Virus record (IMG/VR): IMGVR_UViG_3300027519_000001
DNA length: 64,000 nucleotides
DNA from: a virus
Direction: 5' to 3' (one strand)
Below the pieces are notes generated by a model. It was not told the DNA's origin. It made no database searches and saw only the letters and a list, made by a program, of their open reading frames with translations. A program made the position numbers and the translations under genes. Positions 1-64,000 of the stretch are shown one piece after another (the first letter of the stretch is position 1; the number at the start of each line of letters is the position of its first letter).

Positions 1-358
1 TGTCTGCCTTATTGAACTCTATAGACAAGTCTACTAGTTCTTGATTAGTGACAGTTTCTTGGGCAGCAAGGGCTTGAAGTTGTAATCTAGGTTTCTCAAA
101 CTCTTCTTCGTCTTTTATGACACTAAAACCTAGCGTGATGCATTTACCAACTGTATCAAATAGAGTAGCATCTTCAATAATAGGTAGAAGAATTACGAAC
201 GCATTAGTAGGACCTACGGTTATTTGATTTTCTAATACGCTATCAATAACAGTAAAGAAGTGGTCACTAGATAGAACGGTATAAATGTCTTTCAACCATT
301 TACTTTCAGGGTCAAGCTTTTCTATGTGCTTCTTTTCGAGTTCAATTCTGTCTTTCAT
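1..358 (-). CDS. hypothetical protein, C-terminus cut by window edge
   Basis: ATG at 358-356 (MKDRIELEKKHIEKLDPESKW...) stays open to position 1. ATGA overlap with the stop of ORF 355..984. Absent from the supplied track because it is incomplete. Confidence 0.5.
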   Translation of the reverse strand, partial: MKDRIELEKKHIEKLDPESKWLKDIYTVLSSDHFFTVIDSVLENQITVGPTNAFVILLPIIEDATLFDTVGKCITLGFSVIKDEEEFEKPRLQLQALAAQETVTNQELVDLSIEFNKAD

Positions 359-984
359 AACATGCTCTTGTTAATTAAATAAACTTTTAGTCCCTCAAAG
401 TCCCAGTTGAAGTCTATCTCTGCTTTGTAGACTGGTTTGGCTTTTGAGTCAAATGTACTTTCGGTAATGTCTACTCTAAATGCAGACCCTAAGTGCGGTA
501 TCTTTATAATGTACCTGCTCTCCATAGAGAAAATGGAAACATCATTGTTGGGTGTGTCGGTAAAAGTCAATGCGTCATAGACAGACTGAGATAGTTCAGG
601 CATGGCTTTTATTATAGAACGTGTATTGTCGTTCATTAAAGTTTTACCCTTACTGCCCAGAACTTGCTGTATCTGCGCATAAGATTCTAAGACCTTGAAG
701 TCTCTTGCGTCAATAATGTTATCTACAAGTTCTTTTGTAGCCTTCTCTACGGTATCCAGTATATCAAGCGTGACACCTACCATTTTAAAATCGGCCTCGG
801 CAGTTAAAGTCCAAGAATGTCTGCAAGAAATATTAGGTTTACTTACAGTAGTATTAGAGTCCGATATGTGGGAGAAGTGATTAACACTAGCGTTGATTAC
901 CAAACCATCTAAAAGCTTTTTACGTTCTTCATCGGTCTTAGCATCATCGTATAGGCTCTGTAGAACATTTCTTGCATAGAGCAT
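355..984 (-). CDS. hypothetical protein (209 aa)
   Basis: Long ORF with an ATG start, divergent from the baseplate operon. The 13 nt motif AAAACTGTAAATA lies 48 nt upstream. Confidence 0.65.
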   Translation of the reverse strand: MLYARNVLQSLYDDAKTDEERKKLLDGLVINASVNHFSHISDSNTTVSKPNISCRHSWTLTAEADFKMVGVTLDILDTVEKATKELVDNIIDARDFKVLESYAQIQQVLGSKGKTLMNDNTRSIIKAMPELSQSVYDALTFTDTPNNDVSIFSMESRYIIKIPHLGSAFRVDITESTFDSKAKPVYKAEIDFNWDFEGLKVYLINKSML

Positions 985-1032
985 GGATTAACCCCTTGAT
1001 TTGCAATTTGCTAATTTACTATTATTAAGTGG

Positions 1033-1045
1033 TATTTACAGTTTT
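1033..1045 (-). promoter_or_regulatory. copy 1 of conserved motif AAAACTGTAAATA (minus-strand reading)
   Basis: The + strand reads tatttacagtttt. It lies 48 nt upstream of the ATG at 984, in the divergent intergenic region. Confidence 0.5.
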
Positions 1046-1072
1046 ATAAAATTACTGAGTGCAGGAGTACTT

Positions 1073-1357
1073 ATGGGTAGTTCAGTTATGAGACTTGGAG
1101 ATAAGAGTGTAGGTCACGGCTATCCGCCTGTTCCATCTATCCAAGCAAGCAGCAACGTCAAAGCTAACAGCATAGGTGTTGTGCGTCAAGGAGATAAGTA
1201 CGCTGTACATTGTTTATCTAGCAGTTGCCACCAAGGCGCAGCATTGGGTTCATCGACTGTTAAAGTTAATGGCAAGGGTATTCACACTACTGGAAAGAAG
1301 CTTACTTGTGGAGACACAGCAGGACAAGGTAGCTCTAATGTAAAGGCAGGTGGTTAA
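1073..1357 (+). CDS. PAAR-domain spike-tip protein (94 aa)
   Basis: MGSSVMRLGDKSVGHGYPP...VVRQGDKYAVHC...GSSTVKVNGKGIH...CGD fits the PAAR repeat pattern. AGGAG lies 7 nt before the ATG at 1073. The track ORF begins at an upstream TTG that adds a hydrophobic leader, which I do not accept. Confidence 0.8.
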   Translation: MGSSVMRLGDKSVGHGYPPVPSIQASSNVKANSIGVVRQGDKYAVHCLSSSCHQGAALGSSTVKVNGKGIHTTGKKLTCGDTAGQGSSNVKAGG

Positions 1358-1857
1358 TGGCACGTTCTCCTCTCAATCTTTCTTATTACGAAAGACATAC
1401 AGCACAAGAAATTCCTACCAATAATACAACTATAGCTCTAAAAGATAATATAGTTGATACCCACAGAACTGCCCAGCGCAACTTTTTATTCTCAGACGTA
1501 AACCTTCAAATGAATAAAACTTCTCAAACAGAAGTACGTGACAGAGAAAGCGTTGTGCAAAGTATAATGATGATACTAGGTGTAAGCAAAAGAACAAGAT
1601 GGTTTAGACCTGAGTTTGGTGTAGACTTAGAACGACTCCTATTCCAACCTCTAGATACAGTAACTGCTAATGCTATTCGTAGTACTATTATTACTGGTCT
1701 TACTGGAAGTAGAATAGGTGATAGCAGAGTTAATGTGAGAAACGTTGAAGTTCTACCAGATGTAGACAACGGCAATTACTTTGTTTCTATCGCTATAGAG
1801 ATACCTAGACTTGGGCTAACTTTTGAAAACATAGAATTTGGATTGAAGCGACTATGA
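1357..1857 (+). CDS. baseplate wedge protein, GPW/gp25 family
   Basis: ESVVQSIMMILGVSKRTRWFRPEFGVDLERLLFQPLD matches the gp25/GPW core. TAATG overlap with the PAAR gene. Confidence 0.85.
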   Translation: MARSPLNLSYYERHTAQEIPTNNTTIALKDNIVDTHRTAQRNFLFSDVNLQMNKTSQTEVRDRESVVQSIMMILGVSKRTRWFRPEFGVDLERLLFQPLDTVTANAIRSTIITGLTGSRIGDSRVNVRNVEVLPDVDNGNYFVSIAIEIPRLGLTFENIEFGLKRL

Positions 1858-3317
1858 ACAACATTCAACTATCGAGAACTACAGTAGGTTTCCAAAACAT
1901 TGTTGACGAAATCCAAGAACAGTTTGCACAAGAATATCCTTGGCAAGATAAACTTACTTCTAGTTTGAATACGTTTCTTGTAGATGTAATGGCAGGTCTA
2001 TACACTAATGCCGGTGTTAACCTAGACGTTGCACAACTAGAAGCATTTATTACACACGCTAGAAGAGACAGCAGTATATTTGCATGTACCAGAATGTTAG
2101 GCGTTAAAATAAATCGCCGTACTAGTGCAAGAGCAGAGTTCCAACTTACCAATAACTCAAACGAAAAAGTTAACGTGCCTCCATACGCCCAGATAAACGT
2201 TTCTGGTAGAAGTTTTTATTGTCGTGAAAGCATTATACTTCAAGTAAGAGAAACAAAGATATTCACTCTCTATGAAGGCACTGTTCATCGTAAAGAATTC
2301 TCAATGGCTAACAGAAACATAAACATGCCAGAGATTATACTAGGTGAACCTAACTTCTCAGTTGCTGATCACGATGTACTTGTTTATACATTAGATGAAA
2401 AAGGCAATTACACAGAATGGGAAGACCACGAAGAATCTCTAACTGACCTCACTTCATCGGATGCAAAGTATTTTGAATCTACAACAGGTGATGGTGATGT
2501 TTCTTTCTTGTTTGGTGATGGTACTTTTGGCAAAGCACTGACAAAGAAAGACACTGTTATTGTTCAGTACGTAATTACTCAAGGTCAGAACGGCAACGTT
2601 GGAAATACTGGTACACGCGCAACCGTAGTAGCTAATCCATTAGTTACAGGTTCTTCTATTGAGAACATTAAAGGTGGTACGTTTCCTAAGTCAGCATCGT
2701 ACTACAAAAAGTATGCTCCACATATTTACCAATCTAAGAATACATGGACTAGACCTTCTAGCTGGAAAGGGAACATTATGAAGTACCCGGGCGTTGCTGA
2801 TTGTACTATTATGTCTCAGCGAGATATTGCCCCAAATGACCCAAGCTGGATGAACGTAGTTCGTGTATGTATCTTACCTATTGGTAGTGCTACTTGGGGT
2901 GGAGATAATCCTAATCCACGCAGCGCAATATGGAATGACTTTGTAGCATACGCACAGCAACGTATAGGTCCTCACATTACGATTCAAACATACAATCCGA
3001 AAAAGATTCTGGTTGATTTGAATGTTGAAGTATCTGTACAAGACTGGGTTAACTTACAAGAAATGAAAGCTACGTTACGTGAAGCAATTATTAATCTATT
3101 CAAACGTAAGCCTGGCATGTTAGGCAAACGCTTTTCTAAGTCAGATGTTATTGACGTATGCAAGTTTATTCCAGATGAAGATGCGCGCCGTGATGGTGTT
3201 GACTACGTAGAAGTACTAAGTCCTACCAACGACCTTGAGCCAGATTCAAAACTAGAGTATGTGACACTTAACAGCTTAAACGTTTTCGTTAAGTACACAG
3301 AACGTGAGGACAGATAA
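1854..3317 (+). CDS. baseplate J / gp6-like wedge protein (487 aa)
   Basis: Position immediately after the gp25-like gene (the P2 W-J order), size, and ATGA coupling. No single diagnostic motif was read. Confidence 0.6.
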   Translation: MNNIQLSRTTVGFQNIVDEIQEQFAQEYPWQDKLTSSLNTFLVDVMAGLYTNAGVNLDVAQLEAFITHARRDSSIFACTRMLGVKINRRTSARAEFQLTNNSNEKVNVPPYAQINVSGRSFYCRESIILQVRETKIFTLYEGTVHRKEFSMANRNINMPEIILGEPNFSVADHDVLVYTLDEKGNYTEWEDHEESLTDLTSSDAKYFESTTGDGDVSFLFGDGTFGKALTKKDTVIVQYVITQGQNGNVGNTGTRATVVANPLVTGSSIENIKGGTFPKSASYYKKYAPHIYQSKNTWTRPSSWKGNIMKYPGVADCTIMSQRDIAPNDPSWMNVVRVCILPIGSATWGGDNPNPRSAIWNDFVAYAQQRIGPHITIQTYNPKKILVDLNVEVSVQDWVNLQEMKATLREAIINLFKRKPGMLGKRFSKSDVIDVCKFIPDEDARRDGVDYVEVLSPTNDLEPDSKLEYVTLNSLNVFVKYTEREDR

Positions 3318-6300
3318 TGAGTAAGACAGCTACCGACTTGCTTGTTGATATTCTAAAGGAAGATGATTTATGGTCTTCCTTTGCAGATGTTGCACAGCGA
3401 GTATACGATAGTAAGATAGGTTCTCCTCTAAAAGAGCTAGAAAGAATTCGCTACATTGATCAAGACACAGACCCTGTATTTATTGAACGAGCTATTCGTC
3501 AAGCAGGCATAAACCTTACTAGTGAATTTTTCGAACATAACAAAGAGAAGCTTACTAATTCATTCTACCAGTTGATTAAGTTTTGGGAAACAGACGGTAA
3601 CCCGAACTATCCTAAGTTTATCAGCTTCTTGCTAGGTAGAGACTTCAAAGAAGATGTTCTTTATACAAGCGACTACATTGAATTTTCGCCTACTCATGGA
3701 AAGCTTGTTGTAGACGGCGGTAACTGGTACAGCACAAGCACAGTTGATTTAGCCGTTGATGTACAAGGCTTGAAAGAAAGTCTAACGCTAAGAATCACTA
3801 CAGAAGACATTCCTAGTATTCGTGAACTACTGGGTTACTCTACGGCTTCTGATGAAGAACGTGTTTCAATCAATGAAACGATTCGTACTCTTCAATTAAA
3901 AGAGCTAACTACTTCGGACAGCCCTGCTATTGTCCGTAAACTGATAGAGAATAGAATACTTCAAGTCTATTACCAGTTTGCACCTATTGAGAAAGTTGTT
4001 AGAGATATCTATCTGACAATTTCAGCAGTAGCAAATATAGGCATGTTTGGTTCTAGCTTAATTAAACCAAAGCGTTATGTAGACCCAAATAAACCTGCTA
4101 TTGTTAGCATGGAGTTCGTTATTCCGTCTAAAGTACAAGGGTTCAGAAAGTATCCAGCGCATGTGTTGGTATCCTACATGGATGAAACACAAGCCAGCGA
4201 GTATCCTATTTCTGTTTCTGGTCAGTACGTTAAAAGCTTTGACGGTAAAACAATTGAGTTTTTAGACATTGACTTTGTTTCTGATATCGAATTCACTTAC
4301 ACTGCAAAAGGAACAACAAATACTGTAATGGTAGAGCTTTATCCTATCGGTACTCCTTTCATTCCAGATGAATTGCAGATAGTTGGAAGTATCAGACCTC
4401 TTGAAGAAGCTACCAATACGTATCGTCTAATCACAAGACACGACAATGTAAGAGAGTACGGTGACGAGGACAGAATTACTTGGAGCATAGATAGTGAACA
4501 TGCTAGCTTCAAAGATAACGTCCTTGTAGTTGAAGAAATCTTCGAAGAATATTCTGCTACTGTTACTGCTAAACACCGTAACGTTGACGGCACTACTAGT
4601 TCTGAAACACTCGATGTAACGCTAGTACCTAAAGAGCGTAACGTTGTTGCTAAAAGCATTCGCCTAGTTGCAGAGCAGTACGTTGATAATGCGTGGGTCG
4701 AGTTGAATACTTTGACTGACGTAGTTCAAGGTATGACAGGTGTTTTCCTTACTGCAATTGTAGAATACACTGACGGCAGTGAGAAAGAACTTTATAGCTT
4801 ACCAGCCCAATTTCGTGCTGGAAGTACTGAACTTACTTTACCTTACTGGCAAACATCTACTAGTGCAACTAGCATTAGTGAGACAGGTGAGATTCAGATT
4901 CCAATTGTTTACAGGGACTTCACGGCAGAGTTTGTAGTGAACTATCAAGAAGATGATAGAGTGCTTAATGGTTCTATTAAAGTATTCTTCAAAAAGCCTA
5001 GACTTGTTGTTGAGTCAATCGAGATTATAGGACCTAGTTCTGTTCTTGAAGAAACACGTAACGTTTACCAGTTGCAGGCTACGTGGTCTAATGGAATGAT
5101 TAGTATTGTAGATGCAGACTGGTCTAGTAGACAAACAGCTAATTCAACTAGTACAGAGATATCCGACTCTGGTTTAATGACTGCACCTAGTGTAGACGAT
5201 GACGCAATCAATGTAAGCGTGAATGCAATCATTGATGTGTACCGTTACGACGAGGACGACAACGAAAGTATTGTTAAGTTAGCAACTTCAAAAACAGTAG
5301 AAGTCAAAGCACTACGTAGGGAAGTAAACAGTATTGAAGCTCTTATGCCTCAATCACTTTCACAAGGTAACACTAACCGAGTTCGCTTTTACGTTGATTG
5401 GAATGACAATAGCAATACTCAGATTATTCCGTACCGTGTTGAACTAAAGCAAGGTGACAGGGTTTTATCTAAGTATGTTCGTCTTGATTCGGGATACGAG
5501 TTAGAGCATGAAGACAACGTTCCTGTTATTCTTTCTCTATCTGAGGAACAGTTTAGTGCTGTAGATGAAAGCCTAGACCATCCGCAATTTCTTATCGATT
5601 ATCTAAGTGATACAGAGGAAACAAACTTCGAACAGATTAAAGGTCTGGTAGACATATACATCTACTACATAAACCCGTTAGATGTTCCAGAAGAGGGTGT
5701 TGTCCTAACAGACGAAGAGCTTGACTTAACAGAAGTTCCTTACTCTACTTATGCAACGTCTATCAGTGTAACACCTAAGATTTTCTTAACAGAAGACTTA
5801 GAGATTATTTACGCCGAAAACATGCCTGAGGGTACGCGTACATTCTTGACTGCTATTGTTACTTATGCTAATGGTGAGCAAGAACAAGCAAACGCTACAT
5901 GGAGTATTGAACCTAGCTTTATCGACCAAGAAATCGAAGCAGACTTAACACAAGGTCAGTTTACGATTGAGGGAATGGTTAAAGCACTTATCGGTGTAGA
6001 CCGAGCTTGGTTAGACAGTAACGAACTAACGCAAGCACAGGTAGATAGATTAATTAACGGTGAATTGTTCTTTAAAGTTCTAGCAGAAGAGGTTCAAGCG
6101 GATTGGACGCAAGCAGTTAAGAACATTATAGACAACGACCCAGAAACTGAATATCCACGCGCAGTAATTCAAACAAGAACCTTACTTGACGGTGAACAGC
6201 AAAGCTTCAAAGTAACTGCACGATATTTCCAACAAGTAGAGTCTGTTACTATCACTAGCAATGCTAACCCTGTTCAAGCAATCGATAAGATTCTGAACTC

Positions 6301-8119
6301 ACGTATTGAAGGACCCGGTGAGATTTATGCAGACAACACGCTAGACTTCTCGTATGGATTAGTTGTTGATTACGACGACCTTGGTGACACCTACATGGTA
6401 TCAAGTGATTGGCGTGTAGATGTAGTTAACAAAGTAGAAGTACTAACTGCTTTGCTTGCAGTAAATGAAAGCTACCGTTCACTGTTGCCTACTCATGATG
6501 ATTTGAGGATTTATGAGGTCAATGAATTAGACGAAGAACAGTTATCAGAAATCTTCCAGTCAATTCAAATTGCTGAAATAGATAACGAAGGTTATTTGTA
6601 TCCACGTATCAATATTAACGCACAGCTTTTGGTATACGCCGACTATGATGACGGCATTACGCAGTTTACTGAGCAGTTAGATGTTTACATGAAAAGTACT
6701 AATGCTATTCTTACAGGCATGTACATGTATAACATTACTAACGATGGTCAGTTTGAACGTAGCAGTAATACAACTCCGTCAGATGCAACTGGTGCTGGTG
6801 AGATTATACGTCTTCCTGATGTAGCAGTACTGCCCGGCAATCCCGATAGCTTTGCAGACATAGACCCTACAAGTGGTAAGCTATTCTATAGATTCAAAGC
6901 AAAGGTCGAGCGTAACGACGAATTTGGTACGTTCTACGATCCAGAAGTTGTTGAATGGTCATTAGAAACATCGAGTAATAAAGTAAGCCTTACTCAGCCG
7001 AGCAGAAACGTAATTGGACTTCTTGTTAATCCTGTCGAGACAGATACACAAGTAATTATTAACGGCGTGTACACTGAGGAATTTGCTAGAAGTACAGACG
7101 CAGTAGATGCAGGCAACCCTGCTGCTGCCCAAGATAGAGTTGAAACAGTAGCTAGCTCGTTACGTTTTATTATTGAAAGCTCTAAAGCAATCGATGTAAT
7201 TGAGCAGTCAGGTCAAACAGTTGTTTACGATGACCCTGATTCAATCTTTGTACCTACTGTTAGAATTCAAAGACGCGATGGAACATACGTTACTGACCCA
7301 AATGCTATGGTAACATGGTATGTAGTTAGCGGACCTATTGGTGTTTCATATAATGCCGAAACTAAAGGTTTTAAGATTCCTAAGTTAACGAACAATACAG
7401 TAATGGTACTACGTGCTACAGCAAAAGAAGGGTTAAGAACTATATCAGAAGATTTTGAGTATACACTACTTATGCAGTTTACTCCTACTGACATATCCTT
7501 AACATTACCTCAAACTGTACAGACTGCTATTATAGACGCAGGTGAATACGAGCTTGGTGCTATTATGACAGGTTCTACTTCACAAGGTCCTGATACTCTT
7601 GACGTTTCAGACAGTGCTTTCTTTTTCTTTAACTACAATGAACCTGACGCAGAGTTTGACGAAAACATTTTGTCTATCTCTCCAATCGTTGAAAACAAAG
7701 AAATAGAAATCTCTATCAAGGCTAAAGACTATCCCAGTTTCACGGACAAGAAGACTATCAAAGTATATTCTAGCTTTCCTTTGTTTGGAACATACTTAGA
7801 CGGTGTTAACAATTCTACCCGTTTCAATGATAACTTGGGAGTGTTCGAAAAGCAGGCTAGTAGGACAGGCGGTACGTTTGAAATCAATCCAGATGCAGAC
7901 GAGTATGGATACTTCGCACACCCTAAAACATTGGGTCGAGCAGAGTTTACATACATTCCAGAACCAAATAGCGATACATCATTGTTTGGCGAATGGCAAG
8001 AACCTATTACTGTTACACGCGTCTATGAAACCGACTTAGATGAAGCTTGGTATCTATATAGAACAACGGCTAGAGGTTTTAGTCGAGGCAAGTTCTCTGT
8101 AAGGTATATACCAGAATAA
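3317..8119 (+). CDS. large baseplate/fibre-network protein with repeated Ig-like (Big_2-type) domains (1600 aa)
   Basis: It occupies the P2 gpI / T4 gp7 slot after the J-like gene. Repeated segments of about 90 aa fit the pattern v.sI.i..p....eg....l.a.v.y.dG......a.Ws, for example VVESIEIIGPSSVLEETRNVYQLQATWSNG and LEIIYAENMPEGTRTFLTAIVTYANGEQEQANATWS. Confidence 0.6.
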   Translation: MSKTATDLLVDILKEDDLWSSFADVAQRVYDSKIGSPLKELERIRYIDQDTDPVFIERAIRQAGINLTSEFFEHNKEKLTNSFYQLIKFWETDGNPNYPKFISFLLGRDFKEDVLYTSDYIEFSPTHGKLVVDGGNWYSTSTVDLAVDVQGLKESLTLRITTEDIPSIRELLGYSTASDEERVSINETIRTLQLKELTTSDSPAIVRKLIENRILQVYYQFAPIEKVVRDIYLTISAVANIGMFGSSLIKPKRYVDPNKPAIVSMEFVIPSKVQGFRKYPAHVLVSYMDETQASEYPISVSGQYVKSFDGKTIEFLDIDFVSDIEFTYTAKGTTNTVMVELYPIGTPFIPDELQIVGSIRPLEEATNTYRLITRHDNVREYGDEDRITWSIDSEHASFKDNVLVVEEIFEEYSATVTAKHRNVDGTTSSETLDVTLVPKERNVVAKSIRLVAEQYVDNAWVELNTLTDVVQGMTGVFLTAIVEYTDGSEKELYSLPAQFRAGSTELTLPYWQTSTSATSISETGEIQIPIVYRDFTAEFVVNYQEDDRVLNGSIKVFFKKPRLVVESIEIIGPSSVLEETRNVYQLQATWSNGMISIVDADWSSRQTANSTSTEISDSGLMTAPSVDDDAINVSVNAIIDVYRYDEDDNESIVKLATSKTVEVKALRREVNSIEALMPQSLSQGNTNRVRFYVDWNDNSNTQIIPYRVELKQGDRVLSKYVRLDSGYELEHEDNVPVILSLSEEQFSAVDESLDHPQFLIDYLSDTEETNFEQIKGLVDIYIYYINPLDVPEEGVVLTDEELDLTEVPYSTYATSISVTPKIFLTEDLEIIYAENMPEGTRTFLTAIVTYANGEQEQANATWSIEPSFIDQEIEADLTQGQFTIEGMVKALIGVDRAWLDSNELTQAQVDRLINGELFFKVLAEEVQADWTQAVKNIIDNDPETEYPRAVIQTRTLLDGEQQSFKVTARYFQQVESVTITSNANPVQAIDKILNSRIEGPGEIYADNTLDFSYGLVVDYDDLGDTYMVSSDWRVDVVNKVEVLTALLAVNESYRSLLPTHDDLRIYEVNELDEEQLSEIFQSIQIAEIDNEGYLYPRININAQLLVYADYDDGITQFTEQLDVYMKSTNAILTGMYMYNITNDGQFERSSNTTPSDATGAGEIIRLPDVAVLPGNPDSFADIDPTSGKLFYRFKAKVERNDEFGTFYDPEVVEWSLETSSNKVSLTQPSRNVIGLLVNPVETDTQVIINGVYTEEFARSTDAVDAGNPAAAQDRVETVASSLRFIIESSKAIDVIEQSGQTVVYDDPDSIFVPTVRIQRRDGTYVTDPNAMVTWYVVSGPIGVSYNAETKGFKIPKLTNNTVMVLRATAKEGLRTISEDFEYTLLMQFTPTDISLTLPQTVQTAIIDAGEYELGAIMTGSTSQGPDTLDVSDSAFFFFNYNEPDAEFDENILSISPIVENKEIEISIKAKDYPSFTDKKTIKVYSSFPLFGTYLDGVNNSTRFNDNLGVFEKQASRTGGTFEINPDADEYGYFAHPKTLGRAEFTYIPEPNSDTSLFGEWQEPITVTRVYETDLDEAWYLYRTTARGFSRGKFSVRYIPE

Positions 8120-8155
8120 CTATAATTTTATAGAAACATTAATGGAAGTTTTATA

Positions 8156-10582
8156 ATGACACCAAACATAATTCACTTAACAGAAGCAGGGCGTCAAGCA
8201 CTTCTTAATGCAGATGCGGGTGGCATTCGTGTCGCCCCTAAAGTATTCAAGCTTGGTGACTTAGAAGTATCAGACGTTGAAGACTTCTACGAACAAGAGG
8301 GTGGTATCCCAGACAACCTCGTAAGCAACACTGTTTTTACAGGTAACATTTCTTACGTACAAGTATTGTCAGAAAATACAGTTCGATTCACATTGGATAT
8401 TCCACAAGGTATACCTGATGCAAACGCAACTAGCTCTATCACTATTGGTGAGCTAGTTGTTTTATTAGAAGACAACACAGTGCTAGGTCATTGTGTTTAT
8501 TCTGAGCCTTACGTTAAGTCATCTGCCGAAGCAATTCGCATTGAAGCTATGTTGCACATTAGCGAAGTAGATGCAGGCACTATCGATGTAACGCTATCTG
8601 AGTTTGGTTCTATCCCATCTGTACCTACAGTTGAAGACTTGCCAAGCCCTGTAAATGCTATTGCTAATGCAGTTGGTGTACAGACATTAGAATGGTCGCT
8701 AGATGGAAACGCAGTACCGGGCATTGCTCAGAAGTTCGGACCTGGAGGCGCGCATTGGGGATTCTCTGGATACACTAGAATCTTTAACGGTGAAGTTGGA
8801 TACGAAAACGTTTACGACGAAACTGAATTCAAACAACCTGATGCTAGCGAACTTGGTAACGTACAAGCTGGCGACATAGTTGTAGTGCAAGTCATTCAAG
8901 GACCCGGGGCTGGTGAGACTCGTATCTTTGATGCTACTCAGAACGGCGATAACATTGCATATATTGCTAAAGGAACTGGATTTAGTGCGCTGTCAGATAC
9001 TAGCGTTATTTCAATCTGGTATCCACGTTCAGGCAACTACGGTGCTACATCATTAAGTTGGTTAAACGAAGAAGTACCGTCTAACTATGTATTAGAGCGT
9101 GGAGTTACAAGCCCACGTTGGGTGCCTCCGCTAAAAGCTTCTGGTAATGGCAGTACGCTTTACCACCCGCCCGGCACATTAAAGATGAATGCTTACGTAA
9201 CAGAGCCAGAAGATGCAGCAGGTTCTCGTACATTTGTTCTATATCAAAAAGACTTGTCGCAAGCACAAAGCCAGAAAGCCCAGATTCATTACTACAGCCA
9301 TGCTAAGAATAACAACTATGCAATGGTAGCACTTGGCGGCGTTACACAGCACAGAGAAGCTTTTGAGATTACAGAAAACGCAATTGAATTCTCAGAAGAC
9401 TTGCCTAGTGAAACCCAGATTGATGCTCGTTTGTTTACATTGTCTCCAAGCACAGGCGCACTGCTAAATATTCGCTATGCAGAATACATTGCAGATGGTA
9501 ATCAAACTGAATTCGATATCCCTGTAGTAGGTGAAGAAAAGATAACTAGTTCTAGTCAGTGTCTTGTATACGTAGACCCTTTCTTGCAGAGCATAAACAA
9601 TTACGTTATCGATGAAGATAATCAAAAGATTGTTTTCACTACTGCACCTGCACAAGGGCTACTTGTAGAAATCAATGCGTTCATTACACAAGAAGTTCGT
9701 GGATACGCAACTCATGTTCACACTCAGAACTATGTTACTAAAGACCTGACTCGTGTTCTTCAATTGCCATTCAGTCCTCAAGATAAGGGTCTGGTGTTTG
9801 TATCTGAACAGGGTCTTCATGCTAATCGTAGTCTATATGATATTGTAGATGACCGTTTGATTTTCCGCAGAGACATTGATGCGAATCAAGAAATCGAAGT
9901 TCAGATATTTAGAAACGTATTAAGTCAAGGCAATCCTGATAGTAGTATTCAAGGTGTTGTTACAGACGCATTAGTAACGTCTAAGAGTATTGAGCTTGTA
10001 CGTCACAACTTAGAGCCGTTACGTATTCCAGTTCCTCGATTCAATATGATAGGTGGAACAGGTATTAAAGTTTCTGGTACTTTTCCTGAGTACACAATTG
10101 AATCTAAACTAAGTCAGCAAATAGCAAAAGACAAACCTGTTGTGTTCAATAACCAACACAGAATAGCTAACGCGGAAGAGATTATTTATACTCAACGTGT
10201 GAACTTTAAAGGTGATGTTATTGTTAAAGCTACAGCAGACTTCAATGCTAGACTAGGCCCCGGCTTTACATCAGCCAGTGGTTTAGAAAACATTGAATTT
10301 GTTCTTGGATTCAGAACGCACAGCCTTAACGAACCTGAATATGGTAGAAACATTAAAGGTACTGGCAGCAGTGGTTTCAATGTAACTAATCCAGAACAGC
10401 AAGGCACTTATGCGTATGCCGACAAATCAATTACTCAAAGCTGGAATGTATTGAAAAACAATAACCCAACTGGTGCTATTGAGATAGTTGCTAAAATGCG
10501 TGTACGTAACGGTCGCGTAAGTGACTACGGCTCAGCACTAACGATTAACTTGGTAGTCGATGTATCGCCTAATTTGGGGTAA
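8156..10582 (+). CDS. tail fibre protein with P2 gpH-type N-terminal tail-collar domain (808 aa)
   Basis: The N-terminus IIHLTEAGRQALLNADAGGIRVAPKVFKLGD...ITIGELVVLLEDNTVLGHCVY parallels P2 gpH (ITTAGAAKLAAA...VGDG...ELGLYDDAGTLIAVAN). Confidence 0.65.
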   Translation: MTPNIIHLTEAGRQALLNADAGGIRVAPKVFKLGDLEVSDVEDFYEQEGGIPDNLVSNTVFTGNISYVQVLSENTVRFTLDIPQGIPDANATSSITIGELVVLLEDNTVLGHCVYSEPYVKSSAEAIRIEAMLHISEVDAGTIDVTLSEFGSIPSVPTVEDLPSPVNAIANAVGVQTLEWSLDGNAVPGIAQKFGPGGAHWGFSGYTRIFNGEVGYENVYDETEFKQPDASELGNVQAGDIVVVQVIQGPGAGETRIFDATQNGDNIAYIAKGTGFSALSDTSVISIWYPRSGNYGATSLSWLNEEVPSNYVLERGVTSPRWVPPLKASGNGSTLYHPPGTLKMNAYVTEPEDAAGSRTFVLYQKDLSQAQSQKAQIHYYSHAKNNNYAMVALGGVTQHREAFEITENAIEFSEDLPSETQIDARLFTLSPSTGALLNIRYAEYIADGNQTEFDIPVVGEEKITSSSQCLVYVDPFLQSINNYVIDEDNQKIVFTTAPAQGLLVEINAFITQEVRGYATHVHTQNYVTKDLTRVLQLPFSPQDKGLVFVSEQGLHANRSLYDIVDDRLIFRRDIDANQEIEVQIFRNVLSQGNPDSSIQGVVTDALVTSKSIELVRHNLEPLRIPVPRFNMIGGTGIKVSGTFPEYTIESKLSQQIAKDKPVVFNNQHRIANAEEIIYTQRVNFKGDVIVKATADFNARLGPGFTSASGLENIEFVLGFRTHSLNEPEYGRNIKGTGSSGFNVTNPEQQGTYAYADKSITQSWNVLKNNNPTGAIEIVAKMRVRNGRVSDYGSALTINLVVDVSPNLG

Positions 10583-10585
10583 CGT

Positions 10586-12097
10586 ATGGCACAAGAAGCT
10601 AGCATTAAAAGTCTTGTACCTAGCAAGAATAAAGAGGGAACTAGTTTAAAGACTGATTCCCTAAAAAGTTTAGAATACAGTTCAGAACAACCTGTTAGCG
10701 AAAGAGCTATTGCCCAAATCGGATTCAATAAGAGAACAGGCACACTCAACTTTATCAGACATAATGGTGAAGCTGTAGAAGTGTCTGGATTCTTAACACT
10801 TGGTCAGATGGGTGAGGGACCTCGTGGAGAAAAAGGCCCTAATGGTAAGAAAGGACGCGATGGTAGGGTCGGTCGTGATGGTAAAAAAGGAAAGACTGGA
10901 TGTGAAGGACCGATTGGACCTACTGGTGAATCTGGAAATAAAGGTCTAGATGGTAACGATGGTGAAACTGGTATTACTGGATATACAGGATGTCCCGGTC
11001 CTATTGGATTGCGTGGAGACACTGGTGAAGATGGTGACGTTGGTAACATGGGGCCTGTTGGACCTGCTGGACCTAGCTGTATAGTTGGTGAGCGTGGTAT
11101 TCAAGGAATTAAACCAGCGGAAACAGTATACTATGGAGAAAACGCACCAGACTCGAACTACTTTCTTTGGGCACGACCTAGTGGTACTGCTCTTCCATCC
11201 CCTATAGTAGAAGCTGAACCAATGTCAGGACAAGTAACAGATGTTAGTGTTAGACTAGCACATGTTACTGATGATTCTTACGGCGGTAACGCTATTCTTT
11301 CATTGACTAACTTTGAAGGTGGAATAGGCCCTTTCAGTTACAAGTGGATTGATACGGATAGTAGTATACGCGAAGCTGGAATTTCTATTGATGGTTCTTC
11401 TACTTCACGTTCATTAAAGATTGCTGCATTACGTACTATTCAACCTCAACAAAGCTACAACTTTTCAGGTAAGATGGAACTTGTTATTACCGATAAAGGA
11501 GATAACAATAAACGTCTGTCTATCAAAAATATTCGTTTCTCTTTCTCTGGTTATAATAGTCGTGACAACGAAGAAGAGACAGAGCCTGGTGGTCCTGTAA
11601 TAGTTGGCGGTGGTGGTTGCGTTCATGAAGATACACCAATTCTTATGTGGGATGGTAGTACTAAACGTGCCAAGTACGTCAAAGTAGGCGATACGTTACA
11701 GTCTTTTACTTCGGTAGGAATGCTAGACGAAGACGAGAGCGACTGGAAAGAGTGGAAGACTACAGAATTCAAGAATCCTAAGATTGTACCTACTACAGCG
11801 CGTGTTGCTTATAACGCTAGCTATGTGCAGTACTGGAAGATTAACAATGACGTATGTATTACGCAAGACCACCCTGTTCTGGTTAGAAAAAATCAGCAGT
11901 GGGGTTGGTATGATGTTACGGAAGTTTCAGTTGGTGACTTCCTTAAAGGTACAGACGGAGTTATTGAAATCAAGTCTATCGATCACATTAAAGAAAATCT
12001 CAATGTTGTCGTACTAGATGTTGAACCGTATGATAACTACTTTGCCGGACATGAGCCTATTGTTGTCCATAACACAACACAGACGGTTAAGCACTAA
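10586..12097 (+). CDS. collagen-like fibre protein with PKD-like domain and C-terminal Hint autoprocessing domain (503 aa)
   Basis: 29+3 GXY triplets. FSYKW...ELVITDKGDN is PKD-like. GGGGC followed by Hint blocks that end VVHN. Confidence 0.85.
   Translation: MAQEASIKSLVPSKNKEGTSLKTDSLKSLEYSSEQPVSERAIAQIGFNKRTGTLNFIRHNGEAVEVSGFLTLGQMGEGPRGEKGPNGKKGRDGRVGRDGKKGKTGCEGPIGPTGESGNKGLDGNDGETGITGYTGCPGPIGLRGDTGEDGDVGNMGPVGPAGPSCIVGERGIQGIKPAETVYYGENAPDSNYFLWARPSGTALPSPIVEAEPMSGQVTDVSVRLAHVTDDSYGGNAILSLTNFEGGIGPFSYKWIDTDSSIREAGISIDGSSTSRSLKIAALRTIQPQQSYNFSGKMELVITDKGDNNKRLSIKNIRFSFSGYNSRDNEEETEPGGPVIVGGGGCVHEDTPILMWDGSTKRAKYVKVGDTLQSFTSVGMLDEDESDWKEWKTTEFKNPKIVPTTARVAYNASYVQYWKINNDVCITQDHPVLVRKNQQWGWYDVTEVSVGDFLKGTDGVIEIKSIDHIKENLNVVVLDVEPYDNYFAGHEPIVVHNTTQTVKH
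10817..11113 (+). repeat. collagen-like GXY tract (29 uninterrupted triplets, then CIV, then 3 more)
   Basis: Gly at every third residue from G78 to S164. There are two G-C-x-G-P triplets. Confidence 0.95.
11618..12073 (+). other. Hint (intein/Hedgehog/BIL-type) domain
   Basis: Cys345 (tgc 11618-11620) follows GGGG. CVHEDTPILMWDG (block A), ITQDHP (TxxH, block B), VVLDVEPYDNYFAG (block F), IVVHN (block G), then Thr. Only 7 aa follow. Confidence 0.8.
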
Positions 12098-12558
12098 TGA
12101 TTAAGCAAAGGATTACTACAGGAACAGATACTCTTCAAAGTAAGAATACACAAGATGTATTCGTAGGCGATCAGATTACTGCATTAAGAATAGGTGCTAT
12201 GCCTAGTTCTAGATTTGGCAATCAAGAGTTCGCTATGGCGTGGGTTACAAAAGACGTTCAAGGAAAAGTGATTGAAGGCACTGTTATAGACCGCGAAATA
12301 TTTATACGCAGTGGATACTATAAAATAAACTTGATGCACTTTGTAGCCGACCAACCCATTTTAATCAAGCGTACTGATTTTTGGGAATGGAAGAAGCCTC
12401 CACAAATTCAAAAAGGCGATGTTATGTTTGGACACTCTACGCAATTTAAAGTAGAGACAATTTCTTTTATAGAAGTTAGTGTACAGACATTTGAATTAAA
12501 GGTTGATATGTGCGATACATATTTTCTAAACGGCATTTTAGTACATAACAGGGTTTAA
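12097..12558 (+). CDS. free-standing degenerate Hint-like protein (153 aa)
   Basis: It aligns by eye with both Hint domains: VGDQITAL; YYKINLMHFVADQPILIKRTDFWEW against YWKINNDVCITQDHPVLVRKNQQWGW; and LKVDMCDTYFLNGILVHN. It lacks Cys1, and TxxH is replaced by ADQP. TAATG overlap with the upstream gene. Confidence 0.65.
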   Translation: MIKQRITTGTDTLQSKNTQDVFVGDQITALRIGAMPSSRFGNQEFAMAWVTKDVQGKVIEGTVIDREIFIRSGYYKINLMHFVADQPILIKRTDFWEWKKPPQIQKGDVMFGHSTQFKVETISFIEVSVQTFELKVDMCDTYFLNGILVHNRV

Positions 12559-12560
12559 TT

Positions 12561-13196
12561 ATGCTTACAAAAATTCCTGTAACTATGGTACGATCATCAG
12601 GTGACGAAGGCAGTAGTGTAGTTGTCAAAAACGGAAAGCTTGCTACGTCTAGCGAAGCAGTCGATACCACCAGCGAAATCGAAGCTGGATTCTATGACCA
12701 AGGAAGCGGCATTCTTACACTAACTTTTGCTAGCGGTAATGAGATTGCTATTACTGGTTTTCCGACATTTGATAGCATTCCTCAGGGTCAACAAGGGCCT
12801 CAGGGAGAAGCTGGTGAAGATGGTCGTGATGGACGCGATGGTAAAGACGGCGAAGTTGGTGACGAAGGCTGTGTTGGACCTATTGGACCTACAGGCCCTC
12901 GTGGAGAAGATGGACAAAATGGTCGTGATGGACAAGTTGGACTTCCCGGTCCTGCTGGATGTGCTGGACCTATGGGCCCTCGTGGACTACAAGGAAAGAA
13001 AGGTGAGCGTGGTGATGTAGGCCCAACTGGACCTACTGGTGCTACAGGTCCTACGGGCCCACGTGGAGAGCAAGGCCCTGCTGGAAACATCAACATAGTT
13101 ATTAGTAGTACAGACCCTGGCTCTAGCATAGGACCTGGCTCTATTTGGGTAAATCCAGATATAGGTCAGTACGATGATGACTTAGACCAATTTTAA
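12561..13196 (+). CDS. collagen-like fibre protein (211 aa)
   Basis: 33 GXY triplets. It shares the N-terminal module FYDQGSGILTLTF..ITGFPT and the C-terminal DPGSSIGPGSIWVNP motif. Confidence 0.85.
   Translation: MLTKIPVTMVRSSGDEGSSVVVKNGKLATSSEAVDTTSEIEAGFYDQGSGILTLTFASGNEIAITGFPTFDSIPQGQQGPQGEAGEDGRDGRDGKDGEVGDEGCVGPIGPTGPRGEDGQNGRDGQVGLPGPAGCAGPMGPRGLQGKKGERGDVGPTGPTGATGPTGPRGEQGPAGNINIVISSTDPGSSIGPGSIWVNPDIGQYDDDLDQF
12786..13082 (+). repeat. collagen-like GXY tract (33 triplets)
   Basis: G76 to A174, with Gly at every third residue. Confidence 0.95.
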
Positions 13197-13208
13197 GAGA
13201 GACTTATT

Positions 13209-13703
13209 ATGGCTATTACAAAAGCTAGCTTGAACATGATTAGTGGTGGTTCTACTGTAGGTAACGTAGAATCTTCGGGTAGAGGTTTGTCTATTGTAGC
13301 AGATGATGAAGTAGCAGACACGTTAGAAGGCTACTATGATAATACGTCTGGTACTCTTACTCTAAGCATCCCAGGTTATCCAGTTCTACGTATAAATAAC
13401 TTCATGACGCAAAGTGATGTTGGTACTGGTAAAGAGGGACCGCAAGGTGTTTCTGGTAACGCTGGTATTAATGGACTTCTTGGCGAAAATGGATTGCGCG
13501 GTGAGCGTGGATGCAGAGGTCCTCGTGGCCCAGTTGGAGAACGTGGTGTTCGTGGTGCGCAAGGAAAGCAAGGGGAACAGGGACCTATTGGTGCTACTGG
13601 ACCTCAAGGCGAACATGGATTAGATGGTAAAGTAAGTATCTATATAACTACAGAAGACCCAGGTCCTGTTGGTGCTGGTGCTTTATGGATTAAACCTCGT
13701 TAA
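13209..13703 (+). CDS. collagen-like fibre protein (164 aa)
   Basis: About 22 GXY triplets. N-terminal YYDNTSGTLTLSI module and C-terminal EDPGPVGAGALWIKP. Confidence 0.85.
   Translation: MAITKASLNMISGGSTVGNVESSGRGLSIVADDEVADTLEGYYDNTSGTLTLSIPGYPVLRINNFMTQSDVGTGKEGPQGVSGNAGINGLLGENGLRGERGCRGPRGPVGERGVRGAQGKQGEQGPIGATGPQGEHGLDGKVSIYITTEDPGPVGAGALWIKPR
13428..13634 (+). repeat. collagen-like GXY tract (about 22-23 triplets)
   Basis: Periodic Gly from G74 to about V142. Confidence 0.9.
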
Positions 13704-13712
13704 GGTAGTGCT

Positions 13713-16700
13713 ATGACAACTACAAGACTAACAGTTCGTAATGCACAAGATAATGGTTGGCTCGACCAATGCAGCAGCGAGTTCTATTTCCGTGACGGGT
13801 TTAATAGTACGTGGATACGTTTTTATCCAGACCAAACACAAGTAAGAGATAGCGGAAACAACACTTGGATGCAGGTGGACTGTACTTTTGACGATGTACT
13901 AGACGACCCGTGTGCGAACCTAGCTATGCTTACTTCTCTTACTTGTTCTAACTCTATTCCAATTACAGAAGCAGGTTCTGGTGATGGTAGTGGTAGCGGT
14001 GGAAACGAGTTTGATATACTACGTGGATATCCAGAAGGCTACGACTTACCAGACGCAGGTCAAGCAGGCTTTGGACTAGAGAGAGCTTATGGTACGTATG
14101 AAGGGCAAGTTATCAACAGACCTGGAATCGAAAACACAAAAGAAACGTACACTAAGCCGGGCACTAATTCGTTCCTTGGAAGAGGTAGCTATGAAAATCC
14201 TAGTTATCTATCCACTCATACATTTTCTAATGGAAGTGCTATCACTGAAACAATTTATGAGTTAGGTGACAGAGGTGGTATATTTGAAATTCTTTATGCT
14301 TGTTACCATGAACAAGGTATCTCTATCGATGTATACTATCTTGGTGCGTTAATTGCTTCCACATGTGGCAGAGTTACGGGTAGAGGAAAACTAGAGTTCG
14401 GTCTAGACCCTGCAATTGGTTCTGGTGAAGACAGAGTAATGATACGAGTTCGCGGTGAAGACAAGTGCAGATGGATGTATTCCACTATAGGCCCTAAGTC
14501 ATTTCTTACTCTTCAAGATTTTGAACCCGGCAACAATAGACACTTAGCGCAAGTTCGTACTACTGAGTATATTGGTACTAGCTTGTTTCCAGCACCTGCG
14601 CATAGCCGTGTAACTCCATTCGAGAACAGAATTACAGATGGACAATATTGGGTAGAGTACGTTCACACAGTTGGACTAGTTGACCCTGCTACAGGTCCTT
14701 ATATTCTTCATCTTAATTATGAGACTTGGGAAAATTCAGACTGGGTTGAAGTCTATCACGGCGGTGAACGTATTGCTTCAACTATGGGAAATAAAGACAC
14801 TGACGGATTACTATCTATTGTGTTCGACCCTTGGAGATTTGCAAACGCTGTTCCTGATATCGTAGTTAAAGTAATGGCTAGACAGCGCGAGTACGGAGCA
14901 GATATACTTTCACAAGAGTACATGCTTTACGATCCAAATACTCGTGGATACAAAGAAAATCGTTGGCCGTGTGAAGTACCAGAGTCAGGTATAAATAGTG
15001 CTGGACACCACAGTACAGAAGACCATTATTTAATGAATGACCTCGATAACGGAGTAGCTTCAATTAAAGTTACTGGATATGGAGACTTTACTTATACTGC
15101 TAGCGTATTTAACAAGAAAGGTGAATTGATAACTGCTAAACGTAGCAGAGGTACGACTTTCTTACAGTGGTTCAGACTTGAAGAAGATGTAGGCTATGAA
15201 GACTTGCGAGAAATCAGTGTACGTATCGATTGCCCTATTGACAGCAGTTGGGCTTATTGGGTTGGCTGTTATATTCCTCTCCTAGATGTAGAGATTGATG
15301 ATCAGGAAGTTCCAAACTGTCCTGACGTTCAAATAGCTATCAACAGTATCACAGTAGCGGAAGGTTCTACAGCTAAATTTACAGTAGGTCTTAACTATCC
15401 AATTGACGAAGACTTGTCTTTGAATTACAGAACGGAAGATATGACTGCTAGTAGCGAAGCCGTTGCAGCAGGCGAAGTTAACCCGTACCCTCTTTTCAGA
15501 GATAACAATGATGTATCTTCGGTTGTCTACTCAGATGACGATTTAGGATATACATTGATGTTAGAGGCTGACCCTCATAGACTATACGACATTGACAATT
15601 ACTTACAAACTGCTACTACTCAGAATGCTACTGATGGAAGAAGTGACGTAGACCGCAGCGTATCAACGTATGCCGAACTTAATGACTATCAGAAGATGAT
15701 AGTTAACATGTTGAAGCACCGTCTTGGTTCTTTATCTAATAAAAAGCTTTTAGTGGTAACCCACCAGCGTATTCAATACTATGCAACTCCGTATGACCCT
15801 GATCCAAGGGTGGAAGAGCGAGAGTATGAAATAGTTTACCAAATGTCTACAGTTATGGACTTCTTCACTAAGTCACTGACAAACATTTACGGTATTCAGG
15901 TTGATGTTCATGTAGTTAATGAGTTTGACTCGCATGGTACAGTTAAGCAAGGCAGCTTTACTAATCAAGATGCAACCTATAGCTCGCCTAAAAATATTGT
16001 AGGTAACTATGATATTATTGTATCTGATCAGTTTAGTGAGTGGAGACACCACGTTAAAGAAAATGCAGGAGTAGATACTTCTAATCATTTCTTGAATAAG
16101 ATGTTTAGTCTTGAACAAGGTACTGCTTTTGGTGTTGCTGTAGCTAGAGCAGCTAAAGGTTCTAAACCTATGGTAGTGATTAGCGCAGCAGCTTTCGATA
16201 TCAGTACCGCAGGTAACTACTATAGATTTGCAAATGCTCATGCGAAAGACCTTATAAACTCTTTCAACATAAAAAGTCATGTAGACATATTAGCGTCAGA
16301 TTCTACTATTAGTAGTCCGTCTGGTGCGCGTAGTGTATCTGTTCAGCAAATAAAAGACAAAGCAGGCGATAGCTATCTATTTGAAGACTTGTCTGGGTCG
16401 GGTTCATTTGAAAACCAAAGCGGTGTTAAAAGAATGACAAAGTTCGTTCTTGCTAACACAGGTTCAGATGGAAGCCCTTCTACACCTATAGCTAATGCTG
16501 ACTATCAAGCCAAGACAGGAACTTTAACTATTCCAGCAGGCGCAGGTAGTGGTACTATTAGCGTCAATACTTTTGCGGACAGTGAACGTGACCCGAATGA
16601 GCAATTTAAAGTTATCATCTACGATGCGAGCGTTGGAGCTATAATTCAAGATGAAGGCATTGCTACTATTGTAGAATCTTCTGCCCCTGTTCAAGGAGAT

Positions 16701-17810
16701 ATGAACATTGTGTACACTGGAACTCTTAGAAGTACTGGTACTGCAAAAGTTACTGCAACTAAGTACGCACACCCTGAAACTATTCTAGCTTTCAAGATTA
16801 ACTCTAACAAGTTAGATATGGATTGGGGTTCAGACGGTGACTTGGGTGATGGTGTTCCCGAATACTCAGAAGACAATGGAAAAGTATCTGTATTCACTAT
16901 GTCTAAAACTGCGGATAGTGCTACAAGTGGAGTCGATGACAAAGCAGCAGGTACTAACTGGACTAGTAGACTATTAGCGGAATTTGAATTTGACCCAGCG
17001 CGTTCTTATACCTATAAGTGGAACGTTGTTACAGTTAACAATTCAATTCCAGGCTCACGCGTATCAGTTAAGCCTTACTGTGCCTTTGATGAATCCAAAG
17101 AAACATCGACGGTACATAGTAATGTTTCTAACTACAGCGCTAATAACCAATGCATGAGTATTCAGTTTGAACGTGCGGTTTCTAATTCGAGCTTAGCAGG
17201 AATTGCCAATTTAACAGTAGAGATATTCGTTAAAGACGACTTAGGCAATATACAAAAGTCTTCACCTATAGAAGTGAGCTTGCAGCAAAAAGCACAAGTT
17301 TACTCAGGCGGTGGCGGTGGTGGTTGTATATCTTTTGGAACAATGGTCGTGCTAGAAGATGGAAAGACTATCAACGCTGAAAGACTTAAAGTAGGTGATA
17401 AGGTAGTAGGTGAATACATTCCAAATATGATTGACGAAAACGTCGAAGGCTGGGAAGATTGGACGACTGAATCCGTTAATGGAAGATATCCTGTAGTAAG
17501 TACTGTTAGAGCAGTTAAGCATGATTGGTTCAGAGAGTATTGGGTTATCAACGGTGATGTGGAAATAACTGAACAGCATCATATATTTGTTAAGCGTAAC
17601 GATACTTGGCAATGGATGGACGTTAGGGATATACGTATCGGCGATAAACTTCTTTCTATTTACGAAGATAAAGAGATAGTTGTTGGTACGTTAAACCGAA
17701 TAGACGATCCTATTGATGTAGTGTGCTTAGATGTAGAAGAAAACGACTGCTACTATGTAGGTAAGAATCCTTTCTTGGTGCATAACATTAATTACGAGAG
17801 AGCAAAGTAA
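13713..17810 (+). CDS. giant structural/adhesin-like protein with interrupted Calx-beta, PKD-like domain and C-terminal Hint domain (1365 aa)
   Basis: Calx-beta halves at aa 538-581 and 927-990. YTYKW...LTVEIFVKDDLGN is PKD-like. GGGGGGC is followed by Hint blocks ending LVHN. Confidence 0.8.
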   Translation: MTTTRLTVRNAQDNGWLDQCSSEFYFRDGFNSTWIRFYPDQTQVRDSGNNTWMQVDCTFDDVLDDPCANLAMLTSLTCSNSIPITEAGSGDGSGSGGNEFDILRGYPEGYDLPDAGQAGFGLERAYGTYEGQVINRPGIENTKETYTKPGTNSFLGRGSYENPSYLSTHTFSNGSAITETIYELGDRGGIFEILYACYHEQGISIDVYYLGALIASTCGRVTGRGKLEFGLDPAIGSGEDRVMIRVRGEDKCRWMYSTIGPKSFLTLQDFEPGNNRHLAQVRTTEYIGTSLFPAPAHSRVTPFENRITDGQYWVEYVHTVGLVDPATGPYILHLNYETWENSDWVEVYHGGERIASTMGNKDTDGLLSIVFDPWRFANAVPDIVVKVMARQREYGADILSQEYMLYDPNTRGYKENRWPCEVPESGINSAGHHSTEDHYLMNDLDNGVASIKVTGYGDFTYTASVFNKKGELITAKRSRGTTFLQWFRLEEDVGYEDLREISVRIDCPIDSSWAYWVGCYIPLLDVEIDDQEVPNCPDVQIAINSITVAEGSTAKFTVGLNYPIDEDLSLNYRTEDMTASSEAVAAGEVNPYPLFRDNNDVSSVVYSDDDLGYTLMLEADPHRLYDIDNYLQTATTQNATDGRSDVDRSVSTYAELNDYQKMIVNMLKHRLGSLSNKKLLVVTHQRIQYYATPYDPDPRVEEREYEIVYQMSTVMDFFTKSLTNIYGIQVDVHVVNEFDSHGTVKQGSFTNQDATYSSPKNIVGNYDIIVSDQFSEWRHHVKENAGVDTSNHFLNKMFSLEQGTAFGVAVARAAKGSKPMVVISAAAFDISTAGNYYRFANAHAKDLINSFNIKSHVDILASDSTISSPSGARSVSVQQIKDKAGDSYLFEDLSGSGSFENQSGVKRMTKFVLANTGSDGSPSTPIANADYQAKTGTLTIPAGAGSGTISVNTFADSERDPNEQFKVIIYDASVGAIIQDEGIATIVESSAPVQGDMNIVYTGTLRSTGTAKVTATKYAHPETILAFKINSNKLDMDWGSDGDLGDGVPEYSEDNGKVSVFTMSKTADSATSGVDDKAAGTNWTSRLLAEFEFDPARSYTYKWNVVTVNNSIPGSRVSVKPYCAFDESKETSTVHSNVSNYSANNQCMSIQFERAVSNSSLAGIANLTVEIFVKDDLGNIQKSSPIEVSLQQKAQVYSGGGGGGCISFGTMVVLEDGKTINAERLKVGDKVVGEYIPNMIDENVEGWEDWTTESVNGRYPVVSTVRAVKHDWFREYWVINGDVEITEQHHIFVKRNDTWQWMDVRDIRIGDKLLSIYEDKEIVVGTLNRIDDPIDVVCLDVEENDCYYVGKNPFLVHNINYERAK
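17325..17786 (+). other. Hint (intein/Hedgehog/BIL-type) domain
   Basis: Cys1205 (tgt 17325-17327) follows six Gly. CISFGTMVVLEDG, ITEQHH (TxxH), VVCLDVEENDCYYVG, FLVHN. Seven aa (INYERAK) follow, and the +1 residue is Ile. Confidence 0.8.
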
Positions 17811-17811
17811 T

Positions 17812-20406
17812 ATGGCACAAGTGAACCCGTGGGTTGAAATTTATTACAGCCCAACGGGAACACGCTCGTATAATCATGAGTGGGTTCCCAATAAAGAGTA
17901 CTGCATTCAAGTACACGAAAAAGATAAAGATGATGAAGTAGGTCATTCATTTATAAAAATACCACCTGATATGGATCTTCAAAAACCAACTACAGGTACT
18001 ATTGGATGGAGAGTAAGCGGAGGTATCGATCACTTAGTTGTTGCAGAAATAACTACAACAGGCCTAAAGAGGTTTAGACTTGAACGTTCTCAAGGTAACA
18101 GCACTATTGTTCGTATATCAGAAAGAGACCTAGTTCCAGATTCTTCTCTACTAGACCCTGCTGATAACACTGCTGAGTTTGAACTTTGGTACACAACTCA
18201 AGGTAGAGCCTTAACAATACCTAACTTTGATGTAGATTATGAATATCTGTTCGTAATACAATGTGACCAATCGAGTTCGGAACGCTATTATAGCGGAACA
18301 AGCTTTTACAACTTCTCAAGTCCTTATACACTTAGTTCTCACATTCATAGTAGAATGATTCACTATTGGGGATTAGGTGGTTGGGATGACTGGTTTAGAT
18401 TAACAGGTAAAACAGTTACAGCAACCTATCCTACTACAAAATTTAAAGGTCCTGGGCAGCATAAGATGTACAGAATATATCGTAGACCTATGAACTATGA
18501 TATAAATAAGAATTTCTACAATACGTTTAAGTCTGTATCCAAAGGAAGTCAGCCGCTAGACAGAATATCTGTATCTAAAGCTTCTATGCCTATGAATGAG
18601 GAGTACATGTTTGCTACTCTAGATACAAAGGGAGACAACGAGCTTTGTATGCAAGGACAGATGGTTTTAACTGAAAAATTAATGTCTTTGTTTACACCTA
18701 ATGCAGGCTTTGCACACCAGGCTGGTACAGATCATTGGATGGAAGTAATAGGAACTCCTTCTTCTTACTACTGGACTGTAGATTCACGAAGCGGTAGATG
18801 GTTAGAAATTTTTAGAAAGGTAACAGTAGAAGAATACGTAGCACCTCCTGATGAACCAGATCCAGAGCCATTACCTCCTCCACCAGAACCCGATCCTATT
18901 ATTCCTTGCGAAGATAGATGCTTGAATGAAGGCGATACGTTTGTATCAGAAGTTAAAGTAGAGGTTCGCTTTGTAGACCCACCTGATTGGCAACTAAGAC
19001 GATATAAATACGAATGGAAAAGTAAACACAAAGAGCTTAGCTTAAAAGGTGTTGAACAGAACGGTCGTATCGGCATATTTAAACTTACGCGTACTGTTAC
19101 AGAAGCAGATAGCAATCAACTAATACCATACACCGTTAGTGTTACTGTATCGGATTTAGATTATGCAACGGCTGGTGTGTCAGATGCAGACGAGGCTGTA
19201 TTAAGTTTTGAAATGCCTTGCGTTGTTGTTAATAACGAAACTGAATTCTCTGTTAACGATATTAACGTTGCCGAGTGTGGTGCTAGTGACAACGATACTA
19301 CAGCTACTTTCACTATTACTTCTAGTGAGGCTGTTATAGGTGATAGTCGTACAGTAGAGTATTCTACAACTGGAATAACTGCTACTTCTGGTAGTGACTT
19401 TACGGCTGCTACGGGCACAGTAACATTTGACGAAGGCGATACGTCTAAGCAGGTGGATATTGTTATCAAATGTGATGACGTTCCAGAGAAAGATGAAACC
19501 TTTAAGCTCGTTATCTCGAACCCTAGTATCGGGACTATTGGTAAAAGTGAGGGTATTGCTACTATTGTAGATGATTCTCCTGATGTTACAGTAGTTGAAT
19601 TAGCTAGTGAGGGTGAAAGCTACCAAGTATATATCTATCGTGACATTAGTGGGTCTATGTTGGGTCAGAACATGAATCTAAATGGCGACATATCTGCAAC
19701 TAGAGATAATATAGCTGTACAGATTCTTAACGACTTTTTGATTCCTAGCGCAAACGTTGTAGGTTCAGCAGGCGCATCTGTTACGTTCTTTACTTCTTAT
19801 GTAAGATGGGTATTAGACAACTTACCTGCAAATCAAAAGAAAGTAAGTATTCTATTTGTAACAGATGCAGAAGACGGGTATGGATCAGGCGCACCTAACC
19901 TAATTGGATATAGTAGTGCTAGTGACAATCACCCTCCTGTAGAATCTCACGGTAATGTGACAGGCAATCAATATGCAGCTACTCCGGAAGCTACTGCTGT
20001 AGTAGCACAAGAGGGAAGTACTTGGTCTTCCACTATCGGTACAGTGCCTGCGCATATTGAAGAAATGAAAATTACTGTAGTACGTCTGTTACCTCAATCT
20101 AGCATTGATGCTGCGGAAGACTCTAGAAATAGTGGAAACCCAAATAATACGGCAGTAGCAGAAGATGGATTTAATGGAATTCTTACTACAGCGCCGTCCA
20201 TTGTTACTCAAGCTAGCTTTGAAACTTTCAGTAGTTATACGACTGGCGAAGATAGTGTTCTTAATGACCGTATTTCGGAGGCTGTTCTAAATACGTATAC
20301 TGCTTATTGCGCTAAGTCACCTGATGATACTATCAGCGTACAAGCCGCAGATGAAACAGAAGCTAAGAGCAAAGCTAAACCACTACTGAACTGCCCGGAT
20401 GATTAA
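17812..20406 (+). CDS. structural/adhesin-like protein with Pro-rich linker, PKD-like, Calx-beta and VWA domains (864 aa)
   Basis: See the sub-features below. The start codon follows the stop of the previous gene by 1 nt. Confidence 0.8.
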   Translation: MAQVNPWVEIYYSPTGTRSYNHEWVPNKEYCIQVHEKDKDDEVGHSFIKIPPDMDLQKPTTGTIGWRVSGGIDHLVVAEITTTGLKRFRLERSQGNSTIVRISERDLVPDSSLLDPADNTAEFELWYTTQGRALTIPNFDVDYEYLFVIQCDQSSSERYYSGTSFYNFSSPYTLSSHIHSRMIHYWGLGGWDDWFRLTGKTVTATYPTTKFKGPGQHKMYRIYRRPMNYDINKNFYNTFKSVSKGSQPLDRISVSKASMPMNEEYMFATLDTKGDNELCMQGQMVLTEKLMSLFTPNAGFAHQAGTDHWMEVIGTPSSYYWTVDSRSGRWLEIFRKVTVEEYVAPPDEPDPEPLPPPPEPDPIIPCEDRCLNEGDTFVSEVKVEVRFVDPPDWQLRRYKYEWKSKHKELSLKGVEQNGRIGIFKLTRTVTEADSNQLIPYTVSVTVSDLDYATAGVSDADEAVLSFEMPCVVVNNETEFSVNDINVAECGASDNDTTATFTITSSEAVIGDSRTVEYSTTGITATSGSDFTAATGTVTFDEGDTSKQVDIVIKCDDVPEKDETFKLVISNPSIGTIGKSEGIATIVDDSPDVTVVELASEGESYQVYIYRDISGSMLGQNMNLNGDISATRDNIAVQILNDFLIPSANVVGSAGASVTFFTSYVRWVLDNLPANQKKVSILFVTDAEDGYGSGAPNLIGYSSASDNHPPVESHGNVTGNQYAATPEATAVVAQEGSTWSSTIGTVPAHIEEMKITVVRLLPQSSIDAAEDSRNSGNPNNTAVAEDGFNGILTTAPSIVTQASFETFSSYTTGEDSVLNDRISEAVLNTYTAYCAKSPDDTISVQAADETEAKSKAKPLLNCPDD
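19246..19575 (+). other. Calx-beta domain
   Basis: FSVNDINVAECG...TVEYSTTGITATSGSDFTAATGTVTFDEGDTSKQVDIVIKCDDVPEKDETFKLVISNP..IGKSEGIATIVDD matches the Calx-beta consensus (tA..g.DF....G.l.F..G...k.i.v.i.dD...E..E.F.v.l). Confidence 0.8.
19621..20110 (+). other. von Willebrand factor A-like domain (approximate limits)
   Basis: YQVYIYRDISGSMLG carries a DxSxS MIDAS motif, followed by VTFFTS and ILFVTDAEDG beta-strand motifs in the VWA order. Confidence 0.6.
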
Positions 20407-20890
20407 CATGCATAACGTTTTACAATGGAATACAAAGCTTGCTCCTACACCAATGAACAAGCAAATGGTATTAGAGAAGCCGAAGTTTACAGGATATGCG
20501 TATATTTGCTTTAGCACACAAGTAGAGTCTGTTCTTCAAAACTCTAATTTAGTATTAAAAGCAGAATCGTATTGTTTCAAAATCACACCTGACGATAAAT
20601 TTGTTCTTACTGTCAAAAGCGATGTGCCTTATTTTATTTCTTCACAATTGATGGAGTTTAAAACAGAATCAGGCACTGCTAGTATAGATAAGTTCAAGTC
20701 TATCGGCTTGTTCTCTACAGGTCGTGTAACACTAGACTTTAAAGAGAATCGTGGTTACGCAATTCGAAACGAAGACAACTCTGTTATCTATGTAGGGCAC
20801 GAACCTAACACTGTAGAGTTCAATTCTAATGGATGGTTTGCTATTGAAAACATAGATGACAGACCTCTTATGGTAGATATAAAACTATGA
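20399..20890 (+). CDS. hypothetical protein (163 aa)
   Basis: ORF in the operon, overlapping the stop of the upstream gene. An alternative ATG lies at 20408. Confidence 0.6.
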   Translation: MINMHNVLQWNTKLAPTPMNKQMVLEKPKFTGYAYICFSTQVESVLQNSNLVLKAESYCFKITPDDKFVLTVKSDVPYFISSQLMEFKTESGTASIDKFKSIGLFSTGRVTLDFKENRGYAIRNEDNSVIYVGHEPNTVEFNSNGWFAIENIDDRPLMVDIKL

Positions 20891-21135
20891 GTATGCCCGA
20901 GTCTCCTAAGAAAGTCCACATGTATGTAAGAGACAGACATAACGAAAACAACCCGTGGAGTGTAGACAACTTCCACAACAGAGGTTGGAAAGTTCGTAGT
21001 GAAGATAACAGTAAGTGGATTGTTATGGGTCCTGAGAATGTTCGAATAAGAAACCCTGAACACGACCCGGATGTACATGATGCAAACGATCCAGATTACC
21101 CTCTTTGGTTAGAGCCAGAGAATATTGAGGACTAG
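20887..21135 (+). CDS. hypothetical protein (82 aa)
   Basis: ATGA-coupled small ORF between structural genes. Confidence 0.5.
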   Translation: MSMPESPKKVHMYVRDRHNENNPWSVDNFHNRGWKVRSEDNSKWIVMGPENVRIRNPEHDPDVHDANDPDYPLWLEPENIED

Positions 21136-21137
21136 AA

Positions 21138-21980
21138 ATGTCGTTAACTAAAGTCAACCTAAAAATGATATCACCTTCGCCGGGTTCGGAAGCTGGCGAT
21201 ACTGTTTACAATACAAAGCAGGGTTTGCAAACACAAAATCCTGCCGAACAAACTTCTAGCATGATTGAAAAGTTCGATGCGGAGTTTGATAAGCAGTCAG
21301 GCGTGTTGTCTATCACTATCAATAATAGAACAGTACGCGTTGCAGGAATTCCAACAGAGCTTAACTTACCATCTGGACCTATTGGACCTCGTGGTAAAGA
21401 AGGTCAGCCTGGAATCTCTGGTAGAAATGGACGTGACGGACCCAAAGGGGAACAAGGGTGTATCGGACCTAAAGGAGATAGAGGTCCTCGTGGAGCTACA
21501 GGCCCAACTGGTGAACGTGGTATCCAAGGAGTTATTGGACCTATAGGCCCAACTGGTTCTACAGGCCCAACTGGTGAACGTGGTATAGACGGTGAAGAGC
21601 CAGAATATTTTGCTGGTGTACGTAACGAAGAAGGCTCACATTCATTTATTGAAGTAGATGGAGAGGGAAATACTACACAAGGTCGTTCACCGTATGTACG
21701 TGCAATTCGTAGTGGTGCAATGCATCAGTGGGGTAGATTTATTAATGATACTGGTACAGAAGAAGTAACTGTATTGTTTTCTGAACCATTCAAAAATCGT
21801 GTTACAGGCCTAATGGTATTCTTCAATGACCCGTATTCATATCAAAGTCAGAACTACGAGTTTGGTACGTATATTGATATTGATAGCGACATAGGTGGCT
21901 TTACTATTGGTGTTAAAGGAACTTTTAGTTTGCCTCTATCAGATTTATGGGACTTTAATTGGGTTGCATTTGGAGATTAA
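21138..21980 (+). CDS. collagen-like fibre protein with globular C-terminal domain (280 aa)
   Basis: 25 GXY triplets. It has the same N-terminal module (FDKQSGVLSITI..VAGIPT) as the three collagen-like genes at 10.6-13.7 kb. Confidence 0.85.
   Translation: MSLTKVNLKMISPSPGSEAGDTVYNTKQGLQTQNPAEQTSSMIEKFDAEFDKQSGVLSITINNRTVRVAGIPTELNLPSGPIGPRGKEGQPGISGRNGRDGPKGEQGCIGPKGDRGPRGATGPTGERGIQGVIGPIGPTGSTGPTGERGIDGEEPEYFAGVRNEEGSHSFIEVDGEGNTTQGRSPYVRAIRSGAMHQWGRFINDTGTEEVTVLFSEPFKNRVTGLMVFFNDPYSYQSQNYEFGTYIDIDSDIGGFTIGVKGTFSLPLSDLWDFNWVAFGD
21375..21599 (+). repeat. collagen-like GXY tract (25 triplets)
   Basis: G80 to E154, with Gly at every third residue. Contains G-C-I-G-P. Confidence 0.95.
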
Positions 21981-21983
21981 TAT

Positions 21984-22469
21984 ATGCCGTTTGTACATTA
22001 TGATAAAGCTATAACTCACAGAACGAATGTAAAAGGAATTTACACAACTACTCCACCTGCAGGCTTAGAACCTATTGTAGAAGTAGATCAAAGAAGCATT
22101 GAACTGTTTAAGCGAAATCCGAATGCCTATCTTGTTAAGGACGATAGACTCGTCCGAATAGAAGAAACAAATGGTAATTTTAAGAAAGAGCAAGCAGTTC
22201 GTCAAGGTAAGAACCAAACTAAGCTAGAGATACTTAGCCCTTTAGAGTTCGACTCTCACGTTTACAATGTGGACTCTGCATTCTATGACAATCTAACCTT
22301 ATGCTTAGGTATAGTTGCTTTAGATAAAGAACACGTTTGTAAGTTGTGGGCAAAGAATGCTTCAACTGACGAGTGGATTTTCCTAGACCACGACAAAGTT
22401 AAACTGCTAGAACTTGCAAAAGCTCTAAACACCCGTCGCCAAGACAGCAGCGAAAAGCTTTATAGATAA
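21984..22469 (+). CDS. hypothetical protein, possibly a fibre-assembly/DUF4376-like protein (161 aa)
   Basis: Position after a fibre gene. FDSHVYNVDSAFYDNLT...KLWAKNASTDEWIFLDHDKVKLLELAKAL weakly resembles the DUF4376 pattern. The functional call is weak. Confidence 0.55.
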   Translation: MPFVHYDKAITHRTNVKGIYTTTPPAGLEPIVEVDQRSIELFKRNPNAYLVKDDRLVRIEETNGNFKKEQAVRQGKNQTKLEILSPLEFDSHVYNVDSAFYDNLTLCLGIVALDKEHVCKLWAKNASTDEWIFLDHDKVKLLELAKALNTRRQDSSEKLYR

Positions 22470-22478
22470 TAGGACTTA

Positions 22479-23360
22479 ATGATGGGCCTTCAACTACAAG
22501 AATTTGTTGACAAGTGCATCGATATAGCAGCAGGGCGAGGCCTTGCTGCTGACTACCCTGTAAAGTTAAGAGTAACAGAGCCAGCTAGTTCTACTGAAAC
22601 GATTGTTGTCGTTTCCTATAGTGAACCGCATTACCTAATCTTACCTCTTAATGTAACATGGATCGATGGAAATCCAGCAAGTGATGATTACAAAATTCCG
22701 TTTAAAAGAACATCTAAGAATTCATCAGGCGGACTACAGCACACTTGGGAAGAACTTACCACGTATGCAGAAATCTTCGAACCTCCACAGTATTACGCAC
22801 CTGAAGATAATCCCGAACCTGTATATGGAAGTGCTGAACTAGAAAGCATTATTGACGATCTTACTAGTTCAAAGCTAGATAAAACTGGCGGCACTCTTAC
22901 AGGACCTTTAGCTACACGAACATTAGCAACTGGTGAAAACTACCAACAAACAGAAGTCGTACCTTTATCTTACTTAACGTCTAGACTAAATCAACAGACC
23001 CAAGGTTTCTATACCATTATAATGGGTCTTATGCGTAGACTATCCGCAGTAGAGTCGCTGGCAGGTAACAACAAGTACAGACTAGATAACTTAGATATAG
23101 GTGATGGTTCAGACGGAGGAAGCGGAGGGAATACTGGCTCTGGTGTAGTTAGTTTCATCCACGAACAAACAGAAGCTTCTGACACTTGGACTATATCTCA
23201 CAACTTCGGAACTGATAATATCCTATATGCTATTTACGATGAAGAAAATGATCAGGTCTTTCCGGTCAAAACTTCTATCGTGCAGAATACTAGCAACAAC
23301 ACTAGCGTTATTTTATTCTCAGAAGATGTTGCAGGTAAGGCAATTTTGGTAAAAGCATGA
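22479..23360 (+). CDS. tail fibre-like protein (293 aa)
   Basis: LDKTGGTLTGPLA is a common fibre motif. The C-terminal 72 aa (23142..23357) are a copy of the W-T-x-x-HN module. Confidence 0.7.
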   Translation: MMGLQLQEFVDKCIDIAAGRGLAADYPVKLRVTEPASSTETIVVVSYSEPHYLILPLNVTWIDGNPASDDYKIPFKRTSKNSSGGLQHTWEELTTYAEIFEPPQYYAPEDNPEPVYGSAELESIIDDLTSSKLDKTGGTLTGPLATRTLATGENYQQTEVVPLSYLTSRLNQQTQGFYTIIMGLMRRLSAVESLAGNNKYRLDNLDIGDGSDGGSGGNTGSGVVSFIHEQTEASDTWTISHNFGTDNILYAIYDEENDQVFPVKTSIVQNTSNNTSVILFSEDVAGKAILVKA

Positions 23361-24292
23361 AGAAACTACTAGCAGGTTTACTACTGGCACTAAGCTCGTC
23401 TGCCCAAGAAGTAGATGATATAAACACAATTTACTTGGTGTCTAGTAGACCTCTAGCAAGCTTCTACAGTCACCCTCTAAGTGCAAACATTGTTAGAAAT
23501 ACTGACAAGGATGTTTACGCACTTTACATAACCCTTGGATACGGAGACTACGGAACATCTAGCGAACAGCTTATGCATTCGGTAGCTCTGGATATCCAGC
23601 GTGTAGACCCTCAAATGATTATAGTAGATGAAGTTGATGCTACGTCATATCTACTAACTTTACTCCCTGAAAAATACAAAAACATAACTTACTTCATTAA
23701 CAGAAGCTTTACTGACGGTATACCTAGATCGCGATTGTTTAGAATCGAAAACTTAGGATTTAAGATAACTTCTTTAGTATCTGCAATGAACTTGTTCCCT
23801 GACACTTACTATATTCTATATGACACTACAGGATTGACTGCAAGAGATAGCTATAACTTAAAAAACAGCTTGCAGGCTATAACAGGTTCAGTAAAGTCTT
23901 TCGAAGTGTCAAGTGTCAAACAACTGGAAAAACTACTGACTACATTGAACGTAAATCAAAGAGGTGTAATCATTAATAATATGATGGCCTTAACTGATGA
24001 CGAATTTGGTAGCGTAGTTAAGATGCAAGAGATTAAAGAAATACTGCAACGTAAAAACTCTAAACACCTATCTATAGGCTTTAGCTATCTTCCTGAGATA
24101 GACAACGAGTGCTTAGTATTTCAACTTGATTACGGTTCTGTAGTGAACGATTTTATAAGCAACAACATAGAACCCGAAGATATGAACCCGCTGCCGTTCA
24201 GAGTATACGTAGATAAAAGTAGAATGCGTTCGCTCGGATTTAAAAAGAATTACATTGCAGCACATGAAGATATAGATGTGTTAGTTGAATGA
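23357..24292 (+). CDS. secreted protein with cleavable signal peptide (311 aa)
   Basis: MKKLLAGLLLALSSSAQE is an N-terminal signal. ATGA coupling to the fibre gene. Confidence 0.65.
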   Translation: MKKLLAGLLLALSSSAQEVDDINTIYLVSSRPLASFYSHPLSANIVRNTDKDVYALYITLGYGDYGTSSEQLMHSVALDIQRVDPQMIIVDEVDATSYLLTLLPEKYKNITYFINRSFTDGIPRSRLFRIENLGFKITSLVSAMNLFPDTYYILYDTTGLTARDSYNLKNSLQAITGSVKSFEVSSVKQLEKLLTTLNVNQRGVIINNMMALTDDEFGSVVKMQEIKEILQRKNSKHLSIGFSYLPEIDNECLVFQLDYGSVVNDFISNNIEPEDMNPLPFRVYVDKSRMRSLGFKKNYIAAHEDIDVLVE

Positions 24293-24672
24293 ATGTAAAC
24301 GACCAACTTACTTCTGACCAGAAAAAGAGGTACAGAATAGCAAACATTTCTATGATTGCGGCAGCTTTAATTGTTCTGGCAATTGCCCTTAATCAGACGG
24401 TGTTTAAAGAAGAATCTCTATCAAAGAGAGTAGTTAAGCAAGAAGATATTTATTGTATTAGTGCAGTATGCATAATAGAAGGGTCTACTACTAAGTGTAT
24501 GGAAATAAACCCATCTATCAGCCACATGATAATATCGGAAGACCCACAAGTCAAACAGTCGTACAGACTTGTAGTTAATCCAACTGATAAAGTATGCGGT
24601 TTAAATACGTATCTATCTTTAGAGAAAGAAAGTATCGAACCTACGGAAACCGACGAAACTTCTGAGAACTAA
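24289..24672 (+). CDS. single-pass membrane protein (127 aa)
   Basis: Hydrophobic helix IANISMIAAALIVLAIALNQTVF. ATGA coupling. Confidence 0.6.
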   Translation: MNVNDQLTSDQKKRYRIANISMIAAALIVLAIALNQTVFKEESLSKRVVKQEDIYCISAVCIIEGSTTKCMEINPSISHMIISEDPQVKQSYRLVVNPTDKVCGLNTYLSLEKESIEPTETDETSEN

Positions 24673-25361
24673 TGGATTCACTAATAAACTCATTACTTAC
24701 AGGTAACCTTGGATACGGCACAATCATAATCATACTTGGTCTTTTCTATGCAGTGTATGTTATGTTTATTGTACCTAGATTAAAAGAAGTAGACGTTCTT
24801 GAAAACAAGGTTACTGCAAAAGACGAAGAGATTACAAGCAAAGATGCTACAATTTCTAGTCAGATGGATACAATAGATTCTATGCAAAAGACAGTAGAGT
24901 CTTTGACCGAGAATATCCTAAAGCAAGAAAATACTATCCAAGCGCTTAATAAGATTTCTACCTTAGAGACTACTACGTTGAAGATTCCAGAAGCTATGGA
25001 TGAACTGTGTAAGTCACTAATCAAAAAACTTGAAACCGTTGACGATGCGGTTAGAGAACGTTTGGTAAATACGAACGAAGCGGTGGTTAAACAAGACAAA
25101 GCTTTATTAACTTGCGTTAATGCAATAGAAGAATTGTCTTCGGCATTTGAAGTAAACTTTAATGAGATTGAATCTAGGTTAAATCAGGTTGAATCTCTTT
25201 GTAGAGAAATTGCTTCTAATCGTGCTAGTTCTAGTAATCAGGTTTCTGTAACTCTATCAACCATTCAATCGGAACTATCTCAAATGCGAGGACTCGTTGC
25301 TACGCAGCGTAATCAATCGCTACTAGGAAACGCTGACGTTTCTATGCAAGAGATTAAGTAA
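24672..25361 (+). CDS. membrane-anchored coiled-coil protein (229 aa)
   Basis: N-terminal TM segment GYGTIIIILGLFYAVYVMFIV, followed by a heptad-rich polar sequence. Confidence 0.6.
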   Translation: MDSLINSLLTGNLGYGTIIIILGLFYAVYVMFIVPRLKEVDVLENKVTAKDEEITSKDATISSQMDTIDSMQKTVESLTENILKQENTIQALNKISTLETTTLKIPEAMDELCKSLIKKLETVDDAVRERLVNTNEAVVKQDKALLTCVNAIEELSSAFEVNFNEIESRLNQVESLCREIASNRASSSNQVSVTLSTIQSELSQMRGLVATQRNQSLLGNADVSMQEIK

Positions 25362-26141
25362 ATGATTAAAGTCGAATACACACCTAACAATATAAACTTT
25401 CAGTTGGCGGCTAGTGCGTCGTGGATTAACTTCTATAAGGTGAGAGAGTTCTTACTCAATCAATTGATTATCTCAGAGAACCGATTTAGCCCTACATGCA
25501 AAGAAAGTTTTTTATGTACAGTTCACCAACTTAGATATTGGTTAGTAGAACTAGAAGAAAGAATTAAACGGGTTAAGCACGACGATGATGCAGACCTTAG
25601 GCAAATGTCTAATGAAGAAGCAGATAACTTCGAAGCTTACCTAGATAACATCCTTAGAATAATGCTACACTATGAAGAACAGTTCGACCAAAACTTCATA
25701 GAGATTTATGCTAAGATATTTCGTCAATATAAAAAGCCTATTGCTGATAAGATAAGAAGGACACTAAAACAGGATTTAGGAAATAGCTTTAATGATTGCA
25801 TGGTGTTTATAACGCAGTACATGCAACACGCTATGCATATATTGTATGAGTTAGATTACTTGTACCATAATGCAAAAGATAGCGATACAATTAATTTCTA
25901 TCCCTTTCTCGGGCTAGACTCTGTAGATGTTAATTTATATAGAGATAAGAGAATATCTCTTATAGACCTTCGTATAAAAGTCTACAAAGAATATGGGTTG
26001 ATTAAAGAGAAATCTTATTGGACAGTGAAGTCATATTTCAATCAATCCGCCTTGGATGCCGACTTTCACTTGTTCAAACAATTTAACAAGTTGGTGTCCG
26101 ATATCGAATTGCATGATATACGATTGTCGTGTGTTATGTGA
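25362..26141 (+). CDS. hypothetical protein (259 aa)
   Basis: Long ORF that starts directly after the upstream stop (TAAATG). Confidence 0.6.
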   Translation: MIKVEYTPNNINFQLAASASWINFYKVREFLLNQLIISENRFSPTCKESFLCTVHQLRYWLVELEERIKRVKHDDDADLRQMSNEEADNFEAYLDNILRIMLHYEEQFDQNFIEIYAKIFRQYKKPIADKIRRTLKQDLGNSFNDCMVFITQYMQHAMHILYELDYLYHNAKDSDTINFYPFLGLDSVDVNLYRDKRISLIDLRIKVYKEYGLIKEKSYWTVKSYFNQSALDADFHLFKQFNKLVSDIELHDIRLSCVM

Positions 26142-26185
26142 TATTATATGTGCATATTACTCATAAATAATTAGGAGTTCCTAAC

Positions 26186-27895
26186 ATGAGACATGGTTCT
26201 ATTACACTACTCGGTTCTGCTGAGTTAAAGAACGTAGTAATTGAGAAGCTAGCTACCGATCCAGCTAGCCCTCGTCTTGGTCAAATGTGGTTTAATACTA
26301 CCGAAGAAGCGTACAAGTTCTTTGACGGTAGTGAAATATTCCCATTTGCTAAAGGTGGTGACTTAGAAGAGTACTTGAAGCGTGACGGTTCTGATGCAGG
26401 CATGACAGGTGAATTGGTACTTGATACTAATGACCAGTCTTCTGCTTCTAGCGACCGTGTTGCTATATCTAAAGGTCACTTGGATACAGTTGCTGCAACT
26501 AAGCAAGATACTATTACTGGTGCTGCTTCAACAATTACAACAAACGACCTTACTGGTGACGTTGCGCTTGTAACTGACGCGGCTGGTAAAGTTGCTGAGT
26601 CTGCAACAACCTCTGCTGAAATCGGTTATGTGTCTGGTGTTACTGCACCTATCCAAACTCAGATTGATGGTAAGCAAGACGACCTCGGTTACGTTCCAGT
26701 AAACAAAGCTGGCGATTCAATGACTGGCAACCTAGCGTTCAATGGCAACCGTGCTACTGGACTAGGTGCGCCGACAGATGCTAACGATGCTATTCGTCTA
26801 GTTGACTTAGAAAACGAAGTTGCTAACCTTAACTGGCAAGACGATGTACTTGCAGTTCAAACTGATGATACTCTTGACCCAGGTGCTTCTCCTGCAACTG
26901 GTGCGCGTTACATCATTACAGACAGTGCAAACTTGAATGCGAACTTTGGTACAATCGCAGGTCTTGAAGACAACGATATTATCGAATTCGATGGTACTGA
27001 CTGGACTGTAGCCTATGACGTAAGTGCAGAAGGTGCTGACGCGGCTGGTACTCTTGCTGCTTCACAAGCAGACGAGAAGTTCTACCGTTACAATGTAGCT
27101 GGTACTTCTTGGAATACGTTTACTGGTCTTGAAGCGCTTAACGCTGGTATCGGTCTTGTTAAGACAGGTAACGTTATCGACGTTAACATGGGTGCTGGTG
27201 TTGCTCAGCTTCCATCTGACGAAGTTGGTATCGACTGCGGTCCTACTGGCGGTCTATATCTTGCAGACCCAACAACTGGTGATGCATCTGTAAACACTGA
27301 CGCGGTTCTTAGCTTACTACTTGACGGTACTACGTTAACTACTACTGCGACCGGTGTTAAAGTTTCTAACTCTGGTATTACAGAAGTAGAGCTTGCGTCT
27401 TCTGCACTTGGTAACGGTCTTGCAGGTGGTGACGGTGTTGCGCTTAACGTTCTTGGTGGAACTGGTATCACAGTTGACGAGAACGGCGTTAACGTTGATG
27501 AAACATATCTTGATAACAAGTATGTTAACGTTGATGGTGACACGCTAACAGGTCCTCTGATTCTTGCTGCTGACCCTACGGTTGCACTTGAAGCCGCTAC
27601 TAAGCAATATACTGATGCTGCGGTACAAGCAGTTGATGACAGCGTATCTGATCTAGAAACCCGCGTAGCTAAAGGTTACTTTGTTTACGATGGTACTGGT
27701 TCTGCTGATGCTTCACACACTGTTGTTCACAACATCGGTCAGCAATACGTTAACGTTACAATCATCGATGATCTTGGTAACATGATCATGCCTGATGAAG
27801 TATCGTTTGACGATGAAAACCAACTTACTGTTACACTAACTCAGGGTCTTGGTATCCGCGTTGTGTGTATGGCTGTAGCTCCTGCTGCTGCTTAA
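26186..27895 (+). CDS. tail fibre protein (569 aa)
   Basis: AGGAG RBS. Fibre motifs: KLATDPASPRLGQMWFNT, VNKAGDSMTGNLAF and DGDTLTGPLILAADP..ATKQYTD. C-terminal W/H-T-V-x-HN module. Followed by an intrinsic terminator. Confidence 0.8.
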   Translation: MRHGSITLLGSAELKNVVIEKLATDPASPRLGQMWFNTTEEAYKFFDGSEIFPFAKGGDLEEYLKRDGSDAGMTGELVLDTNDQSSASSDRVAISKGHLDTVAATKQDTITGAASTITTNDLTGDVALVTDAAGKVAESATTSAEIGYVSGVTAPIQTQIDGKQDDLGYVPVNKAGDSMTGNLAFNGNRATGLGAPTDANDAIRLVDLENEVANLNWQDDVLAVQTDDTLDPGASPATGARYIITDSANLNANFGTIAGLEDNDIIEFDGTDWTVAYDVSAEGADAAGTLAASQADEKFYRYNVAGTSWNTFTGLEALNAGIGLVKTGNVIDVNMGAGVAQLPSDEVGIDCGPTGGLYLADPTTGDASVNTDAVLSLLLDGTTLTTTATGVKVSNSGITEVELASSALGNGLAGGDGVALNVLGGTGITVDENGVNVDETYLDNKYVNVDGDTLTGPLILAADPTVALEAATKQYTDAAVQAVDDSVSDLETRVAKGYFVYDGTGSADASHTVVHNIGQQYVNVTIIDDLGNMIMPDEVSFDDENQLTVTLTQGLGIRVVCMAVAPAAA

Positions 27896-27909
27896 TAGTA
27901 GTTCTGTCT

Positions 27910-27940
27910 GAGGGGGCGATTGCTCCCTCTTTGTTTTTGT
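27910..27940 (+). terminator. rho-independent terminator
   Basis: GAGGGGGC-gatt-GCTCCCTC forms an 8 bp stem with one G-U pair, followed by TTTGTTTTTGT. It lies 15 nt after the stop of the fibre gene. Confidence 0.75.
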
Positions 27941-27950
27941 AGGAGTAAGC

Positions 27951-28565
27951 ATGAGACACTATTCAAATACAAAACACATGGGCGGACTCGATCTACTAGG
28001 AAACTTTCTAGAAAACGTAACACTCCCAATGGTTAGTGAGTGGCCTTTAGAACCTAAAGTTGGAACGTTCATATTCAAAGACAAGCGCGTTATGATTTGC
28101 TTAGAGTTAGCAGATGCGCCTATTTGGATTCCAATGACTCAGGAACTAAACACGTACATCTTTGACCAGCAAGAGCCGTCTGTTGAGTGGACTGTCACAC
28201 ATAACATGAACAGTACAAGTGTCATGGTTCAATGCTTTGATGAAAACGGAAGAGTTGTTATTCCGAAAGAGTTTGAAGCTACAGACAATAACACGATTAC
28301 TATTCAGTTTGATGATCCAATGATCGGTCGAGCTATTTGTTTACTTGGTGCGTTTGATGGAACACCTAAGCCTAATGTCGGCTATACTTTAGAGTTCGAA
28401 AACAAGTCTACAGTTAATGTTAATCACATGCTAGGCTATGAACCAAGTATTCGTATTATCGTAGATGGTTACGAAATCCAACCAGATTCAGTTCAGCATA
28501 TCGATACCAACACTGCGGTCGTTACGTTCAGTAACCCTACGTCTGGTAAAGTTATCGCGATTTAG
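27951..28565 (+). CDS. fibre-associated protein with two W-T-V-x-HN modules (204 aa)
   Basis: AGGAG RBS. Module copies lie at 28152..28349 and 28383..28562. Confidence 0.7.
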   Translation: MRHYSNTKHMGGLDLLGNFLENVTLPMVSEWPLEPKVGTFIFKDKRVMICLELADAPIWIPMTQELNTYIFDQQEPSVEWTVTHNMNSTSVMVQCFDENGRVVIPKEFEATDNNTITIQFDDPMIGRAICLLGAFDGTPKPNVGYTLEFENKSTVNVNHMLGYEPSIRIIVDGYEIQPDSVQHIDTNTAVVTFSNPTSGKVIAI

Positions 28566-28576
28566 GAGATTACATT

Positions 28577-28813
28577 ATGCCTATTAATGGTAATCGTCTA
28601 TTCATTGCTAGTGGTCATACGCATGTTCAAGAAGACCCTAGCAGTACTTGGACTGTAAAACATAACATGGGTCGAGAGGTTGTTGCAGACGTTCTTGTAC
28701 ATATTGATGGTGTGTTAGAAAAGATTCTTCCACAAAGCCAAATCAATACTGACACCAATACGCTAACTGTAAACTTCTCTAGACCTTTTACAGGTAAAGT
28801 AAGGGTAGTATAA
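28577..28813 (+). CDS. single-module protein (78 aa), stand-alone W-T-V-x-HN module
   Basis: SSTWTVKHNMGREVVADVLVHIDG...TLTVNFSRPFTGKVRVV. GGAG RBS. Confidence 0.65.
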   Translation: MPINGNRLFIASGHTHVQEDPSSTWTVKHNMGREVVADVLVHIDGVLEKILPQSQINTDTNTLTVNFSRPFTGKVRVV

Positions 28814-29391
28814 TGAAAGTAGATGGTGTTGACTTAATTGACGGCAGTAAGATATCTCGTGAGTTGATTGACTTTCGTGGTGCAGTCTTTCCAGAAACTC
28901 CCGAAGACGGGCAGCTCTTTCAGTTAACTGCTACTGTAGACACTAAAGAGCCAGGCATCTATGTGTACAGTTCAGCAAGAGGCGATTGGATTGTTCAAGA
29001 AGATACAGAAAGACAGCCTTATGATATTGCGCTATCTGTTATCGGAAGACCTAAGCCAGATGCTATTGTCGCAAACTACATTGCAGTTCGTACTGCAACA
29101 ATCTATGCAGACTTCGATAGAAGTTTAGCGTTAGCCCAAGATGCCGCAACAAGTGAAGCTATTTTCAGTATGCGTATCATCGATAGTGATGGAAACGTTG
29201 TACGTGAAATTGGTACTATCACTTTTGCAGCAGGTGTCAAAGCTGGAACATTCACTCCTGCCACACCTAGCGTACCGATGCTTATTCAGAGAGGTGAAAT
29301 TGTTTCACTTAAAGCACCAGAAGTTCGGGACGCGACACTTAAAGAAATTTCAATAACGATTGCTGGGCAACTGGCAGTACTAGCAGACTAG
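28813..29391 (+). CDS. hypothetical structural protein (192 aa)
   Basis: TAATG coupling. The N-terminus (VDLIDGSKI...FPETPEDGQLFQLT) resembles the N-termini of the two preceding fibre proteins. Confidence 0.6.
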   Translation: MKVDGVDLIDGSKISRELIDFRGAVFPETPEDGQLFQLTATVDTKEPGIYVYSSARGDWIVQEDTERQPYDIALSVIGRPKPDAIVANYIAVRTATIYADFDRSLALAQDAATSEAIFSMRIIDSDGNVVREIGTITFAAGVKAGTFTPATPSVPMLIQRGEIVSLKAPEVRDATLKEISITIAGQLAVLAD

Positions 29392-29399
29392 GAATAACT

Positions 29400-29690
29400 A
29401 TGAAAATGCAACTTAATCTTTCTACTATCCAAGCAGTAGGTATGGAATATTTAAACCGTTCTGACAATCTTGCATTAAGCAGTAAAAGCACTAAGCAAGA
29501 AGAACTAAGTCCACTACAAGAAGAATACAGAAAGTTCTTTTTAGGTCAGCTTGAAGAGCATGGTTTCGATAGAAGCCCAGCAGAAGGCAACGAAGAAGAA
29601 CTGCGTGAATTCTTTAACAATATTAAAGCTCGTTGGAAAGTGCGCAAGCGTGAACTAGCTGATAAAGGTATTGTGGGTGCAGAAGATTAA
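29400..29690 (+). CDS. hypothetical protein (96 aa)
   Basis: ORF in the operon. Soluble and charged. Confidence 0.5.
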   Translation: MKMQLNLSTIQAVGMEYLNRSDNLALSSKSTKQEELSPLQEEYRKFFLGQLEEHGFDRSPAEGNEEELREFFNNIKARWKVRKRELADKGIVGAED

Positions 29691-29705
29691 GTTGCTCGTA
29701 GTGCG

Positions 29706-30056
29706 ATGGATGTAATTGACCTACTCGGACCTATAGCTAATTATTCTTGGGGCTATATACTTCTTAGCTTCTCAGTAACTATCTTGGGTACACTGGTACA
29801 CTACGTTAAGAAGTGTATTAAACTTGAGGCAGACTGGAATACATACTGGTCTAAAAATAAACCTCAGACAATTACAGCTATCTTTGCAGTACTTGGATCA
29901 TACTTTACAATCTTGTATACAGAAGCAGATCCAAGTTTGCTGACCTTCATAGCAGTAGGTTACGCAATAGATAGTATGTTTAACAAAGCACCACCAAGCT
30001 CTAAAGTCCCTAAGCGAAGAGCTAGTGATGCGTTTAGACAGGATGATACTCAATGA
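29706..30056 (+). CDS. holin candidate (116 aa, three predicted TM helices, charged C-tail)
   Basis: WGYILLSFSVTILGTLVHYV, TITAIFAVLGSYFTILY and LLTFIAVGYAIDSMF, followed by KVPKRRASDAFRQDD. Confidence 0.55.
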   Translation: MDVIDLLGPIANYSWGYILLSFSVTILGTLVHYVKKCIKLEADWNTYWSKNKPQTITAIFAVLGSYFTILYTEADPSLLTFIAVGYAIDSMFNKAPPSSKVPKRRASDAFRQDDTQ

Positions 30057-30376
30057 CTGAGTGGTTTAAGCGCTGGTGGAAAGCGATATTAGCGGGTCTC
30101 GGTTTGATACTGTCGGGGCTTGCTATTGCTCTTACTGCTGGCAAGAAAGGAACAAAGGTTTCAGACCTTGAAAAGTCTATTAGAGATATAGACGATGAAC
30201 AAATGAAAGAAGAATTGGAGATTCACAAGGAGGTTAACAAAGCTCTACACAAAGAGCGAGAAGAACTTGCTGAACTCAATGATGAAGTACACAAGCAAAT
30301 AAAACAAATGCCTAAGTATGATCCTGAACTATCAGACGTTGATAACCTGAAAAAGATTGCAGAGTCCAAATGGTAA
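30053..30376 (+). CDS. i-spanin-like or antiholin-like membrane protein (107 aa)
   Basis: N-terminal TM segment AILAGLGLILSGLAIALTA, followed by a charged coiled-coil region. ATGA coupling. Confidence 0.5.
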   Translation: MTEWFKRWWKAILAGLGLILSGLAIALTAGKKGTKVSDLEKSIRDIDDEQMKEELEIHKEVNKALHKEREELAELNDEVHKQIKQMPKYDPELSDVDNLKKIAESKW

Positions 30377-30948
30377 AGAAGTTATTAGTGGTGTTGTCGT
30401 TAGCAATAGCCGGGTGTGCCTCCAATCCACAAGAAGTCACCAAAACTCCAAGTATCCAAAAAGAACTCTTTGATATAGAGCTTCTATCTCATGAACCTGT
30501 TAAACCCATTCCTTATCCAGAAGATTTAGAGCAACGAATTAAAGCAGCTACAGTAGTGCGCAAAACGTATGATCAAAACTTTGAGTTGTACCAAGAAGTA
30601 CACGTAGGGACCGAAGAAACTAATACAGATAAATTGCCTATTGCAGACCGTAATGACGAACTGTTTATATTGGTAGACACAGAGACAGTGTTTAAGATAA
30701 GGGATGCTGTAGTTTCTGCAAGAGATAATGGAAAGCTTGTAGAGAAACTTGATAAGATTCAAGAACTGAATATAGAAGAAAGGAATCAAATACTCCGTAT
30801 GCTTAGGCTAGAGTATATGCATAGTAAAAGAATGGAAGAATTCAATGAGTACTACAAGGATGAAATTAAACGCCAAGAAACAAGTAGTAGAATAGACTCG
30901 TTAACTTGGCGAATAATTGCAGTACTGTCTTTAGCCGTAGCTATTTAA
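30370..30948 (+). CDS. lipoprotein with C-terminal TM anchor (u-spanin-like architecture, 192 aa)
   Basis: Lipobox LAIAGC at residues 11-16. C-terminal hydrophobic tail LTWRIIAVLSLAVAI. The start overlaps the upstream stop (ATGGTAA). Confidence 0.6.
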   Translation: MVKKLLVVLSLAIAGCASNPQEVTKTPSIQKELFDIELLSHEPVKPIPYPEDLEQRIKAATVVRKTYDQNFELYQEVHVGTEETNTDKLPIADRNDELFILVDTETVFKIRDAVVSARDNGKLVEKLDKIQELNIEERNQILRMLRLEYMHSKRMEEFNEYYKDEIKRQETSSRIDSLTWRIIAVLSLAVAI

Positions 30949-30995
30949 CAAGTACGTCAGTCTTAACATCATAGACTTTGTTGGCGTAAGATAAG

Positions 30996-31037
30996 GCTAG
31001 GAATATTACAACGCACACAATTCCTAGCTTTCTTTTC
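30996..31037 (+). terminator. hairpin terminator at the convergence of the + and - blocks
   Basis: GCTAGGAAT-(15 nt)-ATTCCTAGC is a 9 bp stem, followed by TTTCTTTTC on the + strand. Confidence 0.7.
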
Positions 31038-31041
31038 ACAC

Positions 31042-31341
31042 TCACCTGTACGGTCTTGTATCGTAAGTCATTTTGATATTGCCCGGCTTTCTTTCGAGAC
31101 TATCGAAAACATATTGAGCTTTCGCTCTGTCCCCAAAATATCCCGATATAAAACACACTCCATTGACAAAGAATGCTCGACCTGGACGCATAACAAAATT
31201 GTACTTGTAATGTTCATATAGCCCATCAAGCTGAACACCATTGAAGATATACGATTCATTCAAGTACAGACCTATCGTTGTGACTATTTCAGTATCGCAA
31301 CAACTGTCCTCTATTAGGTCCATTCTGCTTAATGCTTCCAT
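31042..31341 (-). CDS. hypothetical protein (about 100 aa)
   Basis: The track ORF 31042..31521 overlaps the endolysin gene by 233 nt. Internal ATGs at 31341 and 31323 reduce the overlap to 53 or 35 nt. Confidence 0.45.
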   Translation of the reverse strand: MEALSRMDLIEDSCCDTEIVTTIGLYLNESYIFNGVQLDGLYEHYKYNFVMRPGRAFFVNGVCFISGYFGDRAKAQYVFDSLERKPGNIKMTYDTRPYR

Positions 31342-31858
31342 GAACCCATCCTGAGTTAGTTCCTCGTTCTGGTCTGTAGAATTCAAGAATGAGTTGATCG
31401 AACTGGAGGTTGTCTCTACACCAGTCGAACAACACTTGGTTCGATAAGCCTGCGAGTTCGAAATCGACGGCCATGCCCTTAGGATGTTGTTTGCGTTCAT
31501 AATACTCTCTCCACTCTTCATGGAAAATCTCTGGCAGAATATAAAGAGTTGGATACTTGCGATAAGTATTTTTATCTACACCCTCTACACCTTTGCGCAT
31601 AAGCTTGTTAAAAAATGATTCAGCACAAAGAACATATTCTAGTTCTTCACAGCGAAACCAGCTATTAGGACTGAAAGGTCTACGTGTCCAACTGCGCACA
31701 GGTTCAAGAATCTTTTCCGCTGTATATGCAGCACAGTCAAGAATCTGTTCTGTAATTGGAGTCGCATTGTCGATACCTAAACGCTGCGCTTCGTAGCTCT
31801 TGAATACTTCTTTAAACTTAAAGTGGGTTGAAACTTTATAATCTGGATCACGAATCAT
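31289..31858 (-). CDS. endolysin, peptidase M15 (VanY / L-Ala-D-Glu peptidase type)
   Basis: QHPKGMAVDFE fits the HxxGxAxD zinc motif, with a distal GWVHGS His. Confidence 0.8.
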   Translation of the reverse strand: MIRDPDYKVSTHFKFKEVFKSYEAQRLGIDNATPITEQILDCAAYTAEKILEPVRSWTRRPFSPNSWFRCEELEYVLCAESFFNKLMRKGVEGVDKNTYRKYPTLYILPEIFHEEWREYYERKQHPKGMAVDFELAGLSNQVLFDWCRDNLQFDQLILEFYRPERGTNSGWVHGSIKQNGPNRGQLLRY

Positions 31859-32399
31859 CGGACGAACTCCCGTAAATATGTGAATGTTGATTCTTAGGGT
31901 CTTTCGTAACTTCTGATGTTAGCCGTGCCATTTTGCTGTATACTGAATGAAAATCAATGTTCATCGCGTCACATGCTTTCATACAATTGAATCCAGCCTT
32001 GTCGTACTCGATTAAAAACTTACGAACTTTATCGGGTTTAAGCCTAAACATTCTAAAGAAATGCTCTTGCTCAATAACCGTTTCATAGACTGAGAAATAA
32101 GATATACGCAAGAAATCAAGTATGTCTCGTGCTGTTCCGAACCGCAGAGAAGCATAATACACAGGCAAAATAGGTAGATCGAGTTCTTCCCTAAATTGGT
32201 TCAAGTTAATCACACTGCCTGGAACTTGATAAATTCCGTACTTAACATACGTTTGACTAAGCTTGGTAATAACCTTGTCTTCATCGTATTCACTAGACAA
32301 CGCTCGGTCTAAGCCTTTAGTGTTTAGTTCCAATCTACGCTTTGCGTATGCGAAACTAGCGGGCTTTTCCTGTATTCTTTTAAACCAATAACTACTCAT
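31848..32399 (-). CDS. hypothetical protein (183 aa)
   Basis: Long ORF in the operon. Confidence 0.6.
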   Translation of the reverse strand: MSSYWFKRIQEKPASFAYAKRRLELNTKGLDRALSSEYDEDKVITKLSQTYVKYGIYQVPGSVINLNQFREELDLPILPVYYASLRFGTARDILDFLRISYFSVYETVIEQEHFFRMFRLKPDKVRKFLIEYDKAGFNCMKACDAMNIDFHSVYSKMARLTSEVTKDPKNQHSHIYGSSSDDS

Positions 32400-32401
32400 A
32401 T

Positions 32402-32776
32402 CTACACTTCTAACTCAGGGTCATCACCCTTCAAACTGCTATAGACTCGCATAAGTGCAGATGTAAAGCTTTCATCTGAGACAACAAATGCGTCGAACAA
32501 ATCAGGGTCTGTAGGATAAACGTGAATGTTAATCAGGTTTTCATACTTCCCTATAGTCAAATTAACACCATCAAGAACAGATGCATAATTATCCGGCAAG
32601 CTAGATACTTCTGATAGTACATCTGGATTTAGATTAGAACTAATACCATGAATCATACCTATGAAACCCACCAGCATTTCCAGCTTTGGATTCAAGTTTC
32701 TATACTGCCCTAACGCATCCAGTGCATCTAATAACGACTGATTGGTTTCTTTCAAAGACTGGTCTAATGAAGGCAT
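32402..32776 (-). CDS. hypothetical protein (124 aa)
   Basis: ORF beginning 4 nt after the stop of the peptidase gene. Confidence 0.6.
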   Translation of the reverse strand: MPSLDQSLKETNQSLLDALDALGQYRNLNPKLEMLVGFIGMIHGISSNLNPDVLSEVSSLPDNYASVLDGVNLTIGKYENLINIHVYPTDPDLFDAFVVSDESFTSALMRVYSSLKGDDPELEV

Positions 32777-32780
32777 AAAT

Positions 32781-33497
32781 TTATCCCTCTAGTTTGACTT
32801 GGTAGGTCTTAGTGTTTGCGTTTGTATTCGGGTCTAGCAAGCTAGTTGCACGAACAGCATTAGATAGTAGGAAAGGAATGTCGTGATACTTATCCAATGC
32901 ACCCGTTAAGAAGGCTTCGATGTTTGTCTCTGTACCAATTTGTTCTAGTGAACCTAGTACTGCACCAATTGCAATTCTAGAGCCAGAGCCTATACCAAGA
33001 AGTTTACCTTTCGCTACACTACCATCCGATGTTATATGGAACAAGCCGTGTGGAGTAGCTATTAAACAGTCCGCGTAAGTATCGGTACTGCATTCAGATT
33101 CAGAGCCTAGAACACAAGAGTTGTGCTTCACTGCAAGAGTAAGCATTTTCCAAAACAAAGATAGACCTTCAAAATTTAAAGCTTCTTTTGAAAAGTCGCT
33201 GGCTTGGTCTTGATCTAAGTCGAGGAAGTACAGCAAGCTATAGTACTCAAAAGAGTTTTCTTTTATTCCTAAAGCGTTAAATGCTTCAATGGAATTAAAC
33301 CCGCCTGCCTGAATTTGAATAAGAACACGCTTTACCAGATGTGTAACGTCAGCGTATCCAGAAAAGCAAATATAGTTCTTTCCTACACTAAATGCCTTCT
33401 GAGTAGTTTCGCTGCCTATATAGTTCATTCCAGTCAATCTTGAATCTACACAAAGATGAACACTATCTTTGCTTTGAATTCCTATACCCGTTGTCAT
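32781..33497 (-). CDS. HslV / proteasome beta-type (family T1, Ntn) threonine peptidase homologue (238 aa)
   Basis: MTTGIGIQSKDSVHLCVDSRLT...TQKAF. After Met removal this gives Thr1, Asp17 and Lys33 in the exact proteasome register. LLGIGSGSRIAIGAVLG supplies the GSG motif. Confidence 0.75.
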   Translation of the reverse strand: MTTGIGIQSKDSVHLCVDSRLTGMNYIGSETTQKAFSVGKNYICFSGYADVTHLVKRVLIQIQAGGFNSIEAFNALGIKENSFEYYSLLYFLDLDQDQASDFSKEALNFEGLSLFWKMLTLAVKHNSCVLGSESECSTDTYADCLIATPHGLFHITSDGSVAKGKLLGIGSGSRIAIGAVLGSLEQIGTETNIEAFLTGALDKYHDIPFLLSNAVRATSLLDPNTNANTKTYQVKLEG

Positions 33498-34270
33498 ACC
33501 TTAGCTCCTGCTTTAGATAGAACTACATCGATATCAAGTCCACATCGTTGTGCAATATCTGTTAAAGTAGTGATTTGGTTTTCAATCTCTTGACGTTTAT
33601 ACTTAGGCCAAGACCCAGACTCTTTATTGTACTTTTCAATTAAAGGAGTAAGAGTTTGAAGAACAACCCAATCATTAGAAAATTGATTCGTGGAAATTAA
33701 CTGCTTCATTTTATCCAAGATGTTATAGTCAGCCGATGAAGTGTCGTACATAATAGATGCTAGTACGTTTCTAGGTATTTCAATCCATACTTCGTCTTTT
33801 GGAGGCTCGAATGCAGGATTCATCTGACTGTCTAACTTATCGAACACAGCAACTACAGGAAACACCGTACTGTTTCTAACTAGAAATTGCGTCTGGGTTC
33901 TGTATTTACTGTTTGCGTATTCTGCATAGGTCTTAACGGTGTCATACAGAAAACTAAAATCGGTTGAAAGATTATCGAAAATAAGACTAAAAATCTTTTC
34001 GTTATGCTTAGACTTTGCTTTCATCTTATGCTTGTACATATCAGTACCTAGATAAGAGGTTGCTAGTCTGTTTCGATAAAACATTTCATTAGGAACGTGG
34101 TATTTTTCAAAAGCAGGGAACAAACCTGAGAACCCACGTATGTCCAAGTGTAGAGTGCAATCATATTTTCTTTTTAGTTCTATGAAGGCTCTACTTAATC
34201 TTTCTTTTTGCGCGTAGTTGTTCCAGCTATTGCAAAGCAACATCGGAACAAAATATCTAGTTATATGCAT
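33494..34270 (-). CDS. hypothetical protein (258 aa)
   Basis: ATG at 34270 (MHITRYF). The track start at 34327 is a TTG whose first 19 codons run through the hairpin. ATGA coupling to the peptidase gene. Confidence 0.65.
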   Translation of the reverse strand: MHITRYFVPMLLCNSWNNYAQKERLSRAFIELKRKYDCTLHLDIRGFSGLFPAFEKYHVPNEMFYRNRLATSYLGTDMYKHKMKAKSKHNEKIFSLIFDNLSTDFSFLYDTVKTYAEYANSKYRTQTQFLVRNSTVFPVVAVFDKLDSQMNPAFEPPKDEVWIEIPRNVLASIMYDTSSADYNILDKMKQLISTNQFSNDWVVLQTLTPLIEKYNKESGSWPKYKRQEIENQITTLTDIAQRCGLDIDVVLSKAGAKV

Positions 34271-34284
34271 TAGCTTTACTCTTA

Positions 34285-34305
34285 AAGTGGGGCACTGCCC
34301 CACTT
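34285..34305 (-). promoter_or_regulatory. intercistronic GC-rich RNA hairpin
   Basis: AAGTGGGGC-(3 nt)-GCCCCACTT is a 9 bp perfect stem with no U-run, lying between the stop at 34308 and the ATG at 34270. Confidence 0.6.
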
Positions 34306-34307
34306 CA

Positions 34308-34919
34308 TTAAGAAGAAAGAACTTCAATTAAACGCTTTCTACTTTTGACAAGTTCAAACATATCTATGGCTATAGTTTTATTTTCTAGTTGTACTTCTAC
34401 CATAGGTACGCCTACCTCAGATTCCAACAACGTCTTACTGTCCGCAAACGAAAATGTAATAAAATCGTTTGGTGCAGTCTGTATTGATTGATATCCAGAA
34501 GAAATTGCGTACAGATTGATTGTCGTTAAGTCTTGACTTGGGTCAACGCGGCTTAGCTTTGGTTCAAACATTAAACCTTCAAATACCATATATTCAACAT
34601 GGTCTTCATAGGTCAATCGAACCATTATATCAAATCCGAATAGCATTTTAGATAATACTTGAAGATACGCCGAGTTCTTTCGCTTGCGTCCAACAGTGAC
34701 AGGAAACTTCTTACCGAATAAAGAGAAGAAGAAATCCAAACAATTATGGTCTAAGCTTTCTACATCGAAAGTTAATATGCCTTCACTATTTTTGTTTTGT
34801 GTTGACATATCAATCAAGCTGTCTTCGAGTATAGAAGATATTATAGATGCAGCCGATACTGACTCGGGCGTTCGTCTGTCAGGAAGAAGAGCTATCTCCC
34901 ATGTTTTTAATTCTGACAT
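34308..34919 (-). CDS. hypothetical protein (203 aa)
   Basis: ATG at 34919 is preceded by GAGGA with 9 nt spacing. The track start at 34940 is a TTG. Confidence 0.6.
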   Translation of the reverse strand: MSELKTWEIALLPDRRTPESVSAASIISSILEDSLIDMSTQNKNSEGILTFDVESLDHNCLDFFFSLFGKKFPVTVGRKRKNSAYLQVLSKMLFGFDIMVRLTYEDHVEYMVFEGLMFEPKLSRVDPSQDLTTINLYAISSGYQSIQTAPNDFITFSFADSKTLLESEVGVPMVEVQLENKTIAIDMFELVKSRKRLIEVLSS

Positions 34920-35481
34920 TTTTAGTTTTTCCTCGTTCAAAGCTTTCTATTTTAGGTATTAACCCAAGTCCATTACTACATTGAGCGAACTTCAAAGCTT
35001 CGTATTGTTTACGCGCATTACTCTTTTCCTTTTCAAAAAGAAAACGGTTTATCATTTCAATAACGTGTAGAGACACCTTATCTTCCAGACCGATAAATGC
35101 GCTATTGCAGAAGATGCAAGTATCTGTATCTTCTTCTTCGTTAGTCACACTGATGACGTAGTGAGATAAATTCCAATCACCTGCAAATTCACCTACCAAA
35201 GATTCCGTAAGGGCCTTCTCTGAATAGAGATTAGGAATAGGCTTTACATATTCCTCTTTCTTTTTGTGGTGGGTGACTTTAGTAACATAGTTCAATAGAA
35301 CGCTCTGGTTAACGCCGTTACATTCTATAGTTCCCATTATCTTAGTGATAGAAGTAAACGTAACTATCTTACCACTAGGTCTTATTTCTTGGTTTTGTCG
35401 TACTGACAATATCTCACCCGTTAGAAAAAGGAAATCAATAATTCCCACTTCGTCAGGTACTTCATATAAGTCTGTTATCAT
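34879..35481 (-). CDS. hypothetical protein (200 aa)
   Basis: Long ORF. ATGA overlap with the upstream gene. Confidence 0.6.
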   Translation of the reverse strand: MITDLYEVPDEVGIIDFLFLTGEILSVRQNQEIRPSGKIVTFTSITKIMGTIECNGVNQSVLLNYVTKVTHHKKKEEYVKPIPNLYSEKALTESLVGEFAGDWNLSHYVISVTNEEEDTDTCIFCNSAFIGLEDKVSLHVIEMINRFLFEKEKSNARKQYEALKFAQCSNGLGLIPKIESFERGKTKNVRIKNMGDSSSS

Positions 35482-36059
35482 GACTTAGACTGTCTTCTTC
35501 TGTAAGCAATGATACGACCATTAAAACCAATAGCTTCTGCTTCTTCGTTGAGAATAGTTAGGAAGTTATCCCAGCGACGACCTTCACCCATCTGATTCAT
35601 ACCAATGTTTACACCGAGAGATTTAGCAGATTCAAGCATTCCAGCAACTGATGTACGGAACGAATCATAAATCTTAGGAGCGTCCTGAGTTTCTGCTTTA
35701 GACTTATCATTCTTGTCTTTAAGAACTTTGTGAATAACAAGTGCAGCAACATGACCCTGACGTTCAATTGGTTTTTGATTAGGGCGAGTAGGTTCAATAG
35801 TGGTAACTACTTTTACCAAGTGACATTCGCCAAACTGACCATTAAGCTCGTGAAGCATAGGGAAACTACGGAACGTGTCTTTCTGTATTCCCATCATCGG
35901 AACAAAGTGAGGATTTGTATCAGTAACAAGAATACCAAACGGGCATTTCATGTATTTAGTAAAAACAGTCAAAGCGTTACCTTCAACTGTTTCAACATAA
36001 TTCTTTTTTGAACCTACACCAAACTCTTGCAGAGACTGCAATTTTTCTAATGATGCCAT
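35478..36059 (-). CDS. hypothetical protein (193 aa)
   Basis: Long ORF with a GGAG RBS. Confidence 0.65.
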   Translation of the reverse strand: MASLEKLQSLQEFGVGSKKNYVETVEGNALTVFTKYMKCPFGILVTDTNPHFVPMMGIQKDTFRSFPMLHELNGQFGECHLVKVVTTIEPTRPNQKPIERQGHVAALVIHKVLKDKNDKSKAETQDAPKIYDSFRTSVAGMLESAKSLGVNIGMNQMGEGRRWDNFLTILNEEAEAIGFNGRIIAYRRRQSKS

Positions 36060-36081
36060 TTTAAAACTCCTTAAATGAATA

Positions 36082-36339
36082 TTAATAACTTAGTCCGTGT
36101 ACTAAGGCAAGAACTACTACAGTGACTAGTAACCAAACGCACGAATCTATTGTTTTAGCTAAAGTATCTAACTCTTGTACAAACACATTTACAATAATTA
36201 GAATACCTGTAATAGCTGGAAACAACATGTGCATGAAGTAACTGTCAGTCAGCGTCCATACTAGTAAACAACCAATACAACAAATGAATAAACATAAAGC
36301 GATAATGCCTTGAACATAGTTGGTATCTACTTTAGACAT
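36082..36339 (-). CDS. small integral membrane protein (85 aa, about three TM helices)
   Basis: Almost entirely hydrophobic: IIALCLFICCIGCLLVW, FPAITGILIIVNVFV and WLLVTVVVLALV. Confidence 0.6.
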   Translation of the reverse strand: MSKVDTNYVQGIIALCLFICCIGCLLVWTLTDSYFMHMLFPAITGILIIVNVFVQELDTLAKTIDSCVWLLVTVVVLALVHGLSY

Positions 36340-36351
36340 ATCTATTTCCTC

Positions 36352-36996
36352 TTATCTAAAGGTAGGTCCGTGAACCCACAAGTTAAGACAGAATCTTTCA
36401 CCACGCTCGATAGGGCTTACTGAATGTTCCAAGTAAGATGGAAATACAATAACGTTGCCCACGTCTTTGTCTGCGTCACCGTAAGCGCTTATATTTAAAG
36501 TACAACCGTCATATTCAGGTTTGTCAGACAGTTGCACAATAACAGTAAGCTTACGACGACTAATTGAACCTTCACCAATATCATTATGACCTACATAATG
36601 ACCGGGAACAGTGTTATCAGCGTTATGGTAATGTAGTAGATTAATAGTCTCTTCAATACCGTACAGGTCAAACTCAAAGTATTTGTTTGCCGACTCTATG
36701 ATAACTTCAAGCTCTGCATAGACTTCACCAATAAGCTCTTGAAGTTTTTGTTGCTTCTCAGAACCTTCAAACACACCGTCAAACTTTTCTGAGTTGAAAT
36801 CAAAGGAGTACATATCTACTCTGCGAATAGAAAAGTCTTCTCTATCATCTTCGTTACCCTCAGCAGCAAGACCACCAGTATCTTTTTCAAAGTAGTGGAA
36901 GTTCTCGCGTAACCGCTTAACTAGGTCTTTATCGAAATCGAACTGCAATGCTGTAGACAGATAATTGTTTTCTTTTGCTAACTCTATGAAATACAT
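36352..36996 (-). CDS. 2OG-Fe(II) oxygenase, prolyl-4-hydroxylase-like (P4Hc / PF13640 type)
   Basis: GHNDIG (HxD), RRKLTVIVQLSD..EYDGCTL, and FPSYLEHSVSPIERGERFCL (distal His plus Arg). Confidence 0.75.
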   Translation of the reverse strand: MYFIELAKENNYLSTALQFDFDKDLVKRLRENFHYFEKDTGGLAAEGNEDDREDFSIRRVDMYSFDFNSEKFDGVFEGSEKQQKLQELIGEVYAELEVIIESANKYFEFDLYGIEETINLLHYHNADNTVPGHYVGHNDIGEGSISRRKLTVIVQLSDKPEYDGCTLNISAYGDADKDVGNVIVFPSYLEHSVSPIERGERFCLNLWVHGPTFR

Positions 36997-36997
36997 T

Positions 36998-38083
36998 TTA
37001 AACCCAAAACAATTGATTAAATTCTAAGTCTTCTTTCCAACGCTTTAGTGCAGCATTGTCAGGCTTACCCATTTTCAACTTGCTAAGAGACAATGGAACG
37101 TTCTTAACATCAGTTTTAATTCTAGCAAGCTTTCTGCTTACTTCGAAATTAGGACAAGGAACAGGTTCTTTTAAAGTAGGATGATCTACTTTCTTTCCTT
37201 TCTCGTTCACAATCTTTACAGGCTGTGGAACACCAGCAGCAGTAAGCGCTACTTTTCTATCGGGATGACCTGTAATGCGACCGTGCTTCTCAATTATGTT
37301 ATCGAGACTTCCCCAGCGGTCAAGAAGCTTGATAGCAGTAGTTGCACCACAACCTGGGATACCAGCAATGTTGTCAACTTTATCACCATCCATAATTAGA
37401 TAGTCAACGTACTGGTGGGGATGAAGACCGTCTTGCCCGTACATATTATTTTTAGTGTACAGTTTAGCTGGTGAGTTTTGTTGTTCAGGTTGCCATAACC
37501 GAATATGATGCTTAGTCAATAACTGCTTGAAGTCTTTGTCTCGACTATGAATCATTCGAAGACAACCTTTCAATTTCCAAGCAAGTGTACCAAGTATATC
37601 ATCGGCTTCGACAGGTTGATTAATCATGCGGCCGTCTAGTATAGTAAATCCAGCTAGCTTGCACAACGTTTTACAAATTTCAATCTGTTCGTGTAAGTCT
37701 TCATACGTATGTTCACTTACTTTACGATTGCCTTTATAAGATCGTTCTTCTTTCTTTGGAAAGAGAGCCTCTACTAATTCAGGTTCTTCTTTTGCCCACT
37801 TAGTAAAAACATCATATCGAAACGTTTCTTTACGTGGAATGTCAAAACAGATAACAATATACGGTACTTGCTTCTTAGACTGAATAAGAGTATACAGACC
37901 GTTTACCATGTTAATAAACCCTTTCACACCGTTGGTAGGAATACCATCTGACGTATGAAGAACAGGAGTAGCATAGTAAGCTCGATTGACCCAGTTGTTA
38001 CCATCTATTAAATGCACTATTGGAAGTCGTGCTTTGACTTGTGGTTGTTTCTTTGCCTTCTTAGAGGCTCCAAATTCGCGCAT
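36998..38083 (-). CDS. 5'-3' exonuclease / flap endonuclease (Pol I N-terminal domain type)
   Basis: PIVHLIDGNNWVNRAYYA, PVEADDILGTLA and DNIAGIPGCGATTAIKLL (H3TH). It carries an 18 aa basic N-terminal extension. Confidence 0.85.
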   Translation of the reverse strand: MREFGASKKAKKQPQVKARLPIVHLIDGNNWVNRAYYATPVLHTSDGIPTNGVKGFINMVNGLYTLIQSKKQVPYIVICFDIPRKETFRYDVFTKWAKEEPELVEALFPKKEERSYKGNRKVSEHTYEDLHEQIEICKTLCKLAGFTILDGRMINQPVEADDILGTLAWKLKGCLRMIHSRDKDFKQLLTKHHIRLWQPEQQNSPAKLYTKNNMYGQDGLHPHQYVDYLIMDGDKVDNIAGIPGCGATTAIKLLDRWGSLDNIIEKHGRITGHPDRKVALTAAGVPQPVKIVNEKGKKVDHPTLKEPVPCPNFEVSRKLARIKTDVKNVPLSLSKLKMGKPDNAALKRWKEDLEFNQLFWV

Positions 38084-38116
38084 AGTATATGTTCACTTCT
38101 TTGTTTCTTATAGTTC

Positions 38117-38129
38117 TATTTACAGTTTT
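38117..38129 (-). promoter_or_regulatory. copy 2 of motif AAAACTGTAAATA
   Basis: It lies 33 nt upstream of the FEN ATG and overlaps the stop codon (38120-38122) of the upstream gene. Confidence 0.55.
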
Positions 38130-38635
38130 TTAATATCTAACATCGTGTCCCTGTAAGACTGAGATTTGAATATTCGATACACTGGTAAATACGGAGTGTG
38201 TATAATGTCCATAGCATACTGATAAAAAGACCCGTACGATAAGTTAAACCAACTATAACCTGCACGGCCGTGAATCATCATGAATTGCTCTAACGAATCA
38301 TAGTCAATTTGCTTATGCGTAGAATAGAAAGGAATTGAGCCTATTCTGTTTTTGCCTGTACCGAGGACAATAAGATTTCTTACATTACGTTTAAGAATGC
38401 GCAACTGTGATTTAGTCGGATTCTCTACAATGACATTATCAGAAAAGATATGAAGATCTAGAAAGGAATTAAGAGAGGAGCGAAAGAGGTCTAAGCCTAC
38501 AGAGTTGTGACGTAGTTTTTTATTATGTGTGTTGCCATACGATACGTACGGTTCATTATGTATTTGACAATGCTGTGGAGAATCAAAGCAGCAGCCACAA
38601 CGGGCCACTGCTTCTATTTTAGTTTTCGTAACCAT
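38120..38635 (-). CDS. hypothetical protein (171 aa)
   Basis: ATG at 38635. The track start at 38653 is a GTG. Confidence 0.6.
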   Translation of the reverse strand: MVTKTKIEAVARCGCCFDSPQHCQIHNEPYVSYGNTHNKKLRHNSVGLDLFRSSLNSFLDLHIFSDNVIVENPTKSQLRILKRNVRNLIVLGTGKNRIGSIPFYSTHKQIDYDSLEQFMMIHGRAGYSWFNLSYGSFYQYAMDIIHTPYLPVYRIFKSQSYRDTMLDIKKL

Positions 38636-38933
38636 AGACAACTTCTTTGTCACTGTCTATTCGTTTGGATTCTATCTTACTAGAAACCCAGTCATATACA
38701 GATTGATAGTTATCGTTAAACAGATTTCCATTTAAGTAAACTATGATGAAGTTTTTAGGGTACTCTAAAGGATACAACTGCTCATACGAGTAAAAGATAG
38801 ATTCTTTGTACTTGTCTGCATCTGCTTTATTTCCAGATACTAAAGCAACCGTAATAATACCCTGCTTGTCATTGGTTCTAATATTGTGAACACTAAGACA
38901 TTGTTGAGTGAAGAGGCGTACTAGACCTTCCAC
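38619..38933 (-). CDS. hypothetical protein (104 aa)
   Basis: ORF in the operon. Confidence 0.55.
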   Translation of the reverse strand: MEGLVRLFTQQCLSVHNIRTNDKQGIITVALVSGNKADADKYKESIFYSYEQLYPLEYPKNFIIVYLNGNLFNDNYQSVYDWVSSKIESKRIDSDKEVVYGYEN

Positions 38934-39361
38934 TCGTCTTCCTCGTCCTCGTCTTCTTCATCGTCTTCATCGGCAGGAACGCCGTCTTCATCTTCATCAG
39001 TAAAGACAATTGCTTCGATTTCGCTAGAGTTAGAATACTGATCATCTAGCTCTTTAACAGCATCCGCCGAAAGCTCTACTGTAATAACAAGAACTGAACC
39101 GATACGCAGAGTCTGAGTTATCATCATGAAGCCGTCATCAGATTCGGCTAGCTCTGCAACTAGAAGAGACAAGTAAGAATAAACGTCACCGAGAAGTTCA
39201 GACTTATCATAATCGTCTTCAAGTAATTCTTGAACTCGTTCTTCGCCGAGCCAATCTTCAAATGATGAAAATACAAAATCTAAACCGTAGTCGTTAGTAA
39301 GTACGACGATTGAAGGTTGTTCTGGGTTGTAGTCGTATGATGAAAATAATTCGTCAGACAT
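38921..39361 (-). CDS. acidic hypothetical protein (146 aa)
   Basis: ORF with a D/E-rich C-terminus (DEDEDGVPADEDDEEDEDEEDEW). Confidence 0.6.
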   Translation of the reverse strand: MSDELFSSYDYNPEQPSIVVLTNDYGLDFVFSSFEDWLGEERVQELLEDDYDKSELLGDVYSYLSLLVAELAESDDGFMMITQTLRIGSVLVITVELSADAVKELDDQYSNSSEIEAIVFTDEDEDGVPADEDDEEDEDEEDEWKV

Positions 39362-39363
39362 AT

Positions 39364-39648
39364 TTATCGCTCCATTGAATTGTGTAATGCCTCAAGAATC
39401 TTTTTGTTAGAGCTTGTAAGCACAGTAAAGTAAAACAAATAAGCAAAGTCGGGGTCACCAATATCTACTGGTAACTTTGCTTGTTGATCGTAAAGCTTTG
39501 AGCCTACTTCGTCCGCAAGAGACTTAGTAAACTTAGTCAACTGATGGATTTCTAACATAGACAAATCAATTTTATTTGCTTCGTCCATGTAATCTTTTTC
39601 AGGTTTATTGAATTTTTCAGAATACCATTTACTAAGATTCATATTCAA
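39364..39648 (-). CDS. hypothetical protein (94 aa)
   Basis: ORF in the operon. Confidence 0.55.
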   Translation of the reverse strand: MNMNLSKWYSEKFNKPEKDYMDEANKIDLSMLEIHQLTKFTKSLADEVGSKLYDQQAKLPVDIGDPDFAYLFYFTVLTSSNKKILEALHNSMER

Positions 39649-40027
39649 CGCCTAAAGGATTAATGATACGTTCGGCAGTATCTACTAAGAAACATTTGCC
39701 TGTAGCGTAACCTTTTAACCATTCATTGAATCTAATAACGAACATACCAAAAGGTTGAAACAACTCTACAGGAATGTCAGTAGATAGCTTGATAGTTTCA
39801 AACATAGTTTTATCAAAAGTAGAGAAATCCGTTATAGGACTTTGCGCTCGTACTGGAATAAACTTGTATTTAATATCGCCTTCTGTATCTACGTATAGCG
39901 TAACAAGAATTCCGCATTGAGGTAAAGTTTTATCGATGATAATAACTCTGAACCTTTCTTTTGGGTTATCTAGTTGCCACTCTTTAAACGCATCAGGATT
40001 TTCTAAATCTTTACTGATAGATATCAC
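39632..40027 (-). CDS. hypothetical protein (131 aa)
   Basis: ORF in the operon. ATGA overlap upstream. Confidence 0.55.
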   Translation of the reverse strand: MISISKDLENPDAFKEWQLDNPKERFRVIIIDKTLPQCGILVTLYVDTEGDIKYKFIPVRAQSPITDFSTFDKTMFETIKLSTDIPVELFQPFGMFVIRFNEWLKGYATGKCFLVDTAERIINPLGVEYES

Positions 40028-40968
40028 TGTCGTAATTCCTCAAATTTCTGAATAGGTGGTCGGTACACACCTTGACGTTCATAACTGTTTCGTGCTTTGA
40101 ATGCTGGAACGCGAGTTCTAATAGTCGTAGGCAACGAGTTATACATTACAGCATATTCGGACAACCCTATCAATGTGACACCGAGCGTAAAGTCTTGCAC
40201 CAAATCAGCTTCCCACTTCTTAACAAGATTGGCAATGTAAGGACTTGATACGTTTAACTTTCTCTGCTCTAAGTGTACTAGTCGCATATAGGACCGTAAG
40301 AACCTCTCTATAAAGAAATCAACTTGCTCATTCTGCATCATTATAACAGTGAACCAGTGTGCAATATTAATAAAGCCTCTACTATAGTACGCATGACTAT
40401 TAGGACTTACAGAATACTGAACATCAATATCCATAGAATCAAGTATCATCTTTTCGAAATCTTTATCGAAAGAGGTTTTAAGGTTCTTCGACCAAATAGA
40501 GTTTACTGCATTACCTCCTACAAAGCTTTTACTATACGGAAAATTAGATATTTCAAATTCGTTTCTGTTTATGTAATCTTTGTAGAGGTATCCACCAAGC
40601 GCTGAGAAACAAGGTGAACTATTTTGTACAGCTAGTATGTAACTGTTGCCTTGTTCTTTTTCCTGACATAGAGTTAGTAGATTAGGAATCAGAATCTTGT
40701 TAAAGCAGATATCAGTTTTTCTATCGAACTCTACTTCTAGGCTGTCACGGGGTTTTTTAAGAATACCTTTATCGTACATTTTACTGCACAACTTATCTGA
40801 GATAGCATGATATGTTACAGCGATACGCCCTAATGGACGGTAGAACAAATCGTTTTTAAGCTCAGTCGCTCTCTGACGCAAGCGAGTACTATGGCGTTTA
40901 AAAAGATAGCCAAAGACTAAACCTAATATCTGTCTAGTCTTTAACGTATCTAACTGTTTCTCGATCAT
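40024..40968 (-). CDS. hypothetical protein (314 aa)
   Basis: Long ORF, ATGA-coupled to the putative portal gene. Confidence 0.65.
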   Translation of the reverse strand: MIEKQLDTLKTRQILGLVFGYLFKRHSTRLRQRATELKNDLFYRPLGRIAVTYHAISDKLCSKMYDKGILKKPRDSLEVEFDRKTDICFNKILIPNLLTLCQEKEQGNSYILAVQNSSPCFSALGGYLYKDYINRNEFEISNFPYSKSFVGGNAVNSIWSKNLKTSFDKDFEKMILDSMDIDVQYSVSPNSHAYYSRGFINIAHWFTVIMMQNEQVDFFIERFLRSYMRLVHLEQRKLNVSSPYIANLVKKWEADLVQDFTLGVTLIGLSEYAVMYNSLPTTIRTRVPAFKARNSYERQGVYRPPIQKFEELRQ

Positions 40969-42839
40969 TTCTTAGCTTTGTTCTTTTTAGCCGTAGACGT
41001 TGCTTGGTATAAATGAGATACAGCCTTAGCATTCGGGTCTAAACTACGCAAAGCTTTGGCGATATTATCGTTTGCTTTTTCGTTAGCCGCTGCCTGTCTG
41101 AATACGTGTTGCTTCTTACGTCCAGACTTGCTTACTGTATAAATCTCACTAGCTTCACCGAAGTCACGTTCGTACAGTTTAGGTTGACGTTTGTATCCAT
41201 CAAGTACACGACTCTTGAATCCATTTGGTCTTGATGCAGACGAGAATGAACCAAAGCCACCGCCACCACCCATACCATCATCAGCACCACCGGGTTTAAG
41301 TTTAGATAGTGCGTCTTGGTAATCGTTAATCTGTTTCTGCAAAGCTAGGTCTTCTTCGCGGTTGTTAATTAGTGAATCCAAGTTGAATCCACCAGCAGCC
41401 GCCATAGCACGTAACGGAACAGGAACACCCATTTCTTGAAGACTGCGTAACATATCCATGTACTGTTGATCTGCTTCTGGTTTAAGTTGCTTAGCCCAGT
41501 GAACAGTAGGTATGAACAATTTACTTCCATCATTCATAGTACGTAGAATGTCTTCGCTGTCTTGTTGCATCAGACCTTCTTTCTGAACAATCTTACCACG
41601 CTTATTGATTGTATACCCTTGCATCATTGCTACTAATGGAAATACTTTAGAGTAAAAGATACGGCGCGTTAAGTTGTCGCGGAAAGCTCTCATGGATTCA
41701 ACGAAGACCGTAAGAGACCCTTCCATATTTGCGTAAGATGCATCACCAGAAAGGAAAGCTTCTGATATACCGAGTGCCCGCATTTTAACGAATGTAGTTT
41801 CGTTCCACAAGTCAGTGACTTTCCAGAAGTCACCACCCTGTCTAAGCTCGTCTACAGCAACACCTAGTCGTGTCGCAACTACAGCACCAATCGGGTCAGC
41901 GTCTGCGTTAGTAAACATGTTTGAGATTATCTCAAAGTCTTCTGGGCCCGGCTCCCACTGATCACCATCACCAATTTGAAGATGCATGATACCACGCTGT
42001 CTACGCCCTGACTCAATCAATGTACCTCGATAAAGATTCTTTTCAATTAACCAAATCGGAAGTACACGCTTGAAGTAACTTGTAGGGTTAGAGTGGGTGA
42101 ATGTTCTACGCGGAACGTACAGCGTACTGATAGGATCTAACTCTAATCTATCAGTCATTAGCTTGTTAAAGAATTCTTCGCCTACACTTTTCTTCAATCG
42201 TTCAATACGAGGGCTTTCCATTTGCAGAGTTTTACGAAGTTCTCTATCCATTTCTAGAATGATGATAGGGTCTTGTCCGTATGCAAATAGCTGGTGGATT
42301 TCCAAACTATCCAATCTGTGACACATCAAGTCAATAAACTTTTTGGATTGCTTATTGTGTAACAAACTGCCGCAGAAACCTCCAGTAACTTTATAGTCAA
42401 TAGAGATTTCAGAGAATATGTTGCGTAAGTTTAGTACTTCAATTGCAGAACGGTAAGCATCAAGGAACTTATCATTTGCACCACCGATAGAGAATTCACT
42501 GAACGGTAAAGTACTAAACATATCTACAGCAGATCCACAAACAGGGTCATGCCAGTACATATCACGATATACATTAAACAGAACTTTGTCATGTAAATCG
42601 TAATCCATGCCTTCCATCAAAGGGTCAGTGTCGATGTTTAATGGCATTTGAGTAACACTAGGAATAGCATCACTGGTACTGGATAAACCTGCTTGCTTAG
42701 CTAGTGCAGCTATGCGTTGGCTATCTTTTTCTTGATACACCTGCGAGTCAGACAACCGCTTAGTGCCTGTAGCACCAGCAGTTATCTTTCTACTTTGCGT
42801 AGGGGCCCCACTTCTGTATCTATTGCTAAAGTTAATCAT
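40965..42839 (-). CDS. probable portal protein (624 aa)
   Basis: The call rests on size and on position three genes downstream of terL. It has a Gly-rich, basic C-terminal tail. No diagnostic motif was recognised. Confidence 0.5.
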   Translation of the reverse strand: MINFSNRYRSGAPTQSRKITAGATGTKRLSDSQVYQEKDSQRIAALAKQAGLSSTSDAIPSVTQMPLNIDTDPLMEGMDYDLHDKVLFNVYRDMYWHDPVCGSAVDMFSTLPFSEFSIGGANDKFLDAYRSAIEVLNLRNIFSEISIDYKVTGGFCGSLLHNKQSKKFIDLMCHRLDSLEIHQLFAYGQDPIIILEMDRELRKTLQMESPRIERLKKSVGEEFFNKLMTDRLELDPISTLYVPRRTFTHSNPTSYFKRVLPIWLIEKNLYRGTLIESGRRQRGIMHLQIGDGDQWEPGPEDFEIISNMFTNADADPIGAVVATRLGVAVDELRQGGDFWKVTDLWNETTFVKMRALGISEAFLSGDASYANMEGSLTVFVESMRAFRDNLTRRIFYSKVFPLVAMMQGYTINKRGKIVQKEGLMQQDSEDILRTMNDGSKLFIPTVHWAKQLKPEADQQYMDMLRSLQEMGVPVPLRAMAAAGGFNLDSLINNREEDLALQKQINDYQDALSKLKPGGADDGMGGGGGFGSFSSASRPNGFKSRVLDGYKRQPKLYERDFGEASEIYTVSKSGRKKQHVFRQAAANEKANDNIAKALRSLDPNAKAVSHLYQATSTAKKNKAKK

Positions 42840-42841
42840 AC

Positions 42842-43063
42842 TTAAACACTTTTAGGTAGAGGGTTTGTCACTCTGCATTTAGCGCAATGGTAAGCGTCTT
42901 CTTTTGGAGAAACAGCTACGATAGCCATTTGTCCAGAACATTTAGGGCAAGAGCCGTGAGTGTTGTTTTCAAACAGTGCGCTTGTCGATTCTACGCCTTC
43001 AACACTTGAAGTACTTTCAGGTTCTTGCTTCTTTACTGCTTCTAATGGATTAAAAAATTGCAT
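42842..43063 (-). CDS. small zinc-ribbon protein (73 aa)
   Basis: CPKCSGQM...(17 aa)...CAKCRV, two CxxC pairs. Confidence 0.55.
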   Translation of the reverse strand: MQFFNPLEAVKKQEPESTSSVEGVESTSALFENNTHGSCPKCSGQMAIVAVSPKEDAYHCAKCRVTNPLPKSV

Positions 43064-43096
43064 AATATGCCTCTCCTTTTATTTACTGATAAATTA

Positions 43097-43747
43097 TCAT
43101 TTGTCTCTTATCAGTTTTTTGTGCTTGTTCTTTTCTATTTTAGACCAAACAGGGTCAAGTAGGTCACACTGTAGATTCCACTTGTCTCTGTGGTAAGATA
43201 GCATAATTAAACACATGTAGATTATTTGATTCAGAGTAGCTAACTTATCGATAGCCGAATCTGTGTTCAAGTCGAAAGAACGAAAAGAGTTGACCAGAGA
43301 ACCTAGTTTAGTATACAGCGCAAATGTCCAGTCTTCATATACAAAGTCATCACGATTTAAGTTTTCAAATCGATTGTCGATAACTGTGTCAATAGACATA
43401 ATTGCTTCTAGGTTCAACTGACCTTTTGTCTCTTGGTCTAAACAATAAATAAAGTTTAGAGTTCGTAGAAGTACATCTGATATTTCCCACCCTTGTCTGG
43501 TGCAGGCTCTTTCAGGAGATTCATTCTCGTTGTCATACTCGCAATACATTTCATAAACTTCACTAAAGAGCATAGCGATCTTTTCAAGGTAGTTTGATTT
43601 ATCATTCCACCCGATACTAAGAATCCACTCGCTATGTGCCTTGTGAACTTCATATAACTTAGAGTCCAACTTCCCTGTTTCAAACTTAAAGAATTCTTTT
43701 ACACTCTGTCTGAAAAACGCTTTACAGTTTGTACTCCTATCTATCAT
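43097..43747 (-). CDS. hypothetical protein, possible MazG-like all-alpha NTP pyrophosphohydrolase (216 aa)
   Basis: FSEVYEMYCEY (ExxE) followed by GWEISDVLLRTLNFIY (ExxD) is spaced as in MazG. This is a weak, motif-only call. Confidence 0.4.
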   Translation of the reverse strand: MIDRSTNCKAFFRQSVKEFFKFETGKLDSKLYEVHKAHSEWILSIGWNDKSNYLEKIAMLFSEVYEMYCEYDNENESPERACTRQGWEISDVLLRTLNFIYCLDQETKGQLNLEAIMSIDTVIDNRFENLNRDDFVYEDWTFALYTKLGSLVNSFRSFDLNTDSAIDKLATLNQIIYMCLIMLSYHRDKWNLQCDLLDPVWSKIEKNKHKKLIRDK

Positions 43748-43749
43748 TT

Positions 43750-45843
43750 TTATTTTCTCCGTTGAGTTAGACCAATGTTGCCGCCATTACCACTACTGTA
43801 ATGTTTGGCTTGTGAAGATACACCACTTGAATTTGTCTTAGAACCGAGTAACGCTATTCCGATAGGCAGCTTGGGTTTCTCAGACTCTTTCATAGGTTGT
43901 AAGATTATTTCTGAATACTCTGGATCACGAATTCCCCAATAGAACAAACTTAGCGCTCTAAATGAATCATCAGTTAAATCGCCTTCGCCTTTCAATACAG
44001 TTCTACCACTATCTTGAACAGTAAGTATCTGCAATGCAAGGTGTTCTATAGGTCTTCCGTCGAAGCAGTATGGATATTCATCTAGAGGGTCACGCAACAA
44101 CTTTTCCAATTCTGAACCTTTGTTCATAGCTGGAATAATCAATTGGAATTGTTCTAGACCTGTTTTAACTGCCCAGAAGTCTTGATACTTCAAGCTGTAT
44201 TGCTTGATAATCATATCAACGTCTTGGAAGTCTAATTGAATATCGTGCAGGAGCTTCAAGCTGTTCCATCTATCTGCAAGTACTACCCTTACATTACGCG
44301 CCTCGATAATAGGCTTCATAACTTCTTCGTAAATCATTGTATAGTGTAATGGAATTCCCGGTCTAGGAATAATCTCACACACAACTTCGATAGTAGGTAT
44401 ACCTTGCGAATTGAAAGAACCAACAACCATTGAAAAGCTGTTGTTTGTATATCCAGCATCGAGTGCCATTATACTATAGCTTGACCCGGGCTTAACTTTA
44501 TCTACTACACCGTATCTGTACTTCTCTTTACCAACAACAATAAAGTCTTGCTTGTACTTAATGAAGTTGCGATTTGTTTTACTAAATGCCTCTTCCACCA
44601 GAAGTTTGTTGTTGATAAATGCGTTAGCACTTAGAGGTGGATCAGCACCATAGTCTCGTTGGGCTGTAATCGGGTCTTTGCGATATTCTTCAACAATGAA
44701 TCCACTGTTTCTAGAGATAGTTGGGTTCATCTTCCATGTTGGAGCATGAAGACCGAATGTTTTTCTAGAACCAATAGACGTTCTAACAAGTTCACATATC
44801 TTGTCTCGTATACTAGACGGTGAACTAATGTTGAGCATATATGCAGTAAGCGCTTGGTCGTATCCAATATCGATAAGCCTGTCTTCCGATGCACGAAGAG
44901 TACCAAGTGAACGCACGAGAGCCTCGTAAACACCGTTAGCGTCTATCGTTATCTTGTTACTTGCTTTGTTGTTATCGAACCAACCGATTTCATCTATCGC
45001 ACCAATGACTCGCGTTCTACCACGCAGTTTACGTTTATCAGGTCCTGCTGGGTACAGAATCAAGTTACGATGTTTATAGTGGATGAACATGTCCTTTACA
45101 CGCACGAATTCAGTATGATATTTACGTTCATAGAATTTCATTAGTGCATGGTATTTCTTGAACCAAGGACTGTTGTTGATATAACCAAGAAAAGGGTCCC
45201 AAAGCGTTTCTTTCGCTTGACCCTGTGTCAATGCCACGAATGTAGCATGTAAGATTTGCCCCTTACCAACTCTAAATATTTCAGTTGGCTTTTGCATTTT
45301 AAGAATGCGATGGGTTATGTAGGTTGATGCCATTGCAGTAACGATACTCTTACCACTACGCTGTCCAGCTAGTACCGCTAGTTCATTGTAGAAGTTGAGT
45401 TCACCACTACGGATCATTTCAGCACGACCTGCACCACACTTAGGACATTTACCAAATTTAAGCATCTGCACTTTTTCAACGATAGCGCCAAGGCCTTCTT
45501 GAGGTTCGTGGTTATCTATGTGCATCCATTCAGTATCGCTGCATTTCGGGCAGTACTCCGCGAAAAGCTGAATACATATAAGTGCTTGCTCTAAGTATGG
45601 AGGTTCACACCCTAAGAACTTGTCGCTAATCATCCAATCAAAAACGTTTGGAGCTTCGGGACAACTAGAGTCATCGAGTCGTAAGTCAGGAGCAACAAGA
45701 GTATCGTTCTCTATTACTTCATCTACCATAGCTATTACGTCTATGGATTCACCGTCATCTAGAGGGTTATACTCTTGCTCTTTTTCGTCAAGGAAAGATA
45801 AATCTTCTGATTCTGAATCATCAGCTTCACCCATATTAAGCAA
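43750..45843 (-). CDS. terL: terminase large subunit
   Basis: Walker A VLAGQRSGKS. Q/adenine motif region ATFVALTQGQAKE. Walker B AIDEIGWF. C-terminal RNase-H-like nuclease Asp motifs IMALDAG and VVLADRW. The track start at 45843 is a TTG, and the first ATG is at 45834. Confidence 0.8.
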   Translation of the reverse strand: MLNMGEADDSESEDLSFLDEKEQEYNPLDDGESIDVIAMVDEVIENDTLVAPDLRLDDSSCPEAPNVFDWMISDKFLGCEPPYLEQALICIQLFAEYCPKCSDTEWMHIDNHEPQEGLGAIVEKVQMLKFGKCPKCGAGRAEMIRSGELNFYNELAVLAGQRSGKSIVTAMASTYITHRILKMQKPTEIFRVGKGQILHATFVALTQGQAKETLWDPFLGYINNSPWFKKYHALMKFYERKYHTEFVRVKDMFIHYKHRNLILYPAGPDKRKLRGRTRVIGAIDEIGWFDNNKASNKITIDANGVYEALVRSLGTLRASEDRLIDIGYDQALTAYMLNISSPSSIRDKICELVRTSIGSRKTFGLHAPTWKMNPTISRNSGFIVEEYRKDPITAQRDYGADPPLSANAFINNKLLVEEAFSKTNRNFIKYKQDFIVVGKEKYRYGVVDKVKPGSSYSIMALDAGYTNNSFSMVVGSFNSQGIPTIEVVCEIIPRPGIPLHYTMIYEEVMKPIIEARNVRVVLADRWNSLKLLHDIQLDFQDVDMIIKQYSLKYQDFWAVKTGLEQFQLIIPAMNKGSELEKLLRDPLDEYPYCFDGRPIEHLALQILTVQDSGRTVLKGEGDLTDDSFRALSLFYWGIRDPEYSEIILQPMKESEKPKLPIGIALLGSKTNSSGVSSQAKHYSSGNGGNIGLTQRRK

Positions 45844-46006
45844 TTCAGCTAGAGGGTTGTAGGTGTCTTTAGGTGCTGAGACTTCAAATGTTTTGACTTC
45901 CTGAACTTCCTCTGTGCGTTTTCTTCGTTTGAGTCTACGCTTTTTAGGTTGCTCAGGAGTCTTAACATCAGCTTTGTCTTTGCCACTAGAAGACTTGCGG
46001 ATTCTT

Positions 46007-46891
46007 CTAATATTTAGTCCTGTTTGTCTGTCTAGATCTAACTAAGCCGTGAGCGTTTTTGCTATCGTCTTCTTTGACTTGACCTGCTGCGCTTTGGACG
46101 TTGTTTAGTCTGCGCAAACGCTCACTGGTTCTAGCGTTGTCCGAGTCTTTCGCTGCTCGTTCCACATAGTAGTGAATAACTCGTTCCATGTACATATCTT
46201 TATAGGCTTTTGGGAGTCGCATCTTTTTAAGATAGAAGTACAAAGAATCAATAGAGCATAGTTGAGATAAGAAGTGGAGTGGGCTATCGTCTACATTTAT
46301 TTCAGATTCAATATCCAATCCGTCTCGGGCGAACGCTTCTACATAACTTCCAGCATTATCAAAGCTAATAAGATAGCTAAGATGTTTAGCCACCCTATCG
46401 CCTATTTGCTTTGCAGTTTTTTCCGTTAAGTCAAAGCTACGTTCAATATCTTCTTTACTGATCGGAACTATGTTTTCAACGGCACGACCGCGTTCGTCTT
46501 CTTCAAGTAAACCATTCGGCTTTGGAGTAACTGTATCGCGAGTGTGACCTTTCTTAGATTCTGCTATACGCTGTCTAATCAAGTCTAAGTCTATACGAGC
46601 CGCACTATCTCTATCTATTTCATTAGCGATTTCTACGGCCCTAGACTCTTCACGTTTGGGAATCAAAAGACCTTCAATGATTTTCTTGTTATGTTCTGCA
46701 ATGAAAACGATATCTGTACCAATAGACGGAAGTGTGTTGAAGTCTACAACTTTAACCCCACGAAAAGGTTTCTTCATATCCATAAACTCATTTGGTCTGG
46801 ATTGAACTAACCTATGGATTTCCGATATCGGTACTTCGTCAATTGCGTCCCCTAAATATCCGTATGGGTTTAAATCTGAATTATCAAGCAT
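46007..46891 (-). CDS. hypothetical protein (294 aa)
   Basis: Long ORF, TAATG-coupled to the helicase gene. It occupies the slot where a small terminase might sit, but nothing supports that call. Confidence 0.6.
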   Translation of the reverse strand: MLDNSDLNPYGYLGDAIDEVPISEIHRLVQSRPNEFMDMKKPFRGVKVVDFNTLPSIGTDIVFIAEHNKKIIEGLLIPKREESRAVEIANEIDRDSAARIDLDLIRQRIAESKKGHTRDTVTPKPNGLLEEDERGRAVENIVPISKEDIERSFDLTEKTAKQIGDRVAKHLSYLISFDNAGSYVEAFARDGLDIESEINVDDSPLHFLSQLCSIDSLYFYLKKMRLPKAYKDMYMERVIHYYVERAAKDSDNARTSERLRRLNNVQSAAGQVKEDDSKNAHGLVRSRQTNRTKY

Positions 46892-48366
46892 TACACTAGC
46901 ACCATATCGTCATTGGATTTAGAACGTCTACGACCTGATGAACGTTCGGTATCGTCAGAGTCTGAATCGCGCTTACGCTTGCGACGGCTGCTTCGGCGTT
47001 CTTTCTCTTTGTCTTCTTGATCATCACTCATTTGTTGACGTTTGCGCTTGTTAGTATTTCTACTAGCTTTCATTTCTTCATATAGTTCCATAGCTTCATC
47101 ATCTGGGTCTGTGATTCTCATTACAGAGAAGTCCTCAGATACAGGCATAGGGAACAACTCACCATCACGCGCTTTATCAATGTCGATAGTAATAACATGT
47201 GTTTCACGGACCTCTTCGTCTGCGTAGTTCCACTTCCACATAACGTCGGCGTGTTCTTTAATACCTTTAGAGTATCGAAGCTTACTTGTTTCAGTATCAA
47301 GCTGAGCAAGAAGAATGATTAAGCAATTGTGTTCTGCACTAAATACCTTACACTTACGGGCAATAGCAGAAAGCATTCGCCATTGGTTATCGTCATCAAC
47401 ACCTTCCAATAGAGATATGTAGTCGATAATGATTACATCGAATGCGTATGGTACAAACCAAGCTAGTAGCTGGTCAATGGTTCTAGCTCGTTTAACAGCC
47501 GTAAAGGAAAAGCGGCTTCCTACTGCTTTAAGCTGATCGCGCCATGCTTTCATATCAGCTTTAGCCTTGGATGCCTCACGTTCTGTTAAACTATTGAACT
47601 TGAATTTCTTTAGAGGAATTCCAGATACCATTGAAATAACACGTTTCGCCTCTTGCTCTTCACTCATTTCCAGAGTAGCTTTACAGGCAGATACGTTTTC
47701 GTTAAGCGCTGCAATGTTCTTTTCTAAGTTCATTGATACAGCAGATTTACCACCTGACGTTGTTGCTGCCATAATCATGACACCAGTAGAAGGCAATCCA
47801 CCGTTACGAGTATCGTACTCGGTAAAACCAGTCTTCAATAGTTTTTCAGACGGAGTATACAAGGCACGTTCAACGATATCATCAGAGTTGTCTTCTACAC
47901 CAAAAGACCAAACAGTTTCTTCTTCAACTGAGTTAGCCTCTATACGACCTACTTCTGTTCTTATTTTACCAATGATATCATCAGGACTAACTTTGTCGTC
48001 GTCAAAGTCATCAGTAACGTTAGTAACAAGTTCGAAAATCATGCGGCGCTTTCTAAATATCTCTAAGTCATCTAACAGCTTAGACATAGACTTAGGACCT
48101 TTGGCAGAACTTACATCTGTGTCCTCGAATAAGTCCCGCGCATTTCTATCTAGCGCTTGGTCAGTGCGCAACTCTCCCCATTCTAACAGATGGTTTTTGT
48201 TTTGTACCATATTCATTATTCGACGGTACGCCTGTTGCGTGTACTCATGATGGAAAGTCAATTCAGTCACACGCCCTAGGAATTCCAATCTCTTTAACTT
48301 TGGTATCTTTCGATTCGTTACTGTTTTTAAGAATCGTAACTCTGAATCTATAGAATATAGTTCCAT
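46891..48366 (-). CDS. DnaB-like replicative DNA helicase (491 aa)
   Basis: Walker A MAATTSGGKSAVSMN and Walker B VIIIDYISLL, in the DnaB/RecA-fold order. It has a 60 aa K/R/S/D-rich C-terminal tail. Confidence 0.75.
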   Translation of the reverse strand: MELYSIDSELRFLKTVTNRKIPKLKRLEFLGRVTELTFHHEYTQQAYRRIMNMVQNKNHLLEWGELRTDQALDRNARDLFEDTDVSSAKGPKSMSKLLDDLEIFRKRRMIFELVTNVTDDFDDDKVSPDDIIGKIRTEVGRIEANSVEEETVWSFGVEDNSDDIVERALYTPSEKLLKTGFTEYDTRNGGLPSTGVMIMAATTSGGKSAVSMNLEKNIAALNENVSACKATLEMSEEQEAKRVISMVSGIPLKKFKFNSLTEREASKAKADMKAWRDQLKAVGSRFSFTAVKRARTIDQLLAWFVPYAFDVIIIDYISLLEGVDDDNQWRMLSAIARKCKVFSAEHNCLIILLAQLDTETSKLRYSKGIKEHADVMWKWNYADEEVRETHVITIDIDKARDGELFPMPVSEDFSVMRITDPDDEAMELYEEMKASRNTNKRKRQQMSDDQEDKEKERRSSRRKRKRDSDSDDTERSSGRRRSKSNDDMVLV

Positions 48367-48373
48367 GTTTGCC

Positions 48374-48919
48374 TTATTGCTTATACACCAACTTTTGTTT
48401 CATAAAAGAAACCTGTGGCATTTGGGTTTCAAACTGTTTACACCATTCCATAATCAAAGACTGATCTTTGTTCTGTAGGTTGTATCTCTTTTTACACTTT
48501 TTGTCATTATTATAAACAAAGGCATTTACGCAGGCATAAATGTTTTCAAGAGCTTTCAAGCTAGATACAACCAAGTTTGATTCAATGTTAAAGTTATTTC
48601 GCATGAACCAAATGATTGTAGAATCAGGCAAATTCTTATCTTGATTAGTTACAATGAACTGGTACGTCAACCACAAACAAAACCGAACATGATCAGTGTT
48701 GTTTATAGCTTTTGTGTCAGTAGCTCGACGATTTTTATTAGCTACTTGTGTGCCTGACTCTACTTCTTTACTTACTTCGTGCATCGTAGATTTGCCTATG
48801 CGATTAGGCATAGACACTACTACGTTCTCATTCAAAGTAAGAAGAAACAACGCTTCTGCTTGATGTGAATAAAGCTTTCTCGTTCGGTTAAGAGACAAGG
48901 TCTGTGTTTGAGTTTGCAT
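48374..48919 (-). CDS. hypothetical protein (181 aa)
   Basis: ORF in the operon. Confidence 0.55.
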   Translation of the reverse strand: MQTQTQTLSLNRTRKLYSHQAEALFLLTLNENVVVSMPNRIGKSTMHEVSKEVESGTQVANKNRRATDTKAINNTDHVRFCLWLTYQFIVTNQDKNLPDSTIIWFMRNNFNIESNLVVSSLKALENIYACVNAFVYNNDKKCKKRYNLQNKDQSLIMEWCKQFETQMPQVSFMKQKLVYKQ

Positions 48920-48931
48920 TTGTGTTTCCTT

Positions 48932-50098
48932 TTACATTAAGCCTAACTTCCGCGCCATACTAGGAAGTGATATCTCTAGCAATGACTCAACTGTAGTGTT
49001 CAGATACTTACTGACAATATCCAAAAGCTCTTCACGGGTTTTGCTATCCATAAAATCCTGTGTAGATTTTAATTCACTACGAAGATATTTATTCTTGAGA
49101 AGCCAACTACCAAAGAGAGGACAGTCGGTTCTGAAAAACAAGCTGATTAATTTACCATGCCTTGTATAAACACCGTACTTACGTAACAACTGATCAACAC
49201 TAAAGTCTATGTCTTTTGAACGTTCCATGTTAAGTCTAAATGTAGAGCTAAACATCGAATCATAAGGTGTGTCGATATCATCACCTGACATAGATTGTAA
49301 GTTAAGTTGGTTTTCTGATACTACACGCAAGGAAAATACATAACTTCCACTTGCGTCTTCACCTTCATTGACCAGTCTTTCACGTTTGTTAGACGTATAC
49401 AGCTTTATAATATTTATTGCTGCGTTATCAATACTTCTACGTACAATGTTTAACGACTTCTCAAAAGGGTAATCGTTAGGCTTTGACTTATAATGTGCTT
49501 TGATTGCACTAAACATTAACTCAGATGAAAATTCATCATGGGTCATATTGTAGGTGCGTTTAATAAATCTTAAACGCTTCTCTACTACTCGGTCGATGAA
49601 ACGATATACATCATCTAACATCATACCAAATTCTTCAATACATGCATTCATAGATTCAGGCGAATAGAACGATGTGTCGGCTGTGGAGTACATAGAACGA
49701 ATAACAGTACGCAACGAAGAATCACCGTACACCTTTTTGCTTAGCATGTATCTCAATGTTTCACAATCCTGTTTAGCTATATTGAACTGACAGCGATAGA
49801 AGTCATAGACAACAGGACGTAAAACCTTTCTACTGGAACATAAGTAAATAGCGTAGAATCGCATATTTAGAATTACGTATCCAGATTTGCTTATAGCAAG
49901 CCTAAACTTACTGGGAGTTACTTCTAGATTTTTGAAATCTATTATTGAACTCAGATTTGTGTGAAACTGTTTAATTGGAGTTTGAAGACATATATGCTCT
50001 AGGCAGTAGGTGAACACAAGATTAAATTCCTTGCTGTTCACCTCAACTCCTAACAGTTCAACAATCTGGTCACTCAGACTCTTGAACTTTTTATACAT
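48932..50098 (-). CDS. hypothetical protein (388 aa)
   Basis: Long ORF. Confidence 0.65.
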   Translation of the reverse strand: MYKKFKSLSDQIVELLGVEVNSKEFNLVFTYCLEHICLQTPIKQFHTNLSSIIDFKNLEVTPSKFRLAISKSGYVILNMRFYAIYLCSSRKVLRPVVYDFYRCQFNIAKQDCETLRYMLSKKVYGDSSLRTVIRSMYSTADTSFYSPESMNACIEEFGMMLDDVYRFIDRVVEKRLRFIKRTYNMTHDEFSSELMFSAIKAHYKSKPNDYPFEKSLNIVRRSIDNAAINIIKLYTSNKRERLVNEGEDASGSYVFSLRVVSENQLNLQSMSGDDIDTPYDSMFSSTFRLNMERSKDIDFSVDQLLRKYGVYTRHGKLISLFFRTDCPLFGSWLLKNKYLRSELKSTQDFMDSKTREELLDIVSKYLNTTVESLLEISLPSMARKLGLM

Positions 50099-50101
50099 TT
50101 A

Positions 50102-51016
50102 TTAATCTTCCAACCCGTCTTCTAAATCACCCAACTCAATTTCGTTGATGCCATTCTTGCTTCGACCTTTCGGCTTACGCTTAGCAGCAGATGAATTGTA
50201 TGAATGAGAAGCGAGTTCGTACTCACCTGTTTCCTCGGACATTTCAACATAGTTAGCAGTTCCAGATTCAATTGATTGCGCTATCTTTGTTAAGTCCATT
50301 ATGTTGTCGTTTGGACGAGCGCGGCGGGCTACTTTGTTAGAACGAACTACTTTACCAACATTGCTTACCAAACCGTTCAAGCCGTCTGAGTTAAGTTTGA
50401 AGTCTACATCTTTCATATCTTCTGGGCGTAGACGTTTTGGTGTTTCACGCTCACTCGGGTCGATACGCTTTCCTTTCTCAATCATAACTTCTTTGATTGG
50501 AGCAAAAGCTTCTACGCTGTAAATGCTAGGACCTTCGTGACCTGTGTTCTCATACCGTAAGACAGTCTTTCCATCGTCTGAGATAATTCGAACAGTGTTT
50601 TTGTCAGCGTTAACAACGCGACCTGTCATGAAGTTGCTCATGTAGTTAGCATTTGCTGTACCACGAAAACGAATATAAACAGGCTGCCACATATAAAACC
50701 CGTTCTTACGCGTAACAACTTCATTTAATAATGCACCAGCCATAGCTTTCAACTGACGCGGATTCATACCTTTAACACAACTAGCAATTTCTCTAAACCC
50801 ATCTTCCGCATCTTCTTCAAGAGCTTCGCGAATGATTGAGGGTTCAGCTTTAAACTTCGGACATGCACGGCTTGTAGCCATCATCCCTTCTTCTGAGCAA
50901 CTACTAACGTCACCGCCTATCAGATTTTCTACGTTTAGTCCTACGCATTCCCCACACGTTAGGTATCCCGTCGTGATTTCTCTTACTGGCAGTTGTACGT
51001 TGATTAAGTTCTTCAT
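50102..51016 (-). CDS. hypothetical protein with N-terminal Cys cluster (304 aa)
   Basis: ATG at 51016 with an AAGGA RBS 7 nt upstream. CGEC...C...C lies in the first 55 aa. Confidence 0.65.
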   Translation of the reverse strand: MKNLINVQLPVREITTGYLTCGECVGLNVENLIGGDVSSCSEEGMMATSRACPKFKAEPSIIREALEEDAEDGFREIASCVKGMNPRQLKAMAGALLNEVVTRKNGFYMWQPVYIRFRGTANANYMSNFMTGRVVNADKNTVRIISDDGKTVLRYENTGHEGPSIYSVEAFAPIKEVMIEKGKRIDPSERETPKRLRPEDMKDVDFKLNSDGLNGLVSNVGKVVRSNKVARRARPNDNIMDLTKIAQSIESGTANYVEMSEETGEYELASHSYNSSAAKRKPKGRSKNGINEIELGDLEDGLED

Positions 51017-51503
51017 TGCTGTATCCTTTAGTTCTTAATGTATAATGTATGCAATAATCGATAACTTGTGACATATTAGTTACGCCAGGCAAATCTTTCT
51101 TTAAACGATCTAACAACTCACGAGTTGGTAAATCTACCTCTGGATTCGCCAACTTAATTCGCTTCTCCCCATCTGATATAGGCGGATTAAGTAATGAACT
51201 AACTAATATCTCTAGATATGGTTGGGCTCTTTGTTCTGATTCCCAACTGTCCCAATATCTGCCCGGTGGCTCATTCCTATTTCCTCGCAAAAACGAAGCG
51301 GCTGCATCTGCTTTTGCATGGAGTGTTGTGTGACAGTCTCCGTCAATAGGAATCTGCAAGCTATCTTTTCCACCAAGGGCTTGCGGCGTAGTATGATGCC
51401 AATGGATGTTTCTAGTCCATTGATGACATATACAACATTTAGTGAAGTCACCATCTGTCTCAGGCGGTAACTTATTTACAACCGTCTTTGCGGTGTTAGA
51501 CAT
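50910..51503 (-). CDS. HNH endonuclease (197 aa)
   Basis: CCICHQWTRNIHWHHTTPQALGGKDSLQIPIDGDCHTTLH is an HNH core. The preferred ATG at 51503 overlaps the upstream stop by 8 nt. The 3' end overlaps the next gene by 107 nt. Confidence 0.7.
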   Translation of the reverse strand: MSNTAKTVVNKLPPETDGDFTKCCICHQWTRNIHWHHTTPQALGGKDSLQIPIDGDCHTTLHAKADAAASFLRGNRNEPPGRYWDSWESEQRAQPYLEILVSSLLNPPISDGEKRIKLANPEVDLPTRELLDRLKKDLPGVTNMSQVIDYCIHYTLRTKGYSNEELNQRTTASKRNHDGIPNVWGMRRTKRRKSDRR

Positions 51504-52902
51504 GTACTTTCCAAGGAAGACCCCAGCTAGTAACGATGTTCTGATCTCCATACAGAGATCGTACAACGTCTGCGACTTCACTAGGTACTAACCATGCTAT
51601 CAGTACATCTGATACACTAGGATGACTTTCATATTTGCTACTTAATAGAGAATAGCGATGACCTTTGTTATGAAACTCACCAAGTATATATCCAATATAC
51701 TGATCATAAGCTTTCTCGTTTAAAAGCTTTCTTTTCTTTCCCTCCTGTGTTTTAAGGTTTGATGTTCTGAATAGCTCACGCTTTAATAAAGTTATCTTGT
51801 GACGTTTGTGCTTTATTTGCGCTTCAAGCTTTTCAATGTCTCGCTCTAAGCTTTCGGCTGTGGCGGCAAATTCCGATACCCTTTCAGCGATTAGAGCTTG
51901 CGTCTTTTTATTAATCTTTGAAGAAGTTGTTGCATACTTTTCCATTTTAGACTGGGTTGCCTTCAAAGACTTACGCTTTTGTTTAAGCTGTTTAGATATA
52001 TCGCTGGAAGTAATCTCTTTAGACATTGCTTTAACTTTGTTTTCAAAGAACACCTGTGCTGCCTTTTTGCTGAACTGCAAAAGAACTTGGTCTTCTATAA
52101 TCAAAGCTACGTCGGCAACGTTGCTACTGCGAGTGGATATGTTAGTAAACTTAAAACCGAGTTGGTTAAGAACATCGGATTCTCGTAGTCTACCTTTTGA
52201 AAATGAAACGAATACAGGACAAACTGTAGGCAAGCTTGTTCCTGTCTCAACCATCCGTTTGTAGTCTGAGCTACTTTTGGTAAGAAGTTTTTGTTCGTGC
52301 TTTTTGTAAGCTAGAACCTTTTGGCTCGTTAGCTCTAGTGTTTCCACATCGTTCTCTTGAAGAGATTCCATTTCTGACCGAAGCATATCCTTCATATCAT
52401 CAGAGTCGTTTTCAGTTGTAACTTTCTTCAATGCTTCAACGAAAGCACTTTCTTGGTTTTTCTGATCAGATGCCTGACTGGCTAATTCGTCCATAGCGTA
52501 GATACGCTCACGGATGTTAGACCGAGCTTTAGCTTCTAACGCACTGGTTTTTGATAGAGTTTGGGAAGATTCGATCACACGTTGGATACGTGTTAAGAGG
52601 GTCAACCCTGACATAGTACGCGCTTCATTGAACGATAAGTCTTTTTCAAGTATACCGTGATGCATAGCGTCTATACAATGCAAGACTGAGCGAAGTTGTT
52701 TTGTAAGTGAACGTGGCTTGTTCTTTACCGACTTAGAAACATCGATAGATACATTAACTTCGGTTGATAGGTTTTCGAGTGCTGTAAGCACATTAGAGCG
52801 TTTGCGAAGTGGAGACTTTTCTGCTCTCATTTTAGACTGGAAATCTAAAACGCGATTAGAGACCTGCTCTAACGCCGAGAGTAGTTCAATTTGCTTTGTC
52901 AT
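51496..52902 (-). CDS. coiled-coil hypothetical protein (468 aa)
   Basis: Long ORF, first gene downstream of a near-consensus sigma70-type promoter. Confidence 0.65.
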   Translation of the reverse strand: MTKQIELLSALEQVSNRVLDFQSKMRAEKSPLRKRSNVLTALENLSTEVNVSIDVSKSVKNKPRSLTKQLRSVLHCIDAMHHGILEKDLSFNEARTMSGLTLLTRIQRVIESSQTLSKTSALEAKARSNIRERIYAMDELASQASDQKNQESAFVEALKKVTTENDSDDMKDMLRSEMESLQENDVETLELTSQKVLAYKKHEQKLLTKSSSDYKRMVETGTSLPTVCPVFVSFSKGRLRESDVLNQLGFKFTNISTRSSNVADVALIIEDQVLLQFSKKAAQVFFENKVKAMSKEITSSDISKQLKQKRKSLKATQSKMEKYATTSSKINKKTQALIAERVSEFAATAESLERDIEKLEAQIKHKRHKITLLKRELFRTSNLKTQEGKKRKLLNEKAYDQYIGYILGEFHNKGHRYSLLSSKYESHPSVSDVLIAWLVPSEVADVVRSLYGDQNIVTSWGLPWKVHV

Positions 52903-53021
52903 ATTATTTTATCCTTTGGAAAGCGCGAAGCTTGAATGGGATATTTCCCAAGTACCTTAAAGGTACGATGTTGCAAAAGCATAGTTCTAAATTATGATTT
53001 TCAGATACCACACTTTGCAAC

Positions 53022-53050
53022 ATTATATCACACATGAATATTGCTTTCAA
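53022..53050 (-). promoter_or_regulatory. sigma70-type promoter (minus strand)
   Basis: Read on the minus strand: TTGAAA (53050-53045), a 17 nt spacer ending in TGA (an extended -10 TG), then TATAAT (53027-53022). Confidence 0.65.
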
Positions 53051-53071
53051 TGTGTTTTGTCCCGCTATATT

Positions 53072-54655
53072 TTATTTAACACGGGACTTGTAGGCTTTGA
53101 ATTGCTCTTTTGTCTTAGTAGCAATTCTAGGCGTTGGATCTTCTTGGTCTTGCTTGTATTGTCGAATCTCTGCCTTTAACTCTTTAATCTTTTGAAGCAA
53201 TGCTGGCTTTTCCAACTTAGCTAGTTTACGAACTTGTAGGTCAAGTAAAGCCTTTGCTTTTTCAGCGGAGATTTTAAGTTTAGAAATAAGGAACTTATCA
53301 GGGTCCTTACTATCTAGTGACTTGATGATTAGCTGTCTGTTATCTACGCCAAAGATAAGAAGTTCAGTTCTATCGATTTGCGCTAAGCATTCATCTATCA
53401 AGGCTTGCAGGTAATCAATCTCTAACTGTACGCGATACTTAATCCAGTTATTGAAGAATGATACAAAGCTAGACTTAACAAACATGTTGGAGTCATCTGC
53501 TCTACGAACCGTAAAGCCTAAATCGTATGATTCGCTAGATACTAACTCTTTAAACACTTGCTCTGCTAAATCGAAGAACTTCTCTTCTGAAATTCCACGA
53601 GCAGGCTTTATATAGAAGTACGCACCAAGAGGCCCTGACTTAGGATTCTTTTCGTTTGAATCGTCACCAGCTTTAGATACTGCATCCATTTCTGCAAACT
53701 TAGCAAGCTTTTTCTGTATGACGTTTGAACTTCTAAAGCCTGGAGAGAAGGACTTAATCTCAATTAGTTTGTTCTTCCAGTCTGCATTTACTTCTGGTGC
53801 AAACTTGATACTTCCTTTGCCGTACTTAATAAGATTAGCAACGTCTTCGTCTTCGCTAACCTGAACACCACCGTAAGAATAGTCTATACGTAAATGCTTA
53901 GCACAGTTGTTAGGACCTAGTTTCTTATTAGCTTTGAACGCTTTCAATCCAAGAAGAACAAGTTCGTAAACTCCATCTATGTTAAACGGAGGGCTGTCAG
54001 ACTTAACACCAAAACCAATACCAGAGCTACCAAGAACAAGAAGCATAGGCAGCGTAGCAGGCAAGTACAACGGTACTTTCTCTGAGTTATCAAAGTTATC
54101 TACCATTGGAACAGTTTTGAGATAACCCTTATCCAATAGAAAGATATCACTCATTGCGCTAAGTCGTGCTTCTGTATAACGCATAGCAGCTTGGTTATCA
54201 ACAGGAGTACCCCAGTTACCTTGTCCATCTACCAATTGTGGAGATAGCTTATAGTTAACAAGAGTTGCCATTGCACCATAAGCAGCTTGGTCGCCGTGCG
54301 GGTGGTACTTACCAAGAACGTCACCGATAGTACGAGCAGACTTTTTATACTTAGACTTTGAGTTCAAGCCAAGGTTCTTCATAGCCCATAAAATGTAGCG
54401 GTGAACGGGCTTTAGTCCATCACGAAAATCTGTGATAGACCTTTCTTCTACAACGTAGCTACCATATTGTTTTAACGATGTTGCTGCAAAAGAATCTATA
54501 GATATAGAATCTTCTGAGGTCGCTGCCTTACTAGGTGCTTTTCTGCGAGTACCAGTTTTTGTCTTATCACGTAAAGCAGATAAGCTACTTCTTTTTCTCG
54601 TTCTTTTTCTTGCTGGTGGGCTTTCCGCCTCAGTAGCAGACTTTCTTCTTCTCAT
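53072..54655 (-). CDS. type II DNA topoisomerase, cleavage-religation subunit (T4 gp52 / GyrA N-terminal type, 527 aa)
   Basis: RDGLKPVHRYILWAM and YHPHGDQAAYGAM. AMRYTEARL contains the catalytic Tyr. There is no GyrA beta-pinwheel CTD. About 50 aa of basic N-terminal extension. Confidence 0.9.
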   Translation of the reverse strand: MRRRKSATEAESPPARKRTRKRSSLSALRDKTKTGTRRKAPSKAATSEDSISIDSFAATSLKQYGSYVVEERSITDFRDGLKPVHRYILWAMKNLGLNSKSKYKKSARTIGDVLGKYHPHGDQAAYGAMATLVNYKLSPQLVDGQGNWGTPVDNQAAMRYTEARLSAMSDIFLLDKGYLKTVPMVDNFDNSEKVPLYLPATLPMLLVLGSSGIGFGVKSDSPPFNIDGVYELVLLGLKAFKANKKLGPNNCAKHLRIDYSYGGVQVSEDEDVANLIKYGKGSIKFAPEVNADWKNKLIEIKSFSPGFRSSNVIQKKLAKFAEMDAVSKAGDDSNEKNPKSGPLGAYFYIKPARGISEEKFFDLAEQVFKELVSSESYDLGFTVRRADDSNMFVKSSFVSFFNNWIKYRVQLEIDYLQALIDECLAQIDRTELLIFGVDNRQLIIKSLDSKDPDKFLISKLKISAEKAKALLDLQVRKLAKLEKPALLQKIKELKAEIRQYKQDQEDPTPRIATKTKEQFKAYKSRVK

Positions 54656-54686
54656 TGGAAAAACCTTTAAGTATAAAGTTAGTTCT

Positions 54687-54699
54687 TATTTACAGTTTT
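54687..54699 (-). promoter_or_regulatory. copy 3 of motif AAAACTGTAAATA
   Basis: It lies 31 nt upstream of the topoisomerase subunit ATG and overlaps the stop (54698-54700) of the upstream ORF. Confidence 0.55.
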
Positions 54700-55234
54700 A
54701 GCAATCACTACAAACTACGTGATCAGTGTCAGTACTTTCACCACTTGGATTGCCGTGAAGCGACGGACAAGCTTTAACACTTATATCTCTAAACAGTTTG
54801 TACAAATCAATATATTCAGGATTAGGAATTGTGAATGGCTCACCCTCTTGCCAAAATTTCTGATAGTGAGAATGTGATTTAAAAGGGCTCGTTTTAATCC
54901 AGTTCTCAGTATTAACAAACTCGTTGAAACCTTCCTCTACGTGAACACACTTCGAAACAAGGTCTTCGTAAGTAGGAGGTAGCAACTTCTTTCCAGTAAG
55001 ATTAAGAGCTTTGCCAAACTTACGGACTGTCCTATCATTTGTTATAACTATGCGAGAACGATACAAAGTAGAAATTGACCCAGGTACTATTATTTGCTTA
55101 GAGTCTTCATCGACAAAAGCAGGCAAGCTAAACCAGCGTTGTGTATGTGCATGGTTAATAGGACGTGACCCAGGGTCTAAGTACAAAAGAACTTTACCAT
55201 CAAATTCTGTTTTTGAAATCTCATGTATACTCAT
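54698..55234 (-). CDS. hypothetical protein (178 aa)
   Basis: ORF between the two topoisomerase genes. Confidence 0.6.
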   Translation of the reverse strand: MSIHEISKTEFDGKVLLYLDPGSRPINHAHTQRWFSLPAFVDEDSKQIIVPGSISTLYRSRIVITNDRTVRKFGKALNLTGKKLLPPTYEDLVSKCVHVEEGFNEFVNTENWIKTSPFKSHSHYQKFWQEGEPFTIPNPEYIDLYKLFRDISVKACPSLHGNPSGESTDTDHVVCSDC

Positions 55235-55698
55235 AGTTCCAACTCTGCTCCTGATATAATAGATTTTAAAAGGGAATTATCATACGGATACTTTTCAATC
55301 TGCTGTCTGAACTTTGCTATGCTACCGTAAACTCTTCTAATAGTTTCTATAGCTGTCTTCTTACTTGTTTTTTCTTTCCAGTCCCAAAGACCGTCAGTTG
55401 TATTCAAGCAGATGCCTTCAACAAATTCCATTTCATATCCATAGTATTCAACTCCCTCAATATCTTTATTGTACGAACATTTATAGATTGTTCCATCTTT
55501 ACCTATAACGAAAGGACAGATTACAGATAGTGCAAACGTTGGAAATACAAGTTCATCGTTCATCAGATGTAAAGTAGCACTAACCCAAGTAGGTTTAGAA
55601 ATATTCATGTTGTACATTCCGCTAGTCGAATCATCGTAAAGCGAAGTAAACACAATATCTACTATCATAAAAACTTCAACAAGGTTTACACTATCCAT
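55231..55698 (-). CDS. hypothetical protein (155 aa)
   Basis: ORF with ATGA coupling. Confidence 0.6.
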   Translation of the reverse strand: MDSVNLVEVFMIVDIVFTSLYDDSTSGMYNMNISKPTWVSATLHLMNDELVFPTFALSVICPFVIGKDGTIYKCSYNKDIEGVEYYGYEMEFVEGICLNTTDGLWDWKEKTSKKTAIETIRRVYGSIAKFRQQIEKYPYDNSLLKSIISGAELEL

Positions 55699-55706
55699 AG
55701 TAACTC

Positions 55707-57752
55707 CTAAGCTTCTTCTAAAGCTGGACGAGATTCTTTAAGTCCAAGAAGCTTACGCTTCTCAGCCGCAGACTCGGCAGCGATGTTTCGGAAGTAAGCA
55801 ATTTTTGCAGGGTCATCGTTCCAAGATATCTGACGTACTAATCGTGTATCTGGATCAAATGCGATTGGGTCAAGCATATCAGGGTTAACTTCTCCCCACC
55901 CTTTGATACGCGTTATTGCTTTCTTAGCTTCTTCTGTTTGAGGCATCGAACTATAACATTCATCAAACGTGTCACCAGAATAAAGTTTTCCTTTATACAG
56001 CGCAGAGTAAAGCTTACCCTCTACACAATACAATCGACCTTCTTTAATAAAGTCTGGTAACAAGCGGAAGAAGAAACATAAAAGCAATACGTTAATGTGT
56101 GCGCCGTCTGGATCTGGGTCAGATAGCAAGTAAACGCGTTGGCAACGTAACTTGTCAGAACTAAACTTAGGACTGTCTGCTTGTATGTCTAGAGAACCTG
56201 GGTCAATACCTAACGAGATAATAATGTTTAGCACTGCTTGTGAGTTTAACAGCTTATCCAAAGATGTATTGAGGGCGTTGGCAGGCTTACCAGACATTTT
56301 CAATATCTCTTGATTAGAGTTTCTAGCGTTCTTTGCAGTACCACCAGCAGAGTCCCCTTCAACGATGTATATTTCACGCTGGTCAGGTTTAACGTTTGGT
56401 GCTTCTGTTAAGTTCTCAGGTAAAACACCGCGAGACTTCTTACGAACTTCTGTCATAGACTTCATGACTTTCTTTAGAGATTCGCGGGCGTTGTTTGCAG
56501 TAGTAGCTTTCTTAATGATGTTCTTGGCAATTCTAGGATTGTCTTTAAACCATTCGATTAGAGATTCTTCAAGCTTTGTTTCAACGTCTTTAGCAACTTT
56601 TGATACAAGCTTATCTTTAACCTGTGAACTATATTGGGCAGAGTTCATTTTAAAGTTCAGAACACCGCAAGCACCTATCATTAAATCGTGAACAGTGAAC
56701 TTTGCTTTCTTGTCTCGATCAGTAAGATGCGGCTTGATAGCTTTTTGTAGAGCAGAACGGAAGCCTTCAACGTGAGTACCATGCTCTACTGTAGGTGAAC
56801 TGTTAACGTAAGAAGTAAATAAATGATCGTCTGCTTGGTCAGTCCAAGTAATTGCACAAGACAAGTCTTCATCTTCGTACATGAAAGGTTTACGGGATAC
56901 AGCTTGTGCTTCTGCTTCTTTGATTCTGTTAAGCACTAACCAGTCTAGACCTTTAGTGTTAACAAACTTCTTAGAGCCTTTACCAACACATGTGTAAGTA
57001 ATGTGGAAGCCTGGGTTAAGCATTGCTAAGTCACGTAACCAGCTACCTGCTGTACCAAGTTCAAGCTTCGCTACAGTCAACTTGTCTTCTGCTACTTTAC
57101 GTGAGCCTCGAGCAGCGTCTTCGGACACAACGGTTTGGTCAGGTATGAATCTAACAATAGTTCCATACTTGCTAATGGTTTTTTCTGCTAAGTCGAAGTT
57201 CTTAAATGCGGCTGGTGCGCGTGTACCGAGCTTTTTAACTTTAGCATCAGCAACGCCTTTCTTAAACGTTTGCGTGTACCAGACTTTTTCACGCTTAGTC
57301 CAAACTTCCATAACACTAGATGCGGCATTGACGGCTGCAATACCAACACCGTGAGTACCACTAGATGTTTTATACGCAGTATCATCGAACTTACCACCAG
57401 CATGAACTTTGGTAAGAATCAAAGTCATGGCACTGACTTTGCCTTCGTGTTCGGTCTGCTTTAATCCAACTGGAATACCTTGAGCGTAGTCAGCAATAAT
57501 GTAAGAGTTATCTTCTGGATTAACAATAATCTCAGCACCTGTGTTACGACCTGCTGCAAATTCATCGTACACGTTATCTACAGCTTCCTTTACCATTCGG
57601 AATACCATAGGATTACCAAGCGCACCTAAGTACATAGATGGATTGGCACGAATACCATTAAGACCTTCTTGAAACTTAATGCTATCTTCGTCATACGATT
57701 GAGACTTGGCAGGGGTCTTCGCGGGGCTGGTTCGTCTTTTTCTAATTGCCAT
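55707..57752 (-). CDS. type II DNA topoisomerase, ATPase/TOPRIM subunit (GyrB-like; T4 gp39+gp60 equivalent in one ORF, 681 aa)
   Basis: SYDEDSIKFQEGLNGIRANPSMYLG, EAVDNVYDE, GGKFD..YKTSSGTHGVG, EIYIVEGDSAGGTAK (TOPRIM) and PDPDGAHI. Confidence 0.9.
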   Translation of the reverse strand: MAIRKRRTSPAKTPAKSQSYDEDSIKFQEGLNGIRANPSMYLGALGNPMVFRMVKEAVDNVYDEFAAGRNTGAEIIVNPEDNSYIIADYAQGIPVGLKQTEHEGKVSAMTLILTKVHAGGKFDDTAYKTSSGTHGVGIAAVNAASSVMEVWTKREKVWYTQTFKKGVADAKVKKLGTRAPAAFKNFDLAEKTISKYGTIVRFIPDQTVVSEDAARGSRKVAEDKLTVAKLELGTAGSWLRDLAMLNPGFHITYTCVGKGSKKFVNTKGLDWLVLNRIKEAEAQAVSRKPFMYEDEDLSCAITWTDQADDHLFTSYVNSSPTVEHGTHVEGFRSALQKAIKPHLTDRDKKAKFTVHDLMIGACGVLNFKMNSAQYSSQVKDKLVSKVAKDVETKLEESLIEWFKDNPRIAKNIIKKATTANNARESLKKVMKSMTEVRKKSRGVLPENLTEAPNVKPDQREIYIVEGDSAGGTAKNARNSNQEILKMSGKPANALNTSLDKLLNSQAVLNIIISLGIDPGSLDIQADSPKFSSDKLRCQRVYLLSDPDPDGAHINVLLLCFFFRLLPDFIKEGRLYCVEGKLYSALYKGKLYSGDTFDECYSSMPQTEEAKKAITRIKGWGEVNPDMLDPIAFDPDTRLVRQISWNDDPAKIAYFRNIAAESAAEKRKLLGLKESRPALEEA

Positions 57753-57761
57753 TAGCGTTCC

Positions 57762-58166
57762 CTACAATGAAAATTCTCTGATATCTAAATCTAGTTCAGT
57801 ATCAGACTTGTTTATAAAATTGGAAAAAAGCTTTTCAGCTTCTTCGTCGCGTCTAAAGCTGGATTCATCACCGCTTAAATAGGCTGAAACCCAAGCTTGG
57901 TAGTCTGCTCTTATTCTTAAAAAGCTTTCGGCTACAACTCTATCAAAGCTAACCAAGTCAACACTTTCCACTTTCGAAAAGTTCATATCCAGTAACGCTA
58001 TTTCAACGTTAAGGATATCAGAGGACAGTGCAGAAAATTCAACGTAGCCGCAGAAGTAGTAACCGTTAGGAAGTTCTATGATTCTGTAGATATCGTTGCG
58101 GAGCTTTTTAAGAGTATCATCAAGTAGCTTTAGACCCAGATATTGGGTTGTTTGATATTCTGACAT
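57762..58166 (-). CDS. hypothetical protein (134 aa)
   Basis: ORF in the operon. Confidence 0.55.
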   Translation of the reverse strand: MSEYQTTQYLGLKLLDDTLKKLRNDIYRIIELPNGYYFCGYVEFSALSSDILNVEIALLDMNFSKVESVDLVSFDRVVAESFLRIRADYQAWVSAYLSGDESSFRRDEEAEKLFSNFINKSDTELDLDIREFSL

Positions 58167-58653
58167 TTTGTTTACCAGATTTATATTCTAATATTTGCTT
58201 AGATAAAACCTCTGTAATGCGTTTGCTCATTGAAAAAGCATTGTCGTCTACGTCAGCAAAGAACGGGTCTGATGAACGGAGTTCAAATGTCTCTCTATCT
58301 TCATTAGATAGTTTATCGCATACGTACTTAGCAATGGAGCGCAATAGAAGTTTGATTAACTCTAATGTCTTTACATATTCTTGATTGGTAAGCTTAGACT
58401 GGCGTGCCTTGGCTTTTCTCAATTCCAAGATACAATTTTCAACATCCTGAGCTGAACTGAACTTTGACCTAGCATCTTCTTTTATCTCAAAGTACTCCAA
58501 TCTAAGTTCGGCATCGACAACAGCTAAGTGGCTTTCTATTTGTGAGCGCATTGACTCTAACTGAGCAGTTAGAAGAGTAAGACTTTCTGCCTTATGGACT
58601 AGGTCTGAAACGTACCATCTATCGAATTGTACATTATCTACAAAAGATGACAT
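58120..58653 (-). CDS. coiled-coil hypothetical protein (177 aa)
   Basis: ATG at 58653 (MSSFVDNV). The track start at 58689 is a GTG lying inside a 7 bp hairpin (58678..58707). Confidence 0.55.
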   Translation of the reverse strand: MSSFVDNVQFDRWYVSDLVHKAESLTLLTAQLESMRSQIESHLAVVDAELRLEYFEIKEDARSKFSSAQDVENCILELRKAKARQSKLTNQEYVKTLELIKLLLRSIAKYVCDKLSNEDRETFELRSSDPFFADVDDNAFSMSKRITEVLSKQILEYKSGKQNVRISNNPISGSKAT

Positions 58654-58720
58654 AAAAACCCCAATGAAACGAGTAAAGGGTCTGAACACTTCTAATGTTA
58701 CAGACCCAATATAAATCTAA

Positions 58721-58734
58721 GCTAGAAAACTAGC
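58721..58734 (-). terminator. weak hairpin after the H1-like gene
   Basis: GCTAG-tttt-CTAGC on the minus strand, followed by TTAGATTTATATT. The stem is short, so support is low. Confidence 0.3.
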
Positions 58735-58741
58735 GATAGAC

Positions 58742-59323
58742 TTAGCTTTCGAAATCGAACTCGTCGCCAGCAGCAGCTTTTGAACGGCGACCACGGGCTG
58801 GTGCTTTTGCTTTTGCAGGAGCTTTCGCTTTACCACGAGCAGGTGCTTTTGCTTTTGCTGGTGCTTTACCACGAGCAGGTGCTTTTGCTTTTGTAGCAGT
58901 CTTAGTTGCAGCAGCTTTACCGCGTGGAGTTTTAGCAGTAGTCTTAGTTGCAGCAGCTTTACCACGAGCAGGAGCTTTTGTAGCAGCTTTAGCTTTGCCA
59001 CGAGCAGGAGCTTTAGCAGTAGTCTTAGTTGCAGCAGCTTTACCACGAGCAGGAGCTTTTGCAGGAGCAGCAGCAGGAGCATCTTCCGAAGTCATCTTTT
59101 CAACAAGTACATCGATTAGACCTTGAACGCGGTCGATACCTTTATCGATTTTATTTTGCTGAGTAGTGATTGATTTAGCAAGGCGAGGATTTTCAACTTT
59201 TTCAGCTAGCGCTGCAAGTTGTGCAGAGATAGAAGCAAAGCCTTCCATCGATTTTTGAATTTGACCTACTTTAGTTCCAGCAGCTTTAAAGTCAGTCGCT
59301 TTAAGTGATACCATTTTCGCCAT
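58742..59323 (-). CDS. histone H1-like / AlgP-like lysine-alanine-rich DNA-binding protein (193 aa)
   Basis: An N-terminal helical 80 aa is followed by about 11 copies of (A/T)KAPARGKA. The C-terminal tip is acidic-aromatic (GDEFDFES). GGAG RBS. Confidence 0.7.
   Translation of the reverse strand: MAKMVSLKATDFKAAGTKVGQIQKSMEGFASISAQLAALAEKVENPRLAKSITTQQNKIDKGIDRVQGLIDVLVEKMTSEDAPAAAPAKAPARGKAAATKTTAKAPARGKAKAATKAPARGKAAATKTTAKTPRGKAAATKTATKAKAPARGKAPAKAKAPARGKAKAPAKAKAPARGRRSKAAAGDEFDFES
58769..59077 (-). repeat. imperfect tandem repeats encoding KAPARGKA(A/K)ATK units
   Basis: Repeated gctttaccacgagcagg(a/t)gcttt(t/a)gc blocks are visible on the + strand. Confidence 0.85.
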
Positions 59324-59350
59324 TTTTTATTCTCCATTATTGTAAGAGTG

Positions 59351-59369
59351 AGGGGGCGGGCAGCCCCCT
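59351..59369 (-). promoter_or_regulatory. GC-rich hairpin in the leader of the H1-like gene
   Basis: AGGGGGC-(5 nt)-GCCCCCT is a 7 bp perfect stem. No U-run follows on the minus strand. Confidence 0.55.
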
Positions 59370-59420
59370 GTAATTAAAAGTAAAAGTTAGTTATTTAGAT
59401 TTAGAGATTAAACGGCGATA

Positions 59421-60359
59421 TTAATTATCGTCTTCCCAATCGTCTTCGTCATCTTCAAGCTCGTCTTCGTCTTCATCGATTTCGCCTTCGAAGTGTTCTT
59501 CAAGCGCATCGTATGCATCGTCGTAAGAGACCTTGCGACCTTTAACCAATTCAAGTTTCTTGGCTAGAGCGATAACTTCTTTTTCGCTCATTTCTTCAAG
59601 ATCCGGCGCTTCGTCCTCTTCTTCTTCAAGCTCGTCGTCTTCTTCTTCAAGCTCTTCGTCTTCGCCTTCAGCAAAGTGTTCATCAAGAAGGTCAAAAGCC
59701 TTATCAGCAGTCATGCGACCTTTGCCAAGTTTTAATTTCTTAGCAAGAGCAATTAGCTCTTTGTCGTCCATGCTTTCAAGATCTGGAACTTCGTCCTCGT
59801 CTTCTTCAAGCTCTTCGTCTTCGTCTTCAATTTCACCAAGGTGTTCATCGGCTAGCTCTTGAAGTTTTTCATCAGAAGCTTTGTTTAACTTAGCTTTGGT
59901 GATACCGCGAATACGTAAACCTGCAAGCTCTTCGATAATCGCTTCACGATCAAATTCGTCGTCAAGCTCTTCGTCTTCGTCTTCTTCAAGCTCTTCGTCT
60001 TCTTCTTCCAAGTGCTTGTCGGCAAGCTCTTGAAGTTTTTCATCAGAAGCTTTGTTTAGCTTAGCTTTGGTAATGCCGCGAATCTTTAAGGCAGCTAAAG
60101 CTTCAATGATTTCGTCGCGGTCAAAGTCTTCTTCAAGCTCTTCGTCTTCGTCTTCTTCAAGCTCTTCATCTTCATCCGCTTCAACAGCTTCACCAGAGAC
60201 TGAAAGACCAGCGGCTTCAAGAATTTCAATAGATTCCGCGTCACCGTCGTTAGCCGCTTCTGAAAGACCAACTACTAAAGACTTTAATAGCTCGATTGCT
60301 TCGTTAGTCTTCTTAGCAGTGCGCTTTGCAGGGGCTTTTGATTTTGCATTTCTTGGCAT
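59421..60359 (-). CDS. hyper-acidic protein with four HeH/SAP/Rho_N-like motifs (312 aa)
   Basis: Basic N-terminal tag MPRNAKSKAPAKRTAKK. Then two 57 aa repeats and two 60 aa repeats, each holding a short helix-extended-helix-like motif flanked by poly-D/E. Confidence 0.7.
   Translation of the reverse strand: MPRNAKSKAPAKRTAKKTNEAIELLKSLVVGLSEAANDGDAESIEILEAAGLSVSGEAVEADEDEELEEDEDEELEEDFDRDEIIEALAALKIRGITKAKLNKASDEKLQELADKHLEEEDEELEEDEDEELDDEFDREAIIEELAGLRIRGITKAKLNKASDEKLQELADEHLGEIEDEDEELEEDEDEVPDLESMDDKELIALAKKLKLGKGRMTADKAFDLLDEHFAEGEDEELEEEDDELEEEEDEAPDLEEMSEKEVIALAKKLELVKGRKVSYDDAYDALEEHFEGEIDEDEDELEDDEDDWEDDN
59424..59789 (-). repeat. tandem duplication, 2 x about 180 nt (unit PDLExMxxKExIALAKKLxLxKGR...)
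   Basis: Protein-level repeat at aa 191-251 and 252-312. Confidence 0.8.
59790..60125 (-). repeat. tandem duplication, 2 x 171 nt (57 aa unit FDR(D/E)xIIExLAxL(K/R)IRGITKAKLNKASDEKLQELAD)
   Basis: ctcttgaagtttttcatcagaagctttgttta recurs at 59856 and 60027. Confidence 0.9.
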
Positions 60360-60419
60360 TTCTTTTTCCTTAAAGGATGTTTTGATTTTGAATGTTGGAT
60401 TGTAATTGCTTACGAGTAC

Positions 60420-60432
60420 TATTTACAGTTTT
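60420..60432 (-). promoter_or_regulatory. copy 4 of motif AAAACTGTAAATA
   Basis: It lies 60 nt upstream of the ATG at 60359, in an 87 nt intergenic spacer. Confidence 0.55.
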
Positions 60433-60446
60433 TGCTTTTGTAGCTT

Positions 60447-60983
60447 TTATGCAGCAGCTTCGTCAAATTCAATTTGAACGTCTAGCTTAGGATTAGCCTG
60501 GTCGATTTCGATAACGTCACCAGTTTTTAAATCAGTAACGATAGCGATAGAGCCTGCCATTTCAACAGTACACTTAGGTAGCGCTAACACTTCACCTTCT
60601 TTAATAACACCTAGCATAGTGTGCGAACCTTCTTCACCAATCATATACGCAATGTCTTCACGCTTGATTGTTTTGATAACTACTTTAGAAGAGCCGTGGC
60701 GCTTGTTGGTACGAATAACAACTTTGTCGTTATCAGCAGATAGACAGAAACCAACCATTTGACTAACTTGGTCTTTAGCGCGAACAACAACCGAAGCACC
60801 TACAGATGAAAGTTGCTTAGCACTAAGTTTACCAGTACCCATGTTGTTGATACGACTTTCGTGCTTTTGCAAACGAGAGTTACGAACAAGACCAGCTTTA
60901 GCTACAGCAGTACCAGTCTTACGACCGCGGGCAGGGGCTTTAGCTTTACTAGCAGGGGCTTTAGTTTTAGTATTACGTTTCAT
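60447..60983 (-). CDS. hypothetical protein with basic KAPA/RGR N-terminal tag (178 aa)
   Basis: MKRNTKTKAPASKAKAPARGRKTG, then a beta-rich body. GGAG RBS. Confidence 0.65.
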   Translation of the reverse strand: MKRNTKTKAPASKAKAPARGRKTGTAVAKAGLVRNSRLQKHESRINNMGTGKLSAKQLSSVGASVVVRAKDQVSQMVGFCLSADNDKVVIRTNKRHGSSKVVIKTIKREDIAYMIGEEGSHTMLGVIKEGEVLALPKCTVEMAGSIAIVTDLKTGDVIEIDQANPKLDVQIEFDEAAA

Positions 60984-60995
60984 TTCTTTACTCCG

Positions 60996-61024
60996 AGAAA
61001 AAGGAAGAAGCTTAAAGCTTCTTC
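60996..61024 (-). terminator. hairpin plus U-run (attenuator/terminator) between two genes
   Basis: GAAGAAGCTT-a-AAGCTTCTTC is a 10 bp inverted repeat that encloses the TAA stop at 61012-61014. It is followed on the minus strand by CTTTTTCTC, then the GGAG RBS of the next gene. Confidence 0.55.
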
Positions 61025-62445
61025 ACCAAAAAGATTGGGTTATTGATTACAGCGCTTTCGATGCAGAAGCGGGTGCTTACCAACATCAACTCAGGCGTTG
61101 CATCTTGTGAAATTGATAGAGGAAGAGAATAGTTTTCTTCTTCGTCTTCATCTACATTAGTAAGTTCAGAATCAGATTCATCATTTTCTTCGTCTAAATC
61201 ATCAGATTCTTCATCAGCGTCTTCGTCTTCGTCTTCATCCGACGGGTCAAAGGCTTCTTCTGAGTCTTCGTAGAAGTCTTCGTCTTCGTCTTCGCCGTCC
61301 CAGAATTGCTCGTCTTCAACTAACATCTTGTCTTCTGTATACTTCAAGATATCGCCAAGAGTCACAGTTTCGAAGTCCTGCTCCGTAGTAAGTGCGCGTA
61401 CCATTTCAGTAGCGGCATTGTCTAGGATGGCCTCTTCTGCATCGACAACGTAAACGAATTCAACATCTACATTTAAGTCGGCGTTCATGATTTGCTGTTC
61501 GAAGTATTGAACAAGCTTTGCAGCACGTTCCGCTTTATTCGCTGCACCATTCAATGTAGGTATAGGAAGTAGTTGCGATACTACGATTGTATCAGGGTCG
61601 TCTTGGTGTAGACCGGCAGAAGTAAATGCGTTAAAGCCAAGTTGCTCTGGCATATCTTCTACATCAAGTGGGAAAGGGTTTTCGCTAAGTGCCGAAACAA
61701 AGCGGCGCATTACGAACTGACCCATAGAATCCATCAAGTTAGATTCAGATACAAGATTGAATTCAAGATTGTTGAACTCAGAAGCTTTAGATAAAAGCTC
61801 CATAACTGAATCGTACATCAAACCGCTAGGCTTACCTTCTTTTGGAACAGCGATAGTAAGATTTCGATTGTAAGTAGTACCGTCTTCGGCTTCGTGTACT
61901 TCACGATAATCAATACCTGTATCGATGTTACCAGCAGGAACAATAAACTGCACTACGATACGCGGCGAGTAAGTGTCCATCATATCAACAAACAAGTCTT
62001 TGTTGATTTGCAGTGTGTTGCTAAGGCCCTGACCAAGCTTAATTGCTTCACCAATGTCTACGCCCATACCCATAACAGCGTCTTCGGTACTAAGTTCAAC
62101 ATCAACGTCTGCATTCGCAGTCTCTGTAGTAACAGGGTCTGGAATGTTACTACGTTCTTTTTGTTCAGCGATTGCTTCATCGCGGGCTTCGGGAGATAGC
62201 TTAGCACCCATCGCTACGGCACGCTGACGATCATTTGAATTCGTCACTTCGTTTTCCTTATTATCAGGTTGAGTTATTTCACTAGAACTTTCGTTCTGCT
62301 CAGTATTTACAGTTTCCACATTTGCTTGTGTAACTTGTTCCGCGTCGGCGCTCTTTTCAGAAGGCTTCCAATTTGTTGAATCATGTTCTACTACATTAGT
62401 ATTTGCAGAAACGTTTTCTTTATTTTGATCGTGATCATTAGACAT
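61012..62445 (-). CDS. acidic hypothetical protein (477 aa)
   Basis: Long ORF. The N- and C-terminal thirds are polar or strongly acidic (DEDEDADEESDDLDEENDESD). Confidence 0.65.
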   Translation of the reverse strand: MSNDHDQNKENVSANTNVVEHDSTNWKPSEKSADAEQVTQANVETVNTEQNESSSEITQPDNKENEVTNSNDRQRAVAMGAKLSPEARDEAIAEQKERSNIPDPVTTETANADVDVELSTEDAVMGMGVDIGEAIKLGQGLSNTLQINKDLFVDMMDTYSPRIVVQFIVPAGNIDTGIDYREVHEAEDGTTYNRNLTIAVPKEGKPSGLMYDSVMELLSKASEFNNLEFNLVSESNLMDSMGQFVMRRFVSALSENPFPLDVEDMPEQLGFNAFTSAGLHQDDPDTIVVSQLLPIPTLNGAANKAERAAKLVQYFEQQIMNADLNVDVEFVYVVDAEEAILDNAATEMVRALTTEQDFETVTLGDILKYTEDKMLVEDEQFWDGEDEDEDFYEDSEEAFDPSDEDEDEDADEESDDLDEENDESDSELTNVDEDEEENYSLPLSISQDATPELMLVSTRFCIESAVINNPIFLVKKL

Positions 62446-62461
62446 TGTATAATCCTCTTTA

Positions 62462-63811
62462 TTACTTAACTTTAATCCAGTTTACAGTTTTTGTACTTGA
62501 TACATCTGCTAACCGGTACATCACGCCGCTATTCGTATACCCGGGTGGAGTATTATTACTCAACTTTAGCGCAGTACGCTCAGGTGTAGACAACGGCTTT
62601 ATTGTTGTAATTGTTTCAAACATAGTACTAAGAAATTTTAGTACTGACTCATGCGGATTGGAAACCCGCTTTAGCTCTTCGTTCCAGTAGCTATACATAT
62701 CGTATGCAACAAATGATAAGCTAGGGACAATATCGTATTCGCGAAGTTTACGTTTCTCTTCCTTTGCTTCATTAACCACCTGCTCATGCTCTTCGTACTT
62801 CTCTACTAGATTGGTAGCTTTACTCAGCATAATAGTAGTGTTTCGGCTTAACCGCTTTTTAGAACTATTATCTACTATGAAGCGTATAGCTTTCTTGTAC
62901 TTCGATCTGTAGTTCTTAACAAAAGCGCTACTAGGATGAGAGCTAGGTAAATCAAAACCATCCATATCAGCAAGTGAAAATACATCTTGATCCAAAGAAC
63001 AACGTATAAGCTGTTTGACCGTAGATTCTTTTCCCCAATACTTTCTAAGCTTGGATAGGTTACGTGCCTTAATGCTCACTATTCCGCTAACAAATAAATA
63101 CGGACCGAATGAACTTAGAACGTTAGAGTCTATTTCCTTTCGAGCAAACTGCATAGCTTGAACAGTAAAGTTCATGAACTTATTATTCACTTTACAGTAT
63201 GCTGCAAATAGGTTTGCTTTGTTTGATGATTTATCTATGCGATAAACCAACGTACACTCTAAACCGTCCAGACTTGGAGCCGCAGAGAAAGGAGGATTCT
63301 TTTGAATAAATCGCTCCGTACTCATTGTACTAAAAGTACTAGCTAACAAATCTTTATAATGCGCTGTTTGTGTATTAAAGTAAAACCAATTCGGGTCTAC
63401 ACTGGCAGAGTTCACCTGCTTCCAATGTTCGCGAAGTATGCGCAACATATTAGAGTAAGAAAAAACTCTTCCATTCACTTTTGGGCTAAACCCTGCTGCT
63501 AAGTGTGTCCATAACAAATGACACTCTTTTGAATGCGGCAGACCTAACCCAACTCGATACAAGCTTGCAATCTTTGTACACACCGTAGGCGAGTACTCAC
63601 TGCTTGCTTGCTTAATTAGACTTTTCAACGTGTGTTTGGATATTCGCAACTCAAACACCTGAGTATGCTTATAAGCTTCACCAGGCACATGAATTTTTAC
63701 AGTTAAAGCAGACCCGTCTAACTTTGGGTCTGCTGGAAAGATTAACTTCTCATGTACAAGTGCGCGAATTCCATCTGGGTCTACTTCGTCAAATATTCGT
63801 ATATATGACAT
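62462..63811 (-). CDS. hypothetical protein with ligase-like nucleotidyltransferase motifs (449 aa)
   Basis: DPKLDGSAL (KxDG), a second AAPSLDGLE, FVAYDMY, SGVMYR, and a C-terminal NWIKVK. This is motif-level similarity only. Confidence 0.6.
   Translation of the reverse strand: MSYIRIFDEVDPDGIRALVHEKLIFPADPKLDGSALTVKIHVPGEAYKHTQVFELRISKHTLKSLIKQASSEYSPTVCTKIASLYRVGLGLPHSKECHLLWTHLAAGFSPKVNGRVFSYSNMLRILREHWKQVNSASVDPNWFYFNTQTAHYKDLLASTFSTMSTERFIQKNPPFSAAPSLDGLECTLVYRIDKSSNKANLFAAYCKVNNKFMNFTVQAMQFARKEIDSNVLSSFGPYLFVSGIVSIKARNLSKLRKYWGKESTVKQLIRCSLDQDVFSLADMDGFDLPSSHPSSAFVKNYRSKYKKAIRFIVDNSSKKRLSRNTTIMLSKATNLVEKYEEHEQVVNEAKEEKRKLREYDIVPSLSFVAYDMYSYWNEELKRVSNPHESVLKFLSTMFETITTIKPLSTPERTALKLSNNTPPGYTNSGVMYRLADVSSTKTVNWIKVK
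62479..62491 (-). promoter_or_regulatory. copy 5 (variant AAAACTGTAAACT) of the motif
   Basis: It lies 33 nt upstream of the ATG at 62445, inside the 3' end of the upstream ORF. Confidence 0.45.
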
Positions 63812-63829
63812 AATATTTCCAGTTAGATT

Positions 63830-64000
63830 TTATATGTTCCAATAGGCATGGACTGCATTGAATTGAGATTTCCAAAACTCTAGTCTTGCCGTCTCACCTT
63901 CTGGAACATCGTAACCTGCTTCTTTAGCGCAAGTAAAAAACCACTCACTCGGAAAGATAGCATTGTTCTTTTTGTCTTGTTTACAGACAATAGCAGTAAG
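63830..64000 (-). CDS. hypothetical protein, N-terminus outside the window
   Basis: The frame is open from 64000 to the TAA at 63832-63830 (...FFTCAKEAGYDVPEGETARLEFWKSQFNAVHAYWNI). Confidence 0.5.
   Translation of the reverse strand, partial: LTAIVCKQDKKNNAIFPSEWFFTCAKEAGYDVPEGETARLEFWKSQFNAVHAYWNI

Follow-up and report, generated by a model that had tools for sequence, protein, structure and literature searches.

The window analysed here is a 64-kb piece of the genome of an uncultured marine jumbo phage that belongs to the Lu11/PaBG/NCTB/Erwinia-Dickeya clade. Its ORF map consists of plus-strand virion genes (1073-30948) and a dense block of replication genes on the minus strand that begins at 31042, with a single minus-strand gene at 355-984 that lies apart from the replication block. 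Megablast searches with 6 kb of the window recovered no nucleotide-level relative among GenBank phages, so protein-level searches were needed to reach its relatives. The nearest relative by protein is Phage NCTB (LT598654, 257,877 bp), whose GyrA is 61% identical, and Yoloswag/Alexandra-type jumbo phages of Erwinia come next, at ~47%. The window is collinear with NCTB 50018-113282, and 60 of its 69 ORFs have NCTB orthologues, with protein identities of ~55-60%; we used the whole NCTB genome with its 301 annotated CDS for comparison. NCTB, Lu11, PaBG and the Dickeya and Erwinia phages form one clade (PMC7412058), and NCTB has been assigned to jumbo phage subgroup 2.2, in which sigma factors are encoded and a phage RNA polymerase (RNAP) is absent (PMC7824862). 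Scans of the window with Rfam models and for tRNAs were empty.

The window holds four exact copies of the 13-nt box AAAACTGTAAATA and one copy with 2 mismatches, all on the minus strand. The original prediction had reported these five copies, and both a pattern search and direct reading of the sequence located every one of them; the distances to the downstream ATG listed below agree with the 31-60 nt that it had claimed. The features of the locus are as follows, with box scores in bits from the NCTB-trained matrix described below.

1033-1045, minus strand: box AAAACTGTAAATA, 48 nt before the ATG of a 209-aa ORF (355-984); 18.8 bits
38117-38129, minus strand: box AAAACTGTAAATA, 33 nt before the ATG of the FEN gene (36998-38083); 17.3 bits
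48489-48501, minus strand: G-variant box AAAAGTGTAAAAA within a 181-aa ORF (48374-48919); 16.7 bits
53022-53065: early-type promoter; the operon behind it includes the gp112-like gene (48932-50098)
54687-54699, minus strand: box AAAACTGTAAATA, 31 nt before the ATG of a GyrA-like topoisomerase II subunit gene (53072-54655); 18.8 bits
60420-60432, minus strand: box AAAACTGTAAATA, 60 nt before the ATG of an acidic 312-aa ORF (59421-60359); 17.3 bits
61004-61024, minus strand: hairpin-T terminator, a 9-bp stem followed by CTTTTTCT, which closes the 477-aa transcription unit
62304-62316, minus strand: box-like GAAACTGTAAATA within the 477-aa ORF, with no start codon nearby; 15.1 bits
62479-62491, minus strand: box AAAACTGTAAACT (2 mismatches), 33 nt before the ATG of an acidic 477-aa ORF (61012-62445); 19.1 bits

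The product of gene 36998-38083 is a 5'-3' exonuclease (FEN; Pfam 5_3_exonuc), that of gene 53072-54655 matches Pfam DNA_topoisoIV, and the unit with the 312-aa ORF ends at a G+C-rich hairpin at about 59350-59370. As had been predicted, the box and the stop codon of the gene before it overlap in two cases: the TAA of ORF 38120-38653 (38120-38122) falls within CTGTAAATA of the 38117 copy, and the TAA at 54698-54700 that ends ORF 54698-55234 is overlapped by the 54687 copy. The 62479 copy sits in the final codons of a 449-aa ORF. Comparison with the NCTB orthologue places the start of the plus-strand PAAR-like gene at ATG 1073, not TTG 1001, so that 985-1072 is an 88-nt divergent intergenic region and the 1033 copy is intergenic. 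Each strand of this region has its own element, a CTGTAAA-type box on the minus and a TAATTTA box on the plus strand.

Two sites, 48489-48501 and 62304-62316, had been missed by the original prediction. The former lies 122 nt before the start of the DnaB-like helicase gene (48366) and is a candidate internal promoter. The latter is of uncertain nature, either an internal promoter or a coding coincidence (peptide VETVNT).

The recurrence of the box in the window exceeds that of random sequence. In 100 shuffles of the window the highest multiplicity of any 13-mer was 2-3 and never 4, and the only other window 13-mers with at least 4 copies are coding repeats of acidic proteins. A pattern search that allowed 2 mismatches, which had been suggested as a check, returned 9 matches where 5.4 were expected and, with the signal diluted by loose matches, is not informative by itself. 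We also trained a matrix on 16 NCTB sites only and then scanned it over the window. This matrix gave 7 matches of at least 15 bits, and shuffled sequence gave 0.4 on average and never more than 1; the best five are the copies noted earlier, and the 48489 and 62304 sites are additional. All 7 matches are on the minus (replication-gene) strand, in accord with the earlier statement that no copy precedes the plus-strand structural genes, and 5 of them lie 30-59 nt before start codons. The sole plus-strand match above 12 bits (24053-24067) is without the invariant G and lies inside an ORF.

NCTB contains 16 copies of the 10-mer AAACTGTAAA, compared with an average of 1.1 for 10-mers of the same composition, and 11 of these copies are located 15-70 nt upstream of a co-oriented annotated start (background 5.5%; P=5e-11). 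When we screened all 7-mers without bias for enrichment 18-75 nt upstream of NCTB starts, TGTAAAC, ACTGTAA and CTGTAAA occupied ranks 1-3 (P about 1e-11) and TAATTTA rank 4; TTGCTAT, TTTGCTA and TGCTATA were enriched too. The G variant AAAGTGTAAAC is placed as well in NCTB as AAACTGTAAA, and the orientation of the box tracks gene direction on both strands. Among the NCTB genes behind a box are those for primase, an SSB-like protein, GyrA, FEN, DNA polymerase I, a QueD-like protein and a clamp-loader neighbour, among others. Several NCTB boxes are found directly 3' of hairpin-T terminators, and at many sites the upstream gene terminates at the TAA contained in the box.

Footprinting of the window against NCTB showed that 6 of the 7 window sites have a positional counterpart. 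The box is kept before FEN, gyrA and the acidic genes, in the divergent region and at the dnaB-proximal ORF, and the flanking spacers are unrelated between the two phages. In front of the NCTB FEN orthologue, AAAACTGTAAATA lies 38 nt from the ATG and directly after a hairpin-T terminator, with the remaining spacer unrelated; the gyrA orthologue has AAAACTGTAAACA 29 nt before its ATG; and the counterpart of the 60420 copy is AAAAACTGTAAAAC at 53316, directly 3' of a terminator hairpin. A 67-bp divergent region of NCTB (113283-113349) is laid out like window 985-1072 and carries AAAGTGTAAAC 38 nt before an ATG, and a second NCTB divergent region (6583-6698) also contains a box. The 48489 word is kept at the equivalent place of the NCTB orthologue in another reading frame (K-K-C-K-K versus K-S-V-K), which indicates selection on the DNA and not on the peptide.

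Some copies overlap coding sequence and the VNW peptide context is conserved, as might be expected if the box were a chance repeat or a by-product of coding. The NCTB counterpart of the 62479 copy is AAAGCTGTAAAC, in which the otherwise invariant A is changed, and both are read in the same frame (KTVNW versus KAVNW), so coding constraint may contribute to conservation at this site. NCTB also has a VETVNT-coding copy in its 477-aa orthologue, at a place that is not equivalent to 62304. As a general explanation, a chance or coding origin is refuted by the shuffles, the NCTB test, the frame-shifted conservation and the contrast between clade and outgroup reported below, and we give it virtually no chance. 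We conclude that the box is almost certainly a functional cis-element.

To follow the box beyond NCTB, we took loci of relatives from IMG/VR with GyrA and sigma alignments. About 20 relatives, whose hosts range from Pseudomonas to Erwinia, share the core [C/G]TGTAAA, which is found in intergenic DNA of all subgroups. AAAACTGTAAATA itself is present in two metagenomic lineages; Erwinia/Dickeya types have AATCTGTAAA, often as tandem pairs, and the intergenic form in PaBG is AAAGTGTAAACAG. Box variants include ATCTGTAAA in Erwinia types and AAAGTGTAAAC in PaBG types. At junctions between the sigma and SSB genes, the core lies 25-65 nt before the SSB start in 17 of 21 loci, with a degenerate AAAACTGTCAATAA at this junction in PaBG-like genomes.

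We scored copies as being in a promoter-like context when an ORF of at least 50 codons, with a Shine-Dalgarno sequence ahead of its start, began 15-80 nt downstream. By this measure, 57 of 128 copies (45%) in 18 non-redundant relatives are in a promoter-like context, compared with 11.6% for controls of the same composition (P=1e-20). In an outgroup of 58 loci from unrelated GyrA-encoding phages the figure was 28 of 374 copies (7.5%; Fisher P=3e-19). These data show that the box is conserved across the clade and is specific to it. The element is a concrete consensus common to the cultured members (PaBG, the Yoloswag/Alexandra-type Erwinia phages and related Dickeya-type loci) and the marine uncultured members.

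The position before gyrA provides a direct comparison with another element. A 97%-identical lineage (L110) keeps the box there, and in a third marine lineage (L111; GyrA 57% identical) the box is replaced by an early-type GGTACAAAA-N27-TGTTATAAT. The presence of two different elements in one slot before gyrA is as expected of interchangeable promoters. Short divergent intergenic regions (window 985-1072; NCTB 113283-113349 and 6583-6698) point in the same direction, as a promoter must exist in each of them.

The architecture of the element was defined from an alignment of 91 sites, drawn from the window, NCTB and the relatives. Information is limited to the clade consensus a-A-A/t-A/t-[C/G]-T-G-T-A-A-A-y-A; the second base after AAA is A in 52 and T in 17 of the 91 sites. 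Neither a -35 box nor a second -10 box was found across the 91 sites, and there is no information upstream of -4. The box therefore has a single-box architecture. It is asymmetric and strictly oriented, without palindromic or structural character, and its distance to the start codon has a median of 42 nt (interquartile range 34-53). About 8-9 nt after the box there is a weak preference for A, preceded by a G-depleted position, which is compatible with a transcription start site.

The fairly constant distance to the start codon would also suit an RNA-level signal such as a processing site, a translational operator or a stability element, as would the location of some boxes in an upstream ORF, where they would be part of a polycistronic RNA. 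However, the box also occurs directly after terminators and in divergent regions, where no gene upstream runs in its direction, a canonical promoter takes its place at gyrA in the third marine lineage, and it has no Rfam match and no structural character. We consider an RNA-level role highly improbable.

Judged from these sequence features, the box is very probably a promoter, with a predicted start of transcription at a purine some 8-9 nt past TGTAAA and leaders of about 25-45 nt. NCTB copies at 51054 and 52257, like window 62304, lie inside ORFs with no start nearby, and these were counted against the promoter reading. The earlier proposal of a regulon-defining promoter holds insofar as the box is an oriented, phage-specific, single-box promoter-like element; its function as a promoter is what we infer.

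Promoter-like elements of other kinds are present in these phages. A conserved early class, GG[T/G]ACAAAA-N27-TGnTATAAT, is separate from the CTGTAAA box, and the sigma70-type promoter at 53022-53050, from which the original prediction had distinguished the box, does belong to this early class. Virion genes carry a different box, TAATTT[A/T], which we saw at sheath and baseplate genes. The genes served by the CTGTAAA box function in replication, recombination and nucleotide metabolism, and none is structural. From the genes that it serves, we propose that the box marks a middle temporal class.

Among the proteins that could read the box, the gp118 family is the leading candidate. PaBG gp118 scores 24.1 bits on Pfam Sigma70_r2, which reaches the cut-off, and has an orthologue in NCTB (12900-13955; 1e-77). 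Proteins of this family are encoded in 32 IMG/VR loci and have more than 200 metagenomic homologues, many with PF04542. The family profile matches RpoD regions 1.2-2.4, and the top 50 Foldseek matches of an AlphaFold model (pLDDT 80) are sigma70 chains. The clade sigma is RpoD-like and about 350 aa in length, and is not gp55-like. A sigma factor in this clade has published support (PMC7412058; PMC7824862), which makes the earlier suggestion of a sigma-like factor plausible. According to the published view, phages of this kind pair host RNAP with sigma factors that they encode themselves (PMC7824862, PMC13282480), and a 2026 review states that the sigma homologues "likely" send host RNAP to phage-specific promoters (PMC13282480).

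In the clade the box co-occurs with this sigma-family protein, and as an enriched class the element is absent from the 58 outgroup loci. As RNA polymerase is not among the genes of these phages, the host core enzyme must be guided to the box by a specificity factor that the phage encodes. The 64-kb window does not include the sigma gene, and the IMG/VR contig of the window lineage was absent from the sigma-scan matches; searches of 10 small minus-strand window proteins with PHROGs and Pfam identified no sigma or transcription factor among them. Two candidate sigma clusters for the window genome proved to come from other samples, and contig 3300020471_000004 was rejected as the window's lineage because it represents the third lineage. 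Erwinia/Dickeya-type relatives have a CTGTAAA box in front of the sigma gene as well, an arrangement that fits autoregulation and equally a cascade with a different factor as reader of the box. We counted the coexistence of two non-host motif classes, CTGTAAA and TAATTT[A/T], against pairing the sigma with CTGTAAA. With these points in mind, we give the gp118-family sigma, as a candidate reader of the box, slightly less than an even chance.

The late promoters of T4 consist of a single 8-bp box, TATAAATA, at about -13 to -6 and are read by the gp55 sigma together with gp33 and the gp45 clamp. The original prediction had noted the similarity of the box to this element, and a T4-type late promoter, that is, a variant of TATAAATA served by a gp55-like minimal sigma, gp33 and a sliding clamp in a replication-coupled manner, would explain a single box with no -35 element. 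The core of the window copies, TGTAAATA, is one position off TATAAATA (7 of 8 positions), and gp33 orthologues have been reported in group 2 jumbo phages generally (PMC7824862). Across the clade, however, the conserved part is [C/G]TGTAAA with its upstream A's, and the last two bases that create the resemblance vary. Moreover, the box serves replication and nucleotide-metabolism genes and not virion genes, the structural genes use TAATTT[A/T], and the clade sigma is an RpoD-like protein of about 350 aa, compared with 185 aa for a sigma of the T4 gp55 type. Because the wrong genes are served, the positions of resemblance are unconserved and the sigma is RpoD-like, we do not place the box in the T4 late class, an assignment that we regard as improbable.

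Another alternative is that the box is a site for an activator or appropriator that acts with host sigma70 in the manner of MotA/AsiA, or that it is read by a non-sigma protein. Host sigma70 is nearly identical across the proteobacterial hosts of these phages, so conservation of the box in phages of different hosts is compatible with host sigma70 plus a phage cofactor. A MotA-type site, however, needs a -10 hexamer at a fixed downstream distance, and across the 91 sites there is no positional TAnnnT peak or information at any fixed distance downstream; we rejected a bipartite promoter of the MotA type since no such peak occurs 11-13 bp downstream. In its asymmetry and strict orientation the box also resembles an element read by a sigma factor.

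The candidate for a non-sigma reader is the window orthologue of PaBG gp112, an all-alpha, clade-conserved protein of 388 aa (48932-50098). As its gene lies behind an early-type promoter, the protein could be made early, and the position of the sigma gene behind CTGTAAA in many relatives is what a cascade would predict. Weak sigma-like similarity of PaBG gp112 has been reported from HHpred (PMC7412058). The idea that it may be a second sigma has thus been published. We found no match for the gp112-like protein in Pfam or NCBIfam, no PDB sequence match by profile, and no Foldseek PDB match at E below 0.3 with an AlphaFold model (pLDDT 80); sequence and fold thus provide no positive sign of DNA or RNAP binding. 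We view an activator used with host sigma70, or a non-sigma reader such as this protein, as fairly unlikely overall. The specific version in which the gp112-like protein, for which no relatives were detected, is an unrecognised RNAP specificity factor is, in our estimate, a little less likely still. This version would entail a three-step cascade in which host sigma70 transcribes the early genes, the gp112-like protein the CTGTAAA genes including that for sigma, and sigma the TAATTT[A/T] late genes.

The explanation that we favor, and that is probably correct, is that the box is a single-element, -10-like, clade-specific middle promoter that is used by host core RNAP through a phage factor, with the gp118 family as the leading candidate. 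The box would start transcription units for replication, recombination and nucleotide-metabolism genes, and a gp118-family sigma would recognize the TG and TAAA in the manner of an extended -10 element, without contacting a -35.

Most jumbo phages are without a polymerase of their own and are assumed to redirect host RNAP by phage sigma factors (PMC13282480, PMC7824862). In the literature that we searched by sequence string and clade names, we found no published description of the box and no promoter analysis, start data or transcriptome for this large clade, which is widespread in the environment; a match to the pf16/phiPMW literature was unrelated. Phage-specific promoter boxes are a familiar category, and the box is of an ordinary kind in this respect. 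The outcome of our analysis is a three-class promoter map (early, CTGTAAA and TAATTT[A/T]) with a list of testable sites. With it, transcription units become annotatable in hundreds of metagenomic jumbo-phage genomes and the pairing of sigma and promoter in polymerase-less jumbo phages becomes open to direct test; an orthogonal factor/promoter pair that works across Gammaproteobacteria could also come of it. If the gp112-like protein were the reader, it would represent a new family of proteins that set the promoter specificity of bacterial RNAP, and would provide a host-independent, portable factor/promoter pair.

The proposed promoter class shares features with several known systems and differs from each. 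Like a T4 late promoter, it is a single A/T-rich box of ~8-12 bp, predicted to stand at -10, with no -35 element, and host core RNAP is proposed to use it with the help of a specificity subunit from the phage; unlike a T4 late promoter, it has an invariant G and an upstream A-tract, and the trailing TA is unconserved in the clade. T4 middle promoters (a MotA box at -30 plus a sigma70 -10, with AsiA) serve the same class of genes and likewise have an A/T-rich box with TG, but their box is accompanied by a -10 element at a fixed 11-13 bp downstream, which the box described here lacks. As in the extended -10 promoter (TGnTATAAT, with TG at -15/-14 and T at -7), an invariant TG stands directly upstream of a TA-initiated A/T-rich hexamer and a -35 element is not required. 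In contrast to that element, the TG abuts TAAA without a spacer base and the equivalent of T-7 is not a conserved T, so we rejected a canonical extended -10 promoter; the same genomes also hold a separate TGnTATAAT class with an upstream GGTACAAAA box.

Gp28 and gp33/34 of the Bacillus phage SPO1 and gp36 of the coliphage phiEco32 are phage sigma70-family factors. As in those phages, the clade combines a sigma-family protein without a polymerase of its own, a non-host consensus for a temporal gene class and early promoters of the host type. Unlike the bipartite -35/-10 promoters of SPO1 and phiEco32, which have mapped starts, the element here is one box known from sequence alone, and it is conserved across phages of very different hosts. 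The relatives encode a sigma70-family protein, whose gene in the window's phage would lie outside the window, the absence of a phage RNAP is taken from the literature (PMC7824862), and the box has a non-host consensus, is co-oriented with and close upstream of a coherent gene set, and is co-distributed with the factor. With these features, the box fits a promoter class that would be read through a phage-encoded sigma-family factor.

Several further observations concern the CTGTAAA box, the candidate phage promoter element found before replication-type genes. Individual genes of Erwinia-type relatives are preceded by two to three tandem boxes spaced 25-55 nt apart (L009, 4178/4203 and 4856/4912; L012, 3602/3627 and 4295/4354; L014, 5361/5388/5416). 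A conserved TAATTGAAG lies downstream of the final tandem box in these relatives; it may extend the consensus or else be a shared leader element. The sigma70-family gene of the clade also has a CTGTAAA box in Erwinia/Dickeya-type relatives, located about 45-60 nt upstream of locus position 6001 (L079, L080, L082, L083, L086, L094, L102) and overlapping the stop codon of the preceding gene. In the types represented by Phage NCTB (the nearest protein-level relative), L078 and PaBG, the sigma gene is instead translationally coupled to its upstream gene.

The 178-aa gene at 60447-60983 begins directly past the terminator that closes the 477-aa unit (60984-61011) and lacks a box; the orthologous NCTB gene does have one, placed after the corresponding terminator. 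This looks like either site turnover or dependence on terminator read-through. Further box-like copies are grouped within the 449-aa and 477-aa ORFs of both the window (62304, 63191, 63693) and NCTB (51054, 51263, 52257), at non-equivalent positions. Two of these copies encode the peptide VETVNT. The copies could be internal promoters or a recurring peptide.

Repeats were also observed in two genes: a 171-nt tandem repeat (2.2 copies, 59789-60173) within the acidic 312-aa gene, and 18/36-nt repeats (58790-59074) within the adjoining 193-aa gene. The commonest repeated 13-mers of the window are GAAGACGAAGACG-type words, which code for Glu/Asp runs.

Separate from the CTGTAAA box is an early-type promoter class, GG[T/G]ACAAAA - ~27 nt - TGnTATAAT, in which the upstream box is conserved. 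A third class, TAATTT[A/T] (frequent forms ATAATTTTATA and GTAATTTAATA), lies 25-55 nt upstream of virion genes, ranks fourth among upstream-enriched 7-mers in the NCTB genome, and is a candidate late promoter. Copies of these two classes are as follows.

53022-53065 (-), window: early-type, GGGACAAAAC...TGTGATATAAT
About 26760, 27720, 39560, 46560, 47700 and 59070, NCTB: early-type
Upstream of gyrA, L111 (third marine lineage): early-type
1012-1018 (+), 8123-8129 (+) and 43090-43096 (-), window: TAATTT[A/T]
Before sheath genes 170508-172118 and 210039-211679, NCTB: TAATTT[A/T]
Before 235506, 136965 and 103682, NCTB: TAATTT[A/T], further copies

The early-type promoter of the window is followed by a leader of ~120 nt, within which lies a TAATTTA box (52988-52994), and heads the operon containing the gene for the gp112-like protein (48932-50098, minus strand; 388 aa). 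This all-alpha orthologue of PaBG gp112 is kept clade-wide. AlphaFold models it confidently (pLDDT 80); no matches were found to sequence families or, with Foldseek, to PDB structures. A published proposal holds that this protein is possibly a second sigma factor.

Follow-up and report, generated by a model that had tools for sequence, protein, structure and literature searches.

The window, by which we mean the whole 64-kb stretch of viral DNA analyzed here, belongs to the "Lupandier" group of jumbo phages, with phage NCTB as its closest relative, and carries a block of four adjacent minus-strand ORFs that encode oppositely charged proteins (Table 1). We tentatively interpret this block as the core, with predicted high expression, of a conserved Lupandier-group module, which supplies largely disordered, putatively DNA-associated proteins together with polyanionic partners. 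On this interpretation, a group of giant phages maintains, beside its DNA-handling enzymes, a set of largely low-complexity proteins of opposite charge that are probably very abundant, and this set would most likely coat or organize DNA during infection.

Charge and codon usage of the block

All four ORFs of the initial annotation were recovered at the same coordinates. In order of transcription, their products have a net charge of -84 (477 aa, pI 4.05), +11 (178 aa, pI 9.81), -89 (312 aa, pI 4.05) and +29 (193 aa, pI 10.77). The proposed alternation of extremely acidic and extremely basic proteins holds for the sign of these charges but is overstated for the 178-aa protein, which is moderately basic overall and has its positive residues concentrated in the first ~45. 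At 1:1 stoichiometry, the summed charges are far from balance (-173 vs +40).

On the codon-bias axis (PC1: CGT/GGT/GCT/ACT vs AGA/ATA/GGG), the block accounts for four of the five genes with the strongest bias among the 59 of the window, with values of -2.65, -3.93, -2.99 and -3.78 in the above order; the 178-aa gene has the strongest bias in the window. The calculated chance that some run of four adjacent genes provides four of the top five is ~6e-4. The fifth is the ortholog (46% identity) of gp257 of Pseudomonas phage PaBG, a Coomassie-visible virion protein. Judging from codon bias, the block proteins are probably highly expressed; the suggestion of individually tuned, high expression stands, in the sense of individually regulated genes with extreme codon bias.

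Conservation and genomic neighborhood

The gene order of the block and the synteny of the module are kept in NCTB, Erwinia phages SNUABM_7 and Y3, Dickeya phage JA13, Yersinia phage fHe-Yen9-02 and the distant relative PaBG; a soil metagenome contig is syntenic as well. Hence, a survey of relatives of the kind suggested with the initial annotation finds the block throughout the group, PaBG included. Order and charge pattern persist down to ~20-30% identity, and the hosts of the carriers differ widely (marine NCTB-like, Pseudomonas, Erwinia, Dickeya and Yersinia phages). Most relatives have topoisomerase II genes as neighbors of the block, and PaBG has those for a sigma factor, SSB and RecA. 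The two small genes between the block and GyrB have positional orthologs in NCTB (080/081) and PaBG (gp123/gp122), and the GyrB itself is 73% identical to that of NCTB. On the other side lies the 449-aa gene, with orthologs at the same position in NCTB (075), PaBG (gp128, E 9e-7) and Erwinia (gp329). It has no Pfam, PHROG or NCBIfam match, its AF2 model is poor (pLDDT 41), and its codon bias is weak (PC1 = +1.16), so the protein is probably low in abundance.

Terminase and portal genes lie 13-20 kb off in the same gene cluster and on the same strand. Capsid or prohead-protease genes adjoin the block in none of the relatives examined. Searches of Pfam and NCBIfam returned no match for any of the four block genes, and no significant similarity to known DNA-binding domains or histone-like families was found for their products. 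A search of the accessible literature gave no description of the module, and the initial annotation likewise knew of no phage module of such organization.

Table 1. Features of the block and its surroundings in the window.
Feature	Position	Strand	Remarks
Further hyperacidic gene	38921-39361
GyrB-like topoisomerase II large subunit	55707..57752	-	Pfam and PHROG matches
Two small conserved genes, 189 aa and 134 aa	57762..58689	-	between block and GyrB
Terminator-like hairpin	58721..58734	-	just 3' of 193-aa gene
193-aa basic protein, net +29	58742..59323	-	ORF, six KAPARG copies
Acidic-aromatic tip DEFDFES	58745-58765	-	193-aa gene
Six KAPARG copies in K/A/P/R/G/T repeats	58766-59077	-	193-aa gene
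GC-rich hairpin, 7-bp stem	59351..59369	-	AGGGGGC-TGCCC-GCCCCCT, between 312-aa and 193-aa genes
312-aa hyperacidic protein, net -89	59421..60359	-	ORF, starts MPRNAKSKAPAKRTAKK
Exact AAAACTGTAAATA	60420..60432	-	upstream of 312-aa gene
178-aa protein	60447..60983	-	ORF, starts MKRNTKTKAPASKAKAPARGRK
Terminator-like hairpin, 9-bp stem	61004..61024	-	loop is TAA stop of 477-aa gene, then CTTTTTCT
477-aa acidic protein, net -84	61012..62445	-	central region conserved
One-mismatch motif copy	62304-62316		inside 477-aa ORF
449-aa basic protein, pI 9.5	62462..63811	-	conserved upstream neighbor of block
Degenerate motif copy AAAACTGTAAACT	62479..62491	-	two mismatches, 34 nt upstream of 477-aa gene

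Promoter motif and intergenic structures

The 13-mer AAAACTGTAAATA occurs in four exact copies in the 64 kb, all of them intergenic and on the minus strand, against ~0.002 expected by chance (arithmetic from the length of the 13-mer). Three window genes with the motif ahead of them encode the GyrA-like topoisomerase, an exonuclease and the 312-aa protein; the 30-kb tail-gene block contains no copy at <=1 mismatch. The claim that two block genes have the motif upstream is half right, because just one exact copy precedes a block gene; the copy ahead of the 477-aa gene has two mismatches, although its spacing to the ATG equals that of the exact copies. Variants of the motif precede the orthologous genes in NCTB and PaBG, and in PaBG the motif is also found ahead of DNA polymerase I. 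From the RefSeq record of a single relative, Lu11, where this sequence is annotated as 'putative middle/late promoter', we infer its promoter class and timing.

Both hairpins reported initially were located. The one enclosing the stop codon at 61012 is followed by a U-run, and the equivalent junction of NCTB combines a terminator hairpin with the promoter motif. The GC hairpin ahead of the 193-aa gene has no U-run; the 97-nt intergenic stretch that bears it folds with -17.8 kcal/mol (z = -2.5), and the equivalent position is occupied by a hairpin of other sequence in NCTB and by a GC-rich structure in PaBG. A strong terminator follows the PaBG ortholog of the 193-aa gene. The succession of promoter, acidic gene, hairpin, basic (H1-like) gene and terminator is thereby kept in the window, NCTB and PaBG; by this arrangement, the hyperacidic 312-aa gene and the H1-like 193-aa gene form one unit retained in three phages.

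The acidic proteins, the H1-like protein and their tails

The 312-aa protein starts with a short basic stretch and a small helical N-domain; four two-helix repeats of ~40 aa follow, with poly-D/E linkers between them. Its gene contains an internal repeat of 171 nt. Every relative has an ortholog, and that of PaBG, gp125, retains just the N-domain and a polyacidic tail. A resemblance to Rho_N/HeH was not significant. The 193-aa protein, with the KAPARG repeats noted before, has a helical N-domain (~residues 1-80), the repeat region and an acidic-aromatic tip. According to the family alignment, this three-part architecture and the tip [DE][DE]F[DE]F occur in all relatives, while the repeats of the Erwinia and Pseudomonas members are K/A/E/D-rich (KAEKA-type) and less H1-like than those of the window. 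No match to Pfam Hc1 (PF07432) or any NCBIfam model was obtained. For the 477-aa protein, the description "acidic ends" is roughly right: the N-terminus is mildly acidic and residues ~370-440 are hyperacidic, but the last ~27 residues are hydrophobic. Its ortholog NCTB 076 is 30% identical (E 6e-34); Erwinia and PaBG have acidic proteins of 1003 aa and 356 aa, respectively, in this position, to which BLAST detected no similarity. Pfam, PHROG and NCBIfam gave no family match for the 477-aa protein.

The N-terminal tag noticed initially (MxRNxKxKAPA) is real and common to the 178-aa and 312-aa N-termini also at the DNA level, where the window contains three copies of the 11-mer AAAGCCCCTGC, exclusively within these two regions, against 0.01 expected. 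It is not a conserved signal, however, being absent in NCTB. Comparison of the sequences indicates that the conserved trait is a lysine-rich tail, N- or C-terminal, and not an exact N-terminal motif. K-rich N-terminal tails are also found on the GyrB, GyrA, RecA, RuvC-like resolvase and exonuclease of the group, and on none of 49 PaBG tail-region genes. The window GyrB has a ~17-aa K/R-rich N-terminal extension, MAIRKRRTSPAKTPAKSQ, and its homologs in NCTB, Erwinia, PaBG and Lu11 carry such tails as well.

The family of the 178-aa protein

In the AF2 model of the 178-aa protein (pLDDT 76.9; core >85), a disordered, K/R/A/P-rich tail (residues 1-31) leads into two short helices, after which come an all-beta core of tandem small beta-barrels and an acidic end (...EFDEAAA). 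Foldseek found no significant match in PDB, the weak best matches being tandem SH3b, Tudor and EF-P folds (TM <=0.31), and in BFVD only family members, among them PaBG gp126. The protein matches PHROG 22271, a function-unknown family. Among 1.84e9 representatives, the family comprises 87 clusters; a basic N-flank is present in 68, a basic C-segment in 45, an acidic tip in 44 and a long fused polyacidic tail in 15. These last 15 are natural fusions that unite basic tail, core domain and polyacidic tail on one polypeptide. N-terminal H1-like PARxSKK repeats occur in some clusters, and the members from enterobacterial and Pseudomonas phages carry their basic tail at the C-terminus.

These fusions bear on the view that four independent, fast-evolving low-complexity genes are merely adjacent and their charge alternation is incidental. 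In favor of this view, the four genes are all orphans, alignment of the large acidic protein fails between subgroups, and the window contains another hyperacidic gene. We nevertheless consider such a coincidence very improbable: gene order and charge pattern persist at low sequence identity, the intergenic architecture is conserved, all four genes are jointly extreme in codon bias, and both charges are joined in one chain in the fused clusters. Synteny, codon bias, kept gene arrangement and natural fusions support the proposed charge-complementary set as functionally linked.

Virion proteome and alternative functions

None of PaBG gp124-128, which include the block orthologs, is among the 14 Coomassie bands of the PaBG virion, a proteome that minor or proteolysed components and scaffolds leaving the capsid could escape. 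Bands of 19-23 kDa were identified in it. Furthermore, the PaBG capsid cluster owns a hyperacidic gp82 (net -103), an acidic gp79 and a basic gp83 (net +36), the latter a virion band. The initial annotation had named both a DNA-condensing or coacervate-forming system and capsid-internal or scaffold proteins. A DNA-associated role is the better fit of the two, because the promoter motif is common to replication genes and missing from the tail-gene block, because the orthologs are missing from the virion bands, and because a separate acidic/basic pair adjoins the PaBG capsid gene. The best-fitting interpretation, though far from assured, is that the block encodes abundant DNA-coating proteins and polyacidic partners and not capsid parts. 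The neighboring DNA-handling genes and the K-rich tails on enzymes of DNA metabolism also speak for it. Against it stand the lack of significant similarity to known DNA-binding or histone-like families, the charge imbalance at 1:1 stoichiometry, the less H1-like repeats of the Erwinia and Pseudomonas members, and the terminase and portal genes in the same gene cluster.

In a prohead core as in T4, the giant capsid would assemble on a core made of the acidic proteins (cf. gp22, gp67, gp68), and the basic ones (cf. IPI-III) would be packaged and injected along with the DNA. The T4 core is the best-known abundant acidic and basic set of small phage proteins, the predicted expression of the block matches the level of a major virion protein, and terminase and portal genes share its strand; scaffolds would not show on virion gels, because they are degraded or expelled. 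Such a role is still unlikely, given the distance from capsid and protease genes and the evidence from PaBG. In addition, the basic tail is N-terminal in some members and C-terminal in others, which is at odds with a cleavable N-terminal capsid-targeting sequence; unlike the T4 proteins, the block has no fixed targeting peptide.

Alternatively, the polyacidic proteins could imitate DNA (cf. Ocr, Arn, Gp46) and so tie up nucleoid proteins or restriction enzymes of the host, while the basic ones shut the host chromosome down, as chlamydial Hc1 does on overexpression. There is ample documentation of phage DNA mimics and of HU or H-NS inhibitors (PMC8892312), and H1-like proteins of other jumbo phages have been discussed in terms of host takeover and anti-defense (PMC12619734). 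The negative charge density of the block is extreme, and it is very high also in mimics such as T7 Ocr, T4 Arn and ArdA. However, the known mimics fold compactly, with charges placed like the phosphates of DNA and not in poly-D/E tracts, whereas the charge here lies in D/E tracts of low complexity that separate small helical repeats. Anti-defense genes are usually variable and host-specific, but the module is a conserved core feature across phages of very different hosts, under the promoter motif of replication genes. We regard this explanation as improbable.

Putative mechanism and related systems

Returning to the DNA-coating interpretation, we infer DNA binding, polyanion-polycation interaction, timing and purpose of the block proteins as follows. 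The polycationic tails of the 178-aa and 193-aa proteins would bind DNA non-specifically, the helical domain of the latter serving oligomerization beside its histone-H1-like K/A/P/RG repeat tail and acidic-aromatic tip. Both proteins may coat or compact intracellular DNA while the neighboring topoisomerase II and replication enzymes work on it. The 312-aa and 477-aa proteins, both hyperacidic, would bind the polycations by electrostatic attraction and, like histone chaperones or as counter-ions mimicking DNA, maintain the solubility of the basic proteins; they could also set the amount of basic protein free for DNA binding, or strip it off the DNA, e.g. before packaging. By analogy with SSB, T4 gp32 and HMGB1, the acidic tips of the basic proteins might serve as intramolecular competitors or as docking peptides.

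Linker histone H1 and its polyacidic chaperones (prothymosin-alpha, nucleoplasmin, NAP1/SET) likewise combine a polycation that is disordered and rich in K/A/P with a polyanion of the poly-D/E type; the two partners are abundant and tied to DNA metabolism, and the acidic and basic genes of the block are putatively co-transcribed. In contrast to H1 and its chaperones, the block lacks a winged-helix globular domain and a nucleoplasmin or NAP fold, and its proteins are phage-encoded sequence orphans with putative mutual binding and DNA association. The 178-aa family recalls SSB, T4 gp32, T7 gp2.5 and HMGB1 in its basic tail, beta-barrel core and acidic C-terminus, which is an often aromatic tip or a long acidic tail; unlike for these proteins, Foldseek gave no OB-fold or SSB match for the 178-aa model, and PaBG has a separate annotated SSB. 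Bacterial H1-like proteins (Chlamydia Hc1/Hc2, Pseudomonas AlgP and PhaF, the mycobacterial HupB tail) share the K/A/P-rich repeats, here KAPARG. They differ from the 193-aa protein in its missing PF07432 and NCBIfam matches, its conserved acidic-aromatic tip and the KAEKA-type repeats of its orthologs in other hosts. PhaF tethers a structure to DNA by means of a helical N-domain and an H1-like tail, an architecture that resembles that of the 193-aa protein.

Genome context and conservation of the block

The four minus-strand genes agree exactly with the reading frames described in the initial annotation. Together with the upstream gene of a 449-aa protein, they open a minus-strand cluster that continues with two small genes, the GyrB and GyrA-like topoisomerase II genes, a further topoisomerase-like gene and the DnaB helicase gene, followed by those of the large terminase, the portal protein and an exonuclease; the plus-strand half of the window is taken up by tail genes. 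When the region was compared by megablast with 50,697 GenBank phage records, no relative emerged at the DNA level. The GyrB-like protein directly downstream of the block region shares 73% identity with that of NCTB, the closest relative among the 'Lupandier' jumbo phages, and ~44% with those of the Erwinia, Dickeya and Pseudomonas Lu11 jumbo phages.

The synteny survey proposed in the initial annotation reveals that block order and charge pattern are kept in NCTB (BN7874_075-081), Erwinia phages pEa_SNUABM_7 and Y3, Dickeya phage JA13, Yersinia phage fHe-Yen9-02, a soil metagenome contig and the distant Pseudomonas phage PaBG (gp128-gp122). In PaBG, the block lies upstream of sigma-factor, SSB and RecA genes instead of topoisomerase II. 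Orthologs in the relatives are annotated as hypothetical, except for BN7874_079 of NCTB. This ortholog of the 193-aa protein is labelled 'Large-conductance mechanosensitive channel', almost certainly a low-complexity artefact. With the 178-aa protein, tblastn recovered no homolog from PaBG or Lu11; the PaBG homolog was identified via Foldseek and gene size, and the Lu11 copy (probably I1TQG4) is absent from the 20 kb around the Lu11 topoisomerase genes. The 477-aa protein has a clear ortholog in NCTB only; in its position, Erwinia phage (1003 aa) and PaBG (356 aa) possess equally acidic but unalignable proteins. Our literature searches found no description of this module. The H1-like proteins noted in other jumbo phages belong to a different family, PF07432 (PMC12619734).

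Coordinates of the block and of related features in the window and in other phage records
Feature	Record	Position	Strand	Remark
449-aa gene	window	62462-63811	minus	upstream neighbor of the block
477-aa gene	window	61012-62445	minus	block
178-aa gene	window	60447-60983	minus	block
312-aa gene	window	59421-60359	minus	block
193-aa gene	window	58742-59323	minus	block, H1-like
11-mer AAAGCCCCTGC	window	60328-60338, 60931-60941, 60952-60962	minus	178-aa and 312-aa tags
13-mer AAAACTGTAAATA	window	1033-1045, 38117-38129, 54687-54699, 60420-60432	minus	exact copies
GAAACTGTAAATA	window	62304-62316	minus	one-mismatch copy of AAAACTGTAAATA
Hairpin with T-run	window	61004-61024		encloses TAA of 477-aa gene
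GC hairpin	window	59351-59369		ahead of 193-aa gene
GyrB gene	window	55707-57752		K/R-rich extension
GyrA-like gene	window	53072-54655		K/R-rich extension
Exonuclease gene	window	36998-38083		K/R-rich extension
146-aa gene	window	38921-39361	minus	between portal and exonuclease genes
Portal gene	window	40965-42839	minus	basic C-terminal tail
569-aa gene	window	26186-27895	plus	codon rank 2
K/R-rich extension	NCTB (L001)	13423-
K/R-rich extensions	Lu11 (L003)	1935-2561, 8902-, 10998-
K/R-rich extension	L009	10454-12619
K/R-rich extension	PaBG (L010)	36390-37895
BN7874_079	NCTB (L001)	8330-8914		193-aa ortholog
'Putative middle/late promoter'	Lu11 (L003)	~7375		identical to AAAACTGTAAATA
gp79-gp83	PaBG (L010)	5477-10961		flanks of capsid gene gp80

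Charge and architecture of the four proteins

The 477-aa and 312-aa proteins have net charges of −84 and −89, respectively, and by sequence this charge is located in low-complexity D/E runs. In folded DNA mimics such as Ocr, ArdA and Arn, a compact fold displays carboxylates in a B-DNA-like pattern; to DNA mimicry and host shut-off as an explanation of the block we give a small probability. The 178-aa protein has a net charge of +11, of which +10 lies within the first 30 residues, and the 193-aa protein one of +29 (pI 10.8). The latter consists of a helical-looking N-terminal stretch of ~80 residues, ~100 residues of K/A/P/R/G/T repeats (residues 83-186) including six copies of KAPARG, and the C-terminal end DEFDFES. 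With its long Lys/Ala/Pro-rich repeats and high positive charge, it belongs by composition to the H1-like or bacterial K-A-P repeat class of putative DNA binders. The helical N-domain, the Lys-rich repeats and a tip of the form [DE][DE]F[DE]F recur in the alignment of its family.

In the 312-aa protein, a basic N-terminus of 17 residues and a small N-domain precede four units of ~40 residues with poly-D/E linkers between them, and the middle two units are a tandem duplication of 171 nt. Its family shares the start MAKxKK, followed by the small N-domain and by polyacidic tracts; in PaBG, gp125 consists of the N-domain and about 100 acidic residues, nothing more. A reading of the ~40-aa repeats as HeH/Rho_N/SAP domains was dropped, because no test reached significance: Rho_N gave E values of 0.035-0.058, under the gathering score and in one of 14 units, and the best match of a 14-unit repeat profile to PDB sequences had an E value of 0.077.

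The 178-aa family is characterized by a conserved core of ~120 residues plus a basic tail, which lies at the N-terminus in the window and in NCTB and at the C-terminus in the Erwinia, Dickeya, Yersinia and PaBG orthologs. The C-terminal basic tails of these enterobacterial and Pseudomonas phages are followed by an acidic tip, e.g. SDEDF or DEDDDDLDD. We considered that the acidic-aromatic tips might bind the clamp but dropped this idea, as they are unlike QLxLF motifs.

The shared N-terminus MxRNxKxKAPA, which the initial annotation had described as a tag, is real and reaches the DNA level, but the exact motif is not kept even in NCTB. The 11-mer AAAGCCCCTGC, coding for K-A-P-A, occurs three times in the 64 kb, exclusively in the N-termini of the 178-aa and 312-aa proteins. 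Because it uses GCC, while both genes otherwise prefer GCT, a recent duplication of the tag or gene conversion is suggested.

Family and fold searches

A HMMER search of 1.84 billion representatives assigned 87 clusters to the 178-aa family. A basic N-flank is found in 68 of the 87, a basic C-segment in 45, a terminal acidic tip in 44 and a long polyacidic C-terminal tail in 15; some clusters possess long N-terminal repeats of the PARxSKK type. This survey of tags and tails indicates that the conserved feature is a position-independent polycationic tail, often with an acidic end, and not an N-terminal signal peptide. In the metagenomic relatives P0075, P0093, P0098, P0102, P0134 and P0140, a single chain unites PARxSKK repeats of the H1-like kind with the beta core and a polyacidic tail; these tails contain up to 124 D/E residues, the number found in the C-terminal flank of P0140. 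Judged from sequence, such fusions are the module's entire charge-block logic inside a single protein, and as evidence of the Rosetta-stone type they point to polycation, core and polyanion working together. Four neighboring genes without any joint function are, in our estimate, the least probable of the explanations considered.

When the four proteins and their neighbors were scanned with Pfam, PHROGs and NCBIfam, the sole match was a PHROG of no assigned function, for the 178-aa protein. The Hc1 family PF07432 did not match the 193-aa protein in the Pfam scan (E<=0.1), which returned only a spurious match to NYD-SP28, and NCBIfam gave nothing for this protein or three orthologs. Against PDB sequences, profiles of the 178-aa protein, the 193-aa protein and the repeat unit yielded nothing significant, and the acidic-family profile yielded compositional matches only (nucleolar protein, Ies2, ASF1 tail). 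Profile searches tie none of the four block proteins to any known family. Rfam predicted no known RNA within 55-64 kb of the window.

The AlphaFold2 model of the 178-aa protein (49 sequences, pLDDT 76.9) is confident over the core; disordered residues 1-31 are followed by two short helices and an all-beta core. Foldseek found no match in the PDB at E≤1e-3; the best weak matches are tandem SH3b, Agenet/Tudor and EF-P folds (TM ≤0.31), with no SSB among the top PDB matches that would indicate an OB-fold. In BFVD, only family members were retrieved, PaBG S5VZK8 among them. The model of the 449-aa neighbor is unusable (pLDDT 41).

Expression signals

All four exact copies of the 13-mer AAAACTGTAAATA precede an ATG by 32-61 nt; the downstream genes encode a 209-aa protein, the exonuclease, the GyrA-like protein and the 312-aa protein. 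The motif is identical to features annotated as 'putative middle/late promoter' in Lu11, and its sequence and upstream position mark it as a candidate promoter of this type. Not a single copy within one mismatch is present in the 30-kb tail-gene block. In PaBG, the motif is located upstream of the DNA polymerase I gene, and variants precede the 178-aa and 312-aa orthologs in NCTB and the 312-aa ortholog in PaBG. The copy GAAACTGTAAATA inside the 477-aa ORF, 130 nt downstream of the start, could be a chance coding match (VETVNT) or an internal promoter.

The two hairpins reported in the initial annotation are real; the GC hairpin ahead of the 193-aa gene has no T-run. Window, NCTB and PaBG share a layout of promoter, acidic gene, stable hairpin without U-run, H1-like gene and terminator, so that polyanion and polycation are probably co-transcribed. 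A scan for sigma-70 and terminator consensus sequences revealed no excess over shuffles.

On the first principal-component axis of codon usage (CGT, GGT, CTT, GCT and ACT versus AGA, ATA, GGG and GGA), the block genes rank 1, 3, 4 and 5 of 59. An axis of this kind is usually tied to expression level. By our own calculation, four neighboring genes somewhere in the window would reach such ranks by chance with a probability of about 6e-4; the 449-aa neighbor is without codon bias. Rank 2 is held by the 569-aa gene, whose PaBG ortholog gp257 (46% identity) is an abundant, Coomassie-visible tail component of the virion. Upstream of this gene, CATAAATAAT resembles a T4-type late promoter. For group members besides PaBG and Erwinia Y3, we found no proteomics or transcriptomics in the literature; the Dickeya paper contains no proteomics.

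Capsid proteins or DNA-associated proteins

The initial annotation left the choice between a DNA-condensing system and internal or scaffold proteins of the capsid. T4-type prohead core and internal proteins are present in the virion or encoded next to capsid and protease genes; the PaBG block orthologs gp124-128 are separated by ~37 kb from the capsid gene gp80 and are not among the 14 bands of the virion, in a shallow proteome whose smallest identified band is 18.9 kDa. The flanks of gp80 contain a separate acidic/basic set, i.e. gp79 (acidic, net −31), gp82 (643 aa, hyperacidic, net −103, annotated as ribosomal-like) and gp83 (320 aa, basic, net +36, a virion band), which are likely candidates for the genuine scaffold and internal proteins of PaBG. 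In the window, we found no homolog of the capsid protein or protease of PaBG, or of its gp82 and gp83. Moreover, T4-type capsid targeting employs a fixed N-terminal sequence that the prohead protease removes, whereas in the 178-aa family the end that bears the basic tail differs between phages, which argues against an N-terminal signal. Taken together with the promoter motif shared with replication genes, these observations make a T4-like prohead core or scaffold set less likely. Since scaffolds leave the capsid and the PaBG proteome is shallow, we retain this explanation as an unlikely one; the DNA-associated set is better supported.

Putative role in DNA organization

On the evidence of composition, the block is a set of putative phage histone-like proteins with acidic partners. 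Our preferred reading, which is tentative, is that it supplies abundant, mostly disordered DNA-coating proteins together with polyacidic partners. Binding and compaction of DNA would fall to the basic proteins, the acidic ones would chaperone, buffer or displace them, and the acidic tips would act as built-in competitors or docking peptides. If the block organizes DNA, it would represent a phage analog of linker histone plus acidic chaperone. We know of no means by which jumbo phages outside the nucleus-forming Chimalliviridae organize about 250 kb of replicating DNA, and a polycation/polyanion set that is conserved, probably very abundant and shares a promoter motif with replication genes is a testable candidate. 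Even a conservative reading provides a name and a hypothesis for five to seven 'hypothetical' core genes, which are present in every sequenced group member examined.

K/R-rich N-terminal extensions of 15-45 aa occur on DNA enzymes across the group: on GyrB and GyrA in the window, NCTB, PaBG, Lu11 and the metagenome contig, on RecA in PaBG (gp116), on the RuvC-like resolvase in Lu11 (gp136), and on the exonuclease in the window. The hyperacidic 312-aa family begins with the same kind of tail; among 49 PaBG genes from the tail region, none has such an extension. These tails may be a general device for DNA affinity or localization in the group, and their wide occurrence suggests a general principle of electrostatic recruitment. 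A more far-reaching model, to which we assign a small probability, applies to jumbo phages without a chimallin nucleus: the block would furnish the polyanion/polycation scaffold of a DNA compartment that has no membrane and is held together by electrostatic forces, as a complex coacervate or 'phage chromatin'. The terminal K-rich tails would then be a charge-based address, concentrating topoisomerase II subunits, RecA, resolvase, exonuclease and even the hyperacidic protein in the compartment.

Two further charged proteins of the window were noticed. The 146-aa protein is hyperacidic (net -41), has no family match and ends in EEDEDEEDEWKV, a C-terminal D/E-W motif similar to DDWEDDN, in which the 312-aa protein terminates. 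The portal protein carries the basic C-terminal tail ATSTAKKNKAKK, with +6 over the last 20 residues.
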